Shown: positions 1 to 64,000 of the stretch, piece by piece
Position numbering within the stretch: position 1 is the first letter of the stretch
Layout: each line of letters starts with the position of its first letter
Sequence record: OL615013
DNA length: 64,000 nucleotides
Reading direction: 5' to 3' (one strand)
DNA from: Shigella phage ChubbyThor
Position numbers and translations under genes: made by a program
The notes under the pieces: model-generated
What the model saw: the letters and a program-made list of their open reading frames with translations, nothing else
What the model was told of the DNA's origin: nothing
Databases searched by the model: none

Positions 1-518
1 AAGATCTCAACCGCGAACGGGATCTTGGCCTCGTTGGAGTTCATATGGTCATACTGCTCTGCCGCCATCTCCCAATAGATGTGGCCGAGGTATGAATCAA
101 ACCGGATCGCCAGGGCTTCCTGCAACAGGGTCGGGATGTTGTTCATCTCGTCCTTGCGCTTCTCATCCCCATAGATGTTGACGGCGGTCTTGATTGCGTT
201 ATGTACAGCCTTTTGCCGCGCCCAGGTCTCTGTTTCCTTCGCCAGCCACTCTTCATTGAAGGTGTTGTCGTTGATGTTCTCCAGGGCAGATACTGCCTGG
301 TCAAACACATATTCGTTCAGCTTTGTCCGTTCAAGAATGATAGACAGTGCTTCGATGGACGGGCGGGCATTGTACTCTGCGGCATAACTGTCAATCAGGC
401 CAAAGATAACCTTTTCGCCTTCGTTGTCAAAATAATCGGCTTTCAGGTACGGCAGGATCTTTCTTTGATAATCTTCATTGTAAATCAACTGTGAAAGCAC
501 GACAGATTCGAGTAACAT
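1..518 (-). CDS. 41: DnaB-like replicative helicase gp41, N-terminal portion (rest of gene lies beyond window start)
   Basis: Minus-strand frame from ATG at ~518 reads MLLESVVLSQLIYNEDYQRKILPYL... and ...DSYLGHIYWEMAAEQ, collinear with T4 gp41 N-terminus; open to position 1; absent from ORF track only because truncated. Confidence 0.7.
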   Translation of the reverse strand, partial: MLLESVVLSQLIYNEDYQRKILPYLKADYFDNEGEKVIFGLIDSYAAEYNARPSIEALSIILERTKLNEYVFDQAVSALENINDNTFNEEWLAKETETWARQKAVHNAIKTAVNIYGDEKRKDEMNNIPTLLQEALAIRFDSYLGHIYWEMAAEQYDHMNSNEAKIPFAVEI

Positions 519-524
519 TGGCAA

Positions 525-905
525 CTACCCCACCAAAAATTTATTGTATTCCTGAGCATTACGCTGCATGAGGGTTACAAGGATATCCCCTGTCACCTCA
601 GTGAACAAGTCATTTTCTTTCAAATTCACAAACATCAGACGTAATGGTTTCTTCAATATATCGGTCACGAAAGACAGGCGGGGTTCGCCGTCCACTTCGT
701 TGATGGCAACCTTGCCGAACCGGAATTGAACGCCACGGAATTTGCCAGAAGTGATCTTGATGATCGCCAGCTGATCAGCACCAGGGTCGATGATTGTGTA
801 GTTATTGGGGGAGTTGCCTCCCCCTCCGTTGTCACTCGGATGTGTTGATAACATGGTCCATTTGCTCCAGCATGTTCGCAGGCATAACAGTACCGTTAGA
901 AACAC
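525..905 (-). CDS. hypothetical protein; start uncertain (internal Met at ~854 or later)
   Basis: ORF track 126 aa; 5' part overlaps uvsX 3' end and contains a GC hairpin; no recognisable motif. Confidence 0.3.
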   Translation of the reverse strand: MFLTVLLCLRTCWSKWTMLSTHPSDNGGGGNSPNNYTIIDPGADQLAIIKITSGKFRGVQFRFGKVAINEVDGEPRLSFVTDILKKPLRLMFVNLKENDLFTEVTGDILVTLMQRNAQEYNKFLVG

Positions 906-1917
906 CGAACATCTTCTTCACGTCATCGGCGAAGTCGACATTCTCCAGCAGCGGATACCAGAAATCATCATCCATCTGACGCTTCTGATATTTCTTTTCC
1001 TTCTCAGGATCGAAGCCGCCCTTGGCTGTACGCACATACCAGCCGGAAGACGGCATATCAACGTAACCCAGAGCACGAGCGATCTCAAGCAGGCCGCTCC
1101 AGCGGTCAATACCACCGTCGTACAGCACCGTCACAGGGAGCTTGGCTTTCTCTTTGACATGGCGACCTTTCATGATGCCGATGTTGAAGTTCCAGCCCAG
1201 CAGATCTTTGTCTTCCTTCACCTGAGAACGGGTGATGAACCAGATCAGGTTAGACGACAGGAAGCCCTGCTTGCCGCCTTTGATGTTAGGCTCGGCATAG
1301 ACGTTGCCGATCTCGTCATAGTAGGAGTTGATCCACACCAGAACGAGTTCTTTGCTGTTGATTTCGGGAGTAATGACACGCCAGAAGCTGTTGAGGGCAC
1401 GGGCACGGGTCATATCCTGTGTATCTTTACCAGCGATAGCGTCTTCAACTTCTTTGGTAGACGGCAACTGGCTGATTGAGTCGATGAACACGATGACCTT
1501 GTCACCCTTCTTGACTTCCTGAAGGATTTGCAACAGGCGGATCTTGGTCTGCTCAACGTTGTCAATCGGCACGTACAGGACGCGATCCATGTCAATACCC
1601 ATAGACGTCCAGTAATCGGCGTTGGCACCTTTCTCAGAGTCCGCGAAGATACACAGGGCATCAGGGAACTTGTCCATATACGCCTTGACATCTACCAGAC
1701 CGAACATCGTTTTGAAGGTACGGGAATCACCCACCATCATCTTGATACCGGAGATCAGGCCGCCGTCAATACGCCCGGACCAGGCGATGTCGATCAGGGG
1801 AATACCAGTAGAACAGATGATAGACGGTTCCAGAGCGTCTGATTGGGACAGCACTGAAGCCTGGTCGTCATGTTTCTTGGCAACCTTCAGCATGCGGTCC
1901 ATTAATGAACTGGCCAT
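832..1917 (-). CDS. uvsX: UvsX RecA-like recombinase
   Basis: 361 aa; RecA-fold ATPase core (GIPLIDIAWSGRIDGG..., VIVFIDSISQL, acidic C-tail) collinear with T4 UvsX. Confidence 0.9.
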   Translation of the reverse strand: MASSLMDRMLKVAKKHDDQASVLSQSDALEPSIICSTGIPLIDIAWSGRIDGGLISGIKMMVGDSRTFKTMFGLVDVKAYMDKFPDALCIFADSEKGANADYWTSMGIDMDRVLYVPIDNVEQTKIRLLQILQEVKKGDKVIVFIDSISQLPSTKEVEDAIAGKDTQDMTRARALNSFWRVITPEINSKELVLVWINSYYDEIGNVYAEPNIKGGKQGFLSSNLIWFITRSQVKEDKDLLGWNFNIGIMKGRHVKEKAKLPVTVLYDGGIDRWSGLLEIARALGYVDMPSSGWYVRTAKGGFDPEKEKKYQKRQMDDDFWYPLLENVDFADDVKKMFGVSNGTVMPANMLEQMDHVINTSE

Positions 1918-2444
1918 TTCACTTCCTCTTTATTGTTGATCGTCGTTAATAATTCTACACCCATAACCTTCTGGGACAAAATGTTAATCGCCTCTTGGAT
2001 GCTCTTCAGAGACATCATCTCAACAGGCGACGGTGCATCATTATGTCGGTCGGTTAGGTACATATTGCGCAGATTGTTGTAGTTCGTGCGGTTGATGCAC
2101 GCAGCGTTCAGCGCAATATTCAGGATATACATCATCTGTTCAATGGTTACATCCTTCGGCATGGCGTGGATGTAATAGATCGAGCCTTCGAAGTAGACGT
2201 CCAGCAGTTCATCTGGTATCTCGACGCCACCACTGGCATACTCTTCGATCATCCTGAACAGAGACTCTGGTTGCTCGCTGGCGATCTTATGCGTGACAGT
2301 CGCCGAAAGACCATCACCCAGTTTAACAGGCCTGGTGTATTCAGTGATGAATACATTATGACCGCCGCCGATGATGTGCTCGGCGAAATTAGCGGATGCG
2401 TTCGCCGCGTTGTCTGCATGATATGAAACGACGACTGTAAACAT
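1902..2444 (-). CDS. hypothetical protein
   Basis: ORF track 180 aa; no recognisable motif; stop overlaps uvsX start. Confidence 0.45.
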   Translation of the reverse strand: MFTVVVSYHADNAANASANFAEHIIGGGHNVFITEYTRPVKLGDGLSATVTHKIASEQPESLFRMIEEYASGGVEIPDELLDVYFEGSIYYIHAMPKDVTIEQMMYILNIALNAACINRTNYNNLRNMYLTDRHNDAPSPVEMMSLKSIQEAINILSQKVMGVELLTTINNKEEVKWPVH

Positions 2445-2998
2445 TAGAACTCCAGGGTCAGAGGGGTTTCTGCGGACTTGTCGTAATCCGCGCCGCCAGC
2501 AGCACGCAGACGATTGCGATCGTTCTTGCGCTTGTGTGCCAGCATGTAAGTCTCAATATCGATCTCCATGTAAGAACACGCAGCCGACAGGAAGAACATG
2601 AGGGTCTCGACACAAGGTTCGTTCATGAACTGCCCAAGGCGATACGTCACACCGCGATGCCCAACAGCACCCAAAGCAGATGGGGTGAATTCGCGACCAC
2701 CGAGGATTTCGAATTCTTCTTCGATCTCGCCTTTGGTGCGGTCCATAAGGATGAAGCACAGCATGAAGTGTACCACGTCCACCAGTTCATAGACTGCGTT
2801 CGCATGGTCAAACCCGATGTCGTTGCCATAGACCTTCCAGTCGCGGCTGGTTTCGTCAAGGAACTCTGCCCATTCACGATAGATGGAGTTGATGACTGCG
2901 TTCTGACTCCATACATTCTTCCACTCTTCCCCAAAGTAGGCCACGTTGGTGGCCTTTTGGAGTTCGAGCAGGCTTTTGATATGCCCTGCTGTGATCAT
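2444..2998 (-). CDS. 56: dNTP pyrophosphatase, all-alpha NTP-PPase family (T4 gp56 dCTPase/dUTPase-like)
   Basis: 184 aa; ELVDVVHFMLCFIL matches the ELVDIFHFVLNMF core of T4 gp56; EEW/REWAEF acidic helices typical of MazG/dimeric-dUTPase fold; 4-nt overlap with next gene. Confidence 0.6.
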   Translation of the reverse strand: MITAGHIKSLLELQKATNVAYFGEEWKNVWSQNAVINSIYREWAEFLDETSRDWKVYGNDIGFDHANAVYELVDVVHFMLCFILMDRTKGEIEEEFEILGGREFTPSALGAVGHRGVTYRLGQFMNEPCVETLMFFLSAACSYMEIDIETYMLAHKRKNDRNRLRAAGGADYDKSAETPLTLEF

Positions 2999-3564
2999 TT
3001 ACGTTCTCCGTAGAATTTAACGAACGGTGCCCAACCATCAAATGGATTGAGGAATTCGTAGTCCACTTTCATCTCGTCAATGAAAGCCTCTATATCGTCC
3101 TCTATGATACCAGCGCGGTCGGCCTTTGAAATGCGGGTGATAGGACATTTCGTACTCAGCGCCCATTCATATTCCTGAGGGGTGCGCAGATCGCTCACGA
3201 TATAATGTACATGAGGGTTCTGCTCCACCAAAGGAAGCTGGAAGCGCTTGAAGAATGCCAGGAACAGATCGGGCTGCACGTAACGCAAGCCCGTATCGCT
3301 GCCGAGATGGAGCCAGATCTGCCTTGGGGTTAAGCCCTTGGGGTTATCAGGGTGGACGTAAGGAACGTCCTTCACGGCATCCTCTACCTCCGCTGGCAGC
3401 CACGGGTAGATGTAATTGGCAACCCGGCGCAGTTCGTCTGAGAACGAAAGGCGCTGGATATCCATATCACCCTGTAGATGGTGATAGCTGATGAGGGACT
3501 CCAAACAGAAGTCCTTACCGGAGCGCTTGCGCCCCGTAAAGAATTCAAGGTTCGGGTACATCAT
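2995..3564 (-). CDS. 1: deoxynucleoside monophosphate kinase (T4 gp1-like)
   Basis: 189 aa; N-terminal FFTGRKRSGKDF is the GxKRSGKD P-loop of T4 dNMP kinase. Confidence 0.7.
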   Translation of the reverse strand: MMYPNLEFFTGRKRSGKDFCLESLISYHHLQGDMDIQRLSFSDELRRVANYIYPWLPAEVEDAVKDVPYVHPDNPKGLTPRQIWLHLGSDTGLRYVQPDLFLAFFKRFQLPLVEQNPHVHYIVSDLRTPQEYEWALSTKCPITRISKADRAGIIEDDIEAFIDEMKVDYEFLNPFDGWAPFVKFYGERK

Positions 3565-4610
3565 ACCACACCTTCCAGGAACTTAGGATCAACGATCTTG
3601 CGGTCAACTGGAGAATGGGTGAGCGCAATGTTCAAACCATGATCCTGAATCCGGTTCATGTTGATGAGCTTATCGTTCAGTTTGCAGTACAGGCAGTATG
3701 CCATTTGCATGATCAAGCCACGATCAGCATCATATTCCTTCAGGTGGGCGACCACAGTTTCCCACGGGCTACCGATATCACAGTGATGAAGCACACCAGT
3801 GAACAGATTGCGGATATGGTTCTGGTTGGTCACGTTCTTGAAGTGAATCATGGAGTTGATGAACCCAGCTTCTACTTTGGTGTCCTTCGTGATCTTGCCC
3901 AGCTGCTTCTGGCTGACTTCATTGTTATAGTAATGAAGATTGTTAGAGAAGAGCTTGTACTGGCCGACATCAACATCCAGCACCTGAGCAATCACTTCCT
4001 GAAGAATAGAGAACTCAATGAAGTTGATTGAACTCATACCCCACAGAACATCCTGTGAGCGGTTGATGACCGTCAGGTTCAGACGACCTTCAACGATGGC
4101 GAACAACAGAGCCAGGTTACACACCATGTCTTTAGTCTTCGCTTCGCCGCTCTCGCTGAACTTCGCCAGACCAGCATCTGAATCTAGAGCCGGATCATAG
4201 ATGGTGAGGTACGCCTGACGGGTGTTTGGGTTCTTGCGCAGACGGTTGATGACGCTATCCAGCTGGCCATGGGCGTACAGACGCGGACCATAAGCGGCTC
4301 GCCATGTGTGGCCGTTGTCGGAAAAGTTGGCGGCGCGGGGCAACACGCGGGACAGGAAGCGAACGTCATCGCGCCCGGACAGAACCCAGAAGGTCTCGCC
4401 GATGGCAGCGATAGCCGATGAGTTACGGCCTTCAACGGAAAGCCAGCGGTCACGGATGTCACTGACGGTGATAGTCACACCATCAAGGAATCGGGTGCCG
4501 TCCGTGTTGATCTCCGCATTACCAGGATCAGATTCAATTCCGTATTCGCGGATAGCCAAGACAGCCTGCTTCAGCATGTCATTGTTGTTAATTGCTTTGA
4601 TTTCCATCAA
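3561..4610 (-). CDS. thymidylate-synthase-family deoxypyrimidylate C5-hydroxymethylase/methylase (dUMP- or dCMP-modifying)
   Basis: 349 aa; TS core blocks recognisable: RQAYLTIYDP (cf. RRIIVSAWNV), DMVCNLALLF (catalytic Cys region), RSQDVLWGMSSINF (cf. RSCDVFLGLPFNIA), NNLHYY (cf. GDTHLY); ~100-aa N-terminal extension. Confidence 0.75.
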   Translation of the reverse strand: MMEIKAINNNDMLKQAVLAIREYGIESDPGNAEINTDGTRFLDGVTITVSDIRDRWLSVEGRNSSAIAAIGETFWVLSGRDDVRFLSRVLPRAANFSDNGHTWRAAYGPRLYAHGQLDSVINRLRKNPNTRQAYLTIYDPALDSDAGLAKFSESGEAKTKDMVCNLALLFAIVEGRLNLTVINRSQDVLWGMSSINFIEFSILQEVIAQVLDVDVGQYKLFSNNLHYYNNEVSQKQLGKITKDTKVEAGFINSMIHFKNVTNQNHIRNLFTGVLHHCDIGSPWETVVAHLKEYDADRGLIMQMAYCLYCKLNDKLINMNRIQDHGLNIALTHSPVDRKIVDPKFLEGVV

Positions 4611-5281
4611 TCAATACTCCCAAAATCACGACAGAGGAATGCCATTACAGCCTGGTCTACTGTTAGACCGTGAGACTTCATCATACCTGCGGCCACCGTA
4701 GGGAACAAGCCTTTATGGCGCTGGCGATGGTCTTGAACACGCTCCCACTTCTCTACCACGAGGCTCTCATTGAAGTCCGCACCGCCGTTACGTGATTTAA
4801 CACGGGCTATGCAGGTTTCAAGAGGGGTGTCCATGAAGAGAACAACCAGTTCGCGCGGTGGGCGCGTCAGGCGGGGGATCCAGGAACTCAGTAGAGTTGA
4901 AGGGATGATGCCTTCGAAGATCACATCGTATACCTGATATTCAGGTAGATCAGCGATGCTCAGGGCGAATAGCATTTGTTCGGTATCCTTCAGGGAATCA
5001 ACCCCCTTGGACTTTGACTTGTCATATTTGCCGATACACACCACGTTGAATGACGGGCAGACCGTCAACATAATCTTGCCATCATGCGTCACAACATACG
5101 CCTGAGGATCCCTCTCCGCCAGCTGAGACGGTACGGTGGATTTGCCGCTACCATTGGATCCTTTGACGTAATAGAGTTGCCCTCGTGCTGGGTAGATCCC
5201 CTTTACGACAGGCGGTTTAATGAATGTGTGGACGGGGCGCTTGAGCAACCCCTTGAGGGAGTAGGACATAGACTGCTCCAA
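4607..5281 (-). CDS. P-loop kinase, polynucleotide-kinase-like; candidate modified-base (5-hmdU) DNA kinase
   Basis: 224 aa; Walker A YYVKGSNGSGKST resembles T4 PseT kinase domain P-loop; basic lid region ARVKSRNGG; overlaps TS-family gene by 4 nt. Confidence 0.5.
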   Translation of the reverse strand: MEQSMSYSLKGLLKRPVHTFIKPPVVKGIYPARGQLYYVKGSNGSGKSTVPSQLAERDPQAYVVTHDGKIMLTVCPSFNVVCIGKYDKSKSKGVDSLKDTEQMLFALSIADLPEYQVYDVIFEGIIPSTLLSSWIPRLTRPPRELVVLFMDTPLETCIARVKSRNGGADFNESLVVEKWERVQDHRQRHKGLFPTVAAGMMKSHGLTVDQAVMAFLCRDFGSID

Positions 5282-5287
5282 TAAACA

Positions 5288-5318
5288 AAAGGAGCTGCTA
5301 TTATAGCAGCCCCTTCAT
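5288..5318 (-). terminator. intrinsic terminator hairpin (GCUGCUAUAAUAGCAGC) followed by U-run on minus-strand RNA
   Basis: Perfect 7-bp palindrome gctgcta-tta-tagcagc between stop of 5344..6210 gene and kinase start; U-tract on minus strand. Confidence 0.55.
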
Positions 5319-5343
5319 CTATTGAACAGCTTCTGAACTTAAA

Positions 5344-6210
5344 TTACGCGGCAGCTTTCGCTTCGGCCAGCGCCTGAGGCAACCAGGCGTTGATTGCTTT
5401 GACCAGAGACTCGGCATCGGCCTCTTTGATCTTCTGGCGTTTGGTGAAGGACTTGCCGTTCACGTACAGACTGAAGCCCCAGCCACCGGAAACGATAGGC
5501 GCGACGTCAACGTATGTGTTGGTGCGGGCATGCAGGTTTTCAGGGTTGGCCAGTTCGGTGACCGGGAACTGGAACCAGCGCATGTCTGGGTTCACGTAGC
5601 TCAGGAACACACCTGGGACAACTCCTGCTTCAATCGCAGCCAAGACCGGACCGTGGTTAGAAGCGCGAGCCGCGTCAACCATTTCTTCACGTTTGGTATG
5701 ACGGCGTTTACGCTCTTCCAGCGCCGCCTGCGGGGTCAGGGTCTTACCCTTCGCCGCTTCTTTCAGCATAGAAGACGCCAGGGAACCCACTTTCGCGTCG
5801 GACGGCTGATTACCTTCTTCCAGCGCTGCGTTGACTGCGTCTTTAACCGCGTCTACCGGGGCGTCGGACACTGGGGCTTCACCTGCGTCGGCGTTACCAG
5901 CACCAGCGGTTGCGTCGGCGGAGATCGGCGCTTCAGCAACAACGGTTTCAGCGTCTTTCAGGGATACTTCAGCGTGGGCTTGCTCTTGGGCTTGCGCCAG
6001 AGCCTGCTGAGTTTCTTCCTTCTCTTCAGCGCTCAGACCTTCAATCAGTTCGAATCCGTTGGCGGACTGAAGAACGCCTTCCACCATACGGCGCAGGGTA
6101 ACGTTGCCGATCATCAGGCCTGCTTCTTTGATTTCAGCCTGGATAGCCGTAACGTCTTTGCCTTCAATTTCAATTTTGGTTCCAGAATCTACATGAAGAA
6201 TATATGACAT
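5344..6210 (-). CDS. Ala/Glu-rich low-complexity protein, function unknown
   Basis: ORF track 5344..6312; likely true start MSYILHVDSG at ~6210 (upstream codons are leader); own promoter and terminator. Confidence 0.5.
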   Translation of the reverse strand: MSYILHVDSGTKIEIEGKDVTAIQAEIKEAGLMIGNVTLRRMVEGVLQSANGFELIEGLSAEEKEETQQALAQAQEQAHAEVSLKDAETVVAEAPISADATAGAGNADAGEAPVSDAPVDAVKDAVNAALEEGNQPSDAKVGSLASSMLKEAAKGKTLTPQAALEERKRRHTKREEMVDAARASNHGPVLAAIEAGVVPGVFLSYVNPDMRWFQFPVTELANPENLHARTNTYVDVAPIVSGGWGFSLYVNGKSFTKRQKIKEADAESLVKAINAWLPQALAEAKAAA

Positions 6211-6280
6211 AATAAAAACCCTTTCGTTATTAAGACCGTCTTCGCGGCATATTGCTGTTCTGACCGTGTAGTGAGAACAT

Positions 6281-6309
6281 AATATACTGCATTTTTCATA
6301 AATGTAAAC
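6281..6309 (-). promoter_or_regulatory. T4-type early (sigma70) promoter: GTTTAC-17 nt-TATATT
   Basis: Minus-strand reading GTTTACatttatgaaaaatgcagTATATT with A/T-rich UP-like tract upstream; ~70 nt 5' of the 6210 start. Confidence 0.55.
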
Positions 6310-6422
6310 CACTTTTTATTGAAAAGAAGTTTACACCTTAGTGTTAAACCGCGCCCAGCCAAGCGGAGCGCGAACTTGCGTGAATATTAACTTTCAACGT
6401 CAGTATTGAAAACAAGTTTCAG

Positions 6423-7166
6423 TCACTTGTTCAGCAAGTAGAAGTTGGGGATGTCTTCTGAATATTCAGCTGGCGTGAACTCCAGTTTCACTTTGGCTTC
6501 GACGTTTTCCCGAACTTTGCGAATAACTTCTTCCCTTTGTTCAGTGGCCATGACTTCTTCAATCGCGCCGTACAGAGTTTCAACAATCACGCTGATGTAA
6601 TTGTGAATCGCCCGACAGGTGTTCTGGTCATATTCCATGTCTGGGTCAATCTTCAGTTCAACCTGATCACGCCCAACCAGCAAATGCCCGTTAGACACAT
6701 TCACGGTGTGCTTGAACACATCACTCGCTTTCATGGACACGCCATCAGCCTGCGCCAGGTAAAACTCAGTCTTGGAGAACTGCTCCAGAACATCGGCAGG
6801 GAAATCGATTTGAATATCACTACGGTGGCGGCCAAGGTAATACAAGCAATGTGAAAGTCTGAGACACGCTTCTTGTGCCATCTTCACATGGGATTTTGCG
6901 TGTTCGTATCCAGCCAAGACATCACGCAAAAAGTCTGCGATTTCCTGGCTCCCATACTTGACCTGATCTTCTAAATCCAAGGCAGTAGGGCTATCCCACT
7001 CAACGCCCAAGACATCCAAGATGTTTTGTTCACGGACAGATTTACCCTGACGATTAAACCCCAGAGTGCACCCCACTTCAAACCCGGTTGGTTCAAAGGT
7101 GGTCAGTTTCACATCAAGACGAGCTGGAGTGAAATCTAGCCCGAACAGACGATAAATTTGTGACAT
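6423..7166 (-). CDS. hypothetical protein
   Basis: ORF track 247 aa; no recognisable motif. Confidence 0.45.
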   Translation of the reverse strand: MSQIYRLFGLDFTPARLDVKLTTFEPTGFEVGCTLGFNRQGKSVREQNILDVLGVEWDSPTALDLEDQVKYGSQEIADFLRDVLAGYEHAKSHVKMAQEACLRLSHCLYYLGRHRSDIQIDFPADVLEQFSKTEFYLAQADGVSMKASDVFKHTVNVSNGHLLVGRDQVELKIDPDMEYDQNTCRAIHNYISVIVETLYGAIEEVMATEQREEVIRKVRENVEAKVKLEFTPAEYSEDIPNFYLLNK

Positions 7167-7228
7167 GTTATAGCCTCATTGTTTAGGATTACCCGTTCAT
7201 GAATTATCCCTCGGAACGGGTTATAGAA

Positions 7229-7933
7229 CTATTTCTTCTTATGCATCCGACGCGCATCTTTCCAAACAGACATCTGACTCTGTTTCTGGAAGCGAGCGGT
7301 GCGCATGAAGAGGACGATCTCCCAGTACTGTGGCTCGATCTCATAGAGCTGAGTGCGGAAGCGGTCGGCGCGGTACAGCTTCACACAGTGATTGTACAGC
7401 GGGTGGTTGGCAAACCGCTTCAGAGCATCCCAAGTGAGCTTCAGACGCGTCTTTGAGCGGTACGCCCGTTCGTTGCGCAACTTGATGAGATCTTCGAACA
7501 CTAACAGCCTGAGCTTCGGTGGGAGGTAATGCATGTTCAGTCCCCAGAGGTATGTCACGCCCTTCTCTCCAAAGGTGATTCCATCACCCTTGGCAAAGTT
7601 GAAGAAGAACACCAGAGGATACATATCCCAGTACGGCAGTTCGTCCTTCGTCAGAGCATCGTATTTGAAATAGAACATGCGCCCGACCATATACCGCACA
7701 CCCTGTACGGGACGCTTGTGATCAGCGAACGCCTGTTTCATATGGTTGGGAGTCAGGTTGGCGTCCTTAGACACACGCTCCATGAACCACACATGCGAAC
7801 GGCGGATGTTGCGCTTCGCCTCTGGACCGAAGTGTTGGCGGTACTTTCGGATGTATCGCTTGACGAGTTCAGGGGCGTCCATCTCGGCCGGAAACAGCAA
7901 CGGATCTTCTTCGCCAGCTGCATTCTTTGCCAT
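7229..7933 (-). CDS. hypothetical basic protein
   Basis: ORF track 234 aa; Lys/Arg-rich C-terminus; no recognisable motif. Confidence 0.45.
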   Translation of the reverse strand: MAKNAAGEEDPLLFPAEMDAPELVKRYIRKYRQHFGPEAKRNIRRSHVWFMERVSKDANLTPNHMKQAFADHKRPVQGVRYMVGRMFYFKYDALTKDELPYWDMYPLVFFFNFAKGDGITFGEKGVTYLWGLNMHYLPPKLRLLVFEDLIKLRNERAYRSKTRLKLTWDALKRFANHPLYNHCVKLYRADRFRTQLYEIEPQYWEIVLFMRTARFQKQSQMSVWKDARRMHKKK

Positions 7934-7944
7934 TTGTCAACTCC

Positions 7945-7952
7945 TATAAATA
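7945..7952 (+). promoter_or_regulatory. T4-type late promoter TATAAATA
   Basis: Exact TATAAATA ~35 nt upstream of the GTG start at 7987; the window encodes gp55. Confidence 0.6.
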
Positions 7953-7986
7953 ACAACAGTTATCTTATTTAAGTGGAGTCCTCACC

Positions 7987-8931
7987 GTGGAAGACTATCG
8001 CAATTTTATCACACAGATGTTACAGCGGGGCTTGTCACGCAAGAACCGCTTCAGAGTGACCATCCCTCTGCCACCAGGGATCTTTGACTCCAATGCCACT
8101 CTGGCTAATGACGGAAAGGCGTACAGCACCAATTCATCTTTCGGTGACTTGTTTAAGCAGTCAGCCCGTATTGTAAACGCTTTCTTTGGAGGGACAAACC
8201 AGACTTCCCGTTCCCTTCAGATGATGTGTATGGTTGCCTCATTGCCGGGGGTTGGTATTGACACCACCCCAATGACGAACAACGGCAACCACATCAAGAT
8301 GCCGAACAACAAGTCCAACGTCGACCTCGACCTGTCATTCTTGTTGGCTAATGACTATTACGAGAAGTCTGTGATGGACAAGTGGAAGAGTCTGATCTTT
8401 GATCCATACACTACCAAGATGGGCTATTACGAAGACTTCGTCACCGACATCTGCATTGAGCAACTTGATACTGAAGATCAGGTGGTCCACCGCGTCTACA
8501 TCGTCGAGGCTCATCCGATCAACTTCAGTTCCATCGAGTTGGACAAAGGTGCTACAGATCAGTTCAACCAATACAACATCTCTTTCTCTTACAACAAAGT
8601 GCTATCGGAGACAGAATATGAAACACGCAGCCTTTCCAGCGATTTTCTTCCTCTCGGTATTGCTGACGCTCTTACCAGTGGTGACTGGGAAACTGCGGCC
8701 TCAAAAGCCGGACAGCTTTATCGGAAAGTCAAAGAAGGAAACTTCACAGGAGAGGCTCTCCTGGCTTACAAACAGCTTGACCAACTTGTAAACAACCTGG
8801 CTGGGATCAGCCTACAGGACTTCGAGCGCATCTCGGTGGGTATCTCTCGTGACATCATGGGCAACGATAACCTGACGGCGGCGGAGAAGACAAGCCTGTT
8901 GGGGATATTGCAAGATGTGATGGGCAAATAA
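7987..8931 (+). CDS. virion structural protein, tail-tube-family baseplate protein (gp48/gp54-like), late gene
   Basis: 314 aa; N-terminal NRFRVTIPLPPG resembles the opening beta-strand motif of T4 tail-tube family; late promoter upstream; plus-strand island. Confidence 0.4.
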   Translation: MEDYRNFITQMLQRGLSRKNRFRVTIPLPPGIFDSNATLANDGKAYSTNSSFGDLFKQSARIVNAFFGGTNQTSRSLQMMCMVASLPGVGIDTTPMTNNGNHIKMPNNKSNVDLDLSFLLANDYYEKSVMDKWKSLIFDPYTTKMGYYEDFVTDICIEQLDTEDQVVHRVYIVEAHPINFSSIELDKGATDQFNQYNISFSYNKVLSETEYETRSLSSDFLPLGIADALTSGDWETAASKAGQLYRKVKEGNFTGEALLAYKQLDQLVNNLAGISLQDFERISVGISRDIMGNDNLTAAEKTSLLGILQDVMGK

Positions 8932-8955
8932 AAAGCCCTCCGAAGAGGGCTTTTT
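8932..8955. terminator. bidirectional intrinsic terminator (aaaAGCCCTCcgaaGAGGGCTttttt)
   Basis: 9-bp GC stem with A-run 5' and T-run 3', between convergent genes ending at 8931 (+) and 8958 (-). Confidence 0.75.
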
Positions 8956-8957
8956 CA

Positions 8958-10004
8958 TTAGTTAGACTTGAGATACTGCTCGAAGTCGTCAATGGAAGCC
9001 GTGTTCTTGGCATCCGGTGTAGACTGAGACTGAATTTGAGTCTGAGTCTGTGACGGCGCGGCCTGCTGTTGTTTCAGGCTGTCTTGAGCAGTTGGCTGCT
9101 GGTTGACGGGCTGCTGGTGAGCAGTCTGGGTGTTAGGGGCATGTGCCATCGTGGCCGCACCACCTTCAACCAGAGGCTGGCCATCAGGGATTGCCAGAAC
9201 TTTACGCAGACGCTTTTCCAGAGAGTCGTAGTCTTTGAAGTTAGCCGGATTGAAGAATTCAAACAGGCTGTGTTCACGAGACCACACGTCTTCCATGTAG
9301 GCTTCGTCGTCGCTCAGTGGAGCCGGAGCAGCCCAACTGACGTTGGAGAAGTTGGCCACCAGACCTTCCCAGTTCCCAAACTTCTTCTGCTCACCAAAGA
9401 GCTTCAGGTTCAGGTTGGCACCTTCCCACAGATCGAACGGATCGAATTTAGGGTCGGTTGGGAATTTCGGGTTCTGCGCCTGATCCAGGATTTTCTTGAT
9501 GGCGTTACCAAACTCCAGCAGGAAGACCTTGCCGTTGTTTTCCGGTACGTTGGCATCGTTGATCACCAGGATGTTGGCGTAGTATTTGGTGTCAGGCAGA
9601 CGTTTCTTCAGGATGTCCTTCAGCTTTTCGTCGTTCGTTTCTTTCTGCTGCGCCCACAGCGGACGGTCATGGTCGCGCACCGGATCGTCGTTGCCGAACG
9701 TCTGAGGTGAGTTCTCAATGTACCAACCACCAGGTCCCTGGAACTGATGCTTCATGATCATGGCGCAAGGGGTCAGGATCTGATCTTTATCGATCGTTCC
9801 TTCTTCCTGTGCCTTGATGTCTACCAGTGGGACTGGCAGGAAGCGGATGGTGTTCTCGGAGATGCCATCTTTGTTCCAAGTCCATTTCCAGATGCGAGGA
9901 TCCTTCTGGAAGCCGGACTTCTGGCCTTGCTGTGCAAGACGCGCCTGCATTGCGTCAGCTTGCTGACCACGGGACGCTTTCAGACGATCGAATAAATTAC
10001 CCAT
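8958..10004 (-). CDS. 32: single-stranded DNA-binding protein gp32
   Basis: 348 aa; IRFLP, YYANILV, PENNGKVF, LWEGANLNLK blocks collinear with T4 gp32 (IRFLP, YWANILV, PENEGKVF, CPWEGANF); acidic Gln/Ser-rich C-tail. Confidence 0.85.
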   Translation of the reverse strand: MGNLFDRLKASRGQQADAMQARLAQQGQKSGFQKDPRIWKWTWNKDGISENTIRFLPVPLVDIKAQEEGTIDKDQILTPCAMIMKHQFQGPGGWYIENSPQTFGNDDPVRDHDRPLWAQQKETNDEKLKDILKKRLPDTKYYANILVINDANVPENNGKVFLLEFGNAIKKILDQAQNPKFPTDPKFDPFDLWEGANLNLKLFGEQKKFGNWEGLVANFSNVSWAAPAPLSDDEAYMEDVWSREHSLFEFFNPANFKDYDSLEKRLRKVLAIPDGQPLVEGGAATMAHAPNTQTAHQQPVNQQPTAQDSLKQQQAAPSQTQTQIQSQSTPDAKNTASIDDFEQYLKSN

Positions 10005-10071
10005 TTCTTAATTCCTCTGTTTCCGCCCCTCAGGGCTATTCTGTTACATGTATTTTCAGTTTGCTACAAAG

Positions 10072-10089
10072 CGGGGTAATTATACCCCG
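10072..10089 (-). repeat. palindromic stem-loop element, family A copy 1 (CGGGGTAAT-TATACCCCG) in gp32 5' leader
   Basis: 7-bp stem cggggta/taccccg; same element recurs at ~45764 and ~46325. Confidence 0.6.
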
Positions 10090-10102
10090 ATACTACATTG
10101 AT

Positions 10103-10342
10103 TTAACCTTTAAGCACTTGATTTGCTGGGTCAATTTCAATAATGTCGAACACGTCCGAAAACGTCTTCTTGCCTTCCTCGTGGGTATGGTACTCAACGA
10201 CATATGAGCGACCATCAGGGGTAACGTAACGAATACGATCCGTCTGGTCGGCATGCTCGTTCAGGCTACCCACTCGCCAGCGCATTGCGCCAGGAAGAAA
10301 CTCGGCAGCTTTCATTGCGCTGTAAATTGATTCTTTGCTCAT
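10103..10342 (-). CDS. hypothetical protein
   Basis: ORF track 79 aa. Confidence 0.4.
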   Translation of the reverse strand: MSKESIYSAMKAAEFLPGAMRWRVGSLNEHADQTDRIRYVTPDGRSYVVEYHTHEEGKKTFSDVFDIIEIDPANQVLKG

Positions 10343-10349
10343 AATAAAC

Positions 10350-10595
10350 CTACACTAATTTCTTGGACTTCAGCGTGTCTTTGATCAGGCGCGCATCGGA
10401 GCACTCAGCTGTCAGTCGCGACAACAATGGTGCTGTAATCATCTTTCTGACTTTGGTTTCGTCTATGTCGTTCTCTTCACAGACAGCAGCCAGAGTCTCA
10501 AGGATACTATCCTTGGTTTGGGCGGCGCGCAGTAGGACAATTTCAGAAAATGATTCTGGTGTCATTACAAGCGCTGGTAGTTTTTCGTCAGACAT
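10350..10595 (-). CDS. hypothetical protein
   Basis: ORF track 81 aa. Confidence 0.4.
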   Translation of the reverse strand: MSDEKLPALVMTPESFSEIVLLRAAQTKDSILETLAAVCEENDIDETKVRKMITAPLLSRLTAECSDARLIKDTLKSKKLV

Positions 10596-10833
10596 CGATC
10601 GTGTTCCCCTTGCCCGAACCCTTCTTTATCGTGCGCAAGACGTCCTTGAAGCCGTCTGGAGCCGATTGTGGTCCCTTCACCCCAGAGACAATCTTGGGAG
10701 CACCCACCACCATTTTAATCTCCCCTCCGCACTCAGTGCAGGGGTTGGATTCAGGCTCATGGCGATCTGCAATAGATTTACGCAGTGTCAACGCGTTACC
10801 ACAGCCCTTGCATTGATAATCATACAGCGGCAT
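10588..10833 (-). CDS. FmdB-type zinc-ribbon protein
   Basis: 81 aa; MPLYDYQCKGCG ... CTECGG two CxxC pairs typical of FmdB zinc ribbon. Confidence 0.5.
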   Translation of the reverse strand: MPLYDYQCKGCGNALTLRKSIADRHEPESNPCTECGGEIKMVVGAPKIVSGVKGPQSAPDGFKDVLRTIKKGSGKGNTIDV

Positions 10834-11131
10834 GGAACACCCCCACAGTTGTCAGCACAAAACGAACCATAATGATAACCAGCAGCAACACTGTAGAAAA
10901 CACAATGCGCTTAATCATTTTGTCACGGATCTGAATGAACTGATATGAGAGGATAGCCTCGGCCTGTTGATCGGCACGAACGTTCGTGTCACGATGTGGT
11001 GACAGTGTGTAGAAGTTGATCTGGTACACATACGCATGAACCAGAGTGAAGAACGACTTCACCCAGACCAAGACAACCACTAACAACAAAGCGAACGTCA
11101 GGAAGTTCGCCAACAACCAGTAATCGACCAT
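10820..11131 (-). CDS. small membrane protein (two predicted TM helices)
   Basis: 103 aa; hydrophobic stretches LLANFLTFALLLVVVLVWV and IVFSTVLLLVIIMV. Confidence 0.45.
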   Translation of the reverse strand: MVDYWLLANFLTFALLLVVVLVWVKSFFTLVHAYVYQINFYTLSPHRDTNVRADQQAEAILSYQFIQIRDKMIKRIVFSTVLLLVIIMVRFVLTTVGVFHAAV

Positions 11132-11721
11132 TATACACCTCTGTTGAAGTCTGGATTATTCTCAATGAAGTAAGAGCCACAAGCCATTATCGCAAACGAA
11201 TCCACGAGGTCATCGATTGGCTTGGGATCCTTAACTTCCAACATGTCCATTATACCGCGCATATTAACATTGAACAGCGACTCGAAGTGAGCGATCATGG
11301 CGTGTTTATCCGCGTTGCCCTTGTCGGTGAACATCTTCTTCACATGGGATGGCGTCACGATCTGGAAGTCGAAATTGTTACGGCGCAGGGCTTGCTTCAA
11401 CAGAGAGGTATTCTCTGCGGTCTGGCAGATGTTGTTGGAGTTCTTAGAGTTGCCCATGGCATACCCTTCAAGAGTGATCGCATCCGGCTTCTCGGTCAAC
11501 AGGACAGCCTCAGCCCATTTACAGATGTTATAGAAGCGCTCTTCTGGGGTCTCCCACTTCGGCTGCTTCATGATGAGGATGTTCTGGCGAATCTGAGTGC
11601 AGTACTTCTCCACAGTATAATATGCGTAGAAGCGCAGATGATCAAAATCAAGAGGGTCCTTGTCATCCCAGAAGCACAGGGATGGGCAACCATAGGAGTA
11701 GTCGATTCCGCAATATTTCAT
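11131..11721 (-). CDS. RuvC-like Holliday junction resolvase (RNase H fold)
   Basis: 196 aa; MKYCGIDYSYG (first catalytic Asp), ITLEGY (Glu), ...DDLVDSFAIMA (C-terminal acidic pair) in RuvC order. Confidence 0.5.
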   Translation of the reverse strand: MKYCGIDYSYGCPSLCFWDDKDPLDFDHLRFYAYYTVEKYCTQIRQNILIMKQPKWETPEERFYNICKWAEAVLLTEKPDAITLEGYAMGNSKNSNNICQTAENTSLLKQALRRNNFDFQIVTPSHVKKMFTDKGNADKHAMIAHFESLFNVNMRGIMDMLEVKDPKPIDDLVDSFAIMACGSYFIENNPDFNRGV

Positions 11722-11772
11722 GTAAATAGCCCATAACGAAGTTTCATTGGTGTATGGGCTATTTACGCCGGG

Positions 11773-12264
11773 TTAACGGGTGATGATTTTACCTTCAGGT
11801 AGAATCAGACCAGGGTGGTCCAGGTTCTTCTGCATCTGTTGGATACTCTGCAGGATCACGGTAGTGTCGATGTGGCGTTTCACTTTGCGAGCCTCATCAC
11901 CATAAGAGATCTGCCCCTGAGGATCGATATAATGAGCCGACACAACCTGCAGGTCATACCCGCATTTCATCAGGTACTTGGCGATGTTGCTGACTTCCAG
12001 CGACAGGGATTCACCGTCAACGCCGATGTTGGCTGAGTAGACGATAGCGCCGTTTTCTGCTGCTGTCGGGTCAAACAACACCATACCAGCGATCGTCTGG
12101 ATCAAAGGAACTCCCTCGGTATCGAAAGCCACCTGATCGAACGCACCGATGAACTCATCCGGCACTTTACCTTCGGCATCAGAAACTGTGTGTTTCATCA
12201 GGTCCAGGACGTGTTGTTGTACTTCCTCAATCGGAGCACGTTCAACGGGTTTTTCGTTTTGCAT
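11773..12264 (-). CDS. hypothetical protein (start chosen to avoid overlap with upstream ORF)
   Basis: ORF track 11773..12375; internal Met at ~12264 follows stop of 12242..12772. Confidence 0.4.
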   Translation of the reverse strand: MQNEKPVERAPIEEVQQHVLDLMKHTVSDAEGKVPDEFIGAFDQVAFDTEGVPLIQTIAGMVLFDPTAAENGAIVYSANIGVDGESLSLEVSNIAKYLMKCGYDLQVVSAHYIDPQGQISYGDEARKVKRHIDTTVILQSIQQMQKNLDHPGLILPEGKIITR

Positions 12265-12772
12265 TACTTTTCTCCAGTTCATAATCGCGCTCCACAACAT
12301 ATTGGTAGACACGCATCTTAATATAGTCGGCACCACCTGCTGAAGACAGCACCCTCCATCCACTACTGAGGGCATTCATCTTATATTGACCAACCCCCTC
12401 TTGAAAATAACTTTTAATCTGTTCCAGCTTTCGCCCACGATGATAATAAGAGATGAGTTCACCGATAACAATACAATCGGGATAATTTTTGTCAAGGGTG
12501 TCAATATTGCGGTGGACATAGACAGGCAACACTTCTTCATCGTCGATAGGGCTGTAGCACGGGTCTACGATGACCACCTGTAGGCCATACGACAATAAAT
12601 CCTTGACGCCCAGACGACAGAACTTATAATCTTCGTGCTTCATTGCCACCTGGAGAATATTCTCTTTCTTGGCATAATCGGACAGGAAGATAAAGAAGTC
12701 TGTGTTGGGATCGGGATATTGTATAGACAATTCTTTGCCTATTTCACTAAAACAAAATCCGCGCATTTTCAT
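12242..12772 (-). CDS. hypothetical protein
   Basis: ORF track 176 aa. Confidence 0.45.
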   Translation of the reverse strand: MKMRGFCFSEIGKELSIQYPDPNTDFFIFLSDYAKKENILQVAMKHEDYKFCRLGVKDLLSYGLQVVIVDPCYSPIDDEEVLPVYVHRNIDTLDKNYPDCIVIGELISYYHRGRKLEQIKSYFQEGVGQYKMNALSSGWRVLSSAGGADYIKMRVYQYVVERDYELEKSNAKRKTR

Positions 12773-12815
12773 TCCTCGTTATAATTACTCTTACAATATA
12801 CCGTGGAGATACATT

Positions 12816-13622
12816 ATGAATTTGCCATCATTGCCCAGAACAGAAAAGACATATAAAAGCGACTTTTGGCCTACTGTGATCAAATATCGCGCCTTTACTG
12901 CGGGGCAACAAACTTTATTACTTCAGGTGTCAGATCCGCAAACGCCGATTGAAGAACGCGCGGCCATGATGGAGAGCCTCTTCAGCGAATGTGTAAATGC
13001 AGGTGCGCCATTCAGCAAACTACCAATCGGTGTTGTCGAAGAAGTGTTCATCCGTATGCGCATGATCGCCATCGGCGAATTGATGAAGATTCGCTACAAG
13101 TGCAATAATCAGGTTGAAGAAACGATCGATCTGGGAGATGGCCAAGAAAAGCGCCAGATGGTTCCCTGTGAGCAGGAACTGACTCTGCCTATCCCGCTGA
13201 ACAATGTAAAATGCATTGCTCAGGACGGCTTCCAGGAGACGTTTGACCTGCCGGGTGGCTATCACCTCAAGATGCGCCAACCTTCCTTCTCGGACGCCAC
13301 GGCGCTGTCTGATGCTGTAAGTGTTGAGATGATGCTGGCCACCTTTATCGACTGCCTGTACGATGATGACGGTCAGGTGTGGAAGGTTGAGAATCCTGAA
13401 GAAATCGGGATCACTCCGGAAGAGGCTACCGAGCGCCGCCGTGTGAAAGAAGCGTTTGTTGAGTGGGTGAAGGATAACATCGAATCAGATGTCATCGACA
13501 GCATTACGAAGAACTTCTTCCACAAAATACCGCGCATCCACTACAAGAGTTCAATCAAGTGTCCGAAGTGTGGTAAGGAACACAAGATCGAATTCAATAG
13601 CATTAATGAAATTTTCATCTAA
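12816..13622 (+). CDS. hypothetical protein with C-terminal zinc ribbon (CPKCG)
   Basis: ORF track 12702..13622; likely ATG at 12816 (MNLPSLPRTEK); plus-strand island upstream of gp5. Confidence 0.45.
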   Translation: MNLPSLPRTEKTYKSDFWPTVIKYRAFTAGQQTLLLQVSDPQTPIEERAAMMESLFSECVNAGAPFSKLPIGVVEEVFIRMRMIAIGELMKIRYKCNNQVEETIDLGDGQEKRQMVPCEQELTLPIPLNNVKCIAQDGFQETFDLPGGYHLKMRQPSFSDATALSDAVSVEMMLATFIDCLYDDDGQVWKVENPEEIGITPEEATERRRVKEAFVEWVKDNIESDVIDSITKNFFHKIPRIHYKSSIKCPKCGKEHKIEFNSINEIFI

Positions 13623-13771
13623 TGTTTGAAACTGATTTACTATCCTACTTCGTGATGTGTGATGAATTGAAGTTACACGGCTATAGCATATTTGAAATCA
13701 ACGAGTCGATGCCGTGGCATCTTGACTTGTTAACCGAAGCCCTCAAGGTCAGGTTGTCTAAGAAACAGTAA
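13622..13771 (+). CDS. small ORF (49 aa), start overlapping upstream stop (TAATG)
   Basis: MFETDLLSYFVMCDELKLHGYSIFEINESMPWHLDLLTEALKVRLSKKQ; below ORF-track size cut-off; followed immediately by terminator. Confidence 0.3.
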   Translation: MFETDLLSYFVMCDELKLHGYSIFEINESMPWHLDLLTEALKVRLSKKQ

Positions 13772-13795
13772 TCCCGCTTCGGCGGGATTTTTATT
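13771..13795 (+). terminator. intrinsic terminator (ATCCCGCttcgGCGGGATTTTT)
   Basis: 7-bp GC stem, UUCG loop, T-run. Confidence 0.7.
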
Positions 13796-14090
13796 GGCTT
13801 AACTGTAAAACAGGTTAACGCGTGCTCTCTTTACCTGAAATTGTTATAATGGGCTTGTTCCTGAGTCATTTGTTGGGGATCGTCTATTTTGAATCAGATT
13901 GTCAGTAAAATACCATTTTTCAAGGAGTGTTCTGAGGTGTACAGTTATTGCCTCGCTCTTATGCCTCCATGGCATTGGAATGGTGCTGCCTGCATAAGGC
14001 GGTGTGATGAGCGAAGCGAATAGGATCGAATAACAAATAAAATGAACGGAAGCAGAGCTTCCTATAGTATATAAGGCAAAATCCGCTGCG

Positions 14091-14098
14091 CATAAATA
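14091..14098 (+). promoter_or_regulatory. late-promoter-like CATAAATA upstream of gp5
   Basis: 7/8 match to TATAAATA ~35 nt upstream of the 14133 start. Confidence 0.4.
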
Positions 14099-14132
14099 CC
14101 TTCAAATCCTTGTTTGACAACCGGAACTCAAT

Positions 14133-15743
14133 ATGTTAGACAATATGAGATGGTTTTATGGCACCGTTGAAGATGTCAACGATCCAGACCAAAACGGGCG
14201 CGTCGCCGTCCGCATCTATGGCGTCCACACTGATGACACCGTCCTCCTGCCTACGGACAAACTCCCATGGGCGAAGGTGCTGATGCCTGCTTCAAACGCC
14301 TCCTCTGCTGGTTTAGGTTGGTCTCCAACGGGTATCATTCCTGGCACTGAGGTCATGGGGTTCGCCCTTGACGAAGCATACCAGAACTTACGCATCACCT
14401 GGACTTGGCCTGGGGCAAATCCCACTGATGGAGCTGACACGAATCCGCTGGCTCTCGGACAGGTCGTTCAATCTGTAGAACGTCAGGCGTACAACGCTGT
14501 CACTGACGTTCCTGTGAAACAAGAAGACGAACCACAACCAGATCCACAACCACCTGTTGGCGGGTATGATCCTGAAAAATGGATGACCATCGCTCGTGGC
14601 GAGCTGGGTGTCAAGGAGTACGCCGGAAAGTTCAACAACAACCCGCGCATTATAGAATATCACAAGACAACCTCCCTTGGCGCTTCTGAAGATGAAGTGT
14701 CGTGGTGTGCGGCGTTCGTGGGCTGGGTTATGTTGCAGGCTGGATACACGTCTACGCGCTCCGCTCTTGCCCGATCTTACCTTACATGGGGTAGTGCACT
14801 GTCAGCACCACAATATGGTGCTATCGTAGTCTTCCGGCGCGGTAACAACCCTACATTTGGACACGTGGCGTTTGTACAGAAGTTCGACGCAAACTATGTC
14901 TGGTGTATCGGTGGCAACCAATCCGATTCAGTGAAGGTCAGCCGCTTCAGCCGTTCGTCAGTCCTGGGCTACCGCTGGCCTGGTCCGGCGAATACAGCTT
15001 CAGCCGCCCCAGCGCAACAGAACGGGAAATGGTCTGAGCCTATCCCTGATCGTACCCCAAAAGAGCAGGCAACTCCGGCTCCTACAGGGCGCGTACAGGA
15101 TATTGATAACACGGGCGAAACTATGGTTCCGGCAGCGGGTGGCTCCAAGTACCCGTACAACAACGTCATGGCATCCCGAGCAGGTCACATAATGGAGGTG
15201 GACGACACTCCTGGTGGTGAGCGTCTTCATTGGATGCACATGTCCGGTTCCTACAAACAGATGCTCCCGAACGGCGACGTCGTCAACAAGTCAGTGAAGG
15301 ATCATTATGACCTGACCATGTTTGACAAGCGCTATTATGTCGGCGGGGACCACAACCTGACGGTCAAAGGAACTGAAGTGCAGCGCAAGACTGGCGAGGT
15401 CTATCACCTTCACTCCAACAACTACTCCAACGTGGTTGCGGGTACAGCGCTGATGAAATTCAGTGACCTGGCTGAGTTGCAAGCACAGAATATTCTGCGC
15501 ATCATCTGCGAGACTCTGGAGGTCGGCGGGACGTTGAAGGTTCCTAAGATTCTGGCAACAGAGATCATCGCCGACAAACTGACGGTTGCTCAGACGATTA
15601 ATGGTAACATCATATATGCCGAAGGTGCTGGTCGCGCTTCTTCTCTGTCAGGTGCAACCCCTGCATCCCCTACGGGACCAGGTGAGATTGATATCAAGGC
15701 AGAATTAAAAGACAATGGTGGTAATTTCGGCACCGAAGAGTAA
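14133..15743 (+). CDS. 5: baseplate hub / tail-associated cell-puncturing protein gp5-like with Cys-His peptidase (CHAP/NlpC-P60-like) domain
   Basis: 536 aa; N-terminal WFYGTVEDVNDPDQNGRVAVRIYGVHTDD matches T4 gp5 OB-fold opening (WFVGVVEDVMDP...RVRVFGLHTDD); central SWCAAFVGWVM ... GHVAFV Cys/His pair instead of T4 lysozyme domain. Confidence 0.75.
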   Translation: MLDNMRWFYGTVEDVNDPDQNGRVAVRIYGVHTDDTVLLPTDKLPWAKVLMPASNASSAGLGWSPTGIIPGTEVMGFALDEAYQNLRITWTWPGANPTDGADTNPLALGQVVQSVERQAYNAVTDVPVKQEDEPQPDPQPPVGGYDPEKWMTIARGELGVKEYAGKFNNNPRIIEYHKTTSLGASEDEVSWCAAFVGWVMLQAGYTSTRSALARSYLTWGSALSAPQYGAIVVFRRGNNPTFGHVAFVQKFDANYVWCIGGNQSDSVKVSRFSRSSVLGYRWPGPANTASAAPAQQNGKWSEPIPDRTPKEQATPAPTGRVQDIDNTGETMVPAAGGSKYPYNNVMASRAGHIMEVDDTPGGERLHWMHMSGSYKQMLPNGDVVNKSVKDHYDLTMFDKRYYVGGDHNLTVKGTEVQRKTGEVYHLHSNNYSNVVAGTALMKFSDLAELQAQNILRIICETLEVGGTLKVPKILATEIIADKLTVAQTINGNIIYAEGAGRASSLSGATPASPTGPGEIDIKAELKDNGGNFGTEE

Positions 15744-15816
15744 GTTGGTATAAGTTTAGTGGCAGAGGGGCAGCATGCCTCTCTGCTCCTTATAGGCATC
15801 CTGAGAGGATCGCGAA

Positions 15817-16197
15817 ATGAAAGAGTACAAAGATGTCGATCTGAAGTTCGGCATGCACCCGGTGACCAAAGATGTCACCATGAAATCAGGCGTATACGCT
15901 GTCTTGCAATCTGTGCGGAATATTGTCATGTCTTCAGCCGGTGACTGGCCCACTTATCCTGGGATCGGCGCGGGGCTTTATGGGCTGCTGGGTGAAAACA
16001 CGACACCGACTATCCAGGTAGATGTGAAGAACAAAGTAGAGGACGCCATCGCCCTGTATGAACCCAGGGCAGAGGTAGAAGAAGTCACGGTGAGTCTGTC
16101 AGAGGATTACCACTCTCTGGGCGTGACCATCACATTCTATGTGGTCAACAATCCAGATCCAATAACAGACACCGTGTGGTTGAAAAGGACGAATTAG
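15817..16197 (+). CDS. 25: baseplate wedge protein gp25-like (GPW/gp25 family)
   Basis: 126 aa; RNIVMSSAGDWPTYPGIGAGLYGLL matches GPW/gp25 signature. Confidence 0.7.
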   Translation: MKEYKDVDLKFGMHPVTKDVTMKSGVYAVLQSVRNIVMSSAGDWPTYPGIGAGLYGLLGENTTPTIQVDVKNKVEDAIALYEPRAEVEEVTVSLSEDYHSLGVTITFYVVNNPDPITDTVWLKRTN

Positions 16198-16544
16198 AAT
16201 TTCGTCCTGAATGCCGGAGCCACGACTAACATGAAGTGGCTCAATAACCTGAACATCTCCTTACCGTTGAAGTGGTAGAGGATAATTATCGGTCTGACAC
16301 CAACTACCGAACCATCCAGCTTCTTGTTCAACACAAATCTGGAATCGACACTGACCTTCCCACTCTCTTCTTCTCCTTGTTTGTCGTAGACCACGCAACT
16401 TGTGACATAACCGATCTGAGATCCATCCTCAGACTGCAATGGTAGCATGTGCCCTTCAGACAACAGATGATGCAGGTTCTGGTATAAACCTTTGTCTGGT
16501 ATGGGGACTGCCAGCTGCATGCTCAGCTCTTTGTAATCTTGCAT
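16194..16544 (-). CDS. hypothetical protein
   Basis: ORF track 116 aa. Confidence 0.4.
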   Translation of the reverse strand: MQDYKELSMQLAVPIPDKGLYQNLHHLLSEGHMLPLQSEDGSQIGYVTSCVVYDKQGEEESGKVSVDSRFVLNKKLDGSVVGVRPIIILYHFNGKEMFRLLSHFMLVVAPAFRTKF

Positions 16545-16549
16545 GAGGA

Positions 16550-17011
16550 CTACTCCGCCAGGGTGATCACAACCATATTTAAGACTGTGTCGATAGCTCG
16601 GCCTGTTTCCTCTTCATGGAGGGTTTCGGCGCGGAGGTGTACGTCGGTGATGAAATTGTCGATGTGCATTGACGTCAGGTACGGGCGGTGCTGGCTGACC
16701 GGACGGTTGATCAGTACATAGTTGCGCAGTGTGTTGAAGTCCTGCTGAGAGCACCCTGTGGTGTCGATACGAAGGAAGCGTTCATTGTGGCTTGTCTTCA
16801 GTTCAGTTACTTTGCCGAGGTAGACCAGAGGTCCATTGCGACCGATACGGAACATAACATCAACAACAGACTTGAAGATTTCGCGTTCAATCAGTGCGGT
16901 GGGTGACCAGCAGATCTCTTCTTTGTCGTCGGCGTACAGGGTGTCGATCACCAGAGGGAGTTGAATGTAACCGAAGTTGTGCAGTGGATTGGTGAGTACT
17001 TTGTTTGTCAT
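16550..17011 (-). CDS. hypothetical protein
   Basis: ORF track 153 aa; preceded by conserved leader TTGAAAGCGGGAACTATATC-ATG. Confidence 0.5.
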   Translation of the reverse strand: MTNKVLTNPLHNFGYIQLPLVIDTLYADDKEEICWSPTALIEREIFKSVVDVMFRIGRNGPLVYLGKVTELKTSHNERFLRIDTTGCSQQDFNTLRNYVLINRPVSQHRPYLTSMHIDNFITDVHLRAETLHEEETGRAIDTVLNMVVITLAE

Positions 17012-17087
17012 GATATAGTTCCCGCTTTCAATTTGTGGCGAATGCCAATGAATTACTGGGAAGTATAAGCGCAGGGATTATAGAAGT

Positions 17088-17110
17088 AAAGCCCCTCATT
17101 GAGGGGCTTT
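17088..17110 (-). terminator. stem-loop (AAAGCCCCTCattGAGGGGCTTT), probable terminator of nrdH transcript
   Basis: 10-bp perfect stem between nrdH stop and next gene. Confidence 0.5.
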
Positions 17111-17116
17111 GACAGA

Positions 17117-17341
17117 TCAGCGTTTGAGGCTGGCGGCGAGTCCACTAACGTCGGTCACGGTCTGGTCAGCGAGGACGATTACAGGCATAGACATGCGTGG
17201 CTTACCCGTCAACTTCTGAAGTTCTTCCAGCTGGTAGTCTTTGTCCAGCTTGAGGATCTTGTGTTCCAGCCCTTTCATCTTGCACAGATTTTCAGCTGTA
17301 ACACACTGAGCGCAACCTTGTTTGGAATAGATCGTAATCAT
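17117..17341 (-). CDS. nrdH: glutaredoxin-like redoxin NrdH/NrdC
   Basis: 74 aa; MITIYSKQGCAQC CxxC active site at N-terminus; adjacent to nrdB. Confidence 0.65.
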   Translation of the reverse strand: MITIYSKQGCAQCVTAENLCKMKGLEHKILKLDKDYQLEELQKLTGKPRMSMPVIVLADQTVTDVSGLAASLKR

Positions 17342-17350
17342 TTCTCACCT

Positions 17351-18454
17351 TTAAGCGAATTTGAGGCCGTCGGATACTGAACCAGTCAGTACACCCATCA
17401 GATAATCAGGAGCTTCAGCTTCCTGCAATGCGTATTGCATTGTTTTATTATCTAGCCAGTCGTTAATCCATGGGACTGGGTTCTCCTTGCGAGGTTCACC
17501 AGGATATGGGTGTCCGATAGCCCCCATTCGATGGGTTGCCAGCCAGTCTACCATCTGATGAAGGATCTTGGCGTTCAGCCCCAGGATGGAACCGTCTTTG
17601 AACAGGTAGTTCGCCCACTCCTTCTCTTGATGAACCACGTCCAGGAACATCTGGGTCATCTCACCACGCAGTTCCTCACGGATGATTGCAAAGTCGGGGT
17701 CCATGCCAGGCAGGCGGTTTAGCAGCGTCTGGGTCAGGATCAGGTGATCTTGCTCATCACGGGCGATCTGGCGGATAATTTTAGCGTTACCCTCCATCTT
17801 CTGCTGGAACTGCATGAACGCCCAAGAACATGCAAAGGACACGTAGAAGCGGATACCTTCCAGTGTGTTGGCAGCAAACAGAGCACGCCAGAATGCACGT
17901 TTGGCATTCATCAGATCTTCTTGGGTGAAGACGCGCCCAGCCATGCGCATGCCGCTGTAACGAACCATGTCGTCGTAGTACACGCTGATCTGGTGGGCAC
18001 AGTCTACGATCTCTGCAACGTCCAGCACGTGGTCAAACACGATACCAGGATCGTTCACAGTATTGCGCAGGATGTGGGTGTAAGACAGAGAGTGGATGGC
18101 TTCCTGGCGCGTCCATTCAAGGACAGCGAACTGCATTTCAGGGGTGGAAGCCCATGGGCCAAACGCCTCGAACGGAGCCGCACCCTGAATAGAATCCAGC
18201 ATGGTCTGGCGCTTCAGGTTGCTGAAGTAGACGTGCTTCTCTGCTTCATTCAGAGTAGCAAAGTCGGCCTTGTCCTTGGTGATGTCTACCTCTTCAGGGC
18301 GCCAGAACTGGCTGAGGCCTTTTTCATACCACTTCTGTACGAATGGCCAGGCCACGACGTCGTAGCGCTGGATGCTCACTGGGTCACCGAAGAACGGCAG
18401 ACCAGTGTTGTTCGAGCTTGGGTCGAATACGGAGAATTGTTTCTGTTCGCTCAT
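17351..18454 (-). CDS. nrdB: ribonucleotide reductase class Ia beta subunit NrdB
   Basis: 367 aa; di-iron ligand helices (EAIHSLSYTHI etc.); directly downstream of nrdA. Confidence 0.85.
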   Translation of the reverse strand: MSEQKQFSVFDPSSNNTGLPFFGDPVSIQRYDVVAWPFVQKWYEKGLSQFWRPEEVDITKDKADFATLNEAEKHVYFSNLKRQTMLDSIQGAAPFEAFGPWASTPEMQFAVLEWTRQEAIHSLSYTHILRNTVNDPGIVFDHVLDVAEIVDCAHQISVYYDDMVRYSGMRMAGRVFTQEDLMNAKRAFWRALFAANTLEGIRFYVSFACSWAFMQFQQKMEGNAKIIRQIARDEQDHLILTQTLLNRLPGMDPDFAIIREELRGEMTQMFLDVVHQEKEWANYLFKDGSILGLNAKILHQMVDWLATHRMGAIGHPYPGEPRKENPVPWINDWLDNKTMQYALQEAEAPDYLMGVLTGSVSDGLKFA

Positions 18455-18472
18455 GTTTCTTTCCTGATTAAT

Positions 18473-18492
18473 AGGGGTGATCTCTCACCCCT
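18473..18492 (-). repeat. intercistronic stem-loop between nrdA and nrdB (AGGGGTGAtctcTCACCCCT)
   Basis: 8-bp stem, no U-tract. Confidence 0.45.
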
Positions 18493-18523
18493 GATGATAT
18501 AACGGCAGCAGATTTAGACCAAT

Positions 18524-20812
18524 TTATACAACACAGCTATCGCACTGAGTTTCCTCAGCCTGCTTCAGCTCTTCGTCTTCCTTGGCGTCCTTGTTTGTGT
18601 TGTAATACAGAGTCTTGCCACCCCACATATAGAACGACAGGATATCCTGCATCATCTTGGCGCGAGGGATCTTGCCATCTGGGTACTTCTCTGGGTCATA
18701 CCACGTGTTGGTACTGATGGACTGGTCAACCCAGCGCTGGATGACAGCAGCGGTCTTCAGGTACTCAATGCAGTCCAGGTCCCACTTGAGGTCATACAGC
18801 GGTCCAAGGGTCTCTACATCCGGAACAACCTGCTTGTATGCTCCGTCCTTGCTTCCTTTGACGCTCACCAAGCCCTTCGGTGGCTCAATGCCGTTCGTTG
18901 CGTTGAGGACTTGTGAGGAGCTTTCGGTAGGGGCTACCGCCAACAGAGTGGCATTGCGGATACCATAGGTCTTCAGGTCATCCTTCAGCTCATCCCAATC
19001 CAGCCCGTATGCCAGCCCTTCCGGCTTCTTACCATTTGGCAGGATGTCGAGTGGAAGCGGCTGAAGATCGGCGGTGACCTGCCCATTATTGTGGATGGTT
19101 CCGCGTTTACAAGCCCCGAACTTCATAGCCAGACGGTTGGATGCTTTGACCAGATAGAAGTGAAGGTGTGCCATCCACGCATCCAGCATCTCGAGGCCAG
19201 CTGGTGAACCGTAGCCCGTGAAGTTCTTGGCCAGGAAGTGAGCCACGTTCACGATACCAACACCCAGAGGACGATAGTCTTCAACAGCTTTACGAGCCTG
19301 AATCGCTGGATAGTCCTGATATTCCAACAGCATGTCCAGCGCAGACACCAACACGAACGCCACGTCTTCCATTTCCGTAGGATCTTCGAACGCCGTCAGG
19401 TTAAAGGAAGCCAGGGTACACAGAGCCACGCGTCCGTTTTCATCGTTGTACTGCTCGAACTCACGGGTCGGCAGGGTGATTTCAAGACACAGGTTGGAGC
19501 TGTAGATGGTGTCGAGGTTGAATGGGCTGTATTCATTCATGTGATCGACAAATGCGATGTAGATGCGGCCTGTGTCTGAACGCTGGTCTAACAGCATCTG
19601 GAACACTTCTTCGGCCTGCAGCTTCTTAGAACGAACCAGGCCTGCATCGGCGGCCTTGATCATGTTCTCATACAGAGTACGGAACTTGTCAACGTCGGCG
19701 AAGTATGCTTCGTACATTTCGCGGTTGTCTTTCGGGTCGAACAGATACAGAGGCTGCTTGGCAACCAGGCGCTCAAACATCACGCGGTTGATCTGAATAC
19801 CGTAGTCGATACGGCGTTCGCGGTTTTCTTCAGTGCCACGGTTATTCTTCAGTACAACGACGTCATCGAACTGGTAATGCCACAGAGGGATGTACGCTGT
19901 CGCCGCACCACCACGAATGCCGCCCTGGGAGCACGACTTGAGCGCCCCAGTGAGATACTTGATGAATGGGATCAGGCCTGTGTGAACCATCTCTCCACCG
20001 CGAATAGGACTGCCAATCCCACGGATAGCCCCGACGTCAAAGCCGATACCCGCACGTTTGGACACATAGTCAACGATGGTCTTGGCCGTTGCGTTGATAG
20101 AGTCCAGGGTGTCACCAGTTTTGATCAGGACACAGGAACTGAACTGACGGGTAGGAGTACGAACACCTGCCATAATCGGGGTGGGAAGACTGAACTTGCC
20201 TGTGCTGGCATATTCATAGAACTTCTTCACCATCTCCAGGCGGCTGTCTTTGTCCCAGTTAGAGAACAACGCCATGGCGATGCCCATGTACATGACCTGT
20301 GGGGTTTCGTAGAAGATCTTGCTGTCTTTCTTGGAACGGTCGCGCAGCAGATACTTCTCTGTCAGCTGGCCCATGGCCGCCCACGTGAAGTTCTTATCGC
20401 GTTTGTGGTTAATGACATCGTTCAGCTCGTTGAACTCTTCGGTCGTGTAGAGATCAAGGAACTCACGATCATACACGCGCTGTTTGATGTTCTTGACGAA
20501 GATATCCAGCAGGTGAGGCGGCTTGTACTGGCCATAGACAGCCTTGCGCAGATCATATGACTTCAGACGAGCAGCCACATACTGGTAATTGGGTTTGTCT
20601 ACAGAGATCAGTGAAGCCGCAGCCTGGATGAGGATATCCTGAATGCGATCTGTTCTCATGTTGTCGGTGAACTGAATCTTCGATGCAGCGATTACCTCTG
20701 ACATTGATACACCAGTCAGGCCGTCACATGCGCGGTCTACGACTGCGTGTAGTTTCTCAATATCAAAGGGGACAGAAGATCCGTCACGTTTAATAACGTT
20801 AATTTCGCTCAT
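18524..20812 (-). CDS. nrdA: ribonucleotide reductase class Ia alpha subunit NrdA
   Basis: 762 aa; ATP-cone N-terminus, SNLCLEITLPT active-site loop, C-terminal CxxC...C tail. Confidence 0.9.
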   Translation of the reverse strand: MSEINVIKRDGSSVPFDIEKLHAVVDRACDGLTGVSMSEVIAASKIQFTDNMRTDRIQDILIQAAASLISVDKPNYQYVAARLKSYDLRKAVYGQYKPPHLLDIFVKNIKQRVYDREFLDLYTTEEFNELNDVINHKRDKNFTWAAMGQLTEKYLLRDRSKKDSKIFYETPQVMYMGIAMALFSNWDKDSRLEMVKKFYEYASTGKFSLPTPIMAGVRTPTRQFSSCVLIKTGDTLDSINATAKTIVDYVSKRAGIGFDVGAIRGIGSPIRGGEMVHTGLIPFIKYLTGALKSCSQGGIRGGAATAYIPLWHYQFDDVVVLKNNRGTEENRERRIDYGIQINRVMFERLVAKQPLYLFDPKDNREMYEAYFADVDKFRTLYENMIKAADAGLVRSKKLQAEEVFQMLLDQRSDTGRIYIAFVDHMNEYSPFNLDTIYSSNLCLEITLPTREFEQYNDENGRVALCTLASFNLTAFEDPTEMEDVAFVLVSALDMLLEYQDYPAIQARKAVEDYRPLGVGIVNVAHFLAKNFTGYGSPAGLEMLDAWMAHLHFYLVKASNRLAMKFGACKRGTIHNNGQVTADLQPLPLDILPNGKKPEGLAYGLDWDELKDDLKTYGIRNATLLAVAPTESSSQVLNATNGIEPPKGLVSVKGSKDGAYKQVVPDVETLGPLYDLKWDLDCIEYLKTAAVIQRWVDQSISTNTWYDPEKYPDGKIPRAKMMQDILSFYMWGGKTLYYNTNKDAKEDEELKQAEETQCDSCVV

Positions 20813-20871
20813 TTATATTTCCTGGATTTATTGGTGAATGAACTCCACCCCAATAATAAACTCTTCGGGGC

Positions 20872-21531
20872 TTATTGACTTACAAACTCTAACCACTCTG
20901 GGTCGGCTTTGGGATTCCACCCAGATTTAAATTTATTAATCATTGTGAAATGCGGAGTCGTCTTGTTTTTGAACCCAAACGCTTTCGCCATGAACGTGCA
21001 ACCTTTTTGGTTGCACAACCACCAATCATAATATTCGTCGGCGCGTTTCCATATATCCAAAGACTCTTTGGTGGCATGGTTACTTTCCCAAGGTTGTTTT
21101 ATCACGCAGATATTGTTTTCCTTCAAACGTTTAGACTGTATTTCCCGCAAATGAGGATACTTTACATGTGTCTGTTTCATTTGATCGGAACGAATTTTCC
21201 TCAAATTAGGGTTGTCTTTGTACATCTGTTTATTGGAATGAGAAAGTTTTCTCCGCAACCAACCGAATAATTTGTTACAAGATCTACCGGAGAATTCATT
21301 GTTTACGCACATAGCATTAGCTGCAAATGCTAATTTGAAATTTTTGGGATATATTTTGACTAACAATTGATGTGCCAAATAATGTTCTTCTGGTGTCAAC
21401 TCCACCAGATTATGTTTGTCATCTTTCCCTCCCATACATCTAGGGATAATATGGTGGGTTTCAGAATAACCAACCAATGAACGGGTCTTGGCTCTTTGTA
21501 TCAGAGAGTCATAGATATTTTGATAATTCAT
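20872..21531 (-). mobile_element. free-standing HNH homing endonuclease gene
   Basis: 219 aa; ETHHIIPRCMGG...HN...EEHYLAH HNH motif; AT-richer than flanks; sits between nrdA and phoH. Confidence 0.7.
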
Positions 21532-21600
21532 GATTAGTCTCGGAACATATTATACGCCGCCCTCGTAGATTGAAGGCGGCGGGGAGTGTTGGTGAGTTAC

Positions 21601-22443
21601 TTAAATGTCGTACAGATCGTTGACTTCCAGCATCAGGCGGGTGAAGTCACCACGCCCGTTGCGGTCGGACTTGTCGAATTCGATGATACTGAACGGCTGG
21701 ACCCATTCAGGGTACTCATCACCGACACCAACACCATCGATCTTCAGAGTTCCGGCCTCCAGCTTGGCGTTGAAGTCGCGGAAGGAACCGACGTACCTTT
21801 CCAGGGCGCTATCACGCAGGCGCTTGTTGGACTGTTTGATGTCACCGTTGACAAAGATGTAGGTTGAATCAGATGCGCGGGTCAGCAGGTTCTTCAGCTG
21901 CTCCATATCGCATTCTTGGGCTTCTTCGATGATCAAGAAGGTGTCGTCAAAGGTCATCCCCTTGATGGTCTCCAGATCCTGGATCTCGATGATCCGCTTC
22001 TCCCACAGGTAGTTGAAGAAACCGTCGCTGCCAGTATCGGTCTTCAGCACCTTCTTCAACGTCTGAATCAGGGGCATCAGGTATGGCATGAGCTTTTCGT
22101 ACGTGTCGCCAGGACGGAAGCCTGCTGTCTGACCTGTTGGCAGCGGAGAGCGCGTGATGACGATCTTGCTGACAACTTTATCGATCAGTAGCTTGGCGGC
22201 GGCTGAGGCACCACAGTACGATTTACCTGTACCAGCAGGACCGATCGCGATGGTGAGGTTTTCTTCAAGAGCAGATTGATATGCGAGGTTCTGATTCTCT
22301 GAGAGGCCATTGAACGGAGCGATTCTAAAGTCACCTTTGGAGAACTTCATCCAGTCATCTTCTTTCTGAACAGTCTCCTTCTTACGTGCTGACTTGGTCT
22401 TGCCCGCTGGCTTCATACTTACAACTTTGGTGGCAGATTGCAT
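21601..22443 (-). CDS. phoH: PhoH-like ATPase
   Basis: Walker A IAIGPAGTGKSY and PhoH-type C-terminal blocks; start taken at internal Met (~22443). Confidence 0.8.
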   Translation of the reverse strand: MQSATKVVSMKPAGKTKSARKKETVQKEDDWMKFSKGDFRIAPFNGLSENQNLAYQSALEENLTIAIGPAGTGKSYCGASAAAKLLIDKVVSKIVITRSPLPTGQTAGFRPGDTYEKLMPYLMPLIQTLKKVLKTDTGSDGFFNYLWEKRIIEIQDLETIKGMTFDDTFLIIEEAQECDMEQLKNLLTRASDSTYIFVNGDIKQSNKRLRDSALERYVGSFRDFNAKLEAGTLKIDGVGVGDEYPEWVQPFSIIEFDKSDRNGRGDFTRLMLEVNDLYDI

Positions 22444-22522
22444 GGGAACCTTCCTATATCTCAGGGGTGTCATCAACCTTAATTAAGGCGACACACCCAG
22501 CATACCCGAGGGGTGGATAAAG

Positions 22523-22544
22523 AAAAAGGCCGTTTCCGGCCTTT
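22523..22544 (-). terminator. intrinsic terminator (GGCCGgaaaCGGCC + U-run on minus RNA)
   Basis: Between endolysin stop and phoH start. Confidence 0.6.
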
Positions 22545-22547
22545 GAG

Positions 22548-23360
22548 TTAACTGAAACTCTTGTATGCAGCAGCGAGCTTCGTGTCGTACTGGTTCTTGG
22601 CATACGCCGGACCATTATAGCGCCGCGCAAACTCAGCCCAGTTCTTGTCCTTCAGAGCCTGCCAGAGCTTGGCGTCGGCCTTGATGAACTTCACGAATGC
22701 CATCAGATGAGCACGTTCGCCCGTCAAGAAGTCATTGAACATCTCCTTGGCGTTGGCGTACCCACAGACCTGGCAGTTGAAGCCCATGATCTGGAAGAGG
22801 CCGTAAGAGGCGCTCTCGTACGCACAATCCTCGTCGATGTTAATGGCTGCATGGAGTCGATCCAACTCCGCGTCGCCGCCCGTGTACCCGCCTGCCACTG
22901 GACTGACAAGGGTTGGATACATTTGACCAGCCGCGTTCGCCCGAGCCTGCCCGAACTTCGCCATCATCTTCTTGTACATGATGTGACGCTCAAACAACGT
23001 CTTGATCTTACCAGACTTGGTGAAGCCAGTGCCACGGGATTCAACCTGATTGACTGCCTTCACAGAGGCGAGGTCAACTCCCAGCTGGTTGGCTGCGTCG
23101 ATAAGGTCAGCCTCAGTCAGGTGATCCTGATGGGCGTCTCCGGCGTTGCGAATAGCATAGGAGGTCTTTGGACCCACAATACCATCAATGACAAGCCCCG
23201 CACCCGCCTGAACAGTCTTGACAGCGTTCTCTGTTGCCTTACCAAAGATGCCGTCAGCGACGAGGGTGAAGCCGATTTTGTTGAGGCTCTGCTGAAGTGA
23301 TTTGACTTCAGTGCCACGGTTGCCAAGTTTTAGAATGGCCATAAGAAAATACCTCCGCAA
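22548..23360 (-). CDS. endolysin: two N-terminal peptidoglycan-binding repeats plus C-terminal N-acetylmuramidase-like domain
   Basis: 270 aa; repeats GFTLVADGIFGKATENAVKTVQ / GLVIDGIVGPKTSYAIRNAG; catalytic region GLFQIMGFN. Confidence 0.75.
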   Translation of the reverse strand: MRRYFLMAILKLGNRGTEVKSLQQSLNKIGFTLVADGIFGKATENAVKTVQAGAGLVIDGIVGPKTSYAIRNAGDAHQDHLTEADLIDAANQLGVDLASVKAVNQVESRGTGFTKSGKIKTLFERHIMYKKMMAKFGQARANAAGQMYPTLVSPVAGGYTGGDAELDRLHAAINIDEDCAYESASYGLFQIMGFNCQVCGYANAKEMFNDFLTGERAHLMAFVKFIKADAKLWQALKDKNWAEFARRYNGPAYAKNQYDTKLAAAYKSFS

Positions 23361-23411
23361 TGAATGCGAAGGTATTTAAAGTGAAAGTGAACTACTTGAG
23401 GAACTGCTGCA

Positions 23412-23711
23412 CTACATCGATTCGAGCATGGAGTTATATTTGGCTATCTTTCGACCAAAGCCTTGCTTCATGCCATTATAAGCACCGACCGCAGTGTCAT
23501 ACCCCTTTGTGGACATGTACTGATTTATGTCGTCGGTGCGCGCTAACCAATGACCTTCCTGCTGCCTGTAAATCAGAGTCAGGATAGAAGACTCGGACGT
23601 TACCATGATTCTGCCCGTAATCCTGATTACGGATGATACCCAGACTTTGCCCGTCACTTCTTTAAGGTGGGCGCAAGAGGCTTCGGCCAATTGCTCAAGA
23701 GTCATTTTCAT
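23412..23711 (-). CDS. hypothetical protein
   Basis: ORF track 99 aa. Confidence 0.4.
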   Translation of the reverse strand: MKMTLEQLAEASCAHLKEVTGKVWVSSVIRITGRIMVTSESSILTLIYRQQEGHWLARTDDINQYMSTKGYDTAVGAYNGMKQGFGRKIAKYNSMLESM

Positions 23712-23893
23712 CTTGCCACCACAGGCATGACTTCGTTGAAGGACGTACGAACTTCAGTGTCGTACCCGTATTTTTCCAGGACTGCTAACATCGCCTGCTC
23801 GAGTTCCTCTTGGAACTGAGGGAAGACTTTGTTCGGAATGCGGTCAGCAACCCAGAGAGCGCCTGAAGAGGCTTGAATGACAGCGCGGGGCAT
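23708..23893 (-). CDS. hypothetical protein
   Basis: ORF track 61 aa. Confidence 0.35.
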   Translation of the reverse strand: MPRAVIQASSGALWVADRIPNKVFPQFQEELEQAMLAVLEKYGYDTEVRTSFNEVMPVVAR

Positions 23894-23922
23894 GGTAATC
23901 TCCTACCAAAAATCTGAATGAG

Positions 23923-23940
23923 AGGGGAGTTGCCTCCCCT
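23923..23940 (-). repeat. stem-loop element family B copy (AGGGGAG-GCAA-CUCCCCU on minus RNA, GNRA tetraloop)
   Basis: Identical 18-mer also at ~49833; near-identical at ~807. Confidence 0.6.
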
Positions 23941-23954
23941 GTTATGCGTCTGGC

Positions 23955-24443
23955 TTAGGCCAGTTTGCTCACCAGAGCTTCAACTGCGTCGGCGCTCAGT
24001 TTACCCATTTTGACGTACTGGGTTTTGGCTTCGCCGCCTGCTGCTTTCACGATGTCTTCGTTTGCGTAGCCTTTCTTAGGGAAGACCATCACAGAGAAGG
24101 AACCGTTGTTCAGCGGGTTCAGCTGGATGCGACCTTTACCAACTACGATGGTGCCGTAAGTTTCGGTGTTCGCTTCGACGACGTGGATGTCGTGACCCAG
24201 GTCTTTCAGCATGCCAACTTTGTCGGCGGTCTTAGCAACCACAGCTTTGTCAACCACAACCTGCTCTACCAGGGTGAAGCCGTTAGTCGCTTTCACTTTG
24301 CCGTTCAGCAGGTTCATGAAGGAAGTTTTACCACCAGTGAAGCCAGCTGCCTGAGCGATGCGGAACATTTCAACTTTAGCAACTTCGGTGTTCAGTTCGA
24401 AAGAGATGGTGCCGTTGGTGATCAGAGTTTTGGTAGTAGCCAT
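23955..24443 (-). CDS. hypothetical protein, probably highly expressed early product
   Basis: ORF track 23955..24479; start at MATTKT (~24443); strong promoter and leader upstream. Confidence 0.5.
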   Translation of the reverse strand: MATTKTLITNGTISFELNTEVAKVEMFRIAQAAGFTGGKTSFMNLLNGKVKATNGFTLVEQVVVDKAVVAKTADKVGMLKDLGHDIHVVEANTETYGTIVVGKGRIQLNPLNNGSFSVMVFPKKGYANEDIVKAAGGEAKTQYVKMGKLSADAVEALVSKLA

Positions 24444-24516
24444 GATGTAATTCCTCATAATGTAGTTGGTTCGTTTCACTTTTCATTCGGCGGTGTGTTG
24501 CCGCCCTATGTGAACT

Positions 24517-24546
24517 ATAATAGTGCATCATTATTGAAGAGTAAAG
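24517..24546 (-). promoter_or_regulatory. sigma70/T4-early-type promoter (TTTACT-17 nt-TATTAT) with AT-rich UP-like tract
   Basis: Minus-strand motif ~80 nt upstream of the 24443 start. Confidence 0.5.
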
Positions 24547-24582
24547 TCTTTTTCAATAAATTTTTAAAATAATTTTGAAGTA

Positions 24583-24610
24583 TTTTAAAAGGCCTCATTC
24601 GACGAGGCCT
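24583..24610 (-). terminator. intrinsic terminator (AGGCCUCgucgaauGAGGCCU + UUUU)
   Basis: Follows stop of 24639..24845 gene. Confidence 0.55.
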
Positions 24611-24638
24611 GGAGGGAGGTGATGTGAAGTAAAAAGTT

Positions 24639-24845
24639 TTAGCTCGGGCGAACTCTTACAAACTCTCTGGCCAATTCGGCCTGCTCAGCGCTGATAGGAA
24701 CCCCATGGAAGTCCACCTGGCCATTCTTCCAGCCGTGGATGAAACTCGGGGACTCTTCCCCAGATAGGACATACCCCTCACGAGATTTCAAGTATCCCCG
24801 CACGATCTCCCCGTCGTCCAGTTTGTTCAGTTCTTCTAACGTCAT
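24639..24845 (-). CDS. hypothetical protein
   Basis: ORF track 68 aa. Confidence 0.4.
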   Translation of the reverse strand: MTLEELNKLDDGEIVRGYLKSREGYVLSGEESPSFIHGWKNGQVDFHGVPISAEQAELAREFVRVRPS

Positions 24846-25900
24846 TTCACTTTCCTCAGTTCAGCGAATTGTAATGAAGCGGCCATACCCTGGTAGACGT
24901 TCTTGGCGATCAGCTTCAGGAGGTCTTGTATCGGCATGTTGCCCTTTGATGGCATGACCATGTCGTTGATATCCTTCCACGGAACGTCCGGTGGGAACAG
25001 CACGACCTTGACACCTTTATCTATCATCTTCTGAATACCATCACAGACCTGCGGGTTCCGGTACTGGTTGTCAGGGATATAGATGTCGCCCTTCACGCTC
25101 AACAAGTCGGCATCTGCTGACGCCATACAATTCGGCAGGAAGAGGCTATCAATCGGACCTTCCACCACCAGCTTGGTCTTGTGAATGTTCACCCGGTCTT
25201 CCCCATAGACTTTGGTGTCCTCGTCCTTGGGCTTGACTGTCGCGTATCGCAGGGTCGCGTTCTTGTCGAATGCACGCCCCTGAACGACCTTCATCCGCCC
25301 GTCTTGCGTCCAGAATGGAATCACCAGCCGTTCGTCATCAGGGATCTTCAGTTGCTTTTCGGGGTCTGTTTCAAACAGCTTCAGGTCTTCACGAAAGCGC
25401 TGTGTGTAGTACAGTAAGGACCAAGTGCTCTCCGGCAGCCCTCGCCACTGTACGTACTGTCGAGCCTTATGGTCAGGCGGTAGTAGATCAAGCCGGAGCA
25501 TATTGCCGAGGAGGCTTTCGTCGCGTTTTGCCGCCACTGAGCCAATACGGGCGGTCTGTGTCAGCTTTGGCAACGGCTTCAGGGAAGGAAGTGGTCTGCC
25601 TGACGTATCACCCAGCAGGCGGAACTTCTCCATGTTGTACTCTGTTGAGAGGCGTTCGTCGAACTTCTTCAGCCAGAACTCAAATGACCAGCCATTCATC
25701 TGGTTGCAGTTGTGGCACTTGAACCGGAAGCAGTCATGATCCCGATCATAGAAGAAGTATCCACGGCGCTTGTTAGCAGACTTCGTGGAGTCACCACACA
25801 GGGGACAACGGAAGTTTGCGACAGTACCAACGCGCTCCCACTTGAACTTGTCAAGGCGGGGCGACACGTTGTTGATAAATTGCTCGTCAAGAAATTTCAT
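24842..25900 (-). CDS. 61: DNA primase gp61
   Basis: Cys4 zinc ribbon CPLCGDS...CHNCN followed by TOPRIM VEGPIDSLFLPN; start at MKFLDEQ (~25900). Confidence 0.75.
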   Translation of the reverse strand: MKFLDEQFINNVSPRLDKFKWERVGTVANFRCPLCGDSTKSANKRRGYFFYDRDHDCFRFKCHNCNQMNGWSFEFWLKKFDERLSTEYNMEKFRLLGDTSGRPLPSLKPLPKLTQTARIGSVAAKRDESLLGNMLRLDLLPPDHKARQYVQWRGLPESTWSLLYYTQRFREDLKLFETDPEKQLKIPDDERLVIPFWTQDGRMKVVQGRAFDKNATLRYATVKPKDEDTKVYGEDRVNIHKTKLVVEGPIDSLFLPNCMASADADLLSVKGDIYIPDNQYRNPQVCDGIQKMIDKGVKVVLFPPDVPWKDINDMVMPSKGNMPIQDLLKLIAKNVYQGMAASLQFAELRKVK

Positions 25901-26511
25901 TAGATCTTCGGCCTCTGGAACACTTCGGTCACAGTATAGTCTACACCACGACTTTGAGCTATACACAGTTGGCGCCAAGCCCCATACAGGATATTCTGCT
26001 CCCCAGCCGTGTTGCGCTCAAAGTGGGCGAAGCCGTCGAGGAGTTCCATGTAGCTGCGCATATGTCGGGTAACGGTTCTTCCTCTCTTGATCTGTTCATC
26101 AAGATACTTCTGATAATGCTCTGGTGATGACAATGAAGAGTACTGCATGTCTGGCACATGAACTGGCATCAGGGACTTGCGGGGTGTGAAGTAGAACAAC
26201 CCCCACTTTGGTGGCAGGTCTTCAACCCTGATCACATCCTGAGGGCAGACATAAAAGCGGTATGCGCCCATCCCTGTTGTGGGGTCCATCCGATGGGGCT
26301 TCTTCTTGTCAGTGAGGAAGTCGGCGCGGGACACCTTCACTTCCATCAGGACAGAGCACCCGCCTGAACGAAACCCGATGGCATCAGGTGATTCTTTGTT
26401 GTCAAACGAATTTGGCTCGATGAAGACAGCGCCGCAGTTCATGCGACCGCGCAGGTAGTTGGCCGCGATCTCACATCCTTCACGATGTGTCGGGGTAAAG
26501 ATTTTGCTCAT
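25900..26511 (-). CDS. putative PD-(D/E)xK-family nuclease
   Basis: PDAIGF...SVLMEVKVSRADF (D...E-x-K arrangement); start at MSKIFTPT (~26511). Confidence 0.35.
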   Translation of the reverse strand: MSKIFTPTHREGCEIAANYLRGRMNCGAVFIEPNSFDNKESPDAIGFRSGGCSVLMEVKVSRADFLTDKKKPHRMDPTTGMGAYRFYVCPQDVIRVEDLPPKWGLFYFTPRKSLMPVHVPDMQYSSLSSPEHYQKYLDEQIKRGRTVTRHMRSYMELLDGFAHFERNTAGEQNILYGAWRQLCIAQSRGVDYTVTEVFQRPKI

Positions 26512-26568
26512 TGTCCTTTCCTTTCGGTGAATAATGAGCAAAATTATATGCCTTTATTTCGTATTGAC

Positions 26569-26922
26569 TTACGACAGCTGCTTCAGTTTGTAGATCGTCT
26601 GATAGCACAGCGTCTTGATTTCATCAAGCGTGTTCTGAAGGTGGGAGTCACACTGCCTGTAGATGCCATCGACGTCTATCACCACGCTGTTGACATAGGA
26701 GATAGGGTCTGGGTTATAGAGCTTGATGTTCTCAAACGACGGAACGTACTGGCCACCCGCACCGATGTATGCTTCGGTAAACGTGTCCAGCAAGTCCTCC
26801 AGTTCCCCGTAGAACTCCCCGAGTGCCTTGTGCTTGGCGTAGGACGTTGTAACGAAGTGCAGGGCATGAGAGTGGGCTATAGCAAGCAGTCCACGGTTGA
26901 TGAAAATACTCGCGTTAACCAT
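26569..26922 (-). CDS. hypothetical protein
   Basis: ORF track 117 aa. Confidence 0.4.
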   Translation of the reverse strand: MVNASIFINRGLLAIAHSHALHFVTTSYAKHKALGEFYGELEDLLDTFTEAYIGAGGQYVPSFENIKLYNPDPISYVNSVVIDVDGIYRQCDSHLQNTLDEIKTLCYQTIYKLKQLS

Positions 26923-26971
26923 GATGTTGTCCTCAGAAAAAGAAATCCCCCTGTATTTAGGGGGATTGTCA

Positions 26972-27211
26972 TCACGGCTTGACCAGAGTCATCTTGACGG
27001 TTTCACCCGTGTCGGTGTCTGTCAGGGTCATGACGTCTTGTGCGTTCACAGACTTCACTTTCCCTTGTCTCTTGTCGCCGTTGCGATTGTAGTAGTCGAT
27101 CAGTTCGCCTTTGGTTGGGCGGCCAACATCGGTGATGTCATACTGTCCACGCTTGCCCAGCGCCCGGTGGTCGACCTTTGCCTCTGTCAGGAAGTCTTTA
27201 AACCCTTTCAT
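26972..27211 (-). CDS. hypothetical protein
   Basis: ORF track 79 aa. Confidence 0.4.
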   Translation of the reverse strand: MKGFKDFLTEAKVDHRALGKRGQYDITDVGRPTKGELIDYYNRNGDKRQGKVKSVNAQDVMTLTDTDTGETVKMTLVKP

Positions 27212-27220
27212 ACAACCTCC

Positions 27221-27790
27221 TTAGACAGGCTTGACGCCGAGGAACTTGGCGATATCAGCAGCCAGGTTTTTACCCTTGCTGATGTCGTGTTCTTTACCGC
27301 CGACAGTAACGATCACATATGGGTCGTCTTCACCGCCGAAGTTCACAGACACAGCCTTACCATGGCCGGGGATGCCAGAGTATTCGAACTCAGTGCGACC
27401 ACTCTTGCGAGACTTGCCAACACCCAGTGCTTTACCGATCATCTTGTCCATGTTCGCCAGTTCCTGAGCATAGGCTTCGGTCACCTGGCCTTTGTCAGCA
27501 GACTTGCCAAAGAAGAATTCGAAGCCGTCATGGACAGCAACGACTTCCTGACCTTGGGAGATACCGTGAGTCTGGTCTGGGGTCAGCTTCACCTTGATGG
27601 TATTGCCGTTGGTTAACTCCAGGTTGTAGACATCCGCCTGATTGTCAGGAGTGATCTGGGTCACGGTAGCACCGGAGCACCACTGAGTGCCGTCAGCTTG
27701 CTTGGTGATGGATACGCTTTTGCCCTGGACACCAGCATGGGTCTGAGGCTGAGCAGCTTGTTCTTTAAAGTATTGAAGGAACGGTTTCAT
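27221..27790 (-). CDS. hypothetical protein, probable late (virion-associated?) product
   Basis: 189 aa; minus-strand TATAAATA ~26 nt upstream of start. Confidence 0.45.
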   Translation of the reverse strand: MKPFLQYFKEQAAQPQTHAGVQGKSVSITKQADGTQWCSGATVTQITPDNQADVYNLELTNGNTIKVKLTPDQTHGISQGQEVVAVHDGFEFFFGKSADKGQVTEAYAQELANMDKMIGKALGVGKSRKSGRTEFEYSGIPGHGKAVSVNFGGEDDPYVIVTVGGKEHDISKGKNLAADIAKFLGVKPV

Positions 27791-27815
27791 CTCGAATCTC
27801 CTCGGGGATTTCAGT

Positions 27816-27823
27816 TATTTATA
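27816..27823 (-). promoter_or_regulatory. T4-type late promoter TATAAATA (minus strand), overlapping a GC hairpin
   Basis: Plus-strand tatttata; hairpin AAGCCCCcgaaGGGGCTT immediately 3' on plus. Confidence 0.5.
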
Positions 27824-27865
27824 AGCCCCCGAAGGGGCTTTATTCTGTTCAAGTCCAGCTAGTTT

Positions 27866-29917
27866 TCACCAAACATTCAGAAATAGTGCATGACCCATAC
27901 CACCGTTTGACTGAAGAGACCATTTTCCTGTTTCTCTTCCCAGGCGTTCTATGTTGTTGAGTTGGTTTATCGACAATTCAGAAGAGTCAAATAATACCAC
28001 ATCACGTTTTTTGGGTTCTCTCAAATAAGGTCCGAGATCAATATCAATCATCCGGTTTATAAATTCTACTACTTCGGCTTGTTTCTTTGGTAATGTGATA
28101 TCCGGATTGTTTGTCACTTTCTCCAAGCGTTTATTTTCTGCGCTTATCATGGATAGCATAATTTGTGTAACTTTGCCGTCAGACAAGTTGTAATCGTTCC
28201 AAATCACTTCACCTTTATCCGTGATGGTTATATCATTCAAGAAAACCTGGTTTGGGTTGTATGTCTGACTTTTCAACTGTTGGAGGTTTCTGGAAAGATA
28301 TTCCATTTTTGATGAGATTTCATTAATCACACTCTGGACCAAATCTTTGTTCAAAGGAAGTTCATATGTCTTCGGATTGTTCAGGGTACGCCCTTTCTGA
28401 GAGACAATTGGGGTGAATGCAACTTTGCCTTTGTCATGATAATAGGTTACGTTGGTTATCATAGAAGTACCGGCATATTTTCCCGTTTCGGGGAAATTGA
28501 TTCCAGACCAAGTGATGGACATGCCGTTCTCTGTTTCCCCGAACACTGATGCGTTTTTCGGGATTCGCAGGTCTTTGGAACTGATAGTTGGGCCAGAAGA
28601 ATACTTCTTATACAGGTCGTGGAACTGGGCGACAATCGCCTGCGCCGCACTTTTGAAGTCGCGGTATTTCAGATCTGCTGCTTTATCTACCAGTTTACCA
28701 TCTTTATAAACCAGGTAATCTGATTTGATGGTGGTGTCAGAAGGTTCCCAAGCAGCGCCAGTAGCACTGATCAAAATCTCACTGAACTTGGAAGACAGGA
28801 CGAAAACATGATCGTCTTTGCGGCGTATATTAGAATCAAGTTTGTTGATCTCAGCCCAAACTTTGTCCGCCTTCGCTTTCGCCACATAGTTGTTACGGGC
28901 TGTGGTAGAAAGACCTGGAGGAGGGATAATGTCATCACCCTGGATACTGGTTGCCCCCACCCCAAATTCGACGTATGCGATGATCTTACCACCAGACTTC
29001 AGTTCCCAACCCATACCCTGACGGTCAGACGCTGCCATCAGTTTGCGGTCCACTTCACCACGACCAACATACTCTTTGTTGAACACAGTTACCTGGGCGA
29101 TGGTTTGGGTGCGGGCAATCTTCGCCATTGCGCCGTCTTTGACCATGATGGCCAGATCATTGGAACTCAGAGTCACGTCGTTGGCACCGACTACCTTCAC
29201 AACAGAACTGAAGATACCGTTGGATTTTGCCATGACGGAGATGTTCCAGTCGGGGTTGTTTGACGAAGTCCCCACATCAGGGGTGTTGTTCTGAACCGGA
29301 ACGTCACCGACCTTGTCCGGGTCATCCCAGGTGATACCCTGCATCTTCGGACCGTCGAATACCTGAGCCGGATCTTTACCCTTACGAACGAGCCACACAT
29401 AACCACGGTCAGGGACAGGCGCGTAGGTCAGGTCCATCACGTTCAGCTTCTGCTTCAGGCCGGACTGGCGGATGATCTTAGGAATCAGGGTCATCCCGCG
29501 TTCCAGCGCTTTCTTAGAGAAGTTGACAGCATAACCATCGATGGTCTTGCCCAGAGGGGTCGCCAGGAACTGCTTGGTCGCTTCGATCATGGAGGCGATG
29601 ACGCGCATTGGGTTCTTGAAGCGAGCGATGGCATCAGGATAAACAGAGCCGCGCTTCTGGCCGATGAAGACCTGACGAACGTTCTTGCCCAGCCCCTGAG
29701 GGGTATAGAACTGAATGCGGTATTCCTTTTCATCTTCGTCGATGAAGGTGAAGAACACATCGCCTGCGTTCTTCTTGCCCATGGTCAGCTCATACGGAGC
29801 AGAGTTGAACGCTTCGTCCAACTGATCCTTTTCCTGCATGAACTGAAGGAAATTTGGCTTTGACATTTTGTATCTCCTGATGGAATTATGGCGGTTTCTT
29901 CTAATTAGCGAAACCAA
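27866..29917 (-). CDS. large hypothetical protein (about 666 aa from internal start MSKPNFLQF)
   Basis: ORF track 683 aa; no recognisable catalytic motif. Confidence 0.5.
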   Translation of the reverse strand: MVSLIRRNRHNSIRRYKMSKPNFLQFMQEKDQLDEAFNSAPYELTMGKKNAGDVFFTFIDEDEKEYRIQFYTPQGLGKNVRQVFIGQKRGSVYPDAIARFKNPMRVIASMIEATKQFLATPLGKTIDGYAVNFSKKALERGMTLIPKIIRQSGLKQKLNVMDLTYAPVPDRGYVWLVRKGKDPAQVFDGPKMQGITWDDPDKVGDVPVQNNTPDVGTSSNNPDWNISVMAKSNGIFSSVVKVVGANDVTLSSNDLAIMVKDGAMAKIARTQTIAQVTVFNKEYVGRGEVDRKLMAASDRQGMGWELKSGGKIIAYVEFGVGATSIQGDDIIPPPGLSTTARNNYVAKAKADKVWAEINKLDSNIRRKDDHVFVLSSKFSEILISATGAAWEPSDTTIKSDYLVYKDGKLVDKAADLKYRDFKSAAQAIVAQFHDLYKKYSSGPTISSKDLRIPKNASVFGETENGMSITWSGINFPETGKYAGTSMITNVTYYHDKGKVAFTPIVSQKGRTLNNPKTYELPLNKDLVQSVINEISSKMEYLSRNLQQLKSQTYNPNQVFLNDITITDKGEVIWNDYNLSDGKVTQIMLSMISAENKRLEKVTNNPDITLPKKQAEVVEFINRMIDIDLGPYLREPKKRDVVLFDSSELSINQLNNIERLGRETGKWSLQSNGGMGHALFLNVW

Positions 29918-29943
29918 AAGAGAGCCGAAGCTCTCTTGTCAGA

Positions 29944-30315
29944 TCATGCCCAGGTGGATTTACTTACGGAAAGGTAGTGATCTTTAGACTCGATCAGTTC
30001 TTTACCGGATTTGACGATGGCGTCCATGGAGTAGAATCCAATCTGGAACCCATCTTTCAGGAAGATCGTGTGGTGCATGTGGTCAACTGGCAAACCATTC
30101 ACTGGGGAATTTTTGAAATTCCAACCTTCAGCCAGGAATTTTGCGTGGACCGCTTTCATCGTAGCGTCGCGATCACCGTTTGTCATGATACCCATTTCAA
30201 CGTTGTCTGCCAAACCACGGTCAACAATCTGACCTTCGAGGGTTACAACGCCGAAGCCAAGGGATTCAAGGATAGACATTTCTGGTTTGGTGAAATCTGT
30301 TTTGATCGCGTTCAT
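29944..30315 (-). CDS. hypothetical protein
   Basis: ORF track 29944..30336; first 7 codons are the conserved leader (TTGAAACGAAGGAACTATATC), true start ATG ~30315. Confidence 0.5.
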   Translation of the reverse strand: MNAIKTDFTKPEMSILESLGFGVVTLEGQIVDRGLADNVEMGIMTNGDRDATMKAVHAKFLAEGWNFKNSPVNGLPVDHMHHTIFLKDGFQIGFYSMDAIVKSGKELIESKDHYLSVSKSTWA

Positions 30316-30389
30316 GATATAGTTCCTTCGTTTCAAGTTGGTGTCGTACTGCTTATGGAATGAAGTATAGGGAAGGATATTGAAGAAGT

Positions 30390-30410
30390 AAAGGGGCGAA
30401 AGCCCCTTTT
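30390..30410 (-). terminator. intercistronic hairpin/terminator (AGGGGCgaaaGCCCCT with flanking A/T runs)
   Basis: Between stop at 30423 and conserved leader of next gene. Confidence 0.5.
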
Positions 30411-30422
30411 ATTGAATTATTT

Positions 30423-31061
30423 TTACGGCGTTGGGTTCACCACAGGAATATGGAATCTGATCCCGGCGATGATATCCTTCAGCTGAGGCTTCCAACCATC
30501 CACCAAACGGGGGAGAGCGATAGCACCAGGCTGAACTAAAATGATGTCGCTGCCTGTGATATTGTGCTGAGGGAACTGGGCAAGGTACTGCTCCATGGTG
30601 ACACCCTCATCAATCAGAACCGCACCGACGTCAGACGATGCGTAGGTTGCACCCAGACCGTCAACGCCCCACGCCAAGATGCCCCAGTCAGGGATGTTGG
30701 CTTCAGATGTGATGGTGAATCCAAACACGGTGTTCAGGGAGGTGAAGGAATAGACATCGTGAGTTATGTCATACACCAGATACCCCTTGGCCAGCATATC
30801 GGCAAAGATCGCGTCCGTATCTCCCGCCGCCGGAGTTGGCACAGAAAACAACAGCTCGCCCTCAGGAGGGGCAGGATACGTGCCGAGGGCATAGAGGCAC
30901 CATGCATCAATGCACTTCTTAATGAATGCCTCGGGTGCGACGTAATCGGCAAGGCGCACAGTCCCCGAGTACTCGGATACGATGATGCCTTCCTTCGCGC
31001 CCTGTAGAGCGATGAAGACCAAGATATGTTCATATCCGGTCTGAGATGGAGTGATGTTCAT
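30423..31061 (-). CDS. hypothetical protein
   Basis: ORF track 30423..31157; start at MNITPSQ (~31061) abutting upstream stop. Confidence 0.45.
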   Translation of the reverse strand: MNITPSQTGYEHILVFIALQGAKEGIIVSEYSGTVRLADYVAPEAFIKKCIDAWCLYALGTYPAPPEGELLFSVPTPAAGDTDAIFADMLAKGYLVYDITHDVYSFTSLNTVFGFTITSEANIPDWGILAWGVDGLGATYASSDVGAVLIDEGVTMEQYLAQFPQHNITGSDIILVQPGAIALPRLVDGWKPQLKDIIAGIRFHIPVVNPTP

Positions 31062-31675
31062 TATCTTGTCCTCTTCAGTTTCTCTATCGTGCGCTTGTTC
31101 ATGGCGATCACCCGAGGATCTACCTCGGAGATGGTCCGGCCTTTGAAGGACACACATTTCTGAAGATATTTAGCTTTCTTCACGACGTCAGCGGCATAAG
31201 CGTTCGATGCGGGATTACGGGCGAAGCCAGCATTGTAAGAGGAGAGGGATTTGCGTACATTCTGCTTGTGATATGTCAGCCAGAACTGCATCTCATCGAG
31301 GGCGGCTTGCGCGGCATATTCTTGGTCGGTCAACAACTTGATGGCGACATTGGCATAGCACTTGCGATTCTTACAACCTTCGCGATCACCAACTGTCTTC
31401 ACCTTGTTCTGAAAGGCTCCCATGTTGGCCGCCTTGAGACCGTAGCGCATTGACACTACATCTTCACCAGCACGGCTCTCTCGCCAAGATATGGCAGCCA
31501 GGGTGTAACCAAGATCTTGTGTCTTGCCTATGTGATAGGCAGTTGCCAGCGTATTAAGTTGTTGCTCGGAGAAATCATAAACACATTGACTTGTATTTTG
31601 GGAAGCGTGCACATTCCCGCTGGCAATGGTAAAGGTCACGGACAAGGCCATGGCCTTCAACGTTGTCATCGTCAT
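31061..31675 (-). CDS. secreted soluble lytic transglycosylase-like protein
   Basis: 204 aa; signal peptide MTMTTLKAMALSVTFTIASGNVHA; SLT motifs ISWRESRAG and SSYNAGFARN. Confidence 0.65.
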   Translation of the reverse strand: MTMTTLKAMALSVTFTIASGNVHASQNTSQCVYDFSEQQLNTLATAYHIGKTQDLGYTLAAISWRESRAGEDVVSMRYGLKAANMGAFQNKVKTVGDREGCKNRKCYANVAIKLLTDQEYAAQAALDEMQFWLTYHKQNVRKSLSSYNAGFARNPASNAYAADVVKKAKYLQKCVSFKGRTISEVDPRVIAMNKRTIEKLKRTR

Positions 31676-31774
31676 GATGGCGTTCCTTATGTGGATTGTC
31701 GACTTGCAGCTCGCTTGAGCCTCCTGACAGGGGTTAAAAGATAAAGGGCACGTGGTATTTAGTGCCCTTTGGCC

Positions 31775-32053
31775 TCATTCATAGATGAGGTGGTAGGATT
31801 CTTCGATGCACTCCAGCCAGCCGTAGACGAACTGTAGAGGGTCATCCCAGTCACACGCCTTGCCGATCGTGAACTGACCGTCTAGACAATCCCCGCGCTC
31901 GTAGAAGTTCACGGTGCCATCAATCGTGATAACGTTTCCAGTCTGCATCACTGTTTTGACACCAACCGCAACCTTGTGGTGTTTATGTTTCGCATTCCAG
32001 GTATCAGCAGCAATCTGGCCTGCCGAAAACAGTTCAACGTTGTCTTCTTTCAT
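31775..32053 (-). CDS. hypothetical protein
   Basis: ORF track 92 aa. Confidence 0.4.
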   Translation of the reverse strand: MKEDNVELFSAGQIAADTWNAKHKHHKVAVGVKTVMQTGNVITIDGTVNFYERGDCLDGQFTIGKACDWDDPLQFVYGWLECIEESYHLIYE

Positions 32054-32429
32054 ACGTTTGTCTCAGGTGTTCAGTAAAGGATTTACCCAGCTTGCGGAAT
32101 AGTTTAATACGACCAATGACTTTGACGTAAACATCTCCGTGGCAGGGGCGTGGCTTACACCAGCACCCCAATACCTTCCCGTCAAGCTCAAGGAGTTCAT
32201 CCTCGGTGATATCCCCTTCAATCAGGCGCACATACAGGTCTTCTTCAAACAGTTCGATGCAGACGCCTCGTCCATGGTCTTTGACCTCGAACGGGTTCCC
32301 CCATTTACCAGGCCGACCAATGTAGACGTCATATGGCTCCTTCTTGAAGTGGACGACTTTCATTTGAAGATCTCTACAGCGAACCCAATCGCGAAGTAGA
32401 GGGCGGCCACGCCGATAAGAGAGCAGCAC
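32034..32429 (-). CDS. conserved small protein with GKWGNPF and CWCxPxPCH motifs, function unknown (likely starts at internal MKVVHF)
   Basis: ORF track 131 aa; motif pattern typical of a widespread uncharacterised phage/bacterial domain. Confidence 0.4.
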   Translation of the reverse strand: MLLSYRRGRPLLRDWVRCRDLQMKVVHFKKEPYDVYIGRPGKWGNPFEVKDHGRGVCIELFEEDLYVRLIEGDITEDELLELDGKVLGCWCKPRPCHGDVYVKVIGRIKLFRKLGKSFTEHLRQTYERRQR

Positions 32430-32529
32430 ACCATCTCCCTGACTTTGGACTCCCTGCTCATCTCGTATACCCCCAGTAACGCGTCAAAGAACATGAAGAC
32501 ACTAATGGCCAACAACAGATGATCCCAGT

Positions 32530-32844
32530 TCATGACATATCCTCATGGTTAGACAGACTGATCAAGAAGGACAGATTCCGGTCATGTATGAGGTCAATGG
32601 CCTTGCGGCTGCCCACGGCATCACATGTCCAACAACTGTAATTCCCCGCGATCTTCAATGCTAATCTGACGACATGGCGTCTCATATTGTACTGAGCCAA
32701 CTGATATCGGGCACGTGTCTTCTTGCGCCAGCACTGATTCTCAGCAATGTATTTGTAGAGAATCATCAACCGGACGGCTTTGTACAGGCGCTTTTCAGCG
32801 CCCTTGGATTTCTTTGAAACACGGATCAGACTACCCATGATCAA
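32530..32844 (-). CDS. hypothetical basic protein
   Basis: ORF track 104 aa. Confidence 0.4.
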   Translation of the reverse strand: MIMGSLIRVSKKSKGAEKRLYKAVRLMILYKYIAENQCWRKKTRARYQLAQYNMRRHVVRLALKIAGNYSCWTCDAVGSRKAIDLIHDRNLSFLISLSNHEDMS

Positions 32845-35177
32845 TCCTTCTTGATAACTTCGGTCAGGCCGTTGCGCAGGCCATAGCGGATGTTGTGAGG
32901 GAAGTACTCTTGGAACTCCTGCTCACGCTGACTGATGACAAACAGGTTGTTCCCGCCGAACTTATGCTTCAGCATCTCAACCGATTCCTGCACCCCGCGC
33001 TCGCTCATGTTCTCAAGGATTTCGTCCAGGACAAACAGGTTACATTGCACCGATGCCTTGAGGTTAGCCACGTCACGCAGAGCTAATGTCACAGCCAGGT
33101 TCAGGCGGCTGCGCTGGCCAGTAGACAGGGAGAAGATGCTCTGTCCCTTGCGGCCTGCTGCGCTCATGGTGATCTCAAAGGTATCGTCAACAACGATGTC
33201 CAGGAACATGTTGAGGGCTTCAAGATACTCGTTGATCTTGCTATTGAGGAATGGCAAGTACAGGGCGATGATACGCGCCTTGGTCTGGTCATCCTTCAGG
33301 AAGAATAACAGGTGCTGTAGATCCTGGAGTTCCTCATCTGCATCTTCACGTAGTTCATACAGAGCCTCCAGTTCACCTTCCAACGCAGCGATAGAGTTCT
33401 CCAGGTCGGCGGTAGGCGTCGGCTGTACAGCCAATTTACGCTCCAGATCGGCAATGGACGCCACGAGAGGAGCACGACGGGCTTTCAGCTCGGCGATCTT
33501 ATCATCGACGGCTTTAATCCCGCTGACGGCATTCTCTCGCGTCTGTTGCAGCGACGCAGTGATATCTTCAAAACGAACGTTCAGCGCCTTGCGGATGTCA
33601 AGAATCTTCTGTTGGCATTCACGGTTCAGCGAATTACACTCAATCGTGGCCGCTTCATGGAAGCCCTGAATGTCACGGTGCAGCTGCTTGATGTTGTCAA
33701 CGATTTCGTCGGCCTGCTTGCGCATTGCATCCAGTTCGGCATCCAACACAGCAATGTCAGCAACCAGCTTGTCGTCCTGAGCCTTGTGACCATCAATCAG
33801 GGTTGTGACATCGGCAGTGACCTTATCCAGCTGATCCAACTTCGCCTGCAGTTCCTGTATCTGAGGGCTGTACTCGCTCTCAATGCGCGCTTTGGTATCG
33901 TCGGACACCAGCTGGGTGCATGTTGGGCAAGTCCCCATATCGTGGAAGCGCTTGATGGCCGCTTGATGACCATCCATTTCTGTTTGGAAACGGATACGGA
34001 AGTTCTCACCCTGTTGGCGGCGCTGGATAGCAGCGTTCAGGGTGTCCAGGTTGGCGTTGCGTTCGGTGAGCAGGGTGTTCTTGCTTTCGGCCACTGTAAA
34101 GGCACGGTCACGCAAGACCTGAAGATCATGCTCCGCAGTAGACACTTCGATGCGCTCATAATCATCGGCCTTTTCCTGAGCGGCATCCTTCACCGCCTGG
34201 ATCTTGGCTTCAAAGTCTTTCTTGACAGCCTCGATCTCCACCATGGATTCGTCATGAAGGCGGCTTTCCACCGTCTTCATTTCCTGAGTGGCTTCGAATT
34301 CCACGGCAGTGAGACGGGTTCGTTCTTCATTCTGGGCAGCGATGTCTGCATCCAGGGAATTCAGGGCTTCCTGTTGCTGTACAAGGATATCGGCCGACTG
34401 CTGTTGGATAAGGGCATTGGATTGCTCTATCTGCTGCAGCTGCGTCTTCTTGTTGGTGTGGTCAACAACCTTCAACGCACATTCATTCGCGATCGTGTCC
34501 AGCTTTTCGTTCGCTTTCTTGATGGATGCCTTGACATCTTCGTTCATCAGGCTGAAGAAGCCCAAGTCCCAGATAGTCTCCACCATGGCGCGGCGGTCGG
34601 CTGTGTACATCTCCGTGAACGGAATGAACTTCTCTTTGCCCAGCACCAGAGAGTTCTCAAACATCTTCTGGTCCACGCCGATGAGGTTCACGATGTACTT
34701 GTTCATGTCGGCTTTGGCTGCTTCGTTATCGATCTGCAACCACTTGCCGTCCACCATCTGGTAGACTTCAACAAAGTCAGGTTTAATGCCACGGCGAACC
34801 TTCCATTCGCTACCACGGCAGGCAAACTCCACCTCACCCACACATTCCTTGCGGCTCTGTGAGTTTACCAGGCCTGCCTTCTTCTCCTTCTTGCTGTACG
34901 TGTCGTTGTACAGTACGAAGAATAGCAACCACACCAGCATCGTGGATTTACCCGCGCCGTTATCGTCAGACGTGACGAGGGTAGCCGGGTTGCGCTGGTA
35001 ATCAATCTCCATGAACTGATTACCGATGGAGCGGAAGTTCTTTGCGCGGCCTTTGCGGAAGGTCAGTTTGTGCGTAATGTTGTCACGCACTTCAAATGGG
35101 ACTTCGACCTCAACCGGAGTGTCGGCTTCCTTCAAAAGATTGCCAAATTTGGCCAGGATATCTGTGCTCTGAGTCAT
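32841..35177 (-). CDS. 46: recombination endonuclease subunit gp46 (Rad50/SbcC-like ATPase)
   Basis: 778 aa; Walker A SDDNGAGKST, long coiled coil, zinc hook CPTC, C-terminal LSTGQRSRLNLAV...LFVLDEIL signature/Walker B. Confidence 0.85.
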   Translation of the reverse strand: MTQSTDILAKFGNLLKEADTPVEVEVPFEVRDNITHKLTFRKGRAKNFRSIGNQFMEIDYQRNPATLVTSDDNGAGKSTMLVWLLFFVLYNDTYSKKEKKAGLVNSQSRKECVGEVEFACRGSEWKVRRGIKPDFVEVYQMVDGKWLQIDNEAAKADMNKYIVNLIGVDQKMFENSLVLGKEKFIPFTEMYTADRRAMVETIWDLGFFSLMNEDVKASIKKANEKLDTIANECALKVVDHTNKKTQLQQIEQSNALIQQQSADILVQQQEALNSLDADIAAQNEERTRLTAVEFEATQEMKTVESRLHDESMVEIEAVKKDFEAKIQAVKDAAQEKADDYERIEVSTAEHDLQVLRDRAFTVAESKNTLLTERNANLDTLNAAIQRRQQGENFRIRFQTEMDGHQAAIKRFHDMGTCPTCTQLVSDDTKARIESEYSPQIQELQAKLDQLDKVTADVTTLIDGHKAQDDKLVADIAVLDAELDAMRKQADEIVDNIKQLHRDIQGFHEAATIECNSLNRECQQKILDIRKALNVRFEDITASLQQTRENAVSGIKAVDDKIAELKARRAPLVASIADLERKLAVQPTPTADLENSIAALEGELEALYELREDADEELQDLQHLLFFLKDDQTKARIIALYLPFLNSKINEYLEALNMFLDIVVDDTFEITMSAAGRKGQSIFSLSTGQRSRLNLAVTLALRDVANLKASVQCNLFVLDEILENMSERGVQESVEMLKHKFGGNNLFVISQREQEFQEYFPHNIRYGLRNGLTEVIKKD

Positions 35178-35178
35178 G

Positions 35179-36294
35179 TTATGCGTCCAGTTTGTTCAGG
35201 CGTTGTTGGGCAGCATTGTAGAAGTGCTCTGCCAGTTTACAGACGTTGTCAGGGCGCTGGATGTTGTTCCCGGCGCGGATATCCTTCTTCAGGACTTCCA
35301 CTGCATCGGTTGCCACCATCTCTTCGGTGACCTCAACCTTCTCAGCCGCCACGGTGATAGTCCGGTCGATGAAGTTGTAGTCAATGCACTTGCAGCGCTT
35401 CATGGCATCACAGAACTTTTCATAATGCTTAGCATTGTCGCGGTTCTGTACGATAACCTTAACGATCTGTCCTTCAATACCCAAGCCTGTGTTCAGCCAT
35501 TCCGGGTCGATCCAGTTACCCTCATCGTCTGAGGACAACTTGGTGTAGTCATACTCCACATAGCGGAACAACGTCTGGTGCTCGCTGTTGGGGATGAATA
35601 CCTCGCCGCCGCGCATATCGTCTACATAGAAACCACGGTTGGTGCCGTCTTTGTAGTCTTCCCAGTTCAGGTGATACGGAGTCCCAATATATTGAATGTT
35701 ACCTTCCATCGAACGGGTATGGAAATGTCCCGTGTCGACCCTGGTAAACTTGGAAAGCAGAGCAACGTCGATCTGACCGTGATCACAAGTAGAAGACTGG
35801 TACATTTTGAACCCTGCCAGCTCCAGATGCGCAAAACAGTACTCGGCGTCTGTATCTTGTATCGCTTTAATAGACGCATCATAGTTCTCCTTGTTGATCC
35901 AAGGCAGCAGCAGAGTCTTGACACCCTCGATCATCACTTCGGTCGGTTCGCTGTAGTAGCAGTACACATCTGGGTCGAGTTCGTTCAGGTAGGATGGCCA
36001 GTTGATGCGGTTGGACTCTTCCAGGGTGATGTCGTGGTTGCCAACAATGCCATTCCACTTGATGTCAGCCGCTTTCAGCGCTGGAGTTAATTCATCCTTC
36101 AGCCAGTCTTTGTCGCGCCCGTACATGAATTTTCGGACGTCAAACGTGTCACCCAATTGCCAGACCTCATGGATGTCCGAGTCGACAAGCTCGGGGATGA
36201 AATAGTTGATGAGGTAGTTCTTGATGAAGTCGCGAACGTAACGGGAACCATTACGGCTCCCGATATGCAGATCGCCTATTTTAGCAATCGCCAT
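35179..36294 (-). CDS. 47: recombination endonuclease subunit gp47 (Mre11/SbcD-like phosphoesterase)
   Basis: 371 aa; IGDLHIG, GDTFDV, GNHD metallophosphatase motifs. Confidence 0.85.
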   Translation of the reverse strand: MAIAKIGDLHIGSRNGSRYVRDFIKNYLINYFIPELVDSDIHEVWQLGDTFDVRKFMYGRDKDWLKDELTPALKAADIKWNGIVGNHDITLEESNRINWPSYLNELDPDVYCYYSEPTEVMIEGVKTLLLPWINKENYDASIKAIQDTDAEYCFAHLELAGFKMYQSSTCDHGQIDVALLSKFTRVDTGHFHTRSMEGNIQYIGTPYHLNWEDYKDGTNRGFYVDDMRGGEVFIPNSEHQTLFRYVEYDYTKLSSDDEGNWIDPEWLNTGLGIEGQIVKVIVQNRDNAKHYEKFCDAMKRCKCIDYNFIDRTITVAAEKVEVTEEMVATDAVEVLKKDIRAGNNIQRPDNVCKLAEHFYNAAQQRLNKLDA

Positions 36295-37022
36295 TATTCT
36301 GTTTCTCCTTCGGTTTCGTCCAAATCGAATTGGGTTTTGCCAAAGTCCTGATCTGAATTGTCTTCGGCCTGCGCTGTTACCGTATTCTTAGCCTGCGCCA
36401 TGTATTGAAGTATGCCTTTCGCAATCTTTTTATTCGATTCTGCGAGACGAGCCGCCTCCACCTTCTCTCGCTCCTTCTGCCTTTGAGCGTCCTTTTTGTT
36501 CTCAAAGTTACCGATACGTTCACGGAAGTCCATGCCAATCCCTGTCGCGTCAACAAAGATCTCTTGTTGGAAGTCGGGATCGTCTGCCAGGCCTGCGAAC
36601 CCACCCGCCTCTTCAAATGAGCGCAATTTGATGTACGTGTGTTCTTCTTCGATGTTCAGTTTACGAGCAAATGAGCGATCCGCACACATGGTCACCCAAG
36701 AGAAGAAGTTGATCTTCCCTTTCTTTCCAATGTGGTCGACGTCAAAGGTGTGGAGGTAACGCAGGATGTTGACGATTGCTTCAGAGACCATGTCTTCACG
36801 GAAGGGATAGTCGCGATAGTTGTAGCGGGTGCTCATCTTGGTGATGATGCGCTGGACCTGTAGAGCAACATAGTTGGGGATCTTTGGAAGCCTGGTGCCT
36901 TCAGCCAGAGCCTTCTTACGAGCAGGGATCCAATCACGAAGGATACTGATGACACGCTCGTTATCTTCGTCCGTGAAATATTTGACGACATTCTCGCCAC
37001 GATCAACATAATTCATACCCAT
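36294..37022 (-). CDS. 55: late transcription sigma factor gp55
   Basis: 242 aa; blocks VISILRDW, PNYVALQVQRIITKMSTRYNYRDY, NFFSWVTMCADRSFARK collinear with T4 gp55; acidic C-terminal extension. Confidence 0.7.
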   Translation of the reverse strand: MGMNYVDRGENVVKYFTDEDNERVISILRDWIPARKKALAEGTRLPKIPNYVALQVQRIITKMSTRYNYRDYPFREDMVSEAIVNILRYLHTFDVDHIGKKGKINFFSWVTMCADRSFARKLNIEEEHTYIKLRSFEEAGGFAGLADDPDFQQEIFVDATGIGMDFRERIGNFENKKDAQRQKEREKVEAARLAESNKKIAKGILQYMAQAKNTVTAQAEDNSDQDFGKTQFDLDETEGETE

Positions 37023-37033
37023 TGTGGGAACCC

Positions 37034-37561
37034 TCAGATACCGATAAATTCATCAAAAGATCCAACAACCTTCTTCACTGAGATCTTGTCATTCTCAATC
37101 AGGAAGTTGCTGTCGTTTTTGGCTGCTGTGGCCCAGTCATCGGCAAGTTCGTTACCTTCGTGCCCCGCATGACCCTTAACCCATTTTAGTTCAACTTCAC
37201 AAATTGAACAAACGAGATCATAGATTCTGAACAGATCTTTGATGAGTTCAACGTTCTTGTCTGGGAAGCCCTGATACTCCCACTTCGCTCGCCATTCGGT
37301 GACGCTCTTGATGGTGTATTGACTGTCAGACCAAATTGTTGCCTTTGGTATTCTGCGCTCACCCTTTCCTGAGAATGCCCACAGCAGCTTCAATGCGTTG
37401 GTCACACCCAACAACTCGGCGATGTTGTTGGTGGACGGGGGAGGTAGGTGACCGAAGAACACCTTCCATTGCATACCCGATATTGGCCTGATGACAAATG
37501 CCCATCCTGCGGCCTGGTTGGTCTTCGGGTTAGAACCCCCGTCAGAATAAATTTCTATCAT
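37034..37561 (-). CDS. rnh: RNase HI-type ribonuclease H
   Basis: ORF track 37034..37657; start MIEIYSDGG; catalytic blocks YSDGGS, NNIAEL, WSDSQY, KWVKGHAGHEGNELADDWA. Confidence 0.8.
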   Translation of the reverse strand: MIEIYSDGGSNPKTNQAAGWAFVIRPISGMQWKVFFGHLPPPSTNNIAELLGVTNALKLLWAFSGKGERRIPKATIWSDSQYTIKSVTEWRAKWEYQGFPDKNVELIKDLFRIYDLVCSICEVELKWVKGHAGHEGNELADDWATAAKNDSNFLIENDKISVKKVVGSFDEFIGI

Positions 37562-37563
37562 GA

Positions 37564-37571
37564 TATAAATA
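37564..37571 (+). promoter_or_regulatory. T4-type late promoter TATAAATA
   Basis: Exact octamer ~36 nt upstream of ATG 37607; lies in the divergent region next to the rnh start. Confidence 0.45.
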
Positions 37572-37606
37572 TCCCAAACTGGTTTTATAGAAAGAGGAAT
37601 GAAACT

Positions 37607-38374
37607 ATGGCACCCCGCGCATATCGTTTCAGTCTCACCGCCCCGCAGATTGAGCAATTGCTCCTTTCTATCAATGATGCTATCAAGTCAGAAGATATCA
37701 TCTATGATTATGCTGCAGGTGGGACTGTTGGGCAAGTCGCAGCAGCGTCTGCCGTCAAGAACATGTGGTTGAAGCTCAACGAGATGGTAACAGGCCAAGG
37801 CCTCAAAGATGCCATCAACGCTGCAGAAGACAGCAACGTGTTCACCGACTATTATAAGTCTTTACTGGATCGCGAAGGCTGGAAATTTATTGGGTCTCCG
37901 GCAGATGAACTTGAGCGAGGCGACATCGACACCGCGAACTTCACGGGTGGTGAGGTCATTCTACTTCAGAAGAACGCTTCAGGCAACCCCGAATTCCAAT
38001 ACTGGAAGCGTACCCCGGTTGCTGGGGGTGATCCGACCTTCGCCTGGGCTTCGGTCTATGAAGGGAACTCCAACGACTCCAGCATCGAAATCCCGGTGAT
38101 TGGCACCAGCGTCCTCAAAGACATTCCCAAGGCTCTCTTCCATATGGTGGAGTTCCGGGTTCATGTCTATGATGAAACGCTGGGGCACTGGCAAGATACA
38201 GATGGCAAGGTGGGGTATCGTGGCGAGGATCTGTTCTACAGCACGTATAACCATGTGCAGACCAAACCGCTCGCCACCATTGACTTCAGTCAAGACACAG
38301 ATAGCATGACAGTCTCTGTGACTTCCCTGGAGCCGAATGTCAAATGCCATCTGTCGTTTATCGCTGGTTACTAA
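37607..38374 (+). CDS. hypothetical protein, probable late/structural product
   Basis: ORF track 37448..38374; ATG at 37607 with RBS aaagaggaa; plus-strand island. Confidence 0.5.
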   Translation: MAPRAYRFSLTAPQIEQLLLSINDAIKSEDIIYDYAAGGTVGQVAAASAVKNMWLKLNEMVTGQGLKDAINAAEDSNVFTDYYKSLLDREGWKFIGSPADELERGDIDTANFTGGEVILLQKNASGNPEFQYWKRTPVAGGDPTFAWASVYEGNSNDSSIEIPVIGTSVLKDIPKALFHMVEFRVHVYDETLGHWQDTDGKVGYRGEDLFYSTYNHVQTKPLATIDFSQDTDSMTVSVTSLEPNVKCHLSFIAGY

Positions 38375-40089
38375 ACCTCAAACACGGCATCAGTAAACCA
38401 AGCGGGGAAGAACTCTGGGTTGCGCATCATCAGTGATTCAAAAGAAGAATCAAGGATGTATGTCGCAGCCCAGTCATTCACGCCCCTGACCGAACGCCCG
38501 CACATCTGAACGATACGCAGTACCGCCATCCTGAAGTACGCCGATGGGTCTACACTGTTGACGTGAGCCACCAGAGGATCACCAAGGTAATCGTATGGAA
38601 CCTTGATCAAGATCTGAAATCGGCTGTAATCGCCTTTGAAGTCATACCCCTCTTCCATAGCCGGACTGGCGATGACACAAGGCGTCTTCGTCCGGAACGC
38701 GTGTTCCATGATGTCCATCAGAGCCTTACGAGTACGAGGAACGTGAATCATATTCCGGTACTTGCTAAACTTCTGTAGAGCCAGGGCGCGGTCATAGCTG
38801 ACGGTGTGGATGATACCAGACTGACCGGGGTGGAATGCGATGATCTCGTCCACGTATTCAGCCAGCTTCTTCATCTCATAGTCACCCATGTTGGACGACA
38901 TCTTCATGACGGGCATGTAGTTGACTTTGCGGTTCTCAATCGGGATAGGGTTGCCGATCTGAATCTTGTGGTACTCACCATCACGGATACCCAGTGACCG
39001 AGCGTACGAGTCAATCCCACAAATGGTCGCCGACATGTGAACATGATAGTCACCCTTGCGGAACAGGCCGAACTGAGACACATCAGAGGCAATGACAGGC
39101 TTGAACTGGATCATGCCCTTGTCCTTCTCCTGCACGATGAAGGTGCTGGCGTTGGTCTGCCCCATGATACCACAGTAGTCACTGAGGTTGTGAAGGGTGT
39201 CAATGATGTCAGACAACTTCATCACCTGGGCTTCAGTCAGGCGCTCGTCCTCTACCAGTTCCTCAAGGGTTTCTAAGAGGGCTTCAACCTTGTCATGCAG
39301 GTCGTCAAAGATCGCATGCATCTCACCTGTCAGTGAGTACAGCTTACCCAACTCGTAATTCTCTGTGCGTCTGACGATATCCGTGATGATCTCCACGATA
39401 GGCACCCCCTCGGGGATTGTCAGCAACCCCCTTACAGCATTTATGCTGTATTCCATGATCGTGTGCTCTAGGAGCGTAGAGGGCATTTTATGGCACTCGT
39501 CAAGGATCAGCATATCGGCGCGGTTTTCCGGCTTCATACAGATCGTCGTGCACATCTCCACCATCATGGCGGCGTTGGTGCAGCGCAGAGAAGAGATGTC
39601 CGTCCAAAGACGACGAGCCTGAACATATGGGCAACGATTTTTATTACAGTGGCCATCTCGGCATGCCATACGGCACTGGATAGCGTTGTAATACAGGTCA
39701 GGACTGATATGACAACGATAGTTCTTCTTGCCCTTCAGGATGTCTATCGCCACGGCTTTCTCCGCCGCATACTGATCTTGTAACCCTTTGGTCGGCGTCG
39801 TGATAGACGTGCGGAACTGACCATACGGATTGCGCTCAAGAACCAGATGGCGAAGCACGTTATGGATGGTAGTGCCAATGAGGGATTTGCCCACACCAGT
39901 CGGAGCCTCGATGATCACGTGTTTGAATTTCTTATTCACAAGGGCATCAACGGCTTCAACGATGCACTCCATCTGGCCGGGGTTGGCGGTGTCGTATGGG
40001 AAGGACTCAGTGGCAAGAGACTTGATGCGGTCTATGCTAACTGGTCCGACGCCATCAAGCGCCTTGGTATATTGGTTGAATGCTGTCAC
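38371..40089 (-). CDS. DinG/Rad3(XPD)-like Fe-S ATP-dependent DNA helicase
   Basis: 572 aa; Walker A EAPTGVGKS, DECH box, Cys cluster CRMACRDGHCNKNRCP (Fe-S domain), C-terminal helicase motifs (QMCGRSVRG). Confidence 0.6.
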   Translation of the reverse strand: MTAFNQYTKALDGVGPVSIDRIKSLATESFPYDTANPGQMECIVEAVDALVNKKFKHVIIEAPTGVGKSLIGTTIHNVLRHLVLERNPYGQFRTSITTPTKGLQDQYAAEKAVAIDILKGKKNYRCHISPDLYYNAIQCRMACRDGHCNKNRCPYVQARRLWTDISSLRCTNAAMMVEMCTTICMKPENRADMLILDECHKMPSTLLEHTIMEYSINAVRGLLTIPEGVPIVEIITDIVRRTENYELGKLYSLTGEMHAIFDDLHDKVEALLETLEELVEDERLTEAQVMKLSDIIDTLHNLSDYCGIMGQTNASTFIVQEKDKGMIQFKPVIASDVSQFGLFRKGDYHVHMSATICGIDSYARSLGIRDGEYHKIQIGNPIPIENRKVNYMPVMKMSSNMGDYEMKKLAEYVDEIIAFHPGQSGIIHTVSYDRALALQKFSKYRNMIHVPRTRKALMDIMEHAFRTKTPCVIASPAMEEGYDFKGDYSRFQILIKVPYDYLGDPLVAHVNSVDPSAYFRMAVLRIVQMCGRSVRGVNDWAATYILDSSFESLMMRNPEFFPAWFTDAVFEV

Positions 40090-40138
40090 TTTCTTCCTCC
40101 TATGGGATTCGCCTTTAGTTTAACCGATTCCCAGGAAC

Positions 40139-40175
40139 GAAAAAGCCGGAGTACAATGCTCCGGCTTTCTCTTTT
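40139..40175 (-). terminator. intrinsic terminator (AGCCGGAGcauuguaCUCCGGCU + U-run), symmetric
   Basis: Between HU stop and helicase start; A-run and T-run on both sides. Confidence 0.7.
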
Positions 40176-40218
40176 GTCACGCCCCCGCGTTGCAGAGGCC
40201 GGACCGAACCAGGTTGAA

Positions 40219-40497
40219 TTACTTGCCGTTGGCAGCGTTCTTCAGACCTTCGCCCACTTTAAATTTCACAACGTTTTTCGCTTCGATCTGAATGGTCTGA
40301 CCGTTCAGAGGGTTACGACCTTCACGAGCTTCCTGGTGCTTCACTTCGAACGCGCCGAAGCCGACCAGCTGTACAGATGCGCCTGCAGCAACTGCAGTTT
40401 TAACGCCGTCGATAAAGGATGCCACTACTTTCTCCGCTTCGCCTTTGGTGATGTTCTGGGTCGAAGCAATGTGGGCAACAAATTCAGTACGATTCAT
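40219..40497 (-). CDS. HU/IHF-family histone-like DNA-binding protein
   Basis: 92 aa; NRTEFVAHIA...GFGAFEVKHQEAREGRNPLNGQTIQI HU signature. Confidence 0.8.
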   Translation of the reverse strand: MNRTEFVAHIASTQNITKGEAEKVVASFIDGVKTAVAAGASVQLVGFGAFEVKHQEAREGRNPLNGQTIQIEAKNVVKFKVGEGLKNAANGK

Positions 40498-40587
40498 CTG
40501 GATTTCTCCGTTGGGTTAATGTTTACTTTCATGTTCACTACAAGAGGACTACAGTTTAACTAACAAATTTTATTGAATAAAGCGGAA

Positions 40588-40872
40588 TTATTGGGTGTTT
40601 CCTTTGGAGATGAATGATTCCATGTCTTCCCGAGAAATAATCGTTTCCACACGATCTTCATCGATCAACATTTCGTTCAGAAGGTCATAGCCCAGGACTT
40701 TCACACCACGCACGCCCCAAGACTTTTCCCTCAGCTCTGACTCAATACTGAGAACTCTCTGAACCGTCAGGCCACCAGAAGAGAATGGGACCGGAAAGAA
40801 AGCAGAACACACTTGGGCGCACCCATTTACACTGTAACGAACCAGCAAGACATCACACCATACGCCAGCCAT
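40588..40872 (-). CDS. hypothetical protein
   Basis: ORF track 94 aa. Confidence 0.35.
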   Translation of the reverse strand: MAGVWCDVLLVRYSVNGCAQVCSAFFPVPFSSGGLTVQRVLSIESELREKSWGVRGVKVLGYDLLNEMLIDEDRVETIISREDMESFISKGNTQ

Positions 40873-40873
40873 G

Positions 40874-41557
40874 TTACACCTCCACCGCGTGAGACTTCAG
40901 GAGTTCATCAATCGCTTTCTGACCCATGTAGGAGAATGGGGTGCGCTGGTAGAATGCCCACAGAACCAACTGAACTACAGCGCGGGAACGGGTTTCGGCT
41001 CGCATCACCAGGTCGCTGAAATGAGGAGACTCAGCCGTCCATTGGATCTCTTCGCCCAGGTCTTGATTACAGGTCACAGAGATGCGGAACTTGTTGCACA
41101 GATTGTCGACTTCTTTGTACGCATCGGTAGACACCCGAAGTTGGTCTGCATGCGCCCATGGTGTCGTGACGATTCTTTCTCCCATCACTTTATCAGAGAT
41201 AAACCAATCAATGGATTCAACAAACTTGCCGAAATGGTCGATGCGATAAATGCAGTCTCCCCCTTCCATAGAACGCATGGCATGATAGCGAGCGTCGATT
41301 TCGTTGTTGTGCATCGCGTTGAAGTCGATGAACACGCGACGCGCCAACACAACATCTTCCGGCTCCAGAGGGATGTATTCCCCTTCGTTGCTAGACCTCC
41401 GGATGTTCGGATAATGTAGAATGCCGCTTAAATGCCCAGTGCAATATACATAACGAGGTCCAACACCCCCGACACGAGCATGAGCGACATAGGATGGTTC
41501 TGTGAATCGCAAGTGGCCTTGATCGGCACCGACGATAATAGAATAAAGGTTTTCCAT
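40874..41557 (-). CDS. hypothetical protein
   Basis: ORF track 227 aa; preceded by conserved leader ...TTTGAGAGAACTATATC-ATG. Confidence 0.5.
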   Translation of the reverse strand: MENLYSIIVGADQGHLRFTEPSYVAHARVGGVGPRYVYCTGHLSGILHYPNIRRSSNEGEYIPLEPEDVVLARRVFIDFNAMHNNEIDARYHAMRSMEGGDCIYRIDHFGKFVESIDWFISDKVMGERIVTTPWAHADQLRVSTDAYKEVDNLCNKFRISVTCNQDLGEEIQWTAESPHFSDLVMRAETRSRAVVQLVLWAFYQRTPFSYMGQKAIDELLKSHAVEV

Positions 41558-41614
41558 GATATAGTTCTCTCAAATGAAAGGGCGACCTTATGATAAGCCG
41601 CCCTGGATTATTGA

Positions 41615-42523
41615 TTATTGGAAATCGCCGACATACATGTTCAGCTTGTCATCCCAGTTCAGAACGATGCGGATCGTTCCGGAATCTTCAGGGAATGACA
41701 GCTTAGAGCACATGGCGCGATTGACATAAGTCCCGCTCTGGTTGACGTTGTAGTCCTTGCCTTGCATAATACCGAAGCGCTTGAAGTCGCGAGTGACCAT
41801 CATGTTCAACGTGGTCCACGGAATGATGTCACGCAAGGCTTTACACAGGATGATCTTGCCATCCGACCTGAACGACACAAACAGCTCGTTGGCGATACGA
41901 CGGCGAGCAGGCGGCTCGAGTTCGCGCAGGGAGATAAATTCAGAGGGATCGTCCAATGCACCCAGGGTGATCATGTCTTCGCGAACTTTATTGACAATTT
42001 CAGTTACTGCTGACACGACTTCAACTGCCGGATTCGTCTTAAATGGCTCAACAGTCGTGGACATCTTGGATACAGACATCCCGTTGCCGTTGCGCTTCTC
42101 TGCATATTGCTCGACGGACTTGTCGCTCACCGGAGGCAGTTTGGTGGCAGGAGTTATGACCGGGCTTGCATCTGGTTTCGCCTTTGGGGTACTCCGAGCC
42201 GCACGCAGCTTTTCCTGGGCTTCCAGAATGCGCTCTTGACGAGAAAGTGGAGCCTTTGGGGTGATCTTCGTACTGAAATCTGAAACGCCGACCCAATCAC
42301 CCTGGTCATTACGCTTGGCGACCAGAGTCAGTTTGTGGATGATGCCCTGAAGTTTGCTCTCACGCAAGTTGTCGGCATACCAGAACTTCGCGCCCATCTC
42401 GAACTTCTCGGCGAAGATCACGCGAGCGTCTTCGTGTACCAACATAACTTTGGCTGTGTTGGGGGCAAAAGCCTTATTCTTTTCGATAATCGCCGCAGCG
42501 ATTGATTTGGTCAGGAGCATCAC
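41615..42523 (-). CDS. hypothetical two-domain protein with Ala/Pro/Lys-rich linker
   Basis: ORF track 302 aa. Confidence 0.45.
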   Translation of the reverse strand: MMLLTKSIAAAIIEKNKAFAPNTAKVMLVHEDARVIFAEKFEMGAKFWYADNLRESKLQGIIHKLTLVAKRNDQGDWVGVSDFSTKITPKAPLSRQERILEAQEKLRAARSTPKAKPDASPVITPATKLPPVSDKSVEQYAEKRNGNGMSVSKMSTTVEPFKTNPAVEVVSAVTEIVNKVREDMITLGALDDPSEFISLRELEPPARRRIANELFVSFRSDGKIILCKALRDIIPWTTLNMMVTRDFKRFGIMQGKDYNVNQSGTYVNRAMCSKLSFPEDSGTIRIVLNWDDKLNMYVGDFQ

Positions 42524-42571
42524 AGTGTATTCCTTCAGTTCACAATGTAGGGCTAAATTTTAACCCGAAAC

Positions 42572-42889
42572 TTATTTTTGAAATCCGACAAAGTCCTGGG
42601 CAATCCCCCGACAATACATCAAGTCTTTCTTCGTTTGTGGGCTGTTTTCGGCCGCAGACATCATCATTGGTAGGTCCAGCGCATTCTCTATCTGATCAAC
42701 ACTGAACAGATCAAGGCGCTTCAGCTCTCCCTCGAAGTCAGACAGGAGGATAGATGTATCTTTGTCGTCCGGATGGAATTGCTGGTACGTCTCCATCCAG
42801 GCGGCGCAGGTATTCAGTTTAGACGGTGGTGTGGCGTTTACACACCCGGCCATCAGTAACAGCAGGAGTAGGATTTTACCTTTCATCAC
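42572..42889 (-). CDS. lipoprotein, candidate o-spanin
   Basis: 105 aa; signal peptide with lipobox LLMAGC, Pro-rich mature N-terminus; start overlaps stop of upstream secreted-protein gene. Confidence 0.4.
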   Translation of the reverse strand: MMKGKILLLLLLMAGCVNATPPSKLNTCAAWMETYQQFHPDDKDTSILLSDFEGELKRLDLFSVDQIENALDLPMMMSAAENSPQTKKDLMYCRGIAQDFVGFQK

Positions 42890-43572
42890 TCGTTCTCCTT
42901 CATCATATTGTCGCAGTCAACACGAGTCTGCTGGAGTTCGCGCGACATGCGAGGATCATCAAGGTTCACGCTCAGATTCGTGGCCAAGTCTTTCAGACCG
43001 TTCTGAACACGATCCTCAAAATAATGGTCGTTCTCAACCAGCCAGGCTCTGAGGCCAAGAGCGCGAGTACGCCATTCCTTCTTCAGGACGCGATCAGAGG
43101 TCTGCGTAGCGCTGTATTCGAATACTTTGATGCACTGATTGCCATCGTTGATGAGGTTCAGGTGACGGCGGCCTATCTGCACACCCTTCTGTAATGCCGG
43201 AGAAGGGAGAGAACGGCACTGTCTGACTGTCATGCGGCCTTGGGTGCCCATTCGACCAGTCATGATAAGATCGCCAGCCTCCATGCCGCCTCGGTTAAAT
43301 TCGTCGTCATTGAGGTAGCCCTTGAGGTTATAGGCTCCCTGTTTGTATCGGTTGAACTCAATCCCGGCGTTAACAACAGCAGTGGAGACGTTGCCTGTGT
43401 TCCAGAGTTCAGCAAAGTTCTCTATGGAACCAGACTTGTCGATGGCGACTGCCTGGGAGAACCCAGCACAGTAGGAAAGATCAGACCACAGTTTGTCACC
43501 TGTGGAGTTCAGCTTGGCGGCGGCGGGTAATGCCAGACCAGCCAGCACGACCCCGAGGATTAAACGTTTCAT
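42886..43572 (-). CDS. secreted/periplasmic protein, candidate i-spanin partner
   Basis: ORF track 42886..43698; start at MKRLILGVVLAGLALPAAA signal/anchor; overlaps the lipoprotein gene in spanin-like arrangement. Confidence 0.3.
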   Translation of the reverse strand: MKRLILGVVLAGLALPAAAKLNSTGDKLWSDLSYCAGFSQAVAIDKSGSIENFAELWNTGNVSTAVVNAGIEFNRYKQGAYNLKGYLNDDEFNRGGMEAGDLIMTGRMGTQGRMTVRQCRSLPSPALQKGVQIGRRHLNLINDGNQCIKVFEYSATQTSDRVLKKEWRTRALGLRAWLVENDHYFEDRVQNGLKDLATNLSVNLDDPRMSRELQQTRVDCDNMMKENE

Positions 43573-43657
43573 GGTGATTCTCCTTATTTCATTGGATGAA
43601 ATGATAGGCGGCTCACCATGTTGAGTAAAGGGTTTCAATAAACTATCGTATTCAGAA

Positions 43658-44488
43658 TCATTGGAATTCAACTCCATACCTTTCAAGCCATTTATCACAA
43701 GTTAAAGGATCCCAACCATTATCTAACCTTCGAATAATCGGATTCACTTTAGCCCAGATCCCAGAAGAATTGGAACCGAATACTTCTTTAATGGCTTCTC
43801 CCTTGGTCTTACCTTTCAATATATGGTAATGTATGTGGGCTGCCCAACACCACCAATTATCCCTATCCGGAGTCCATCTTGGCTTCTCCCAAGGCATTTG
43901 CTCTCTGGAGGTTCTGGTAAAAGCCTCAACACGTTTCCTTTCTTGGTCCGATGTCAATTTATTGGTTAGGCTCTTTCCATAACAGTGATGGTGCTCTCCT
44001 CTCTTGACACCTGCATTTCTCTTCGCAAAGAATTGTTTCAGTTCAGGGTCTTCCTTGCGCTTGTCTTCATAGAATTTCAGCAGTGAATCTGAAGTTGCAT
44101 CTTTGGCTGCCTGAGACTTCTTTTTACCATACATCGGGTTGTTAGCCCCTCTGTTCTCTTCGGACAATCTCGCGGCGTATTTCTTACGCATTTTGGCGAA
44201 GAGATGTGAATTAACTCTGTGGCCATTCCTTCTCAGGATCATCAGCGCCTTTACCATACACGTATCCGGCAGCGCCAGAGCGAGACACACGTGAGCAATA
44301 TAGTGGACGCGGTGTGGTAATTTGATTAAATTGTTCTTATCTTTCTTGAATTGAGGAAATAGGGCGGCTGGAAGGATGTGGTGAAATTCTCCTTCCCCGT
44401 TGTAATCTGAATAGGCTGAAAGCAATTTCACATATTTGCCTACAAAGTGCGGTTTGCCACCTATTGTTAAAAGATATTCTCTTTTCAT
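43658..44488 (-). mobile_element. free-standing HNH homing endonuclease gene
   Basis: 276 aa; EFHHILPAALFP...HRVHYIAH HNH motif plus basic repeat region. Confidence 0.65.
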
Positions 44489-44946
44489 TTGTAGTGACTA
44501 TCACTGACCGTCCGGTACTTCACACCCTTGAACTGCTTGGCGACCTTGACGAACTCCATCGCTGGCATGCCCACTTTGTAGACCTTGATGCGCTGGCGGT
44601 CATCCATGTTCAGGGCGGCGACATAGCGGTGTGAGCCGTCGACCACATAGTTATCAGAAGACACCCAAACCCGACCCATGGGCTTCTTGTTTCTGATGTT
44701 CTTCATGATCTTCCAGACCTTCATCTTGTTGATTTCGTTCTGGGTGAGACGGAGCGATTTGATAGGAACCTGACCAGCGTCGATGGTGATGCCAAGTTCC
44801 TCCAAGTAGTCATGGAACGCCTGCTGCTTGTCATCGTCGATCTGTGGCATAGAAGAACGAGAAAGCCCGAGGTTTCCAACAGGAATCCTCAGGCCGTTGA
44901 TAATGTTCAACCAGTCTATGAAGGAAGACATGAACATGAGATTCAC
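44485..44946 (-). CDS. ParB/sulfiredoxin-fold nuclease-domain protein
   Basis: 153 aa; LRLTQNEINK and VVDGSHRYVAA (DGxHR-type motif). Confidence 0.4.
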   Translation of the reverse strand: MNLMFMSSFIDWLNIINGLRIPVGNLGLSRSSMPQIDDDKQQAFHDYLEELGITIDAGQVPIKSLRLTQNEINKMKVWKIMKNIRNKKPMGRVWVSSDNYVVDGSHRYVAALNMDDRQRIKVYKVGMPAMEFVKVAKQFKGVKYRTVSDSHYK

Positions 44947-44970
44947 CTCGGGATATGGATTATCCCTTAG

Positions 44971-45081
44971 TTAGGCGTGAAAAGTCTTACACAGGACGGC
45001 TCCGAGATATTCACACAACAAAACGATCACGACGCCCAATGAACACCCAATAAGCCAACCCCAAAATTCAATACTCACCAT
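44971..45081 (-). CDS. small hydrophobic peptide (~36 aa), translationally coupled (TGATG) to upstream gene
   Basis: MVSIEFWGWLIGCSLGVVIVLLCEYLGAVLCKTFHA; below ORF-track cut-off. Confidence 0.3.
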   Translation of the reverse strand: MVSIEFWGWLIGCSLGVVIVLLCEYLGAVLCKTFHA

Positions 45082-45368
45082 CACACCTCGTCTTCTTCAG
45101 GTCCACCATCAATCAGGATACGAGCGGTGTCGAAACCTTCCCCGCCTGTGTTCAACAGCTTGGTCAGATCATCAAGGGTATCGACAGGACCAAGATCAGC
45201 CTTGCGCAGAATGAACTCGAGAAGGCCGTAGAGCGCTGTTTTGTACCGTTCACCGTCGATATCGTTTTTGACTTTCATTAAGTCAATAATCGCGTCTGTC
45301 TCCCTGAAACCTGTTTCAACTTCACTGCGCACCATAGAGAATAGAGCGAGTTCTTCGTCCCTTTTCAT
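45081..45368 (-). CDS. hypothetical acidic protein
   Basis: ORF track 95 aa. Confidence 0.4.
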   Translation of the reverse strand: MKRDEELALFSMVRSEVETGFRETDAIIDLMKVKNDIDGERYKTALYGLLEFILRKADLGPVDTLDDLTKLLNTGGEGFDTARILIDGGPEEDEV

Positions 45369-45739
45369 AACGTACCCCCAACAGAGATCATGAACTCTTC
45401 TTCAATGGTCGTGACAGGGCGGCGGTTGCGGGTTTCGATCATGAAGCCCCAGCCGCCGTCGGCGACGTTGCCAAAGGTCTTGACGCCAAAGGTCTTCTTC
45501 CCGTTGGAGCAGGCATAGAAGTCCAAGATGAACGGACTGCCCTGATTGTCGATCCCACGGTTTACACCATCCGCTACACAGCGCTCAATCATCTTCCCGT
45601 TCTTATACAGAACGAGGTCTTGACCATATGCCTTGAAAGCATAAACGCCGTTGGTAGACACTCCGGTGATGACAGGAGGAGCGGAAACAGCAGAGAAGGA
45701 AGCGCCCAGCAGGGCAACGGCGAGGATTAACTTTTTCAT
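45365..45739 (-). CDS. secreted protein (signal peptide), function unknown
   Basis: ORF track 45365..45931; start at MKKLILAVALLGASFSAVSA (~45739); conserved leader upstream. Confidence 0.5.
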   Translation of the reverse strand: MKKLILAVALLGASFSAVSAPPVITGVSTNGVYAFKAYGQDLVLYKNGKMIERCVADGVNRGIDNQGSPFILDFYACSNGKKTFGVKTFGNVADGGWGFMIETRNRRPVTTIEEEFMISVGGTL

Positions 45740-45763
45740 GATATAGTCTCTTGGTTTCAAATG
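45740..45763 (-). promoter_or_regulatory. conserved translation-initiation leader (TTTGAAACCAAGAGACTATATC-ATG)
   Basis: Member of a recurrent leader family seen also at ~17012, 30316, 41558, 46299, 46598. Confidence 0.55.
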
Positions 45764-45785
45764 GGCGGGGTAATCATACCCCGCC
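45764..45785 (-). repeat. palindromic stem-loop element family A copy 2 (GGCGGGGTAAT-CA-TACCCCGCC)
   Basis: 9-bp stem; near-identical to copies at ~10072 and ~46325. Confidence 0.65.
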
Positions 45786-45791
45786 GTGGGT

Positions 45792-46298
45792 TTATAGGGT
45801 AACAAGTGATACGGTAAAAACCATCGTCCCGTCTGTTGCCATTTTTCTTGAAACTGGTATGACGCGAGGCTGGCAGAATATCCATTCTTTCTCCATGGAC
45901 GCCAAGTCCAGCATATCCATTTCTGATTCATCGCCTTTGTTCACAAATTTTTCTAGAGAACCATAGACATTAAGCCCCTCCGGGAGTCCGTTTCGATGTT
46001 TGTAACAAATGCGGGCAACAGCTTTGGTTCCGTACGATTTAGAAAATTGTTTGGCCACATGCTTCAGTTCACTGAAGCTAAGACAAGAATCCCATGTCTG
46101 GAACATGTCGCCTCGTTCAAACAACATCTCTAAACGCGCAACGTCCTCCTTAGGCAGCCCGCGATAAAGTGTGGTCGTCTGTGGCTCGCGTAATTCTTGC
46201 ACCAGATCACGGACGGCAGGGGAAACAGTACCGGGGCGCATGATGTGGGACTTATCATGGGCGAGGTAAAATAAATCTTGAATTTGTTGATCGGTCAT
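45792..46298 (-). CDS. candidate mono-ADP-ribosyltransferase (R-S-E type), low confidence
   Basis: 169 aa (start MTDQQIQ); ordered motifs TTLYRG (aromatic-Arg), WDSCLSFS (STS-like), GDESEMD/MEKEWIF (ExE candidates). Confidence 0.3.
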   Translation of the reverse strand: MTDQQIQDLFYLAHDKSHIMRPGTVSPAVRDLVQELREPQTTTLYRGLPKEDVARLEMLFERGDMFQTWDSCLSFSELKHVAKQFSKSYGTKAVARICYKHRNGLPEGLNVYGSLEKFVNKGDESEMDMLDLASMEKEWIFCQPRVIPVSRKMATDGTMVFTVSLVTL

Positions 46299-46322
46299 GA
46301 TATAGTTCCTGCATTTCAAATA
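46299..46322 (-). promoter_or_regulatory. conserved translation-initiation leader (TTTGAAATGCAGGAACTATATC-ATG)
   Basis: Same leader family. Confidence 0.55.
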
Positions 46323-46324
46323 GA

Positions 46325-46342
46325 CGGGGTAATCATACCCCG
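46325..46342 (-). repeat. palindromic stem-loop element family A copy 3 (CGGGGTAAT-CA-TACCCCG)
   Basis: Identical core to copy 2. Confidence 0.65.
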
Positions 46343-46357
46343 CCCAAAGTTATAGAA

Positions 46358-46597
46358 TTAACTGATGTGCTTCAGAAGAGCGAAGAGGATCGCGGCCTTG
46401 GCTTTCACCTTGCCGACGACGCCTGTCTCAACATCGACTTCTTCAGCAACCCACTCTTTGCCCTTCTTGCTGATGATAACGTCACGGCGCTGGGCATATA
46501 CCTCTTTGGTCGCATACACACGACGGAACCCTTTAGCGCGGAGCAAGCCCCAATTGCGATCAATCTCTACTGAAGTTTCGACCATTTTGTTCTTCAT
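46358..46597 (-). CDS. hypothetical basic protein
   Basis: ORF track 79 aa; leader variant GTTGAAAGGTAAGATTATATC-ATG. Confidence 0.45.
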   Translation of the reverse strand: MKNKMVETSVEIDRNWGLLRAKGFRRVYATKEVYAQRRDVIISKKGKEWVAEEVDVETGVVGKVKAKAAILFALLKHIS

Positions 46598-46720
46598 GAT
46601 ATAATCTTACCTTTCAACCTGGTGAACCCCATCGTTCGCCAGTTATTGAATAATAGGATATTCCTTAGAGGAAGTAAACCCCTAAAAGTAAAAATCCCCA
46701 ACAAACGTTGGGGACTTCTG

Positions 46721-47047
46721 TTATTTGCGCAGGGCAACCACGAGTTCAGCGAGTTCGCCCATGGTAGGGTCATCGCCTTTACTACCCAGCCAGCCGTCGT
46801 CGATTTCGACCTGAAACTCTTCTTCGAGGTCCATTACAATTTCGATAGCGTCCAGTTCGTCGCCGCCGAGATCCTTCTTGGTGCGGAGACCAGCCAGCTT
46901 GTCCAGGGCATCGTTGATTACCACTTCGGCATCGACGATCCCTTTGATGCTACTCTTGTCCTCATCACTGACTTCCAGATTCAGATTGTCAGTGGCGTAC
47001 TGAGCCAGATGACGCATGACTTCAACATATGTTGGTTTACTGCTCAT
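46721..47047 (-). CDS. acyl-carrier-protein homolog lacking the phosphopantetheine-attachment Ser (GGDELD instead of GADSLD)
   Basis: 108 aa; ACP helix II signature KDLGGDELDAIEIVMDLEEEFQVEI; acidic. Confidence 0.6.
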   Translation of the reverse strand: MSSKPTYVEVMRHLAQYATDNLNLEVSDEDKSSIKGIVDAEVVINDALDKLAGLRTKKDLGGDELDAIEIVMDLEEEFQVEIDDGWLGSKGDDPTMGELAELVVALRK

Positions 47048-47089
47048 GCTACTTCTCCCAAAGAAAGGCGGGTTGCCCCGCCCGTTGGA

Positions 47090-49294
47090 TTAGATTTTGA
47101 TCTCTTTCTCTGCCAGTTCGGCAGTGACCTTGTACTTCACGCCATCCACTTCAACTTCCATGGTTGACTCTTCCAGGTCGAGGTCGGTGAACCAGCCGTG
47201 GCCAGCAACGATACCATACACCACTTTAGACAGCGTCTTGTTCAAGGCGCGGACTTCAGTGATGGCCGCCTTGGCAGCAGCGTCGATCCAGTTTTCGATC
47301 AGCTGTTTCTGTACGGCTTCAGGCACGGCAGTGATCGCAGGAGACTTCACGAATGCTTCGTATTCCTTCAGAGCATTGGCGATGAACAAGTCACCCGCAT
47401 TGAGTTTCTTGTTCTCGGCAATCTTCTTCTGTACTGCCGCGATGCTAGGCAGAGAAGACGCTCCAGCGATCTTAACGTTCAGCTCACGGCTCATGTAGAC
47501 ATCCGTGGAGTCCTTCAGTTCGGTCTTCGGTGAGAAGCCGTAATCGCGGATGCCGTAGGAGGACAGGAACTCTGCCGCCTCAGCGCCGTACTGTACTGCC
47601 AGGCCTTTGGCGTTACCTTTGCCAACCAGTTCATCACGGAAGAACTTCAGCACCTTCTGCTTGCCTTTCAGGGCTTCCAGACGGACATTATCCGCAAAGA
47701 ACTGAGCAGCACTGATGTTCTTGACCATGGCGCGGTTGACCAGCGGTACGCTTTCCAGGTTCAGGACAAACACTTCCGGACCACCGAACACATGGACGCC
47801 CATCTGGCACAGATTGGTTACAACTTCAACATCAGCCCTGAACGGCAGAGTCTTCACGTTGATGATGCCGTCTTTGACGATGGTGTAGTTGCGCCACTGG
47901 AAAGTATCCAGTTCTTCAGGCAGACCGAACTTCTTCTGCACGAACTCCGGAATCGCCACAGTGCCGTGCTGGACAGTGCGTACACTGATATTAGGGCGTT
48001 CGGAGTTATAGACCAAATCGCTGATTGGCACAACACCCAGATCGTTGTTAGGTTCGAACGTCGGGTTCCACTCTTCGTGCTCGGCCAGCTTGAGAGCCAG
48101 GGCTTTGCGCTCTTCTTTGGACTCGGCGTTCGCGATCTGTTCTGCCAGCTTGTCTTCGGTATCGTCCAGTTTCTGAGCCGTACCGCGACCGATGCTCTTG
48201 TAGGAGAACATAGGATGTTTGGTAGCAACACACACGCCAGCTTCAGCCAGATACGTCAGCACGTCAACGACGGTCGTCGCATCTTCAGCTGGAACCAGGT
48301 CATAATCAATACCGTCAACGCCGCGCAGCTGGTCATCAACGATGGCCTGGGTCAGATCAACTTTGATGTTGGAGTAGTCCTGCTTGGTGAAGCAGTTGCT
48401 GTACTGTTTGATGAAGCGAACGTCACCCGTTTTCTTCAGGGCAGCCCACACCAGGTCTGCGTCCATGATGTGTACGCCGTAGAACGCCAGCACGTATGCC
48501 GCCTGGATGTCCGCCAGCGCATCAAGCTGGTCGATCATGTTAGGATTGACGACCCACAGCTTCGTGACGCTCTCAGGGATGCTCACGTGGCCGATAGGAT
48601 GGTCTTCATCCGGCTGTACCGCCAGCACAGTTGCTACGCCGTTTTCAACGTAGATGGCATGATCATACAGCAACGGAACATCAACAACCACTTTCGGCAC
48701 CGAGGACTTCAGTACGTTTTCCAGCTCGGTCTGATATTCGGTCTGGCCTTCGGCGAACACGTGAGTCGCGCCGGAACGTTCAGACATCAGAGCCAGCAGT
48801 TCGCGGTTACAGTACCAGCCGTATTCGATGAATGTGACGTTGTCGAAAGCGGAAGGAAGTTTTTCGGCGGTCTCCAGGATCTCATTGGAGCGCCAGCAGT
48901 TGTCATAACCATCGGTCATGAACGCCAGGTTGTTGACGTAGCCGGGTTTCTTCAGGTCACGCGCAGTATCCATCGCCAGTTTCAATGGTTCAACAAAACC
49001 AGTACAGCCGGATGGTTGTAGGAAGCGGTCGATCAGTTTGTTCAGCTCGCTCAGGTCAGATGCTGCACTAACCTGACGGCCAGCGAACACAGTACCAAAG
49101 TCGCCACGGGATGAGAAATACAGAACACTCACAGTATCTTCCGGTTTCACCAGAGAAGGCAGGTTCTCCTTCAGATGCTTACGGACTTCAGGGAGCGCAC
49201 GGTACATCGAATAAGAGATGTCCACAACGATTACATGGTTGGACGGGGCAGCAGTCGCAACCGCATTCTTAAATTCTAATGATTCAATCATCGT
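47090..49294 (-). CDS. von Willebrand factor A (vWA) domain protein, large
   Basis: ORF track 47090..49375; start MIESLEF; MIDAS motif VVDISYSM (DxSxS) near N-terminus; rest unassigned. Confidence 0.55.
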   Translation of the reverse strand, partial: TMIESLEFKNAVATAAPSNHVIVVDISYSMYRALPEVRKHLKENLPSLVKPEDTVSVLYFSSRGDFGTVFAGRQVSAASDLSELNKLIDRFLQPSGCTGFVEPLKLAMDTARDLKKPGYVNNLAFMTDGYDNCWRSNEILETAEKLPSAFDNVTFIEYGWYCNRELLALMSERSGATHVFAEGQTEYQTELENVLKSSVPKVVVDVPLLYDHAIYVENGVATVLAVQPDEDHPIGHVSIPESVTKLWVVNPNMIDQLDALADIQAAYVLAFYGVHIMDADLVWAALKKTGDVRFIKQYSNCFTKQDYSNIKVDLTQAIVDDQLRGVDGIDYDLVPAEDATTVVDVLTYLAEAGVCVATKHPMFSYKSIGRGTAQKLDDTEDKLAEQIANAESKEERKALALKLAEHEEWNPTFEPNNDLGVVPISDLVYNSERPNISVRTVQHGTVAIPEFVQKKFGLPEELDTFQWRNYTIVKDGIINVKTLPFRADVEVVTNLCQMGVHVFGGPEVFVLNLESVPLVNRAMVKNISAAQFFADNVRLEALKGKQKVLKFFRDELVGKGNAKGLAVQYGAEAAEFLSSYGIRDYGFSPKTELKDSTDVYMSRELNVKIAGASSLPSIAAVQKKIAENKKLNAGDLFIANALKEYEAFVKSPAITAVPEAVQKQLIENWIDAAAKAAITEVRALNKTLSKVVYGIVAGHGWFTDLDLEESTMEVEVDGVKYKVTAELAEKEIKI

Positions 49295-49511
49295 TATTGC
49301 CTTCTTCAGGGTTGTCTTCGGCCTCACCTTCCGGCTTGACCAGCATATGTTCAAGGAAATCGCGATTGAGTTCAATCTGACTCATCAGCGTTTCCGATGG
49401 GCTAAAGCGGCGGTCGAGGTTGTCGACGCCCGCACGTTCAAATGGTTTGGCCATATCAGCCGCCCTTGACTTCAGTAACGCCAGGGATCGACCGCAGGGC
49501 TTGGCGAACAT
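49284..49511 (-). CDS. small acidic protein (start uncertain)
   Basis: ORF track 75 aa; overlaps vWA gene start. Confidence 0.3.
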   Translation of the reverse strand: MFAKPCGRSLALLKSRAADMAKPFERAGVDNLDRRFSPSETLMSQIELNRDFLEHMLVKPEGEAEDNPEEGNNDD

Positions 49512-49815
49512 CGGCGACCTTGTCCTTCTCCACAGTCACCACAATGAACGAGAAGTTCCTTTGTTTACGCCATTTCTTGAAGTGTGAGACAAGCTGTACT
49601 TCGTTTTCTTCTGCGCCGCTTCCCCCTTCTACAGGGACGTAAACGACACCAGATTCAATAACTACATCGGCGTCATCGGGGATATCTGCGTCTACATCTT
49701 CGCGATATTCACCATTGACTTTGATGCAATGATCGTCGTGCCAAGCGCCGTTCACCCAATATTCATCATCGTGGTAGTACGCATTGAACTCGACACCTTT
49801 CATCTTCACAGACAT
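49456..49815 (-). CDS. hypothetical acidic protein
   Basis: ORF track 119 aa. Confidence 0.45.
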   Translation of the reverse strand: MSVKMKGVEFNAYYHDDEYWVNGAWHDDHCIKVNGEYREDVDADIPDDADVVIESGVVYVPVEGGSGAEENEVQLVSHFKKWRKQRNFSFIVVTVEKDKVADVRQALRSIPGVTEVKGG

Positions 49816-49832
49816 CAGGATTCCCTCGAAAC

Positions 49833-49850
49833 AGGGGAGTTGCCTCCCCT
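49833..49850 (-). repeat. stem-loop element family B copy (AGGGGAG-GCAA-CUCCCCU)
   Basis: Identical 18-mer to ~23923. Confidence 0.6.
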
Positions 49851-49857
49851 TCGGTTA

Positions 49858-51522
49858 TCAGATTTGTGATGCCAGTTCTACTACGAGAGGAGCGGCACGG
49901 ACACGCGCATCTTCCAGAGTTTGAGTGTTGAAGAACTTGCCGTCACGATACACCAGCTGGTGCTGGTTGTCGGCGTCTTGCACCTGATCAAAGGTGATAC
50001 CGTCAACCAACACTAGTTTACCCTGAGAGTCTTTAATGACTTTAAGGAAACCACGCGCAGACTTTTTAGTCCCGCCTTTGTCGGTCTTCGGCTCTTTGAA
50101 GATCTCACGGAATTCGCCGTTCACCTTACCAGCCGTTGCTTTCACCGCCGTGCCAGTACTGTCACGGGTGTTCATCTGGTAGGTGTAGGAACCGATACCG
50201 AACACCACGTTGATGGAAGCGAAGTTCCGGCCAGCCAGACGACTAAAGATCTGGTCTTCACGTGCCAGGGTGATGGAGTCACCGTAGATCAGACCGATGT
50301 GTTCGTCCAACAGGAAGTGGCCAGTTTCAGTTTGAGTACCGCCAAAGATCTCCCACAGGCGCTGGATAGAGCCGACTGCTTCAGAACGGCTGATGATATT
50401 ACGGTCGTCTGCCATCAGAGAGTTGATCGTGCCTTCGCCTGTGATCAGGTGATAGGTGTTCGTCTCTTCGATGTGAATGACTTCAGTGCTGCTAGACACG
50501 CCGCTGATGTTCAGCGTGGCGCGGTCTTTGAACCCCTCAATGCGGTAGCCGCCGACGATATGAACTGGGTCGCCCGAGTCAGGGCGGATCACGACTTTAC
50601 CGTTACGCGCCATGATAATGTCTTTCAGGCGAGGGAGATAGTCGTCGATGACCTGCCAGTAATCCCACGCATCAGACACGATGCTGACGATGCCATCAGG
50701 ATACACGTCCTGCACCAGGCGGCGGAAGGTTTCGAATTCGCCATCCTTCGTACCCATACACATCACGGCGTGTTCGGTAGCCGCAACAGAACCAGCAACG
50801 ACATAGTCTTCGTCGATGTCTGCGCCATAATACTCTTCTACGAAGTCCAGGGCAGGGTTGGTATCGGTGCCTTTGAAGAACACCAGATGACCGGAACCGG
50901 AAGACGCCGCGTCATGCCATCCACTCATGCCACGGAAGGAGAAGTCGTGGCCTTGGTAGTCGATGAACCAATGGTCCGGCGACACGCCTGTAGCGAGGGC
51001 AGCTTTCACCATCAGTGCCTTGTAATGCAGGGCGATGGTGGCGTTCGTCATCGGCTTCCAGATCTCAGAGCTGAACACAGTCTCCAGATAGTTGGTCAGC
51101 CAGTAGAACTCCGGCAGGGTGTTGAACATCACATACACCGGAACGCCATATGGGCACATGGTGCCTTCAGGCAGAGCACGGACTTCGATAGGCAGGTAGC
51201 CGAGGTCATGCAGGGCTTCAATATGCTCTGTGCCGACGCGGCCTGGACCCAGGACTTTGTTCATGCGACGGGCATACTTCTTCAACACCTTGGCCTTTGG
51301 GCGCTGGAAGAATGCTTCGTCAAACAGTTCGTGGAACCAGGTCATGAAGCCCTGGATGCCCCAGACCACCACGCCGTTCTTCGGCAGGTGAGAGTTGAAC
51401 AGTTTGTTGGAGCGCGGAGTTCCGTTGGAGAACACCAGCTCGCTGCCTTCAGGGAACTGATAGATGTGCCCTGATTTGTAGAAGTCGATTGCATGGATTG
51501 GGTCTAAGTGGCGCATGCTCAT
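49858..51522 (-). CDS. nicotinamide phosphoribosyltransferase-family enzyme (NadV/Nampt-like; candidate nicotinamide ADP-ribose transferase of an NAD+ reconstitution pathway)
   Basis: 554 aa; Nampt blocks HDFSFRGMSG, GTDTNPALD, VVIRPDSGDP; 4-nt overlap with upstream Prs-like gene. Confidence 0.8.
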   Translation of the reverse strand: MSMRHLDPIHAIDFYKSGHIYQFPEGSELVFSNGTPRSNKLFNSHLPKNGVVVWGIQGFMTWFHELFDEAFFQRPKAKVLKKYARRMNKVLGPGRVGTEHIEALHDLGYLPIEVRALPEGTMCPYGVPVYVMFNTLPEFYWLTNYLETVFSSEIWKPMTNATIALHYKALMVKAALATGVSPDHWFIDYQGHDFSFRGMSGWHDAASSGSGHLVFFKGTDTNPALDFVEEYYGADIDEDYVVAGSVAATEHAVMCMGTKDGEFETFRRLVQDVYPDGIVSIVSDAWDYWQVIDDYLPRLKDIIMARNGKVVIRPDSGDPVHIVGGYRIEGFKDRATLNISGVSSSTEVIHIEETNTYHLITGEGTINSLMADDRNIISRSEAVGSIQRLWEIFGGTQTETGHFLLDEHIGLIYGDSITLAREDQIFSRLAGRNFASINVVFGIGSYTYQMNTRDSTGTAVKATAGKVNGEFREIFKEPKTDKGGTKKSARGFLKVIKDSQGKLVLVDGITFDQVQDADNQHQLVYRDGKFFNTQTLEDARVRAAPLVVELASQI

Positions 51523-52373
51523 TTTACACGTCCTGTATTTTCAGTTTTGAAAGGAAGACCGTCGGCGGTGATATTCTCCCACCAGACAGTGTCGGCATAC
51601 ACAGCATCGTAAATCCCGTCGAAAACAGAGAGACCTTTGCTGAAGATGCCATGGGTAACGAAGAGCGTCATGTGTTTGGGCTTGTGCTTCTGAAGCTCTT
51701 TGCCTAACTCAACGAACGTGCGCCCACCGTCGCAGATATCATCAACCACAACCAGATAGCGGTCTTTGATCAGTTCAGGGTTTGTAATGCTCACCCCAAT
51801 GATCTCACCAGTCTTGGTGTCACGGTTCTTGTGTCCGTAGACAACAGGAACACCATCCAGAGACAGGCTGAGGGCTTCGGTCTTCTTCGCCGCGCCACCG
51901 TCAGGGGCTACCAACACAGCATTGTTCCCACGGATGAACCAGCCCAGATACTGACGCACGATGTAATCTTGCGGGACAACATGGACGTTGTTGATCAGAG
52001 AAGTCACAACATGGCTGTGAGGGTCTTTGATCGCCACGCGGTCAAAGTTCATGCTATTGATGAACTCAGCCGCCCACTTCACAGACAGAGGCTCGCCGAA
52101 GTCGCAATGGCGGTCCTGGCGAGCATACGGGAAGTAAGGGATATACGCATGGAATGTCGTCAGACGATCCACGTTGCCCAGGCCACGCACGGCGTTTACC
52201 AGAAGCGCCAGCTCAATGAAGTCGGCTGATGATTTGATGTGAGCATCAATCACCACGTTCTGGACGTGACCGACAGGGATGCCAGCCTTTTGGATCTTGA
52301 TATGTTCCTCACCACCTGGGAAGGTGAAGTGCTTGTAGAACACATCTTGGTCGTTCAATTTCAAACGAAACAT
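51519..52373 (-). CDS. ribose-phosphate pyrophosphokinase-family enzyme (Prs-like; candidate ADP-ribose pyrophosphokinase)
   Basis: 284 aa; IPYFPYARQDRH (cf. IPYFGYARQDRR) and PRPP-binding loop VVVDDICDGGRT. Confidence 0.8.
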   Translation of the reverse strand: MFRLKLNDQDVFYKHFTFPGGEEHIKIQKAGIPVGHVQNVVIDAHIKSSADFIELALLVNAVRGLGNVDRLTTFHAYIPYFPYARQDRHCDFGEPLSVKWAAEFINSMNFDRVAIKDPHSHVVTSLINNVHVVPQDYIVRQYLGWFIRGNNAVLVAPDGGAAKKTEALSLSLDGVPVVYGHKNRDTKTGEIIGVSITNPELIKDRYLVVVDDICDGGRTFVELGKELQKHKPKHMTLFVTHGIFSKGLSVFDGIYDAVYADTVWWENITADGLPFKTENTGRVK

Positions 52374-52483
52374 AATGTAGCCTCATGGTGTATTGTACAG
52401 CCGTATTATACTGTGATGCACAAATTGAAACACCCAGCAAATATACTGGGCGTCATTGATATTGAAGGAGTTTGATAATTCAG

Positions 52484-53278
52484 TTATTTGTAGGAATCGA
52501 CGATGGCCTTGAACAGCGCGTCCTTCTGGTCGGTTGGGATATAATCCGCCGGAGCCAGCAAGAGCCGCCTGATGTCTTCACAGCAGCCTTTCTGCTCTTC
52601 GGCGCTCATCTTATCCCAAGTGGTGGCATTAAAGTAGATCCCACCCTTGTAAGCCGCCGTGCAAGTCTTGGCCAGGCGAACAACGAGTTCTGAATACAGT
52701 TCATCAGGCCGCATGTGTGAACGCAAATATGTTTCCACTCTGGCCTGGACTTTGCTGTTGTGTTGGTCATTGTGAAGTTCGTTGTCGGTATGAATAAATT
52801 CAGCACCGAATCCGCGACTTGGGTCTCGTGGATGATGGAACACGAAAGACTGGCTATGACCTTTCAAGAATTCCATCCCAGCCATATGATTTATCTTCCC
52901 CCTTTCGGAGATGTACTGCAAGATATCTATCTTCGCATCGGCGGTGGCCGCCTCCAACATCTGCTTCTCCACGACGGCGCGGTAGGCTTCCAGTTCCCAC
53001 AACTGGGAGAAAGTCTTGTCATAGGCCAGCTTCTTACCCAACTCTTCATCAAAGTTGGCAGGGTCGATGGAAGTAGAGCTATTCTTGCCCCAGACGACAA
53101 AGCCGTTGTCCATCTTGAAATGGCAGGTGATGACACGATGACCGCCGACTTCACGGTCTTCATAGATGACTTCAGCAATGTGGGACTTCAGGAGGTCTGG
53201 AGACAGCTTCAGACCTTCGCGAACAGATTTACCCTTCAGCTCAACACCTTTGGGTTCATTACGATTGATGGTTGCCAT
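52484..53278 (-). CDS. hypothetical protein
   Basis: ORF track 52484..53311; start MATINRNEPK. Confidence 0.45.
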   Translation of the reverse strand: MATINRNEPKGVELKGKSVREGLKLSPDLLKSHIAEVIYEDREVGGHRVITCHFKMDNGFVVWGKNSSTSIDPANFDEELGKKLAYDKTFSQLWELEAYRAVVEKQMLEAATADAKIDILQYISERGKINHMAGMEFLKGHSQSFVFHHPRDPSRGFGAEFIHTDNELHNDQHNSKVQARVETYLRSHMRPDELYSELVVRLAKTCTAAYKGGIYFNATTWDKMSAEEQKGCCEDIRRLLLAPADYIPTDQKDALFKAIVDSYK

Positions 53279-53660
53279 TCTGTGTTTCCCGTAATTGGTT
53301 GCATACAACAACTACTTTACGGCACATGTCGATATCGAACAAGCCGATATGGCAATCACGCTTCTTGATCCCCAGCTTATGCGCCAGCCAACTGTAAGCG
53401 TCGCTCCTGCTCCTCTCTCCGCTTTTCCACAATGGGTCAAACGATCTATGGGCTTTTCGCTTCTCGGCACGGAGAGCGGCATTCGCCATCCTTCCCAGAG
53501 GTTGTCTGCCGTCGCCATGGGCATGGCAACCGACACGAGCGTCACATGGAGTGCATACCCAGAACTTCAGATTGCGGAGGTCAGGGCGATGAGGGTGGAG
53601 GACGTCACCACCGACGAATTCGGCTGGGTGGCCGCAGTAATCACAGATGACAGGTTTCAT
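53259..53660 (-). CDS. zinc-ribbon protein
   Basis: ORF track 53259..53687; MKPVICDYCGHP ... WVCTPCDARVGCHAH Cys/His cluster. Confidence 0.4.
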   Translation of the reverse strand: MKPVICDYCGHPAEFVGGDVLHPHRPDLRNLKFWVCTPCDARVGCHAHGDGRQPLGRMANAALRAEKRKAHRSFDPLWKSGERSRSDAYSWLAHKLGIKKRDCHIGLFDIDMCRKVVVVCNQLRETQNGNHQS

Positions 53661-53720
53661 ATTCTTTGTCCAAAAGAAACCCCGCACATGGCGGGGTTGC
53701 TCAGGCCGAGGCCAACAGGG

Positions 53721-54092
53721 TTATTTCAGCAGCGCTTCCAGTTCTTCAACAGATTTGCCTTCCAGCTCCTGCTGTTTCTTACGCTGGATCAGCTCCAGGA
53801 TAACCTGGTTGTTCGCCTTACGCTCTGCCGCGTCTTTGCTGTCGTCACGCTCTTTCAGCTTAACGCCGATGATGTGCTTGACAACGTCGAAGCGCAGCTG
53901 CAGTTCGGAGTCAACGTTGCTTTTGGTGCCGATGAAATCTTCTTCATCGGTTTCCGCTGCCTTCACCTGACGGCTCAGACCTTTGGCCATTTCGTTCAGG
54001 GCGGTCAGGCTAAGGTCCCAGACCTGCTCAACAGACAGCAGACCTTTGTTGGATTCGAAGCGCAGTTTCAGACGGGTTGCTTTATCAAACAT
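53721..54092 (-). CDS. hypothetical coiled-coil protein
   Basis: ORF track 123 aa. Confidence 0.45.
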   Translation of the reverse strand: MFDKATRLKLRFESNKGLLSVEQVWDLSLTALNEMAKGLSRQVKAAETDEEDFIGTKSNVDSELQLRFDVVKHIIGVKLKERDDSKDAAERKANNQVILELIQRKKQQELEGKSVEELEALLK

Positions 54093-54136
54093 TTTACTAT
54101 CCTCAATGATGAATGGGTTACAATTTCAAATCAGGT

Positions 54137-56155
54137 TTAGAACACAACTTTCACAGTGCGGTTGAACGAGCCGCTCACCTTCACGAACACGTGGTTGCGT
54201 TGGGTGGTAGAGAAGCCCAGACCGGACAGCTGCTCAGTGCTTGGCTGTACTTTAATCTTACCACCTAACATTTCAAAAACCTTGCGGTGTTTATCAAGTT
54301 CCGGCTTCAGATATTCGTTGTAGAAGCCACGGGTGCCGACAGGGTTAGCACAACCTTCCAGGATGAAGAACACGTGCTTGTTGCCCGTCTGCTCGCCGTC
54401 CCAATGGTTTGGTGAGTTCAGAACCAGCTGTACCTTCTGGAAGACGGAGGTCTTGATGCCCCAGATTTCCTGAGAGCGAGCGTCGTCTTTCAGGGTAGAA
54501 CTGATGTCGACCACCTGACCAGCGCGTACCTGAACCACAACAGCCAACGTGCGGTCTTTGTTTCCCAGACCAGGATGCGAGAAGCGCTTGGTCTGGCCTT
54601 TGTATTCAACTTCGATTTCGAAGCCCACATCGCAGGTTTCGCGCTTGCTGTAGTTGGTGACATAGAACTCATAGTTCCCGTCACGCAGCTTGCATTCATC
54701 GCTGAAGAAGATGTTCTCCACCGGACGGCGGTTCGGGTCAATACCGTCCATACCGTTCATGTCGATGTCCAGGGTTGCACCAGTTGCCGAACGACGGTTG
54801 TTGAAATACACGTGGTTGTGAAGAGGATCGTTCAGGCTCAGATCCAGGTCGTCGTTGTTATGCCAAGCCAGCGACACACGGAGGAAGCTGTCGACGTTGC
54901 CGCCTGCGGTCTTCACGCGCTCTTTGATGGAGTCGGCCACTTCACCGTTGTATGACCAGCTGAAGCCGTTGTTCCACTTGAACAGGTTAGGAGCACCTGC
55001 CGTAGCCGGAGCGATCAGGGACATCAGGTTGCCAGTGTGAGAGTTTTCAACCAGCACTTCCAGGGAATGCGCCTTTGGCAACACGTTGGTCAGGAAGTCG
55101 TCGATGGTGATCTCTTCAACCTTGTCCAGGGACTTGGTCGGAGTCTTCACTTCAGACGCCAGCTGAGCAAACGGGTCCATCTTCTTCTGCGCTGCCAGGT
55201 CGGCGAACAGAACGTTGTTGATGGTCAGATCGTCATACACGGCATAACGGCGACCCAGTGAATCGGTCAGACCCAGCGCTTCGACTTCTTTCTGCGCGTT
55301 TTCAATCATGGACTTCGTGACCAGCGCGGTTGGGCGCTTGTAGTTCGTCGGAGCGACTTTGGCTTCAAAGGACTTCACGGCGGTTTCCAGATCCCGACCT
55401 TCATTGAGGTCTACCAACAGAGAGCCAATCACGGTATTGCGGATGCCGTGAGGGGTGTGTCCGTTTGCACGGTAGCCAGTACGCCAAGCCCACAGAGCGC
55501 GTTTCTCTTCTGCAGTTTGTTCGTACAGGGTCTTGCTCGTCACGAACGCCTGTACTGCTGCTTTGTGCTCTTCACCACGATACAGAGAATTCTGATCAAT
55601 CAGTTCCAGAACGATTTCGGCCGATTCCAGAGACAGTTCACGCAGGCCGCGCTCAAACACTTCAATCGCCTGGCGGATTTCACCCTTCTTAGAAGCGATG
55701 ACATCAGCCCGCAGAACATAGCTGGGCAGCAGGTCGGTGTGGAAGTGGTTGTAGGTGCGGACATTACCGTCTTTCATTTCGTGATTCGACTCAACACCGA
55801 CTTTCTTGGTATCGTTGAAGTACACGTCGACGATTGCGTGTTGCTTGACATACGCAGACAGCGCCGCGGCGACAACGTCGTATTCGTTACCCAGCTGAAT
55901 GTTATCCCAGATAGAGATCACGTTCAGGTCGGCGTCGATGGTCACCACACCGCCGATGTTACGGATGAATTGTTTACAGCAGGTGCAGTCGTGCTCGGTG
56001 CGCTCACGGTAGAGCGGGTTGGTGCCAGCAGGGAAAGAAGACAGATACAGATCCCACAGAGCATCTTTATCGATGTTGGTCATGAACAGACCAGTTGCTG
56101 ACATGGCCAGCACATTATTGTTTACAGCTACTGCGAAGGGCTTAAATTCTGACAT
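54137..56155 (-). CDS. large hypothetical protein (672 aa)
   Basis: ORF track; no motif recognised by eye. Confidence 0.55.
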   Translation of the reverse strand: MSEFKPFAVAVNNNVLAMSATGLFMTNIDKDALWDLYLSSFPAGTNPLYRERTEHDCTCCKQFIRNIGGVVTIDADLNVISIWDNIQLGNEYDVVAAALSAYVKQHAIVDVYFNDTKKVGVESNHEMKDGNVRTYNHFHTDLLPSYVLRADVIASKKGEIRQAIEVFERGLRELSLESAEIVLELIDQNSLYRGEEHKAAVQAFVTSKTLYEQTAEEKRALWAWRTGYRANGHTPHGIRNTVIGSLLVDLNEGRDLETAVKSFEAKVAPTNYKRPTALVTKSMIENAQKEVEALGLTDSLGRRYAVYDDLTINNVLFADLAAQKKMDPFAQLASEVKTPTKSLDKVEEITIDDFLTNVLPKAHSLEVLVENSHTGNLMSLIAPATAGAPNLFKWNNGFSWSYNGEVADSIKERVKTAGGNVDSFLRVSLAWHNNDDLDLSLNDPLHNHVYFNNRRSATGATLDIDMNGMDGIDPNRRPVENIFFSDECKLRDGNYEFYVTNYSKRETCDVGFEIEVEYKGQTKRFSHPGLGNKDRTLAVVVQVRAGQVVDISSTLKDDARSQEIWGIKTSVFQKVQLVLNSPNHWDGEQTGNKHVFFILEGCANPVGTRGFYNEYLKPELDKHRKVFEMLGGKIKVQPSTEQLSGLGFSTTQRNHVFVKVSGSFNRTVKVVF

Positions 56156-56270
56156 GATGTAGTCTTCCTGTTTCAGTTCAAATGTGCGCCCCGTTTGCCA
56201 GGGCGCTTCGTTTAAGTGAGGTCAATAATACGTTGAAAAAAGTTATTGAAGAATGAAGTAAAGGGAATCT

Positions 56271-57494
56271 TTATTCAGGTTTCTTCAAACGGTCCAGCAA
56301 ATTGACGGAACCACGTTTGAGCACGACTTCATCACAGCGCTTTTTGTATTCCCCACCGCCGTCATAGCTGACCTTGCCCCGAGGTTTTTCACCGCGCCCA
56401 ACCGCCTCAACACAGCGAGTGTACTTGCTCAGTTCACAGAACATGTTCTCCAGCTGCATGACGTTCATGCATTGGTCTACAGGCTCTTCGGCCGACCAGA
56501 ATTGCTCGCGAACATACCCATATTGGGAGTATACCGCGTCCTGATTATCCCGTAGCCAGAATATGCATTCTTCGTGAGTCATGCCGTCCTTGTTCAGGAA
56601 CAGCAGATCAATACCTGCGCGACAGCCCGGTCCGGCGATCGTGAAGTGATTCTCGCTGAACGGATAACCAGGCATGTACGTGAAATCAACCCAGATCTGA
56701 TAGGCCAGGAATGGACCAAGCCCTTCAATGTCGTCGTACATGCGCTGGTATACTTCCAGAGGAGTATCAAGACGCAGCAGGTCATGGAAGTAATTTGGGT
56801 GCTTGTTGACGAATGCCTTCAGGGAACGGATAACACGCATCGGCATGTATGGTTCCCATCCCTCGATGGTATATTCACCAGGATTCTCTTCGACCAGCTT
56901 CTTGGCGACCTTGTAGTCCATCTCGTCCACAATACCCTGGCCAACGCGATACACTTTCACCATCATCCCACCGAAGCGCTGCTCCTTGTGGTTGACAACC
57001 AGCTCAGGGAAAGCCAGGCATTGCTTCAGGCCGCCTGTGTTGAAGGCATTGGTGAACACCTTGCCGCCGTCGGCCTCGAACTTCTGAAGTCGTTCGCGGG
57101 TTGCGTCAAGGTTGATCTTGGCGAAGTCTTTGATCGTCATCGCGCCGCCGATAGCCTGGATCGGATCCCAGAGGTTGAACATGCGGAACAGAACGCAGTT
57201 GAACATCTTGTCTGCCATGCCCAGAGCATCGTTCTTGACGATGTTATTGATCAGGTTGAGAGACTGCCTGTCGTGCTCTCTCCGGACGTTACAGAACTTG
57301 ACCTGCCGTAGTATAGGATTATTGGTCCAAGGGGCAGGAAGACGCTGGACGTCCTTCTTGACGTGGATCTTATAGCGCTCGCTCATCCATTCGTAAGACA
57401 GGCGGGTATGGGTCGGACTGAGAACCGGTTTGGCCGACTTTATCTTTTCTTCACGGACACCGCAGTACGGGACGTCCAGGGCTTTATCTTTCAT
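56271..57494 (-). CDS. hypothetical protein (407 aa)
   Basis: ORF track; no motif recognised by eye. Confidence 0.55.
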   Translation of the reverse strand: MKDKALDVPYCGVREEKIKSAKPVLSPTHTRLSYEWMSERYKIHVKKDVQRLPAPWTNNPILRQVKFCNVRREHDRQSLNLINNIVKNDALGMADKMFNCVLFRMFNLWDPIQAIGGAMTIKDFAKINLDATRERLQKFEADGGKVFTNAFNTGGLKQCLAFPELVVNHKEQRFGGMMVKVYRVGQGIVDEMDYKVAKKLVEENPGEYTIEGWEPYMPMRVIRSLKAFVNKHPNYFHDLLRLDTPLEVYQRMYDDIEGLGPFLAYQIWVDFTYMPGYPFSENHFTIAGPGCRAGIDLLFLNKDGMTHEECIFWLRDNQDAVYSQYGYVREQFWSAEEPVDQCMNVMQLENMFCELSKYTRCVEAVGRGEKPRGKVSYDGGGEYKKRCDEVVLKRGSVNLLDRLKKPE

Positions 57495-57510
57495 GGTATC
57501 CTCTTAGAAT

Positions 57511-57540
57511 ACGAAAAACAGAGGCCATTATAGCCTCTGT
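57511..57540 (-). terminator. intrinsic terminator (ACAGAGGCuauaaugGCCUCUGU + UUUUU)
   Basis: Between stop at 57564 and start at 57494. Confidence 0.65.
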
Positions 57541-57563
57541 TGTTTAGTGAATAACTGTATATC

Positions 57564-58445
57564 TTAATCGATACGGGTCAGCTGGGTGATAGATGATTGC
57601 ACTGGGCTGGCCACATAGATACGGACGTTGGCTTTCCATTCACCCCAGATCAACGGCAGAGTTGGGAAGTTGTCTTCATTGAAAACAAACACGGGAATAT
57701 AACTCTCGACTGTTTCACCAGAGAACGCCTGGAAGCCCATCTTGGCGTACCCCATAATCTCGTCAACAAAGTCGAACGGAGCGAAGGCAACACCAGCGTG
57801 TTCGTTGCATCCGAGTCGACCTGGGGTAGCCGTGCCCGTCAGAATGATTTCGGTTATCTGGCGCTTAGGCTCGGTGGTCAACATATCAGAGAAGTCCGGC
57901 TCTTTGAATGCTGCCATGTTCTTCAGGAACTTGCCAGCCGGGTACTCTTTGCCGTCGACGGTGATGGTGTCTACCACTTTGATGCACGCCTGGGGGAATT
58001 CCCCTTCGATGCGTAGACTTTCGCGTGGGAAGCCTTTGTTGTAGTAGTAATCCAGTGCAGGCACAACTTCACCTTCATTACGAATGAACTTGCTCATGTT
58101 GGAAGCATAAACGCGCTGTAGGCACTCATCGCCGTCGAAACCAGCAATGTGAGCCACGCCGTCATTGACGGTGGTGATATCACCCTGGGCGTCCATGATC
58201 TTTTTCATGGCATTGATACGAGCTTCCGGATCAGCATAAACCGGGTTATCGCTCGGCTTGGGGGTGACAGACAGAGTCAATGCCACGTCATGGTCAAAGA
58301 ATGCCGCTTCCATCAGTTCGCGGGTTTCTTCCAGCACCAGTTTCGCCTGATTGCGGATCTTACCAAAGTCGGGCGATGTGACGTCGCCCTTTGCATTACC
58401 GAAAGCCAGATTCAGATTCACGTTCTTAGAAAATGTAGTTGTCAT
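57564..58445 (-). CDS. hypothetical protein (293 aa)
   Basis: ORF track. Confidence 0.5.
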   Translation of the reverse strand: MTTTFSKNVNLNLAFGNAKGDVTSPDFGKIRNQAKLVLEETRELMEAAFFDHDVALTLSVTPKPSDNPVYADPEARINAMKKIMDAQGDITTVNDGVAHIAGFDGDECLQRVYASNMSKFIRNEGEVVPALDYYYNKGFPRESLRIEGEFPQACIKVVDTITVDGKEYPAGKFLKNMAAFKEPDFSDMLTTEPKRQITEIILTGTATPGRLGCNEHAGVAFAPFDFVDEIMGYAKMGFQAFSGETVESYIPVFVFNEDNFPTLPLIWGEWKANVRIYVASPVQSSITQLTRID

Positions 58446-58461
58446 GATTTAGCGACTCCAG

Positions 58462-58857
58462 TTATTCGCTTTTGGCCTTTGTAGGCCGGATAATGTATTT
58501 TGGAACCAGCTTCCATTCAGGAACCTGATCGTGTTTAACCACTTTAATGCGTGACATATCGGCGGCTTCGGTGACCTGCTCGGGATGAATGACCTTCACC
58601 ATGTTCCACTGCTCAAGCAGCTTGATGATGCGGTTCATCCTCAGGACATCTTCGCGGTTAAACCCGTTGTAATGCCCGTCCAGCATAAACAGATGCTTGA
58701 AGTGGACGATATAATACTTGCCATACTTATGAAGAATATGACAAGTCTGATACAGAGTATTCGGCTCTTGGCGCGTGTTTACCCCAATTCGGCTCAGTGT
58801 TTCCTTGATCCCCAGGAATATTCCTGGCCGATCTTGGTTCAATTGAACTTCAACCAT
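58462..58857 (-). CDS. regA: RegA translational repressor
   Basis: LYQTCHILHKYGKYYIVHFKHLFMLDG and PEWKLVPKYIIRP match T4 RegA (LYQSCHILQKKGLYYIVHFKEMLRMDG, HEWKLVPKYTIG); start at internal Met (track 58462..58926). Confidence 0.8.
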   Translation of the reverse strand: MVEVQLNQDRPGIFLGIKETLSRIGVNTRQEPNTLYQTCHILHKYGKYYIVHFKHLFMLDGHYNGFNREDVLRMNRIIKLLEQWNMVKVIHPEQVTEAADMSRIKVVKHDQVPEWKLVPKYIIRPTKAKSE

Positions 58858-58955
58858 ACAATCAACGATGCTGGCCTCATCGTTGACGGCTGAAATGTTC
58901 AATATGTCTAGCGTATTGCGCGCCATGACTCATTCCCCTTTTACAATAGTTTGAA

Positions 58956-59378
58956 CTACTTAGCCTTGCGCGGTTTCGCTTTGGCGTTCAGCTCAGTACG
59001 TCCCATCTTCTCGCGTATCTCGGCCAGGACTTCCTTCGGCAAGAAACGGACGTACTCGGATGCCTTCTCCATGCTGATGTAGAAGTACTCGGAGAGTAAC
59101 TTCACGTCAGGATCAATCGGACCTTTCTTAGACCATTTGTCGTAGCGTTTCCGCGCCGGAATGGTGTGAAAGGCATATGACCATTGCATCCATGGAGTGA
59201 CAGCATGCAGCTTGTTCATCTGCTGTGCAGTCACCAGAGTGTCTTTGCTCTGAGCTAAACCACGCCGCGTCATAAACGGGTCGAATCCTTTCAACACTTC
59301 TGGGTCATCAGACTGCAGAAGGTTTTCTTTGCTGCTGTTCAGAGCAGCCAGGTAATCGAACAATCCAGGGGCGGCCAT
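58956..59378 (-). CDS. 62: clamp-loader small subunit gp62-like
   Basis: 140 aa; RKRYDKWSKKG (cf. T4 RGKRYGKWAKL); position between gp44 and regA as in T4. Confidence 0.5.
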   Translation of the reverse strand: MAAPGLFDYLAALNSSKENLLQSDDPEVLKGFDPFMTRRGLAQSKDTLVTAQQMNKLHAVTPWMQWSYAFHTIPARKRYDKWSKKGPIDPDVKLLSEYFYISMEKASEYVRFLPKEVLAEIREKMGRTELNAKAKPRKAK

Positions 59379-59382
59379 AGTA

Positions 59383-60372
59383 TCACTTCCACTTGATGTT
59401 GAGCATGACGTTTGTCAGGAAAAACACAGCATGCAGCCAGACATCGCCGACCTGACGGTGTTCAATCTGAGACTGACCACATACGCATACCAGATCAGGG
59501 ATAGACTCATTCTGAACCAGCATCGGCTTCTCTTTATCCTGTGGTACACAGAACTGGAAGAAGCGGGAATAGAAGTCTTCGGTGATGTAGTTCTGGTTGT
59601 CAGTCACCCACTGCTTCATGCCAGCCCAGTCATTGGCTTTCAACATAGCAACCAGCGTACCGAGGTCAGCCGCTTTCAATACAGCCAGAGCGCGTTCGTC
59701 GATCTTGCCATAGGTGGTGACGTTGTCCTGTAGGGCACCCATGATGCGGCGGTTGTCAGGGAAGTTGCGCTTGACGATGGCGGCCAACACCTGAGGAACG
59801 AACTCAACACCTTCGGCGCGAAGGATTTCAACGCAACGGAGGCAGAACTTGTTCTGAACTTCCAGTGCTTCCTGCTCGTTCCAGATAAAGTCGATCTCAC
59901 GGCAACGGGAGCGCAGAGGTTCGTTGACACGCTGCTTGGCGTTGGTGGTCAGAATGAACGAGCAGTTCTTGGAGACCTTCTCTACGATACCCTTCAGAGA
60001 CTCCTGCGCCGCCATAGACAGGCGCTCCACTTCGTCGAGGATAACGACTTTGCGACCACCGAAGACACTCACGCCAGTAGAGTACTGAATCACGCGATCA
60101 CGGATAACATCAATGCTGTTGTCCAGGGATGCGTTGATCAACAGAGGTTGCTTACAGCCGATTTCGTTACACACGGCCAGAGCAGAGGTGGTCTTGCCAG
60201 TACCAGGTCCAGGGGAGTAGAACAGCATCGAAGGGATGTTGCCGTTGCCACTTGTGATATAACCGTGGATTTTAGCGCGGACGTCCTGGGGGATGATGAT
60301 CTCATCCAGGTTGTCTGGACGATATTTGTTTTCCCATGCGTACTGGTCGGAAACGATAGTGATATTAGACAT
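59383..60372 (-). CDS. 44: clamp-loader ATPase gp44 (AAA+)
   Basis: Walker A SPGPGTGKTT, DEVERL Walker B, SRC motif (LRSRCREI); start MSNITIV (track 59383..60426). Confidence 0.85.
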   Translation of the reverse strand: MSNITIVSDQYAWENKYRPDNLDEIIIPQDVRAKIHGYITSGNGNIPSMLFYSPGPGTGKTTSALAVCNEIGCKQPLLINASLDNSIDVIRDRVIQYSTGVSVFGGRKVVILDEVERLSMAAQESLKGIVEKVSKNCSFILTTNAKQRVNEPLRSRCREIDFIWNEQEALEVQNKFCLRCVEILRAEGVEFVPQVLAAIVKRNFPDNRRIMGALQDNVTTYGKIDERALAVLKAADLGTLVAMLKANDWAGMKQWVTDNQNYITEDFYSRFFQFCVPQDKEKPMLVQNESIPDLVCVCGQSQIEHRQVGDVWLHAVFFLTNVMLNIKWK

Positions 60373-60451
60373 TTCAGCCTCTTGTAGAAGAATCATTTCA
60401 AACGGGCGGGAAAGCCCCGCCCACACATTATAGCATCAGGCTGGAGATTGA

Positions 60452-61120
60452 TTACTCAATCTGTGCGCCGACGAAGTAATTGATCGTCGCATCGGAGGAC
60501 TGGAAGTTCACCATCTGCAGTTCGGCACAGGCGCGCAGAGTGTAGTTGCCTTCGATCATCTTCAGGTTGGCAACGTCCAGCGGCATTACGAAGTCCGGCA
60601 ACGCGGTTTCACCCAGCTCAACAGTGTAGTTGTTGGAGTTATCCAGGGTAGTGGTGGTCGCAACCAGACGAGTTTTGCCGCCCTGAGCAACCAGACGCAC
60701 TGTCTTGTGACCGAGGGTAGAACAGGCGCGGGTCAGTTCTTTCATCTTCTCTGGAGTGATGATCGCTTCAAAGTCGACAGACGGCAGTTCAATGGTGTCA
60801 GCCGGAACGACAGTGAGTTCTTTAGCAGAACGCCAGAATTGCAGCTGAGAGCTTTCGCCTTTCAACAGGATGTAGTCCTGATGGAATTCGGCTTTACCGC
60901 CTTTGAAGGAAGGCAGGCGCTGGATGGCCAGAAGTTTGGTCAGGTCCAGGATAGGGAACTCAAACGGGAAGTCTTCTTCGATCTGTGCCACGGCGATAAC
61001 AGTAGACGAATCGTTGATGCTGCGCAGCATCTTACCCGGTGTCAGAACGATAGATGGGTTGATGGTCTCAAAGTTGGCCAGCAACTGGAGTGTACGTTCG
61101 GAGAGAGTGATCTCTTGCAT
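60452..61120 (-). CDS. 45: sliding clamp gp45
   Basis: 222 aa; N-terminus TLQLLANFETINPSIVL (cf. T4 TALLKNFATINSGIML); upstream of gp44 as in T4. Confidence 0.7.
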   Translation of the reverse strand: MQEITLSERTLQLLANFETINPSIVLTPGKMLRSINDSSTVIAVAQIEEDFPFEFPILDLTKLLAIQRLPSFKGGKAEFHQDYILLKGESSQLQFWRSAKELTVVPADTIELPSVDFEAIITPEKMKELTRACSTLGHKTVRLVAQGGKTRLVATTTTLDNSNNYTVELGETALPDFVMPLDVANLKMIEGNYTLRACAELQMVNFQSSDATINYFVGAQIE

Positions 61121-61226
61121 TTATGTATCCTCAAAATATAGTGGGGTTCAAGTCATGTTTGACGCAATCTAGTATCGCTGTGTTGTGCTTATAGAACAAG
61201 TGGCAAATTGCGCTACGCGTTATTAA

Positions 61227-61246
61227 TAAATGCCTTCGGCATTTAT
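61227..61246. repeat. UUCG-tetraloop hairpin (TAAATGCCttcgGGCATTTA) within AT-rich control region
   Basis: 8-bp stem in the 320-bp noncoding gap between gp45 and the 61461 gene. Confidence 0.45.
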
Positions 61247-61310
61247 GGACTTTATTAAAGATAATAACCTTTATTAATCCTATTCGCTTCGCTCATAAAA
61301 CAAATACTCG

Positions 61311-61426
61311 TTGTTCGTTAACACTCACAACTCGTATAATACCACGCCATTTGTTCAACAGGAAAGCAATTTTTATTCAACAGCAAAATTAATTTATTTG
61401 GTCTAAACATGCACGCGAAATAATAT
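61311..61426 (+). promoter_or_regulatory. two tandem sigma70-like promoters (TTGTTC-18-TATAAT; TTGGTC-17-TAATAT)
   Basis: Read directly; upstream of the plus-strand gene starting at 61461. Confidence 0.45.
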
Positions 61427-61460
61427 GTATGTCATGTTAACCAACACACGAGAGTAATAT

Positions 61461-61838
61461 ATGAAACAGTTCGTAGGATTATATGCGGTCGGATGCAGTA
61501 AGCCAGACGCCATCCTCACCGCAGGGCAATTTGTCACAGGCACCCCAGTTTATCTGGCGCAGCTGGCGTCAGACAAGAACTTACCATCGGAGCCGCGATT
61601 TGTCCCTCTGGGTTTGATGACAGGCCTGAAAGTTGGTCTGTATGTCGGTGTGGTGACGTTTGAAAACGGCGTCGAAGCGAAAGTTCTGCCATTCAAATTG
61701 GGCAGCGAACAAATGCTGAAGGATACGATCAGTGAACACCTGAACACACAATGTCTGGCTTCTCTGGACAAATTGTTCGGCGCAGTATCTGATGAAGGCG
61801 AGGCCACCCCCGCCTATGTGAATCAAGATCAGTCGTGA
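61461..61838 (+). CDS. hypothetical protein
   Basis: ORF track 125 aa; RBS gagag upstream. Confidence 0.5.
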   Translation: MKQFVGLYAVGCSKPDAILTAGQFVTGTPVYLAQLASDKNLPSEPRFVPLGLMTGLKVGLYVGVVTFENGVEAKVLPFKLGSEQMLKDTISEHLNTQCLASLDKLFGAVSDEGEATPAYVNQDQS

Positions 61839-63334
61839 TTACCCAGCGCCACCTTCATGAACTCCACAGGGTGGCGCTCTGTCAGGTAGAACTTGTAACG
61901 CTCATGAGAGTGCCTGATAGCGTGGTTCGTGCTGGCGTTGTACGACACATCATCCACTAAGTCCCATATCCACGCGACGTCCTTGGAGGAGTGCTGACGC
62001 ATCAGACGACCCAATGTCTGTATGACGCGGATATATGACTTGCTCGGGTGCGCCAGTACAAGGTGGTGTAGCTTCTTGATTGACACACCCTGTTGCATTG
62101 TCCCGTATGAAGCCAACAACGTGATATCCTCTCCATCCTCCATCGCTTTCTGTATGCGGCGGCGGTCTTCGATCTTCACTTCCCCGTTGATGACAAACAC
62201 GTTGGGCTTGACTGCGCTCAGCATATCGTACACAACCATCATGTGGGCGTCAATACGCTCGAACATGATGGCCACGTTCCCTTTCAGATTCAGTGCCATC
62301 TTGGCGATCAGTTCGTTGCGGGACTGGTGTGTAATAAGGTATTCTATTTCCTTGGTATAATCCCCGTCCAGACCAACAGCATCCGCCGGAGTGTGCTTCA
62401 ACTGAATCATCTTCACTTTGATGTCAGTGGCGTACCCGAGATTGATAAGGTCGCGAGCCGTGATGATCTTATGGTACGCCCCGAAGTGAGCCACCACCTG
62501 AAGCCCGGCAACTTTGGTGTTCGACAGCGTACCTGTAACCCCCAGGCGCTGGTCGGCGTAGATGCAGTTGTTGAGGATGTAGGACAGTTTCTCAGACTTG
62601 GAGGTATGCACTTCATCCACCACGATGTCGCCGAACTGGTGGAACCATTCTTTCGGCTGGTCTTGAATGCCCTGCCATGTACTGATGACGATTGGTTTGC
62701 TGATTTCCTTTGTCGCGCCCTCAAAGATCAACTGAGTGTTGGCAACGGGCTTCCAATCGCTGCCGTGTGCGTACTCTTCAAAGTTGTCGTACAGCTGAGT
62801 GACCAGGTGAATCGACGGCACCACGATAAGCGTCTTCAGAGGACTTTCGAGAGCTTCTCTGCGCTGCCTGTAGTACCGCGCCATGACATACAGAATAAAG
62901 GACTTACCAGCACTCGTAGCCAGTTCACAGACGCATCTGGTTTGACGCATAGCCTTGGCGATGGTGTCGTACTGATAGTCGCGGGTCTCAGCATCGATGT
63001 ATTCGTGATTTTCGGTGCGGATCTTTGGATGGAGACTGTCGATGAAGTCATGGATTTCTTGATCTGGGATGTCCTGAATGTACTTCAGAGCCGGATCCAG
63101 TTCAATGGTGTATTTGTTGTTCTTGCAGAACTTGAACACCTCAAACAGTAGGCCGATATCAATCAGACCGGATGACTTGGTGAACAAGCGAACAACCCCG
63201 TCCCATTTAGAGAAGGGGTTGGGAACGAAGTTCGGGTCTTCGAATTTGAAGTAGTCATTCAGCTCTTCCCTGATAGAAAGATCTGCGATGCAACGCATGC
63301 GGACTTCGTTAACCTTAACAATCTGAATGTCTGC
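61829..63334 (-). CDS. uvsW: UvsW-like SF2 DNA helicase
   Basis: Walker A ELATSAGKS, DEVH box, C-terminal helicase motifs (QTLGRLMR); start MADIQIV (track 61829..63430). Confidence 0.75.
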   Translation of the reverse strand, partial: ADIQIVKVNEVRMRCIADLSIREELNDYFKFEDPNFVPNPFSKWDGVVRLFTKSSGLIDIGLLFEVFKFCKNNKYTIELDPALKYIQDIPDQEIHDFIDSLHPKIRTENHEYIDAETRDYQYDTIAKAMRQTRCVCELATSAGKSFILYVMARYYRQRREALESPLKTLIVVPSIHLVTQLYDNFEEYAHGSDWKPVANTQLIFEGATKEISKPIVISTWQGIQDQPKEWFHQFGDIVVDEVHTSKSEKLSYILNNCIYADQRLGVTGTLSNTKVAGLQVVAHFGAYHKIITARDLINLGYATDIKVKMIQLKHTPADAVGLDGDYTKEIEYLITHQSRNELIAKMALNLKGNVAIMFERIDAHMMVVYDMLSAVKPNVFVINGEVKIEDRRRIQKAMEDGEDITLLASYGTMQQGVSIKKLHHLVLAHPSKSYIRVIQTLGRLMRQHSSKDVAWIWDLVDDVSYNASTNHAIRHSHERYKFYLTERHPVEFMKVALGNHD

Positions 63335-63365
63335 CATACAAAATCTCCCAAGGAATATGGGGTAT

Positions 63366-63989
63366 TTAGCGATCCGGCCAGACTCCGTTCTGTTCTTTAT
63401 CCATGCGATGGTACAGACGAACACGCTCAAACATCTTTGTCAGGATGTCATCGCGGTTGAACTCTATGATGGTTGGCGTCAACGATGACTCGTTGGCAAT
63501 CACATTGATGAGGCGGGTGATCTTGACACCGAACATCTGCTGGAACATAACAGAGTACAAGCACAGCTGGATACTGTAGTCCTCGATCATTCCCCGCGTC
63601 TTCATGGTGTTCGATGTCTTGAAGTCGATGATAGCAGGCTTACCCTCATAAACCCCGATAAGGTCCACTCGACCTGCGAGACCAAGCACCTCGCTATATA
63701 ACGGGATCTCCTGAGCATAGATCTTTGTCATCTTGTTCAGATAGGGGAACAGCTGCTTGAACATGAACATGTATTCGCCAGCCGCTTCCAACACTTCTTT
63801 CATTGGGCGGTTCTTCAAATACAGTTCACATGCAAGGTGCAGCTTCTCCCCTCGGTCAGCGCAACGCATGGTCTCAAGGTCGGCGGCCTCTGCACCCAGC
63901 TTCTCCCTCCAAGCCTCAAGCCATTCATGATCACCAGTACGCCCCAGCATCGTCGTGACAGACGTCAGCTTGACACCAGTTGGTGACAC
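63366..63989 (-). CDS. putative PD-(D/E)xK nuclease (RecB/Cas4-like exonuclease fold); may extend beyond window end
   Basis: 207 aa; GRVDLIGVYEGKPAIIDFKTS (D...D/E-x-K); ORF start within 11 nt of window end. Confidence 0.35.
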   Translation of the reverse strand: MSPTGVKLTSVTTMLGRTGDHEWLEAWREKLGAEAADLETMRCADRGEKLHLACELYLKNRPMKEVLEAAGEYMFMFKQLFPYLNKMTKIYAQEIPLYSEVLGLAGRVDLIGVYEGKPAIIDFKTSNTMKTRGMIEDYSIQLCLYSVMFQQMFGVKITRLINVIANESSLTPTIIEFNRDDILTKMFERVRLYHRMDKEQNGVWPDR

Positions 63990-64000
63990 ATAATGACGAC

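Follow-up and report, generated by a model that had tools for sequence, protein, structure and literature searches.

In phage T4, genes 45, 44, 62 and regA are followed by gene 43, which encodes the DNA polymerase. Salmonella phage ViI encodes two alpha-glutamyl/putrescinyl thymidine pyrophosphorylase paralogues, one of which is gp160 (aG/PT-PPlase1; PMC5889632, Table 3), and gp160 has stood on the published list of thymidine-hypermodification genes since 2018 (PMC5889632). In the hypermodifying phages compared by Lee et al., the gp160-type paralogue is found alongside the 5-hmdU DNA kinase and the amino-acid:DNA transferase (Pplase2). In the literature, the gp160-type and clade-2 Pplases count as paralogues that share a helix-hairpin-helix glycosylase-like fold, while transfer of a nucleophile to 5-phosphomethyl-dU in DNA has been demonstrated for clade 2 only. 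Pplase2 enzymes employ a Glu-x3-Cys pair to attack C6 of 5-phosphomethyl-dU, and M6 gp51 together with borohydride converts the methylene intermediate to thymidine. A clade-2 enzyme, kinases and a PLP decarboxylase suffice in vitro for 5-NeOmdU, and neither serine transfer nor 5-NeOmdU formation in vitro requires gp160 or M6 gp55 (PMC8989533). The route from 5-hmdU to plain thymidine in hypermodifying phages was declared unsolved (PMC5889632).

Here, we analysed three large genes next to the regA-62-44-45 cluster in a 64,000-nucleotide stretch of Shigella phage ChubbyThor (record OL615013), referred to as the window. The window is about 96% identical at the nucleotide level to Shigella phage MK-13 and to Salmonella phages P46FS4 and SKML-39, and the source phage is a ViI-like member of the genus Agtrevirus (Ackermannviridae). 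The DNA of the locus is matched by 281 phage records. The features discussed below are as follows.

2444-2998: dimeric dUTPase (dUTPase_2)
3561-4610: thymidylate-synthase-like, dUMP-hydroxymethylase-like gene (Thymidylat_synt, E=4.5e-16)
4607-5281: 5-HMUDK, the 5-hmdU DNA kinase (PF18748, E=3.2e-107)
53678-53698, minus strand: terminator-like hairpin with an 8-bp stem (6 GC pairs) and a T-run, just past the 123-aa partner gene
53721-54092, minus strand: 123-aa partner of DUF8224 (phrog_2018), lying outside the stretch delimited in the preliminary description
54137-56155, minus strand: gene of the 672-aa DUF8224 protein, ATG start (ORF listing)
Residues 1 to about 400 of that protein, minus strand: N-terminal module without a fold match in the PDB
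About 54491-54898, minus strand: TerD-like beta-sandwich of the predicted structure, residues 420-555 approximately
C-terminus of the same protein, minus strand: alpha/beta domain
56271-57494, minus strand: gene of the 407-aa aGPT-Pplase paralogue, ATG start (ORF listing)
56436-56450, minus strand: predicted catalytic Glu349 and Cys353 of the 407-aa protein
57517-57541, minus strand: terminator-like hairpin with an 11-bp stem and a T-run, between the 293-aa and 407-aa genes
57564-58445, minus strand: gene of the 293-aa MazG-like NTP pyrophosphohydrolase, ATG start (ORF listing)
57564-57869, minus strand: C-terminal extension of the 293-aa protein, about 100 aa
57870-58445, minus strand: all-alpha catalytic domain of the 293-aa protein, residues 1-192 approximately
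58462-58926, minus strand: regA, directly adjoining the three genes
58956-59378, minus strand: gene 62
59383-60426, minus strand: gene 44
60452-61120, minus strand: gene 45

The ORF listing thus contains the three minus-strand ORFs of 672, 407 and 293 aa beside regA-62-44-45 just as they had been described. They had been placed upstream of regA, which is correct in plus-strand coordinates only; since all genes here lie on the minus strand, the three ORFs are transcriptionally downstream of 45-44-62-regA. As had been noted, they hold the position of the T4 DNA polymerase gene: as in T4, the order is 45-44-62-regA-X on one strand, with X at the place of gene 43. In contrast to T4, Pfam and PHROG searches found a polymerase domain in none of the three proteins. 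Each of them matches a full-length PHROG family, so all three are conserved over their full length, and the genes are 90-99% identical to their counterparts in sequenced Agtrevirus phages. The hairpin between the 293-aa and 407-aa genes is weak evidence by itself, because such sites are not more frequent in the region than in shuffled controls, and the one past the partner gene is likewise weak when taken alone; in the record of Dickeya phage LIMEstone1, terminators are annotated at the place equivalent to the former. Our preferred reading, to which we assign a probability of about three in four, is that this apparent block consists of three functionally separate items, a MazG-like, a gp160-type and a DUF8224 gene, which are neighbours only in Ackermannviridae.

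The 407-aa protein matches PF18723 (HMUDK_hel) with E=4e-82 and 276.2 bits over profile positions 4-278 of 281, the curated cut-off being 25 bits. It is 88.2% identical over 407 aa to ViI Vi01_130c (orf00160/gp160), from which it differs in nothing of substance, and its gene has the same neighbours as that of gp160, namely regA, the MazG-like gene and DUF8224. Judged from its sequence, the protein is the orthologue of ViI gp160. The same PF18723 group comprises M6 gp55, PhiW-14 gp72, the C-terminal domain of SP10 gp186 and PaMx11 gp50, the latter matched with 98.5% probability. Like gp160, the 407-aa gene is co-resident with 5-HMUDK and the dUMP-hydroxymethylase-like gene. The preliminary description had proposed the three proteins as candidate missing enzymes, such as pyrophosphorylase or transferase components of a base-hypermodification pathway. 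The functional part of this guess proved right for the 407-aa protein, is plausible for the 293-aa protein and fails for the 672-aa protein. Even the 407-aa protein is not ‘missing’, as its type was already on the 2018 list and the in-vitro pathway runs without it.

What might such a protein do? Residues E349 and C353 are kept without exception across 34 homologues, the most distant of which are 41% identical. In an hhalign comparison, the LENMFC stretch of the 407-aa protein sits on VETILC, the catalytic motif of the clade-2 protein PaMx11 gp46 (E243/C247), and a preceding D..N motif is aligned as well. The family-level hhalign match to Pplase2 is statistically marginal (E=0.095 and 0.0094), and a profile search of the PDB with the 407-aa protein did not recover 8Z2M. 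The clade-2 aGPT-Pplases ViI gp247, M6 gp51 and PaMx11 gp46 (‘PUGT’; PDB 8Z2M/8Z2N) are remote homologues and shorter than the 407-aa protein by about 110 residues. Since it keeps the Glu-x3-Cys pair of Pplase2, the most likely target of the protein is 5-hmdU in DNA that the kinase has phosphorylated. It would employ the same exocyclic-methylene chemistry as Pplase2 with an outcome other than serine transfer, one option being the resolution of sites that finish as plain thymidine. The gp160-type paralogue could be the long-sought enzyme that turns phosphorylated 5-hmdU in DNA into plain thymidine.

A non-catalytic role is conceivable since PF18723 is described in Pfam as a ‘kinase helical domain’: the 407-aa protein might assist the 5-hmdU DNA kinase, as a helical DNA-binding accessory, in finding or flipping the target base. 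This would fit the fusion of the HMUDK_hel domain to the kinase in SP10 gp186, the position of PaMx11 gp50 directly after the kinase gp49 and the formation of product in vitro without a gp160-type protein. However, the SP10 kinase domain is active by itself, and a purely structural domain would not readily account for invariant residues aligned with the catalytic pair of Pplase2; we regard the accessory role as unlikely. Read as an enzyme, the gp160-type protein is a concrete and testable candidate, as it keeps Glu and Cys without an assigned reaction while the origin of thymidine is unsolved (PMC5889632).

The 293-aa protein matches phrog_2144, ‘MazG-like pyrophosphatase’, with E=5.8e-129; at E<=0.1, neither Pfam (MazG included) nor NCBIfam yields a family. 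A profile of its family, built from 12 homologues and run against the PDB, matched Deinococcus radiodurans DR2231 (PDB 2yeu; residues 3-110) with E=8e-6 for the mutant chain and 1.2e-4 for the wild type. The match spans the catalytic four-helix core, with EExxE, GD and SNxSK aligned, and DR2231 is the nearest solved relative of the 293-aa protein. DR2231 is itself a MazG-like all-alpha NTP pyrophosphohydrolase and a specific dUTPase. Metal-binding acidic residues are expected in such enzymes as EExxE on one helix and E/DxxD on another. Among the aligned homologues of the 293-aa family, E40, E43 and D89 never vary, and most sequences keep E39. At one acidic position there is an offset of a single residue with respect to DR2231: in place of the second-helix Glu in the ‘ELAD’ of DR2231, the phage protein has an Ala, preceded directly by D85, which is nearly invariant. 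Beyond the shared core, the phage protein has an extra beta-rich segment (residues 120-190 approximately) and the 100-aa C-terminal extension. The aligned Ackermannviridae homologues share the extension, which is lacking in phiMAM1, in a Vibrio Ackermannviridae phage and in other phages; the N-terminal catalytic domain stands alone in Cbunavirus, Efbeekayvirus, Vibrio Ackermannviridae and N4-like phages, and Samunavirus and Xanthomonas phages have further homologues. These matches place the protein, as far as sequence can tell, in the MazG-like all-alpha NTP pyrophosphohydrolase family.

As the presumed last gene of the 45-44-62-regA string, the 293-aa gene would encode an enzyme that most likely breaks down a pyrimidine dNTP, dUTP and/or dTTP, to dNMP and PPi. 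Such hydrolysis would tune the pool for making and incorporating 5-hmdUTP, and the protein may plausibly help to shape the pyrimidine dNTP pool. As a second dUTPase it would be redundant, since a dUTPase_2 is already encoded at 2444-2998.

The match of the 672-aa protein to phrog_1735 covers positions 1-672 of 673. All of its full-length homologues listed carry PF26675 (DUF8224), and from this precomputed annotation of the homologues the protein is assigned to DUF8224. The family comprises more than 9,000 clusters at 50% identity and has a uniform architecture of about 670 aa. It occurs in 558 phage records over unrelated taxa, in at least one giant virus and in bacterial chromosomes; its carriers include phiCbK-like and rV5-like phages, an N4-like roseophage, cyanophages, Bacillus phages and Micromonosporaceae chromosomes. 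Structure prediction, as had been proposed in the preliminary description, was run for this protein. The only recognisable domain in the model is a predicted beta-sandwich of the TerD-like, Ca2+-binding type, similar in fold to the tellurite-resistance proteins TerD and SCO6318 (PDB 2kxt, 2qz7). It makes up only about 20% of the protein, while the other four-fifths are without a structural relative in the PDB. Sequence searches gave no Pfam TerD match at E<=0.1 and no PDB sequence or profile match. Of the earlier statement that no motif could be assigned, what holds by eye does not hold for profile tools, which place the 407-aa protein in a hypermodification family and the 293-aa protein in a MazG-like one; the 672-aa protein went to DUF8224 without a link to hypermodification. 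The further guess of glycosyltransferases or rII-like proteins found no match for any of the three in Pfam, NCBIfam or PADLOC.

DUF8224 has a constant companion. A homologue of the 123-aa partner, itself without a Pfam or PDB match, adjoins DUF8224 in 158 of 162 loci (80/82 viral, 78/80 in bacterial genomes), nearly always immediately 3' and on the same strand. Pplase1, MazG and regA are linked to DUF8224 in the 18 Ackermannviridae loci only; none of the 64 loci outside this family has a Pplase1 within 6 kb, and at no locus, inside or outside the family, does a kinase or hydroxymethylase gene lie that close. In LIMEstone1, a deletion takes DUF8224 from about residue 268 on, the partner and the NAMPT/Prs genes, and leaves the 293-aa and 407-aa genes in place. 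DUF8224 and its partner are therefore dispensable in at least one Ackermannviridae genus (Limestonevirus).

These data bear on the idea that all three proteins are base-hypermodification enzymes working as a block. The genes are contiguous in all 18 Ackermannviridae loci examined, the 407-aa protein is a bona fide member of a hypermodification family, and the same window carries the kinase/hydroxymethylase operon. Yet DUF8224 lives in many phage families, and in Micromonosporaceae chromosomes, away from Pplase1, and LIMEstone1 does without it. Moreover, Vibrio Ackermannviridae encode the Pplase1 homologue (p0105) elsewhere than the MazG-like gene (p0159), and the published 5-NeOmdU reconstitution uses none of the three proteins. 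We consider a joint pathway highly improbable, and for DUF8224 it is largely refuted.

Under the reading as three separate items, DUF8224 and the 123-aa protein would form a self-contained two-gene cassette outside the thymidine-hypermodification pathway, our best guess being a DNA- or nucleotide-directed accessory in replication/repair or phage-host conflict. An accessory role in DNA replication or repair, for instance alongside DNA ligase at nicks or ends, is a tentative possibility. In the window, DUF8224 lies in the T4 gene-43 position, past the clamp and clamp-loader genes; its commonest other neighbour is an ATP-dependent DNA ligase (14/64 loci), with DNA polymerase and a DnaB-like helicase next in frequency; and divergent homologues of the N-module lie between RNR and DNA ligase, in Bosavirus with PNK also there. 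However, the link to ligase is a minority pattern that could just reflect location in replication modules, the predicted model has no nuclease, ligase or polymerase fold, and the bacterial pairs sit amid unrelated genes.

A conflict system, be it phage anti-defence or chromosomal defence and superinfection exclusion, appears rather doubtful. The cassette occurs without conserved flanks at 47 Micromonosporaceae loci, and among the genes beside it in bacteria are those for a NACHT NTPase, an IS481 transposase, a caspase-like protein, HATPase_c_3 and a GajB-like helicase; of the handful of bacterial flanks inspected, though, several were ordinary metabolic genes. In Ackermannviridae, DUF8224 is found in a variable region close to the NAMPT-like/Prs-like pair; these two genes resemble NARP1 counter-defence genes and are lost together with it in LIMEstone1. 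Operons of the ter type that contain TerD confer phage inhibition. Against this stand the failure of PADLOC to match DUF8224 or its partner and a conservation of about 50% identity between phage families, which is unusual for fast-evolving conflict genes. That DUF8224 and its partner of about 125 aa constitute an undescribed two-gene system, with a new kind of activity in DNA or nucleotide handling or in phage-host conflict, is possible and put forward with reserve.

With such close counterparts in sequenced Agtrevirus phages, and with two of its three proteins in named families, the locus is of little import for the window. The block is ordinary, and the DUF8224-partner pair is its only real puzzle. 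DUF8224 is among the larger phage protein families lacking a function, and its near-constant pairing with a small protein offers experimenters a defined two-gene unit, for which the deletion in Limestonevirus is a natural knockout and which bacterial chromosomes carry as a stand-alone cassette.

The three large open reading frames beside the replication genes regA, 62, 44 and 45 form a real block, but one in which three separate things stand side by side: a gene of a known hypermodification family, a MazG-like nucleotide pyrophosphatase and one half of a widespread two-gene cassette. Coordinates and lengths (672, 407 and 293 aa) agreed exactly between the preliminary description and our ORF listing. 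As all three frames lie on the minus strand, they follow regA in the direction of transcription; the earlier placement 'upstream of regA-62-44-45' thus holds in plus-strand coordinates only, and the block is transcriptionally downstream. The features of the region are:

58462-61120, minus strand: regA, 62, 44 and 45, on the same strand as the block
57564-58445, minus strand: 293-aa ORF (ORF listing, ATG start)
57541-57517, minus strand: terminator-like hairpin between the 293-aa and 407-aa genes
56271-57494, minus strand: 407-aa ORF (ORF listing, ATG start)
54137-56155, minus strand: 672-aa ORF (ORF listing, ATG start)
53721-54092, minus strand: 123-aa partner gene (phrog_2018), just downstream of the 672-aa gene
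53698-53678, minus strand: terminator-like hairpin just past the partner gene

In T4, the position after regA is occupied by gene 43. Here, in contrast, it is filled by the block, and none of the three proteins carries a polymerase domain in Pfam or PHROGs. At the DNA level, the 4.3-kb stretch 54137-58445 matched 281 phage records, with 96% identity to Shigella phage MK-13 and Salmonella phages P46FS4 and SKML-39 and 95% to Shigella phage Ag3, all of them Agtrevirus of the family Ackermannviridae. The phage is ViI-like and not T4-like, despite its T4-type 45-44-62-regA string. Salmonella phages Marshall and Maynard have an HNH endonuclease gene inserted within the block. Because a promoter and terminator scan of the region gave site counts not above those of shuffled sequence, the two hairpins are weak support for separate transcription units; terminators are annotated at the corresponding places of both in Dickeya phage LIMEstone1.

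PDB sequence searches with each of the three proteins returned no meaningful match, and NCBIfam and PADLOC scans matched none of them. Profile searches, proposed in the preliminary description, led to PF18723 for the 407-aa protein and to MazG-like enzymes, among them DR2231, for the 293-aa protein, while the 672-aa family had no meaningful PDB match.

The match of the 407-aa protein to PF18723 (HMUDK_hel, '5-hmdU DNA kinase, helical domain') had E=4e-82 in Pfam, and the protein is 88% identical by tblastn to CDS Vi01_130c (note orf00160) of Salmonella phage Vi01, with conserved gene order. ViI gp160 and gp247 have been listed as the two 'aG/PT-PPlase' paralogues (Lee et al. 2018, PMC5889632, Table 3). 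Since the gene belongs to PF18723 and is listed as a gp160-type PPlase, the earlier guess of a 'pyrophosphorylase/transferase' named the right family; the gene is, however, not a missing component, and it is already called aGPT-Pplase1 in GenBank records and in a paper on the close relative SW16-7. The modified base 5-NeOmdU was made by mixed lysates of five proteins, gp160 among them (Lee et al. 2018, PMC5889632). Its formation was later explained by kinases, the clade-2 serine:DNA transferase gp247 and the PLP decarboxylase gp226, and the gp160 counterpart M6 gp55 can be left out (Lee et al. 2021, PMC8989533). Our literature search found no paper that gives gp160 a reaction.

What, then, might this protein do? 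E349 and C353 of the 407-aa protein are invariant across 34 aligned homologues, the most distant of them at 41% identity, and hhalign placed its LENMFC motif onto VETILC of PaMx11 gp46, a clade-2 paralogue (Pplase2) characterised as PUGT (PDB 8Z2M) with the catalytic residues E243 and C247 (PMC11472151). The family aligned with the single PaMx11 gp46 sequence at E=0.095 and with a 10-sequence Pplase2 profile at E=0.0094 over 217 columns. The N-terminal 84 residues matched PaMx11 gp50 with 98.5% probability, and the gp50 gene directly follows that of the kinase gp49. A PDB profile search with the family returned WDR24 as its sole match, which we regard as spurious. Judged from these alignments, the 407-aa protein is probably catalytically active: it would attack C6 of phosphorylated 5-hmdU with a thiolate, as Pplase2 does, with a different outcome. 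A candidate outcome is thymidine: as the methylene intermediate has been converted to thymidine by chemical reduction, and published work calls the enzymatic conversion of 5-hmdU to thymidine unknown, a thymidine-forming role is a reasonable hypothesis.

The 293-aa protein had no match in Pfam or NCBIfam, and was assigned in PHROGs to phrog_2144, 'MazG-like pyrophosphatase' (E=5.8e-129). As an independent check, a 12-sequence profile including distant phage homologues was searched; it matched the Deinococcus MazG-like NTP pyrophosphohydrolase DR2231 with E=8e-6 (mutant chain) and 1.2e-4 (wild type). The motifs EExxE (E39/E40/E43), GD (G88/D89) and SNxSK all fall within the alignment; compared to DR2231, one acidic position is Ala in the 293-aa protein, with a nearly invariant D85 one residue before. 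The catalytic domain (about residues 1-190) stands alone in the N4-like Cbunavirus and Efbeekayvirus phages and in Vibrio Ackermannviridae, and homologues from one Samunavirus and one Xanthomonas phage have other C-terminal regions. The last ~100 residues are shared by the aligned Ackermannviridae homologues, whereas the proteins of phiMAM1, a Vibrio Ackermannviridae phage and other phages lack them. In Vibrio Ackermannviridae (phage 207E48.1, 2720-3501 of the locus), regA is separated from a short MazG-like gene of 166 codons' length (166 aa) by a GroES-like '10 kDa chaperonin' gene, and the Pplase1 homologue is found ~50 genes away. A role of the 293-aa protein in controlling the pyrimidine dNTP pool is plausible, and would consist either in supplying dUMP or in excluding dTTP/dUTP. 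A dUTPase_2 gene is already present in the modification operon of the preliminary description:

1902-5281, minus strand: phage ACT-like domain protein, dimeric dUTPase_2, small P-loop kinase-like protein, thymidylate-synthase-family protein and 5-hmdU DNA kinase

The kinase of this operon matched PF18748 (E=3e-107), and the thymidylate-synthase-family protein is likely a dUMP hydroxymethylase. A UvsX-like recombinase gene adjoins the operon.

The 672-aa protein had no match in our local Pfam copy. In a large protein collection, PF26675 (DUF8224) was assigned to every full-length homologue among the matches listed. The DUF8224 family is very large and uniform: it comprises at least 5,302 clusters at 90% identity, a profile search recovered 9,285 representatives at 50% identity, and nearly all of the best 150 of these are 656-715 aa long and match end to end. 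By tblastn, DUF8224 was found in 558 phage records, with identities near 45-50% across phage groups that include Ackermannviridae, rV5-like phages (CR3, KNP2), Caulobacter phiCbK-like phages, Bacillus phage PK16, an N4-like roseophage, cyanophages and Cellulophaga phages. Structure matches in BFVD were confined to viral proteins that are uncharacterised, among them some from jumbo phages and one from a giant virus; the sole PDB profile-search match, a RING-finger at E=0.09, is spurious. Two GenBank records annotate the protein as a 'putative DNA-directed RNA polymerase', which we reject because neither profile nor fold evidence speaks for it, and literature searches on PF26675 and DUF8224 found no paper. 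The Vi01 reference record (FQ312032.1, locus 7337-9356) splits the gene into two annotated CDSs, Vi01_129c (491 aa) and Vi01_128c (183 aa), and tblastn recovered it in two pieces (residues 1-480 and 489-672); this reflects either a pseudogene or a frameshift, the latter being genuine or due to a sequencing error.

Two sets of 80 DUF8224 loci each, one from IMG/VR and one from bacterial and archaeal genomes, were searched by tblastn with the proteins of the window. The 123-aa partner adjoins DUF8224 in 80 of 82 viral loci (62 of 64 outside the Ackermannviridae) and in 78 of 80 genome loci, nearly always directly 3' and on the same strand; homologues that keep this position occur in Serratia phage Kashira (37% identity) and on a 210-kb metagenomic contig (50%). 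Across the 82 viral loci, homologues of the 407-aa protein, the 293-aa protein and RegA were found beside DUF8224 only in the 18 from Ackermannviridae, and the 5-hmdU DNA kinase and hydroxymethylase-like genes were never within 6 kb. Clustering of neighbouring ORFs revealed no third conserved component in viral or bacterial loci: beyond the pair, the viral clusters were antisense shadow ORFs, then DNA ligase, and the largest bacterial cluster outside the DUF8224/partner span covered just 4 of 80 loci. The commonest other viral neighbours were ATP-dependent DNA ligase (14/64), DNA polymerase (9) and DnaB-like helicase (8). The bacterial pair (47 Micromonosporaceae loci, Bradyrhizobium, myxobacteria and others) has no conserved flanks; those inspected were mixed, with defence-like or mobile genes (NACHT NTPase, IS481 transposase, caspase-like protein, HATPase_c_3 protein, GajB-like helicase) as well as ordinary regulators and metabolic enzymes. 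The partner itself had no match in a PDB profile search, and per-member Pfam scans of its family gave scattered noise only. Divergent homologues whose similarity is confined to the N-terminal module (hhalign E=1.8e-30) adjoin ribonucleotide reductase and DNA ligase in one Pamexvirus and one Bosavirus, the Bosavirus locus also carrying a polynucleotide kinase; a 133-aa gene that follows the divergent gene in Bosavirus was considered as a partner homologue and dismissed, homology being undetectable. DUF8224 is hence half of a widespread two-gene cassette with nothing specific to base modification.

Further genes lie beyond the pair:

52484-53687, minus strand: two small conserved genes between the DUF8224 pair and the Prs-like gene
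49858-52373, minus strand: NAMPT-like gene (554 aa, NAPRTase family) and Prs-like gene (284 aa, ribose-phosphate pyrophosphokinase domains)
47090-49375, minus strand: vWA-domain protein, 761 aa

The two small genes encode a 142-aa DUF3268 zinc-finger protein (Pfam, E=3.7e-36), also present close to DUF8224 in 5 viral loci outside the Ackermannviridae, and a 275-aa protein bearing an N4 gp49 / Sf6 gp66 domain (Pfam). The NAMPT-like and Prs-like genes overlap by 4 nt and resemble Namat and Adps, the phage-borne NARP1 pair for NAD+ reconstitution; only 6-7 of the 18 Ackermannviridae loci have them within 6 kb of DUF8224. The LIMEstone1 counterpart of the vWA protein is annotated as 'confirmed structural protein' beside an acyl-carrier-protein gene, which is odd for a virion protein.

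LIMEstone1 also provides a natural knockout. Its regA, MazG-like gene and Pplase paralogue are intact. Of DUF8224, just residues 1-267 are left; they are fragmented and run into the final 109 residues encoded by the NAMPT-like gene. The partner is lost together with the two small genes that follow it, and so is the Prs-like gene. The Pplase paralogue is followed by the homing endonuclease F-LimVI (locus 5286-6071), and this in turn by the remnant of DUF8224. This deletion indicates that DUF8224 is dispensable in at least one Ackermannviridae genus.

The reading of the block as hypermodification enzymes, originally drawn from position, thus stands for the 407-aa protein, is plausible for the MazG-like 293-aa protein and fails for DUF8224. 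As a discovery in this window the block is already known; what remains of interest is the gp160-type paralogue, with its unassigned chemistry, and the pair formed by DUF8224 and its partner.
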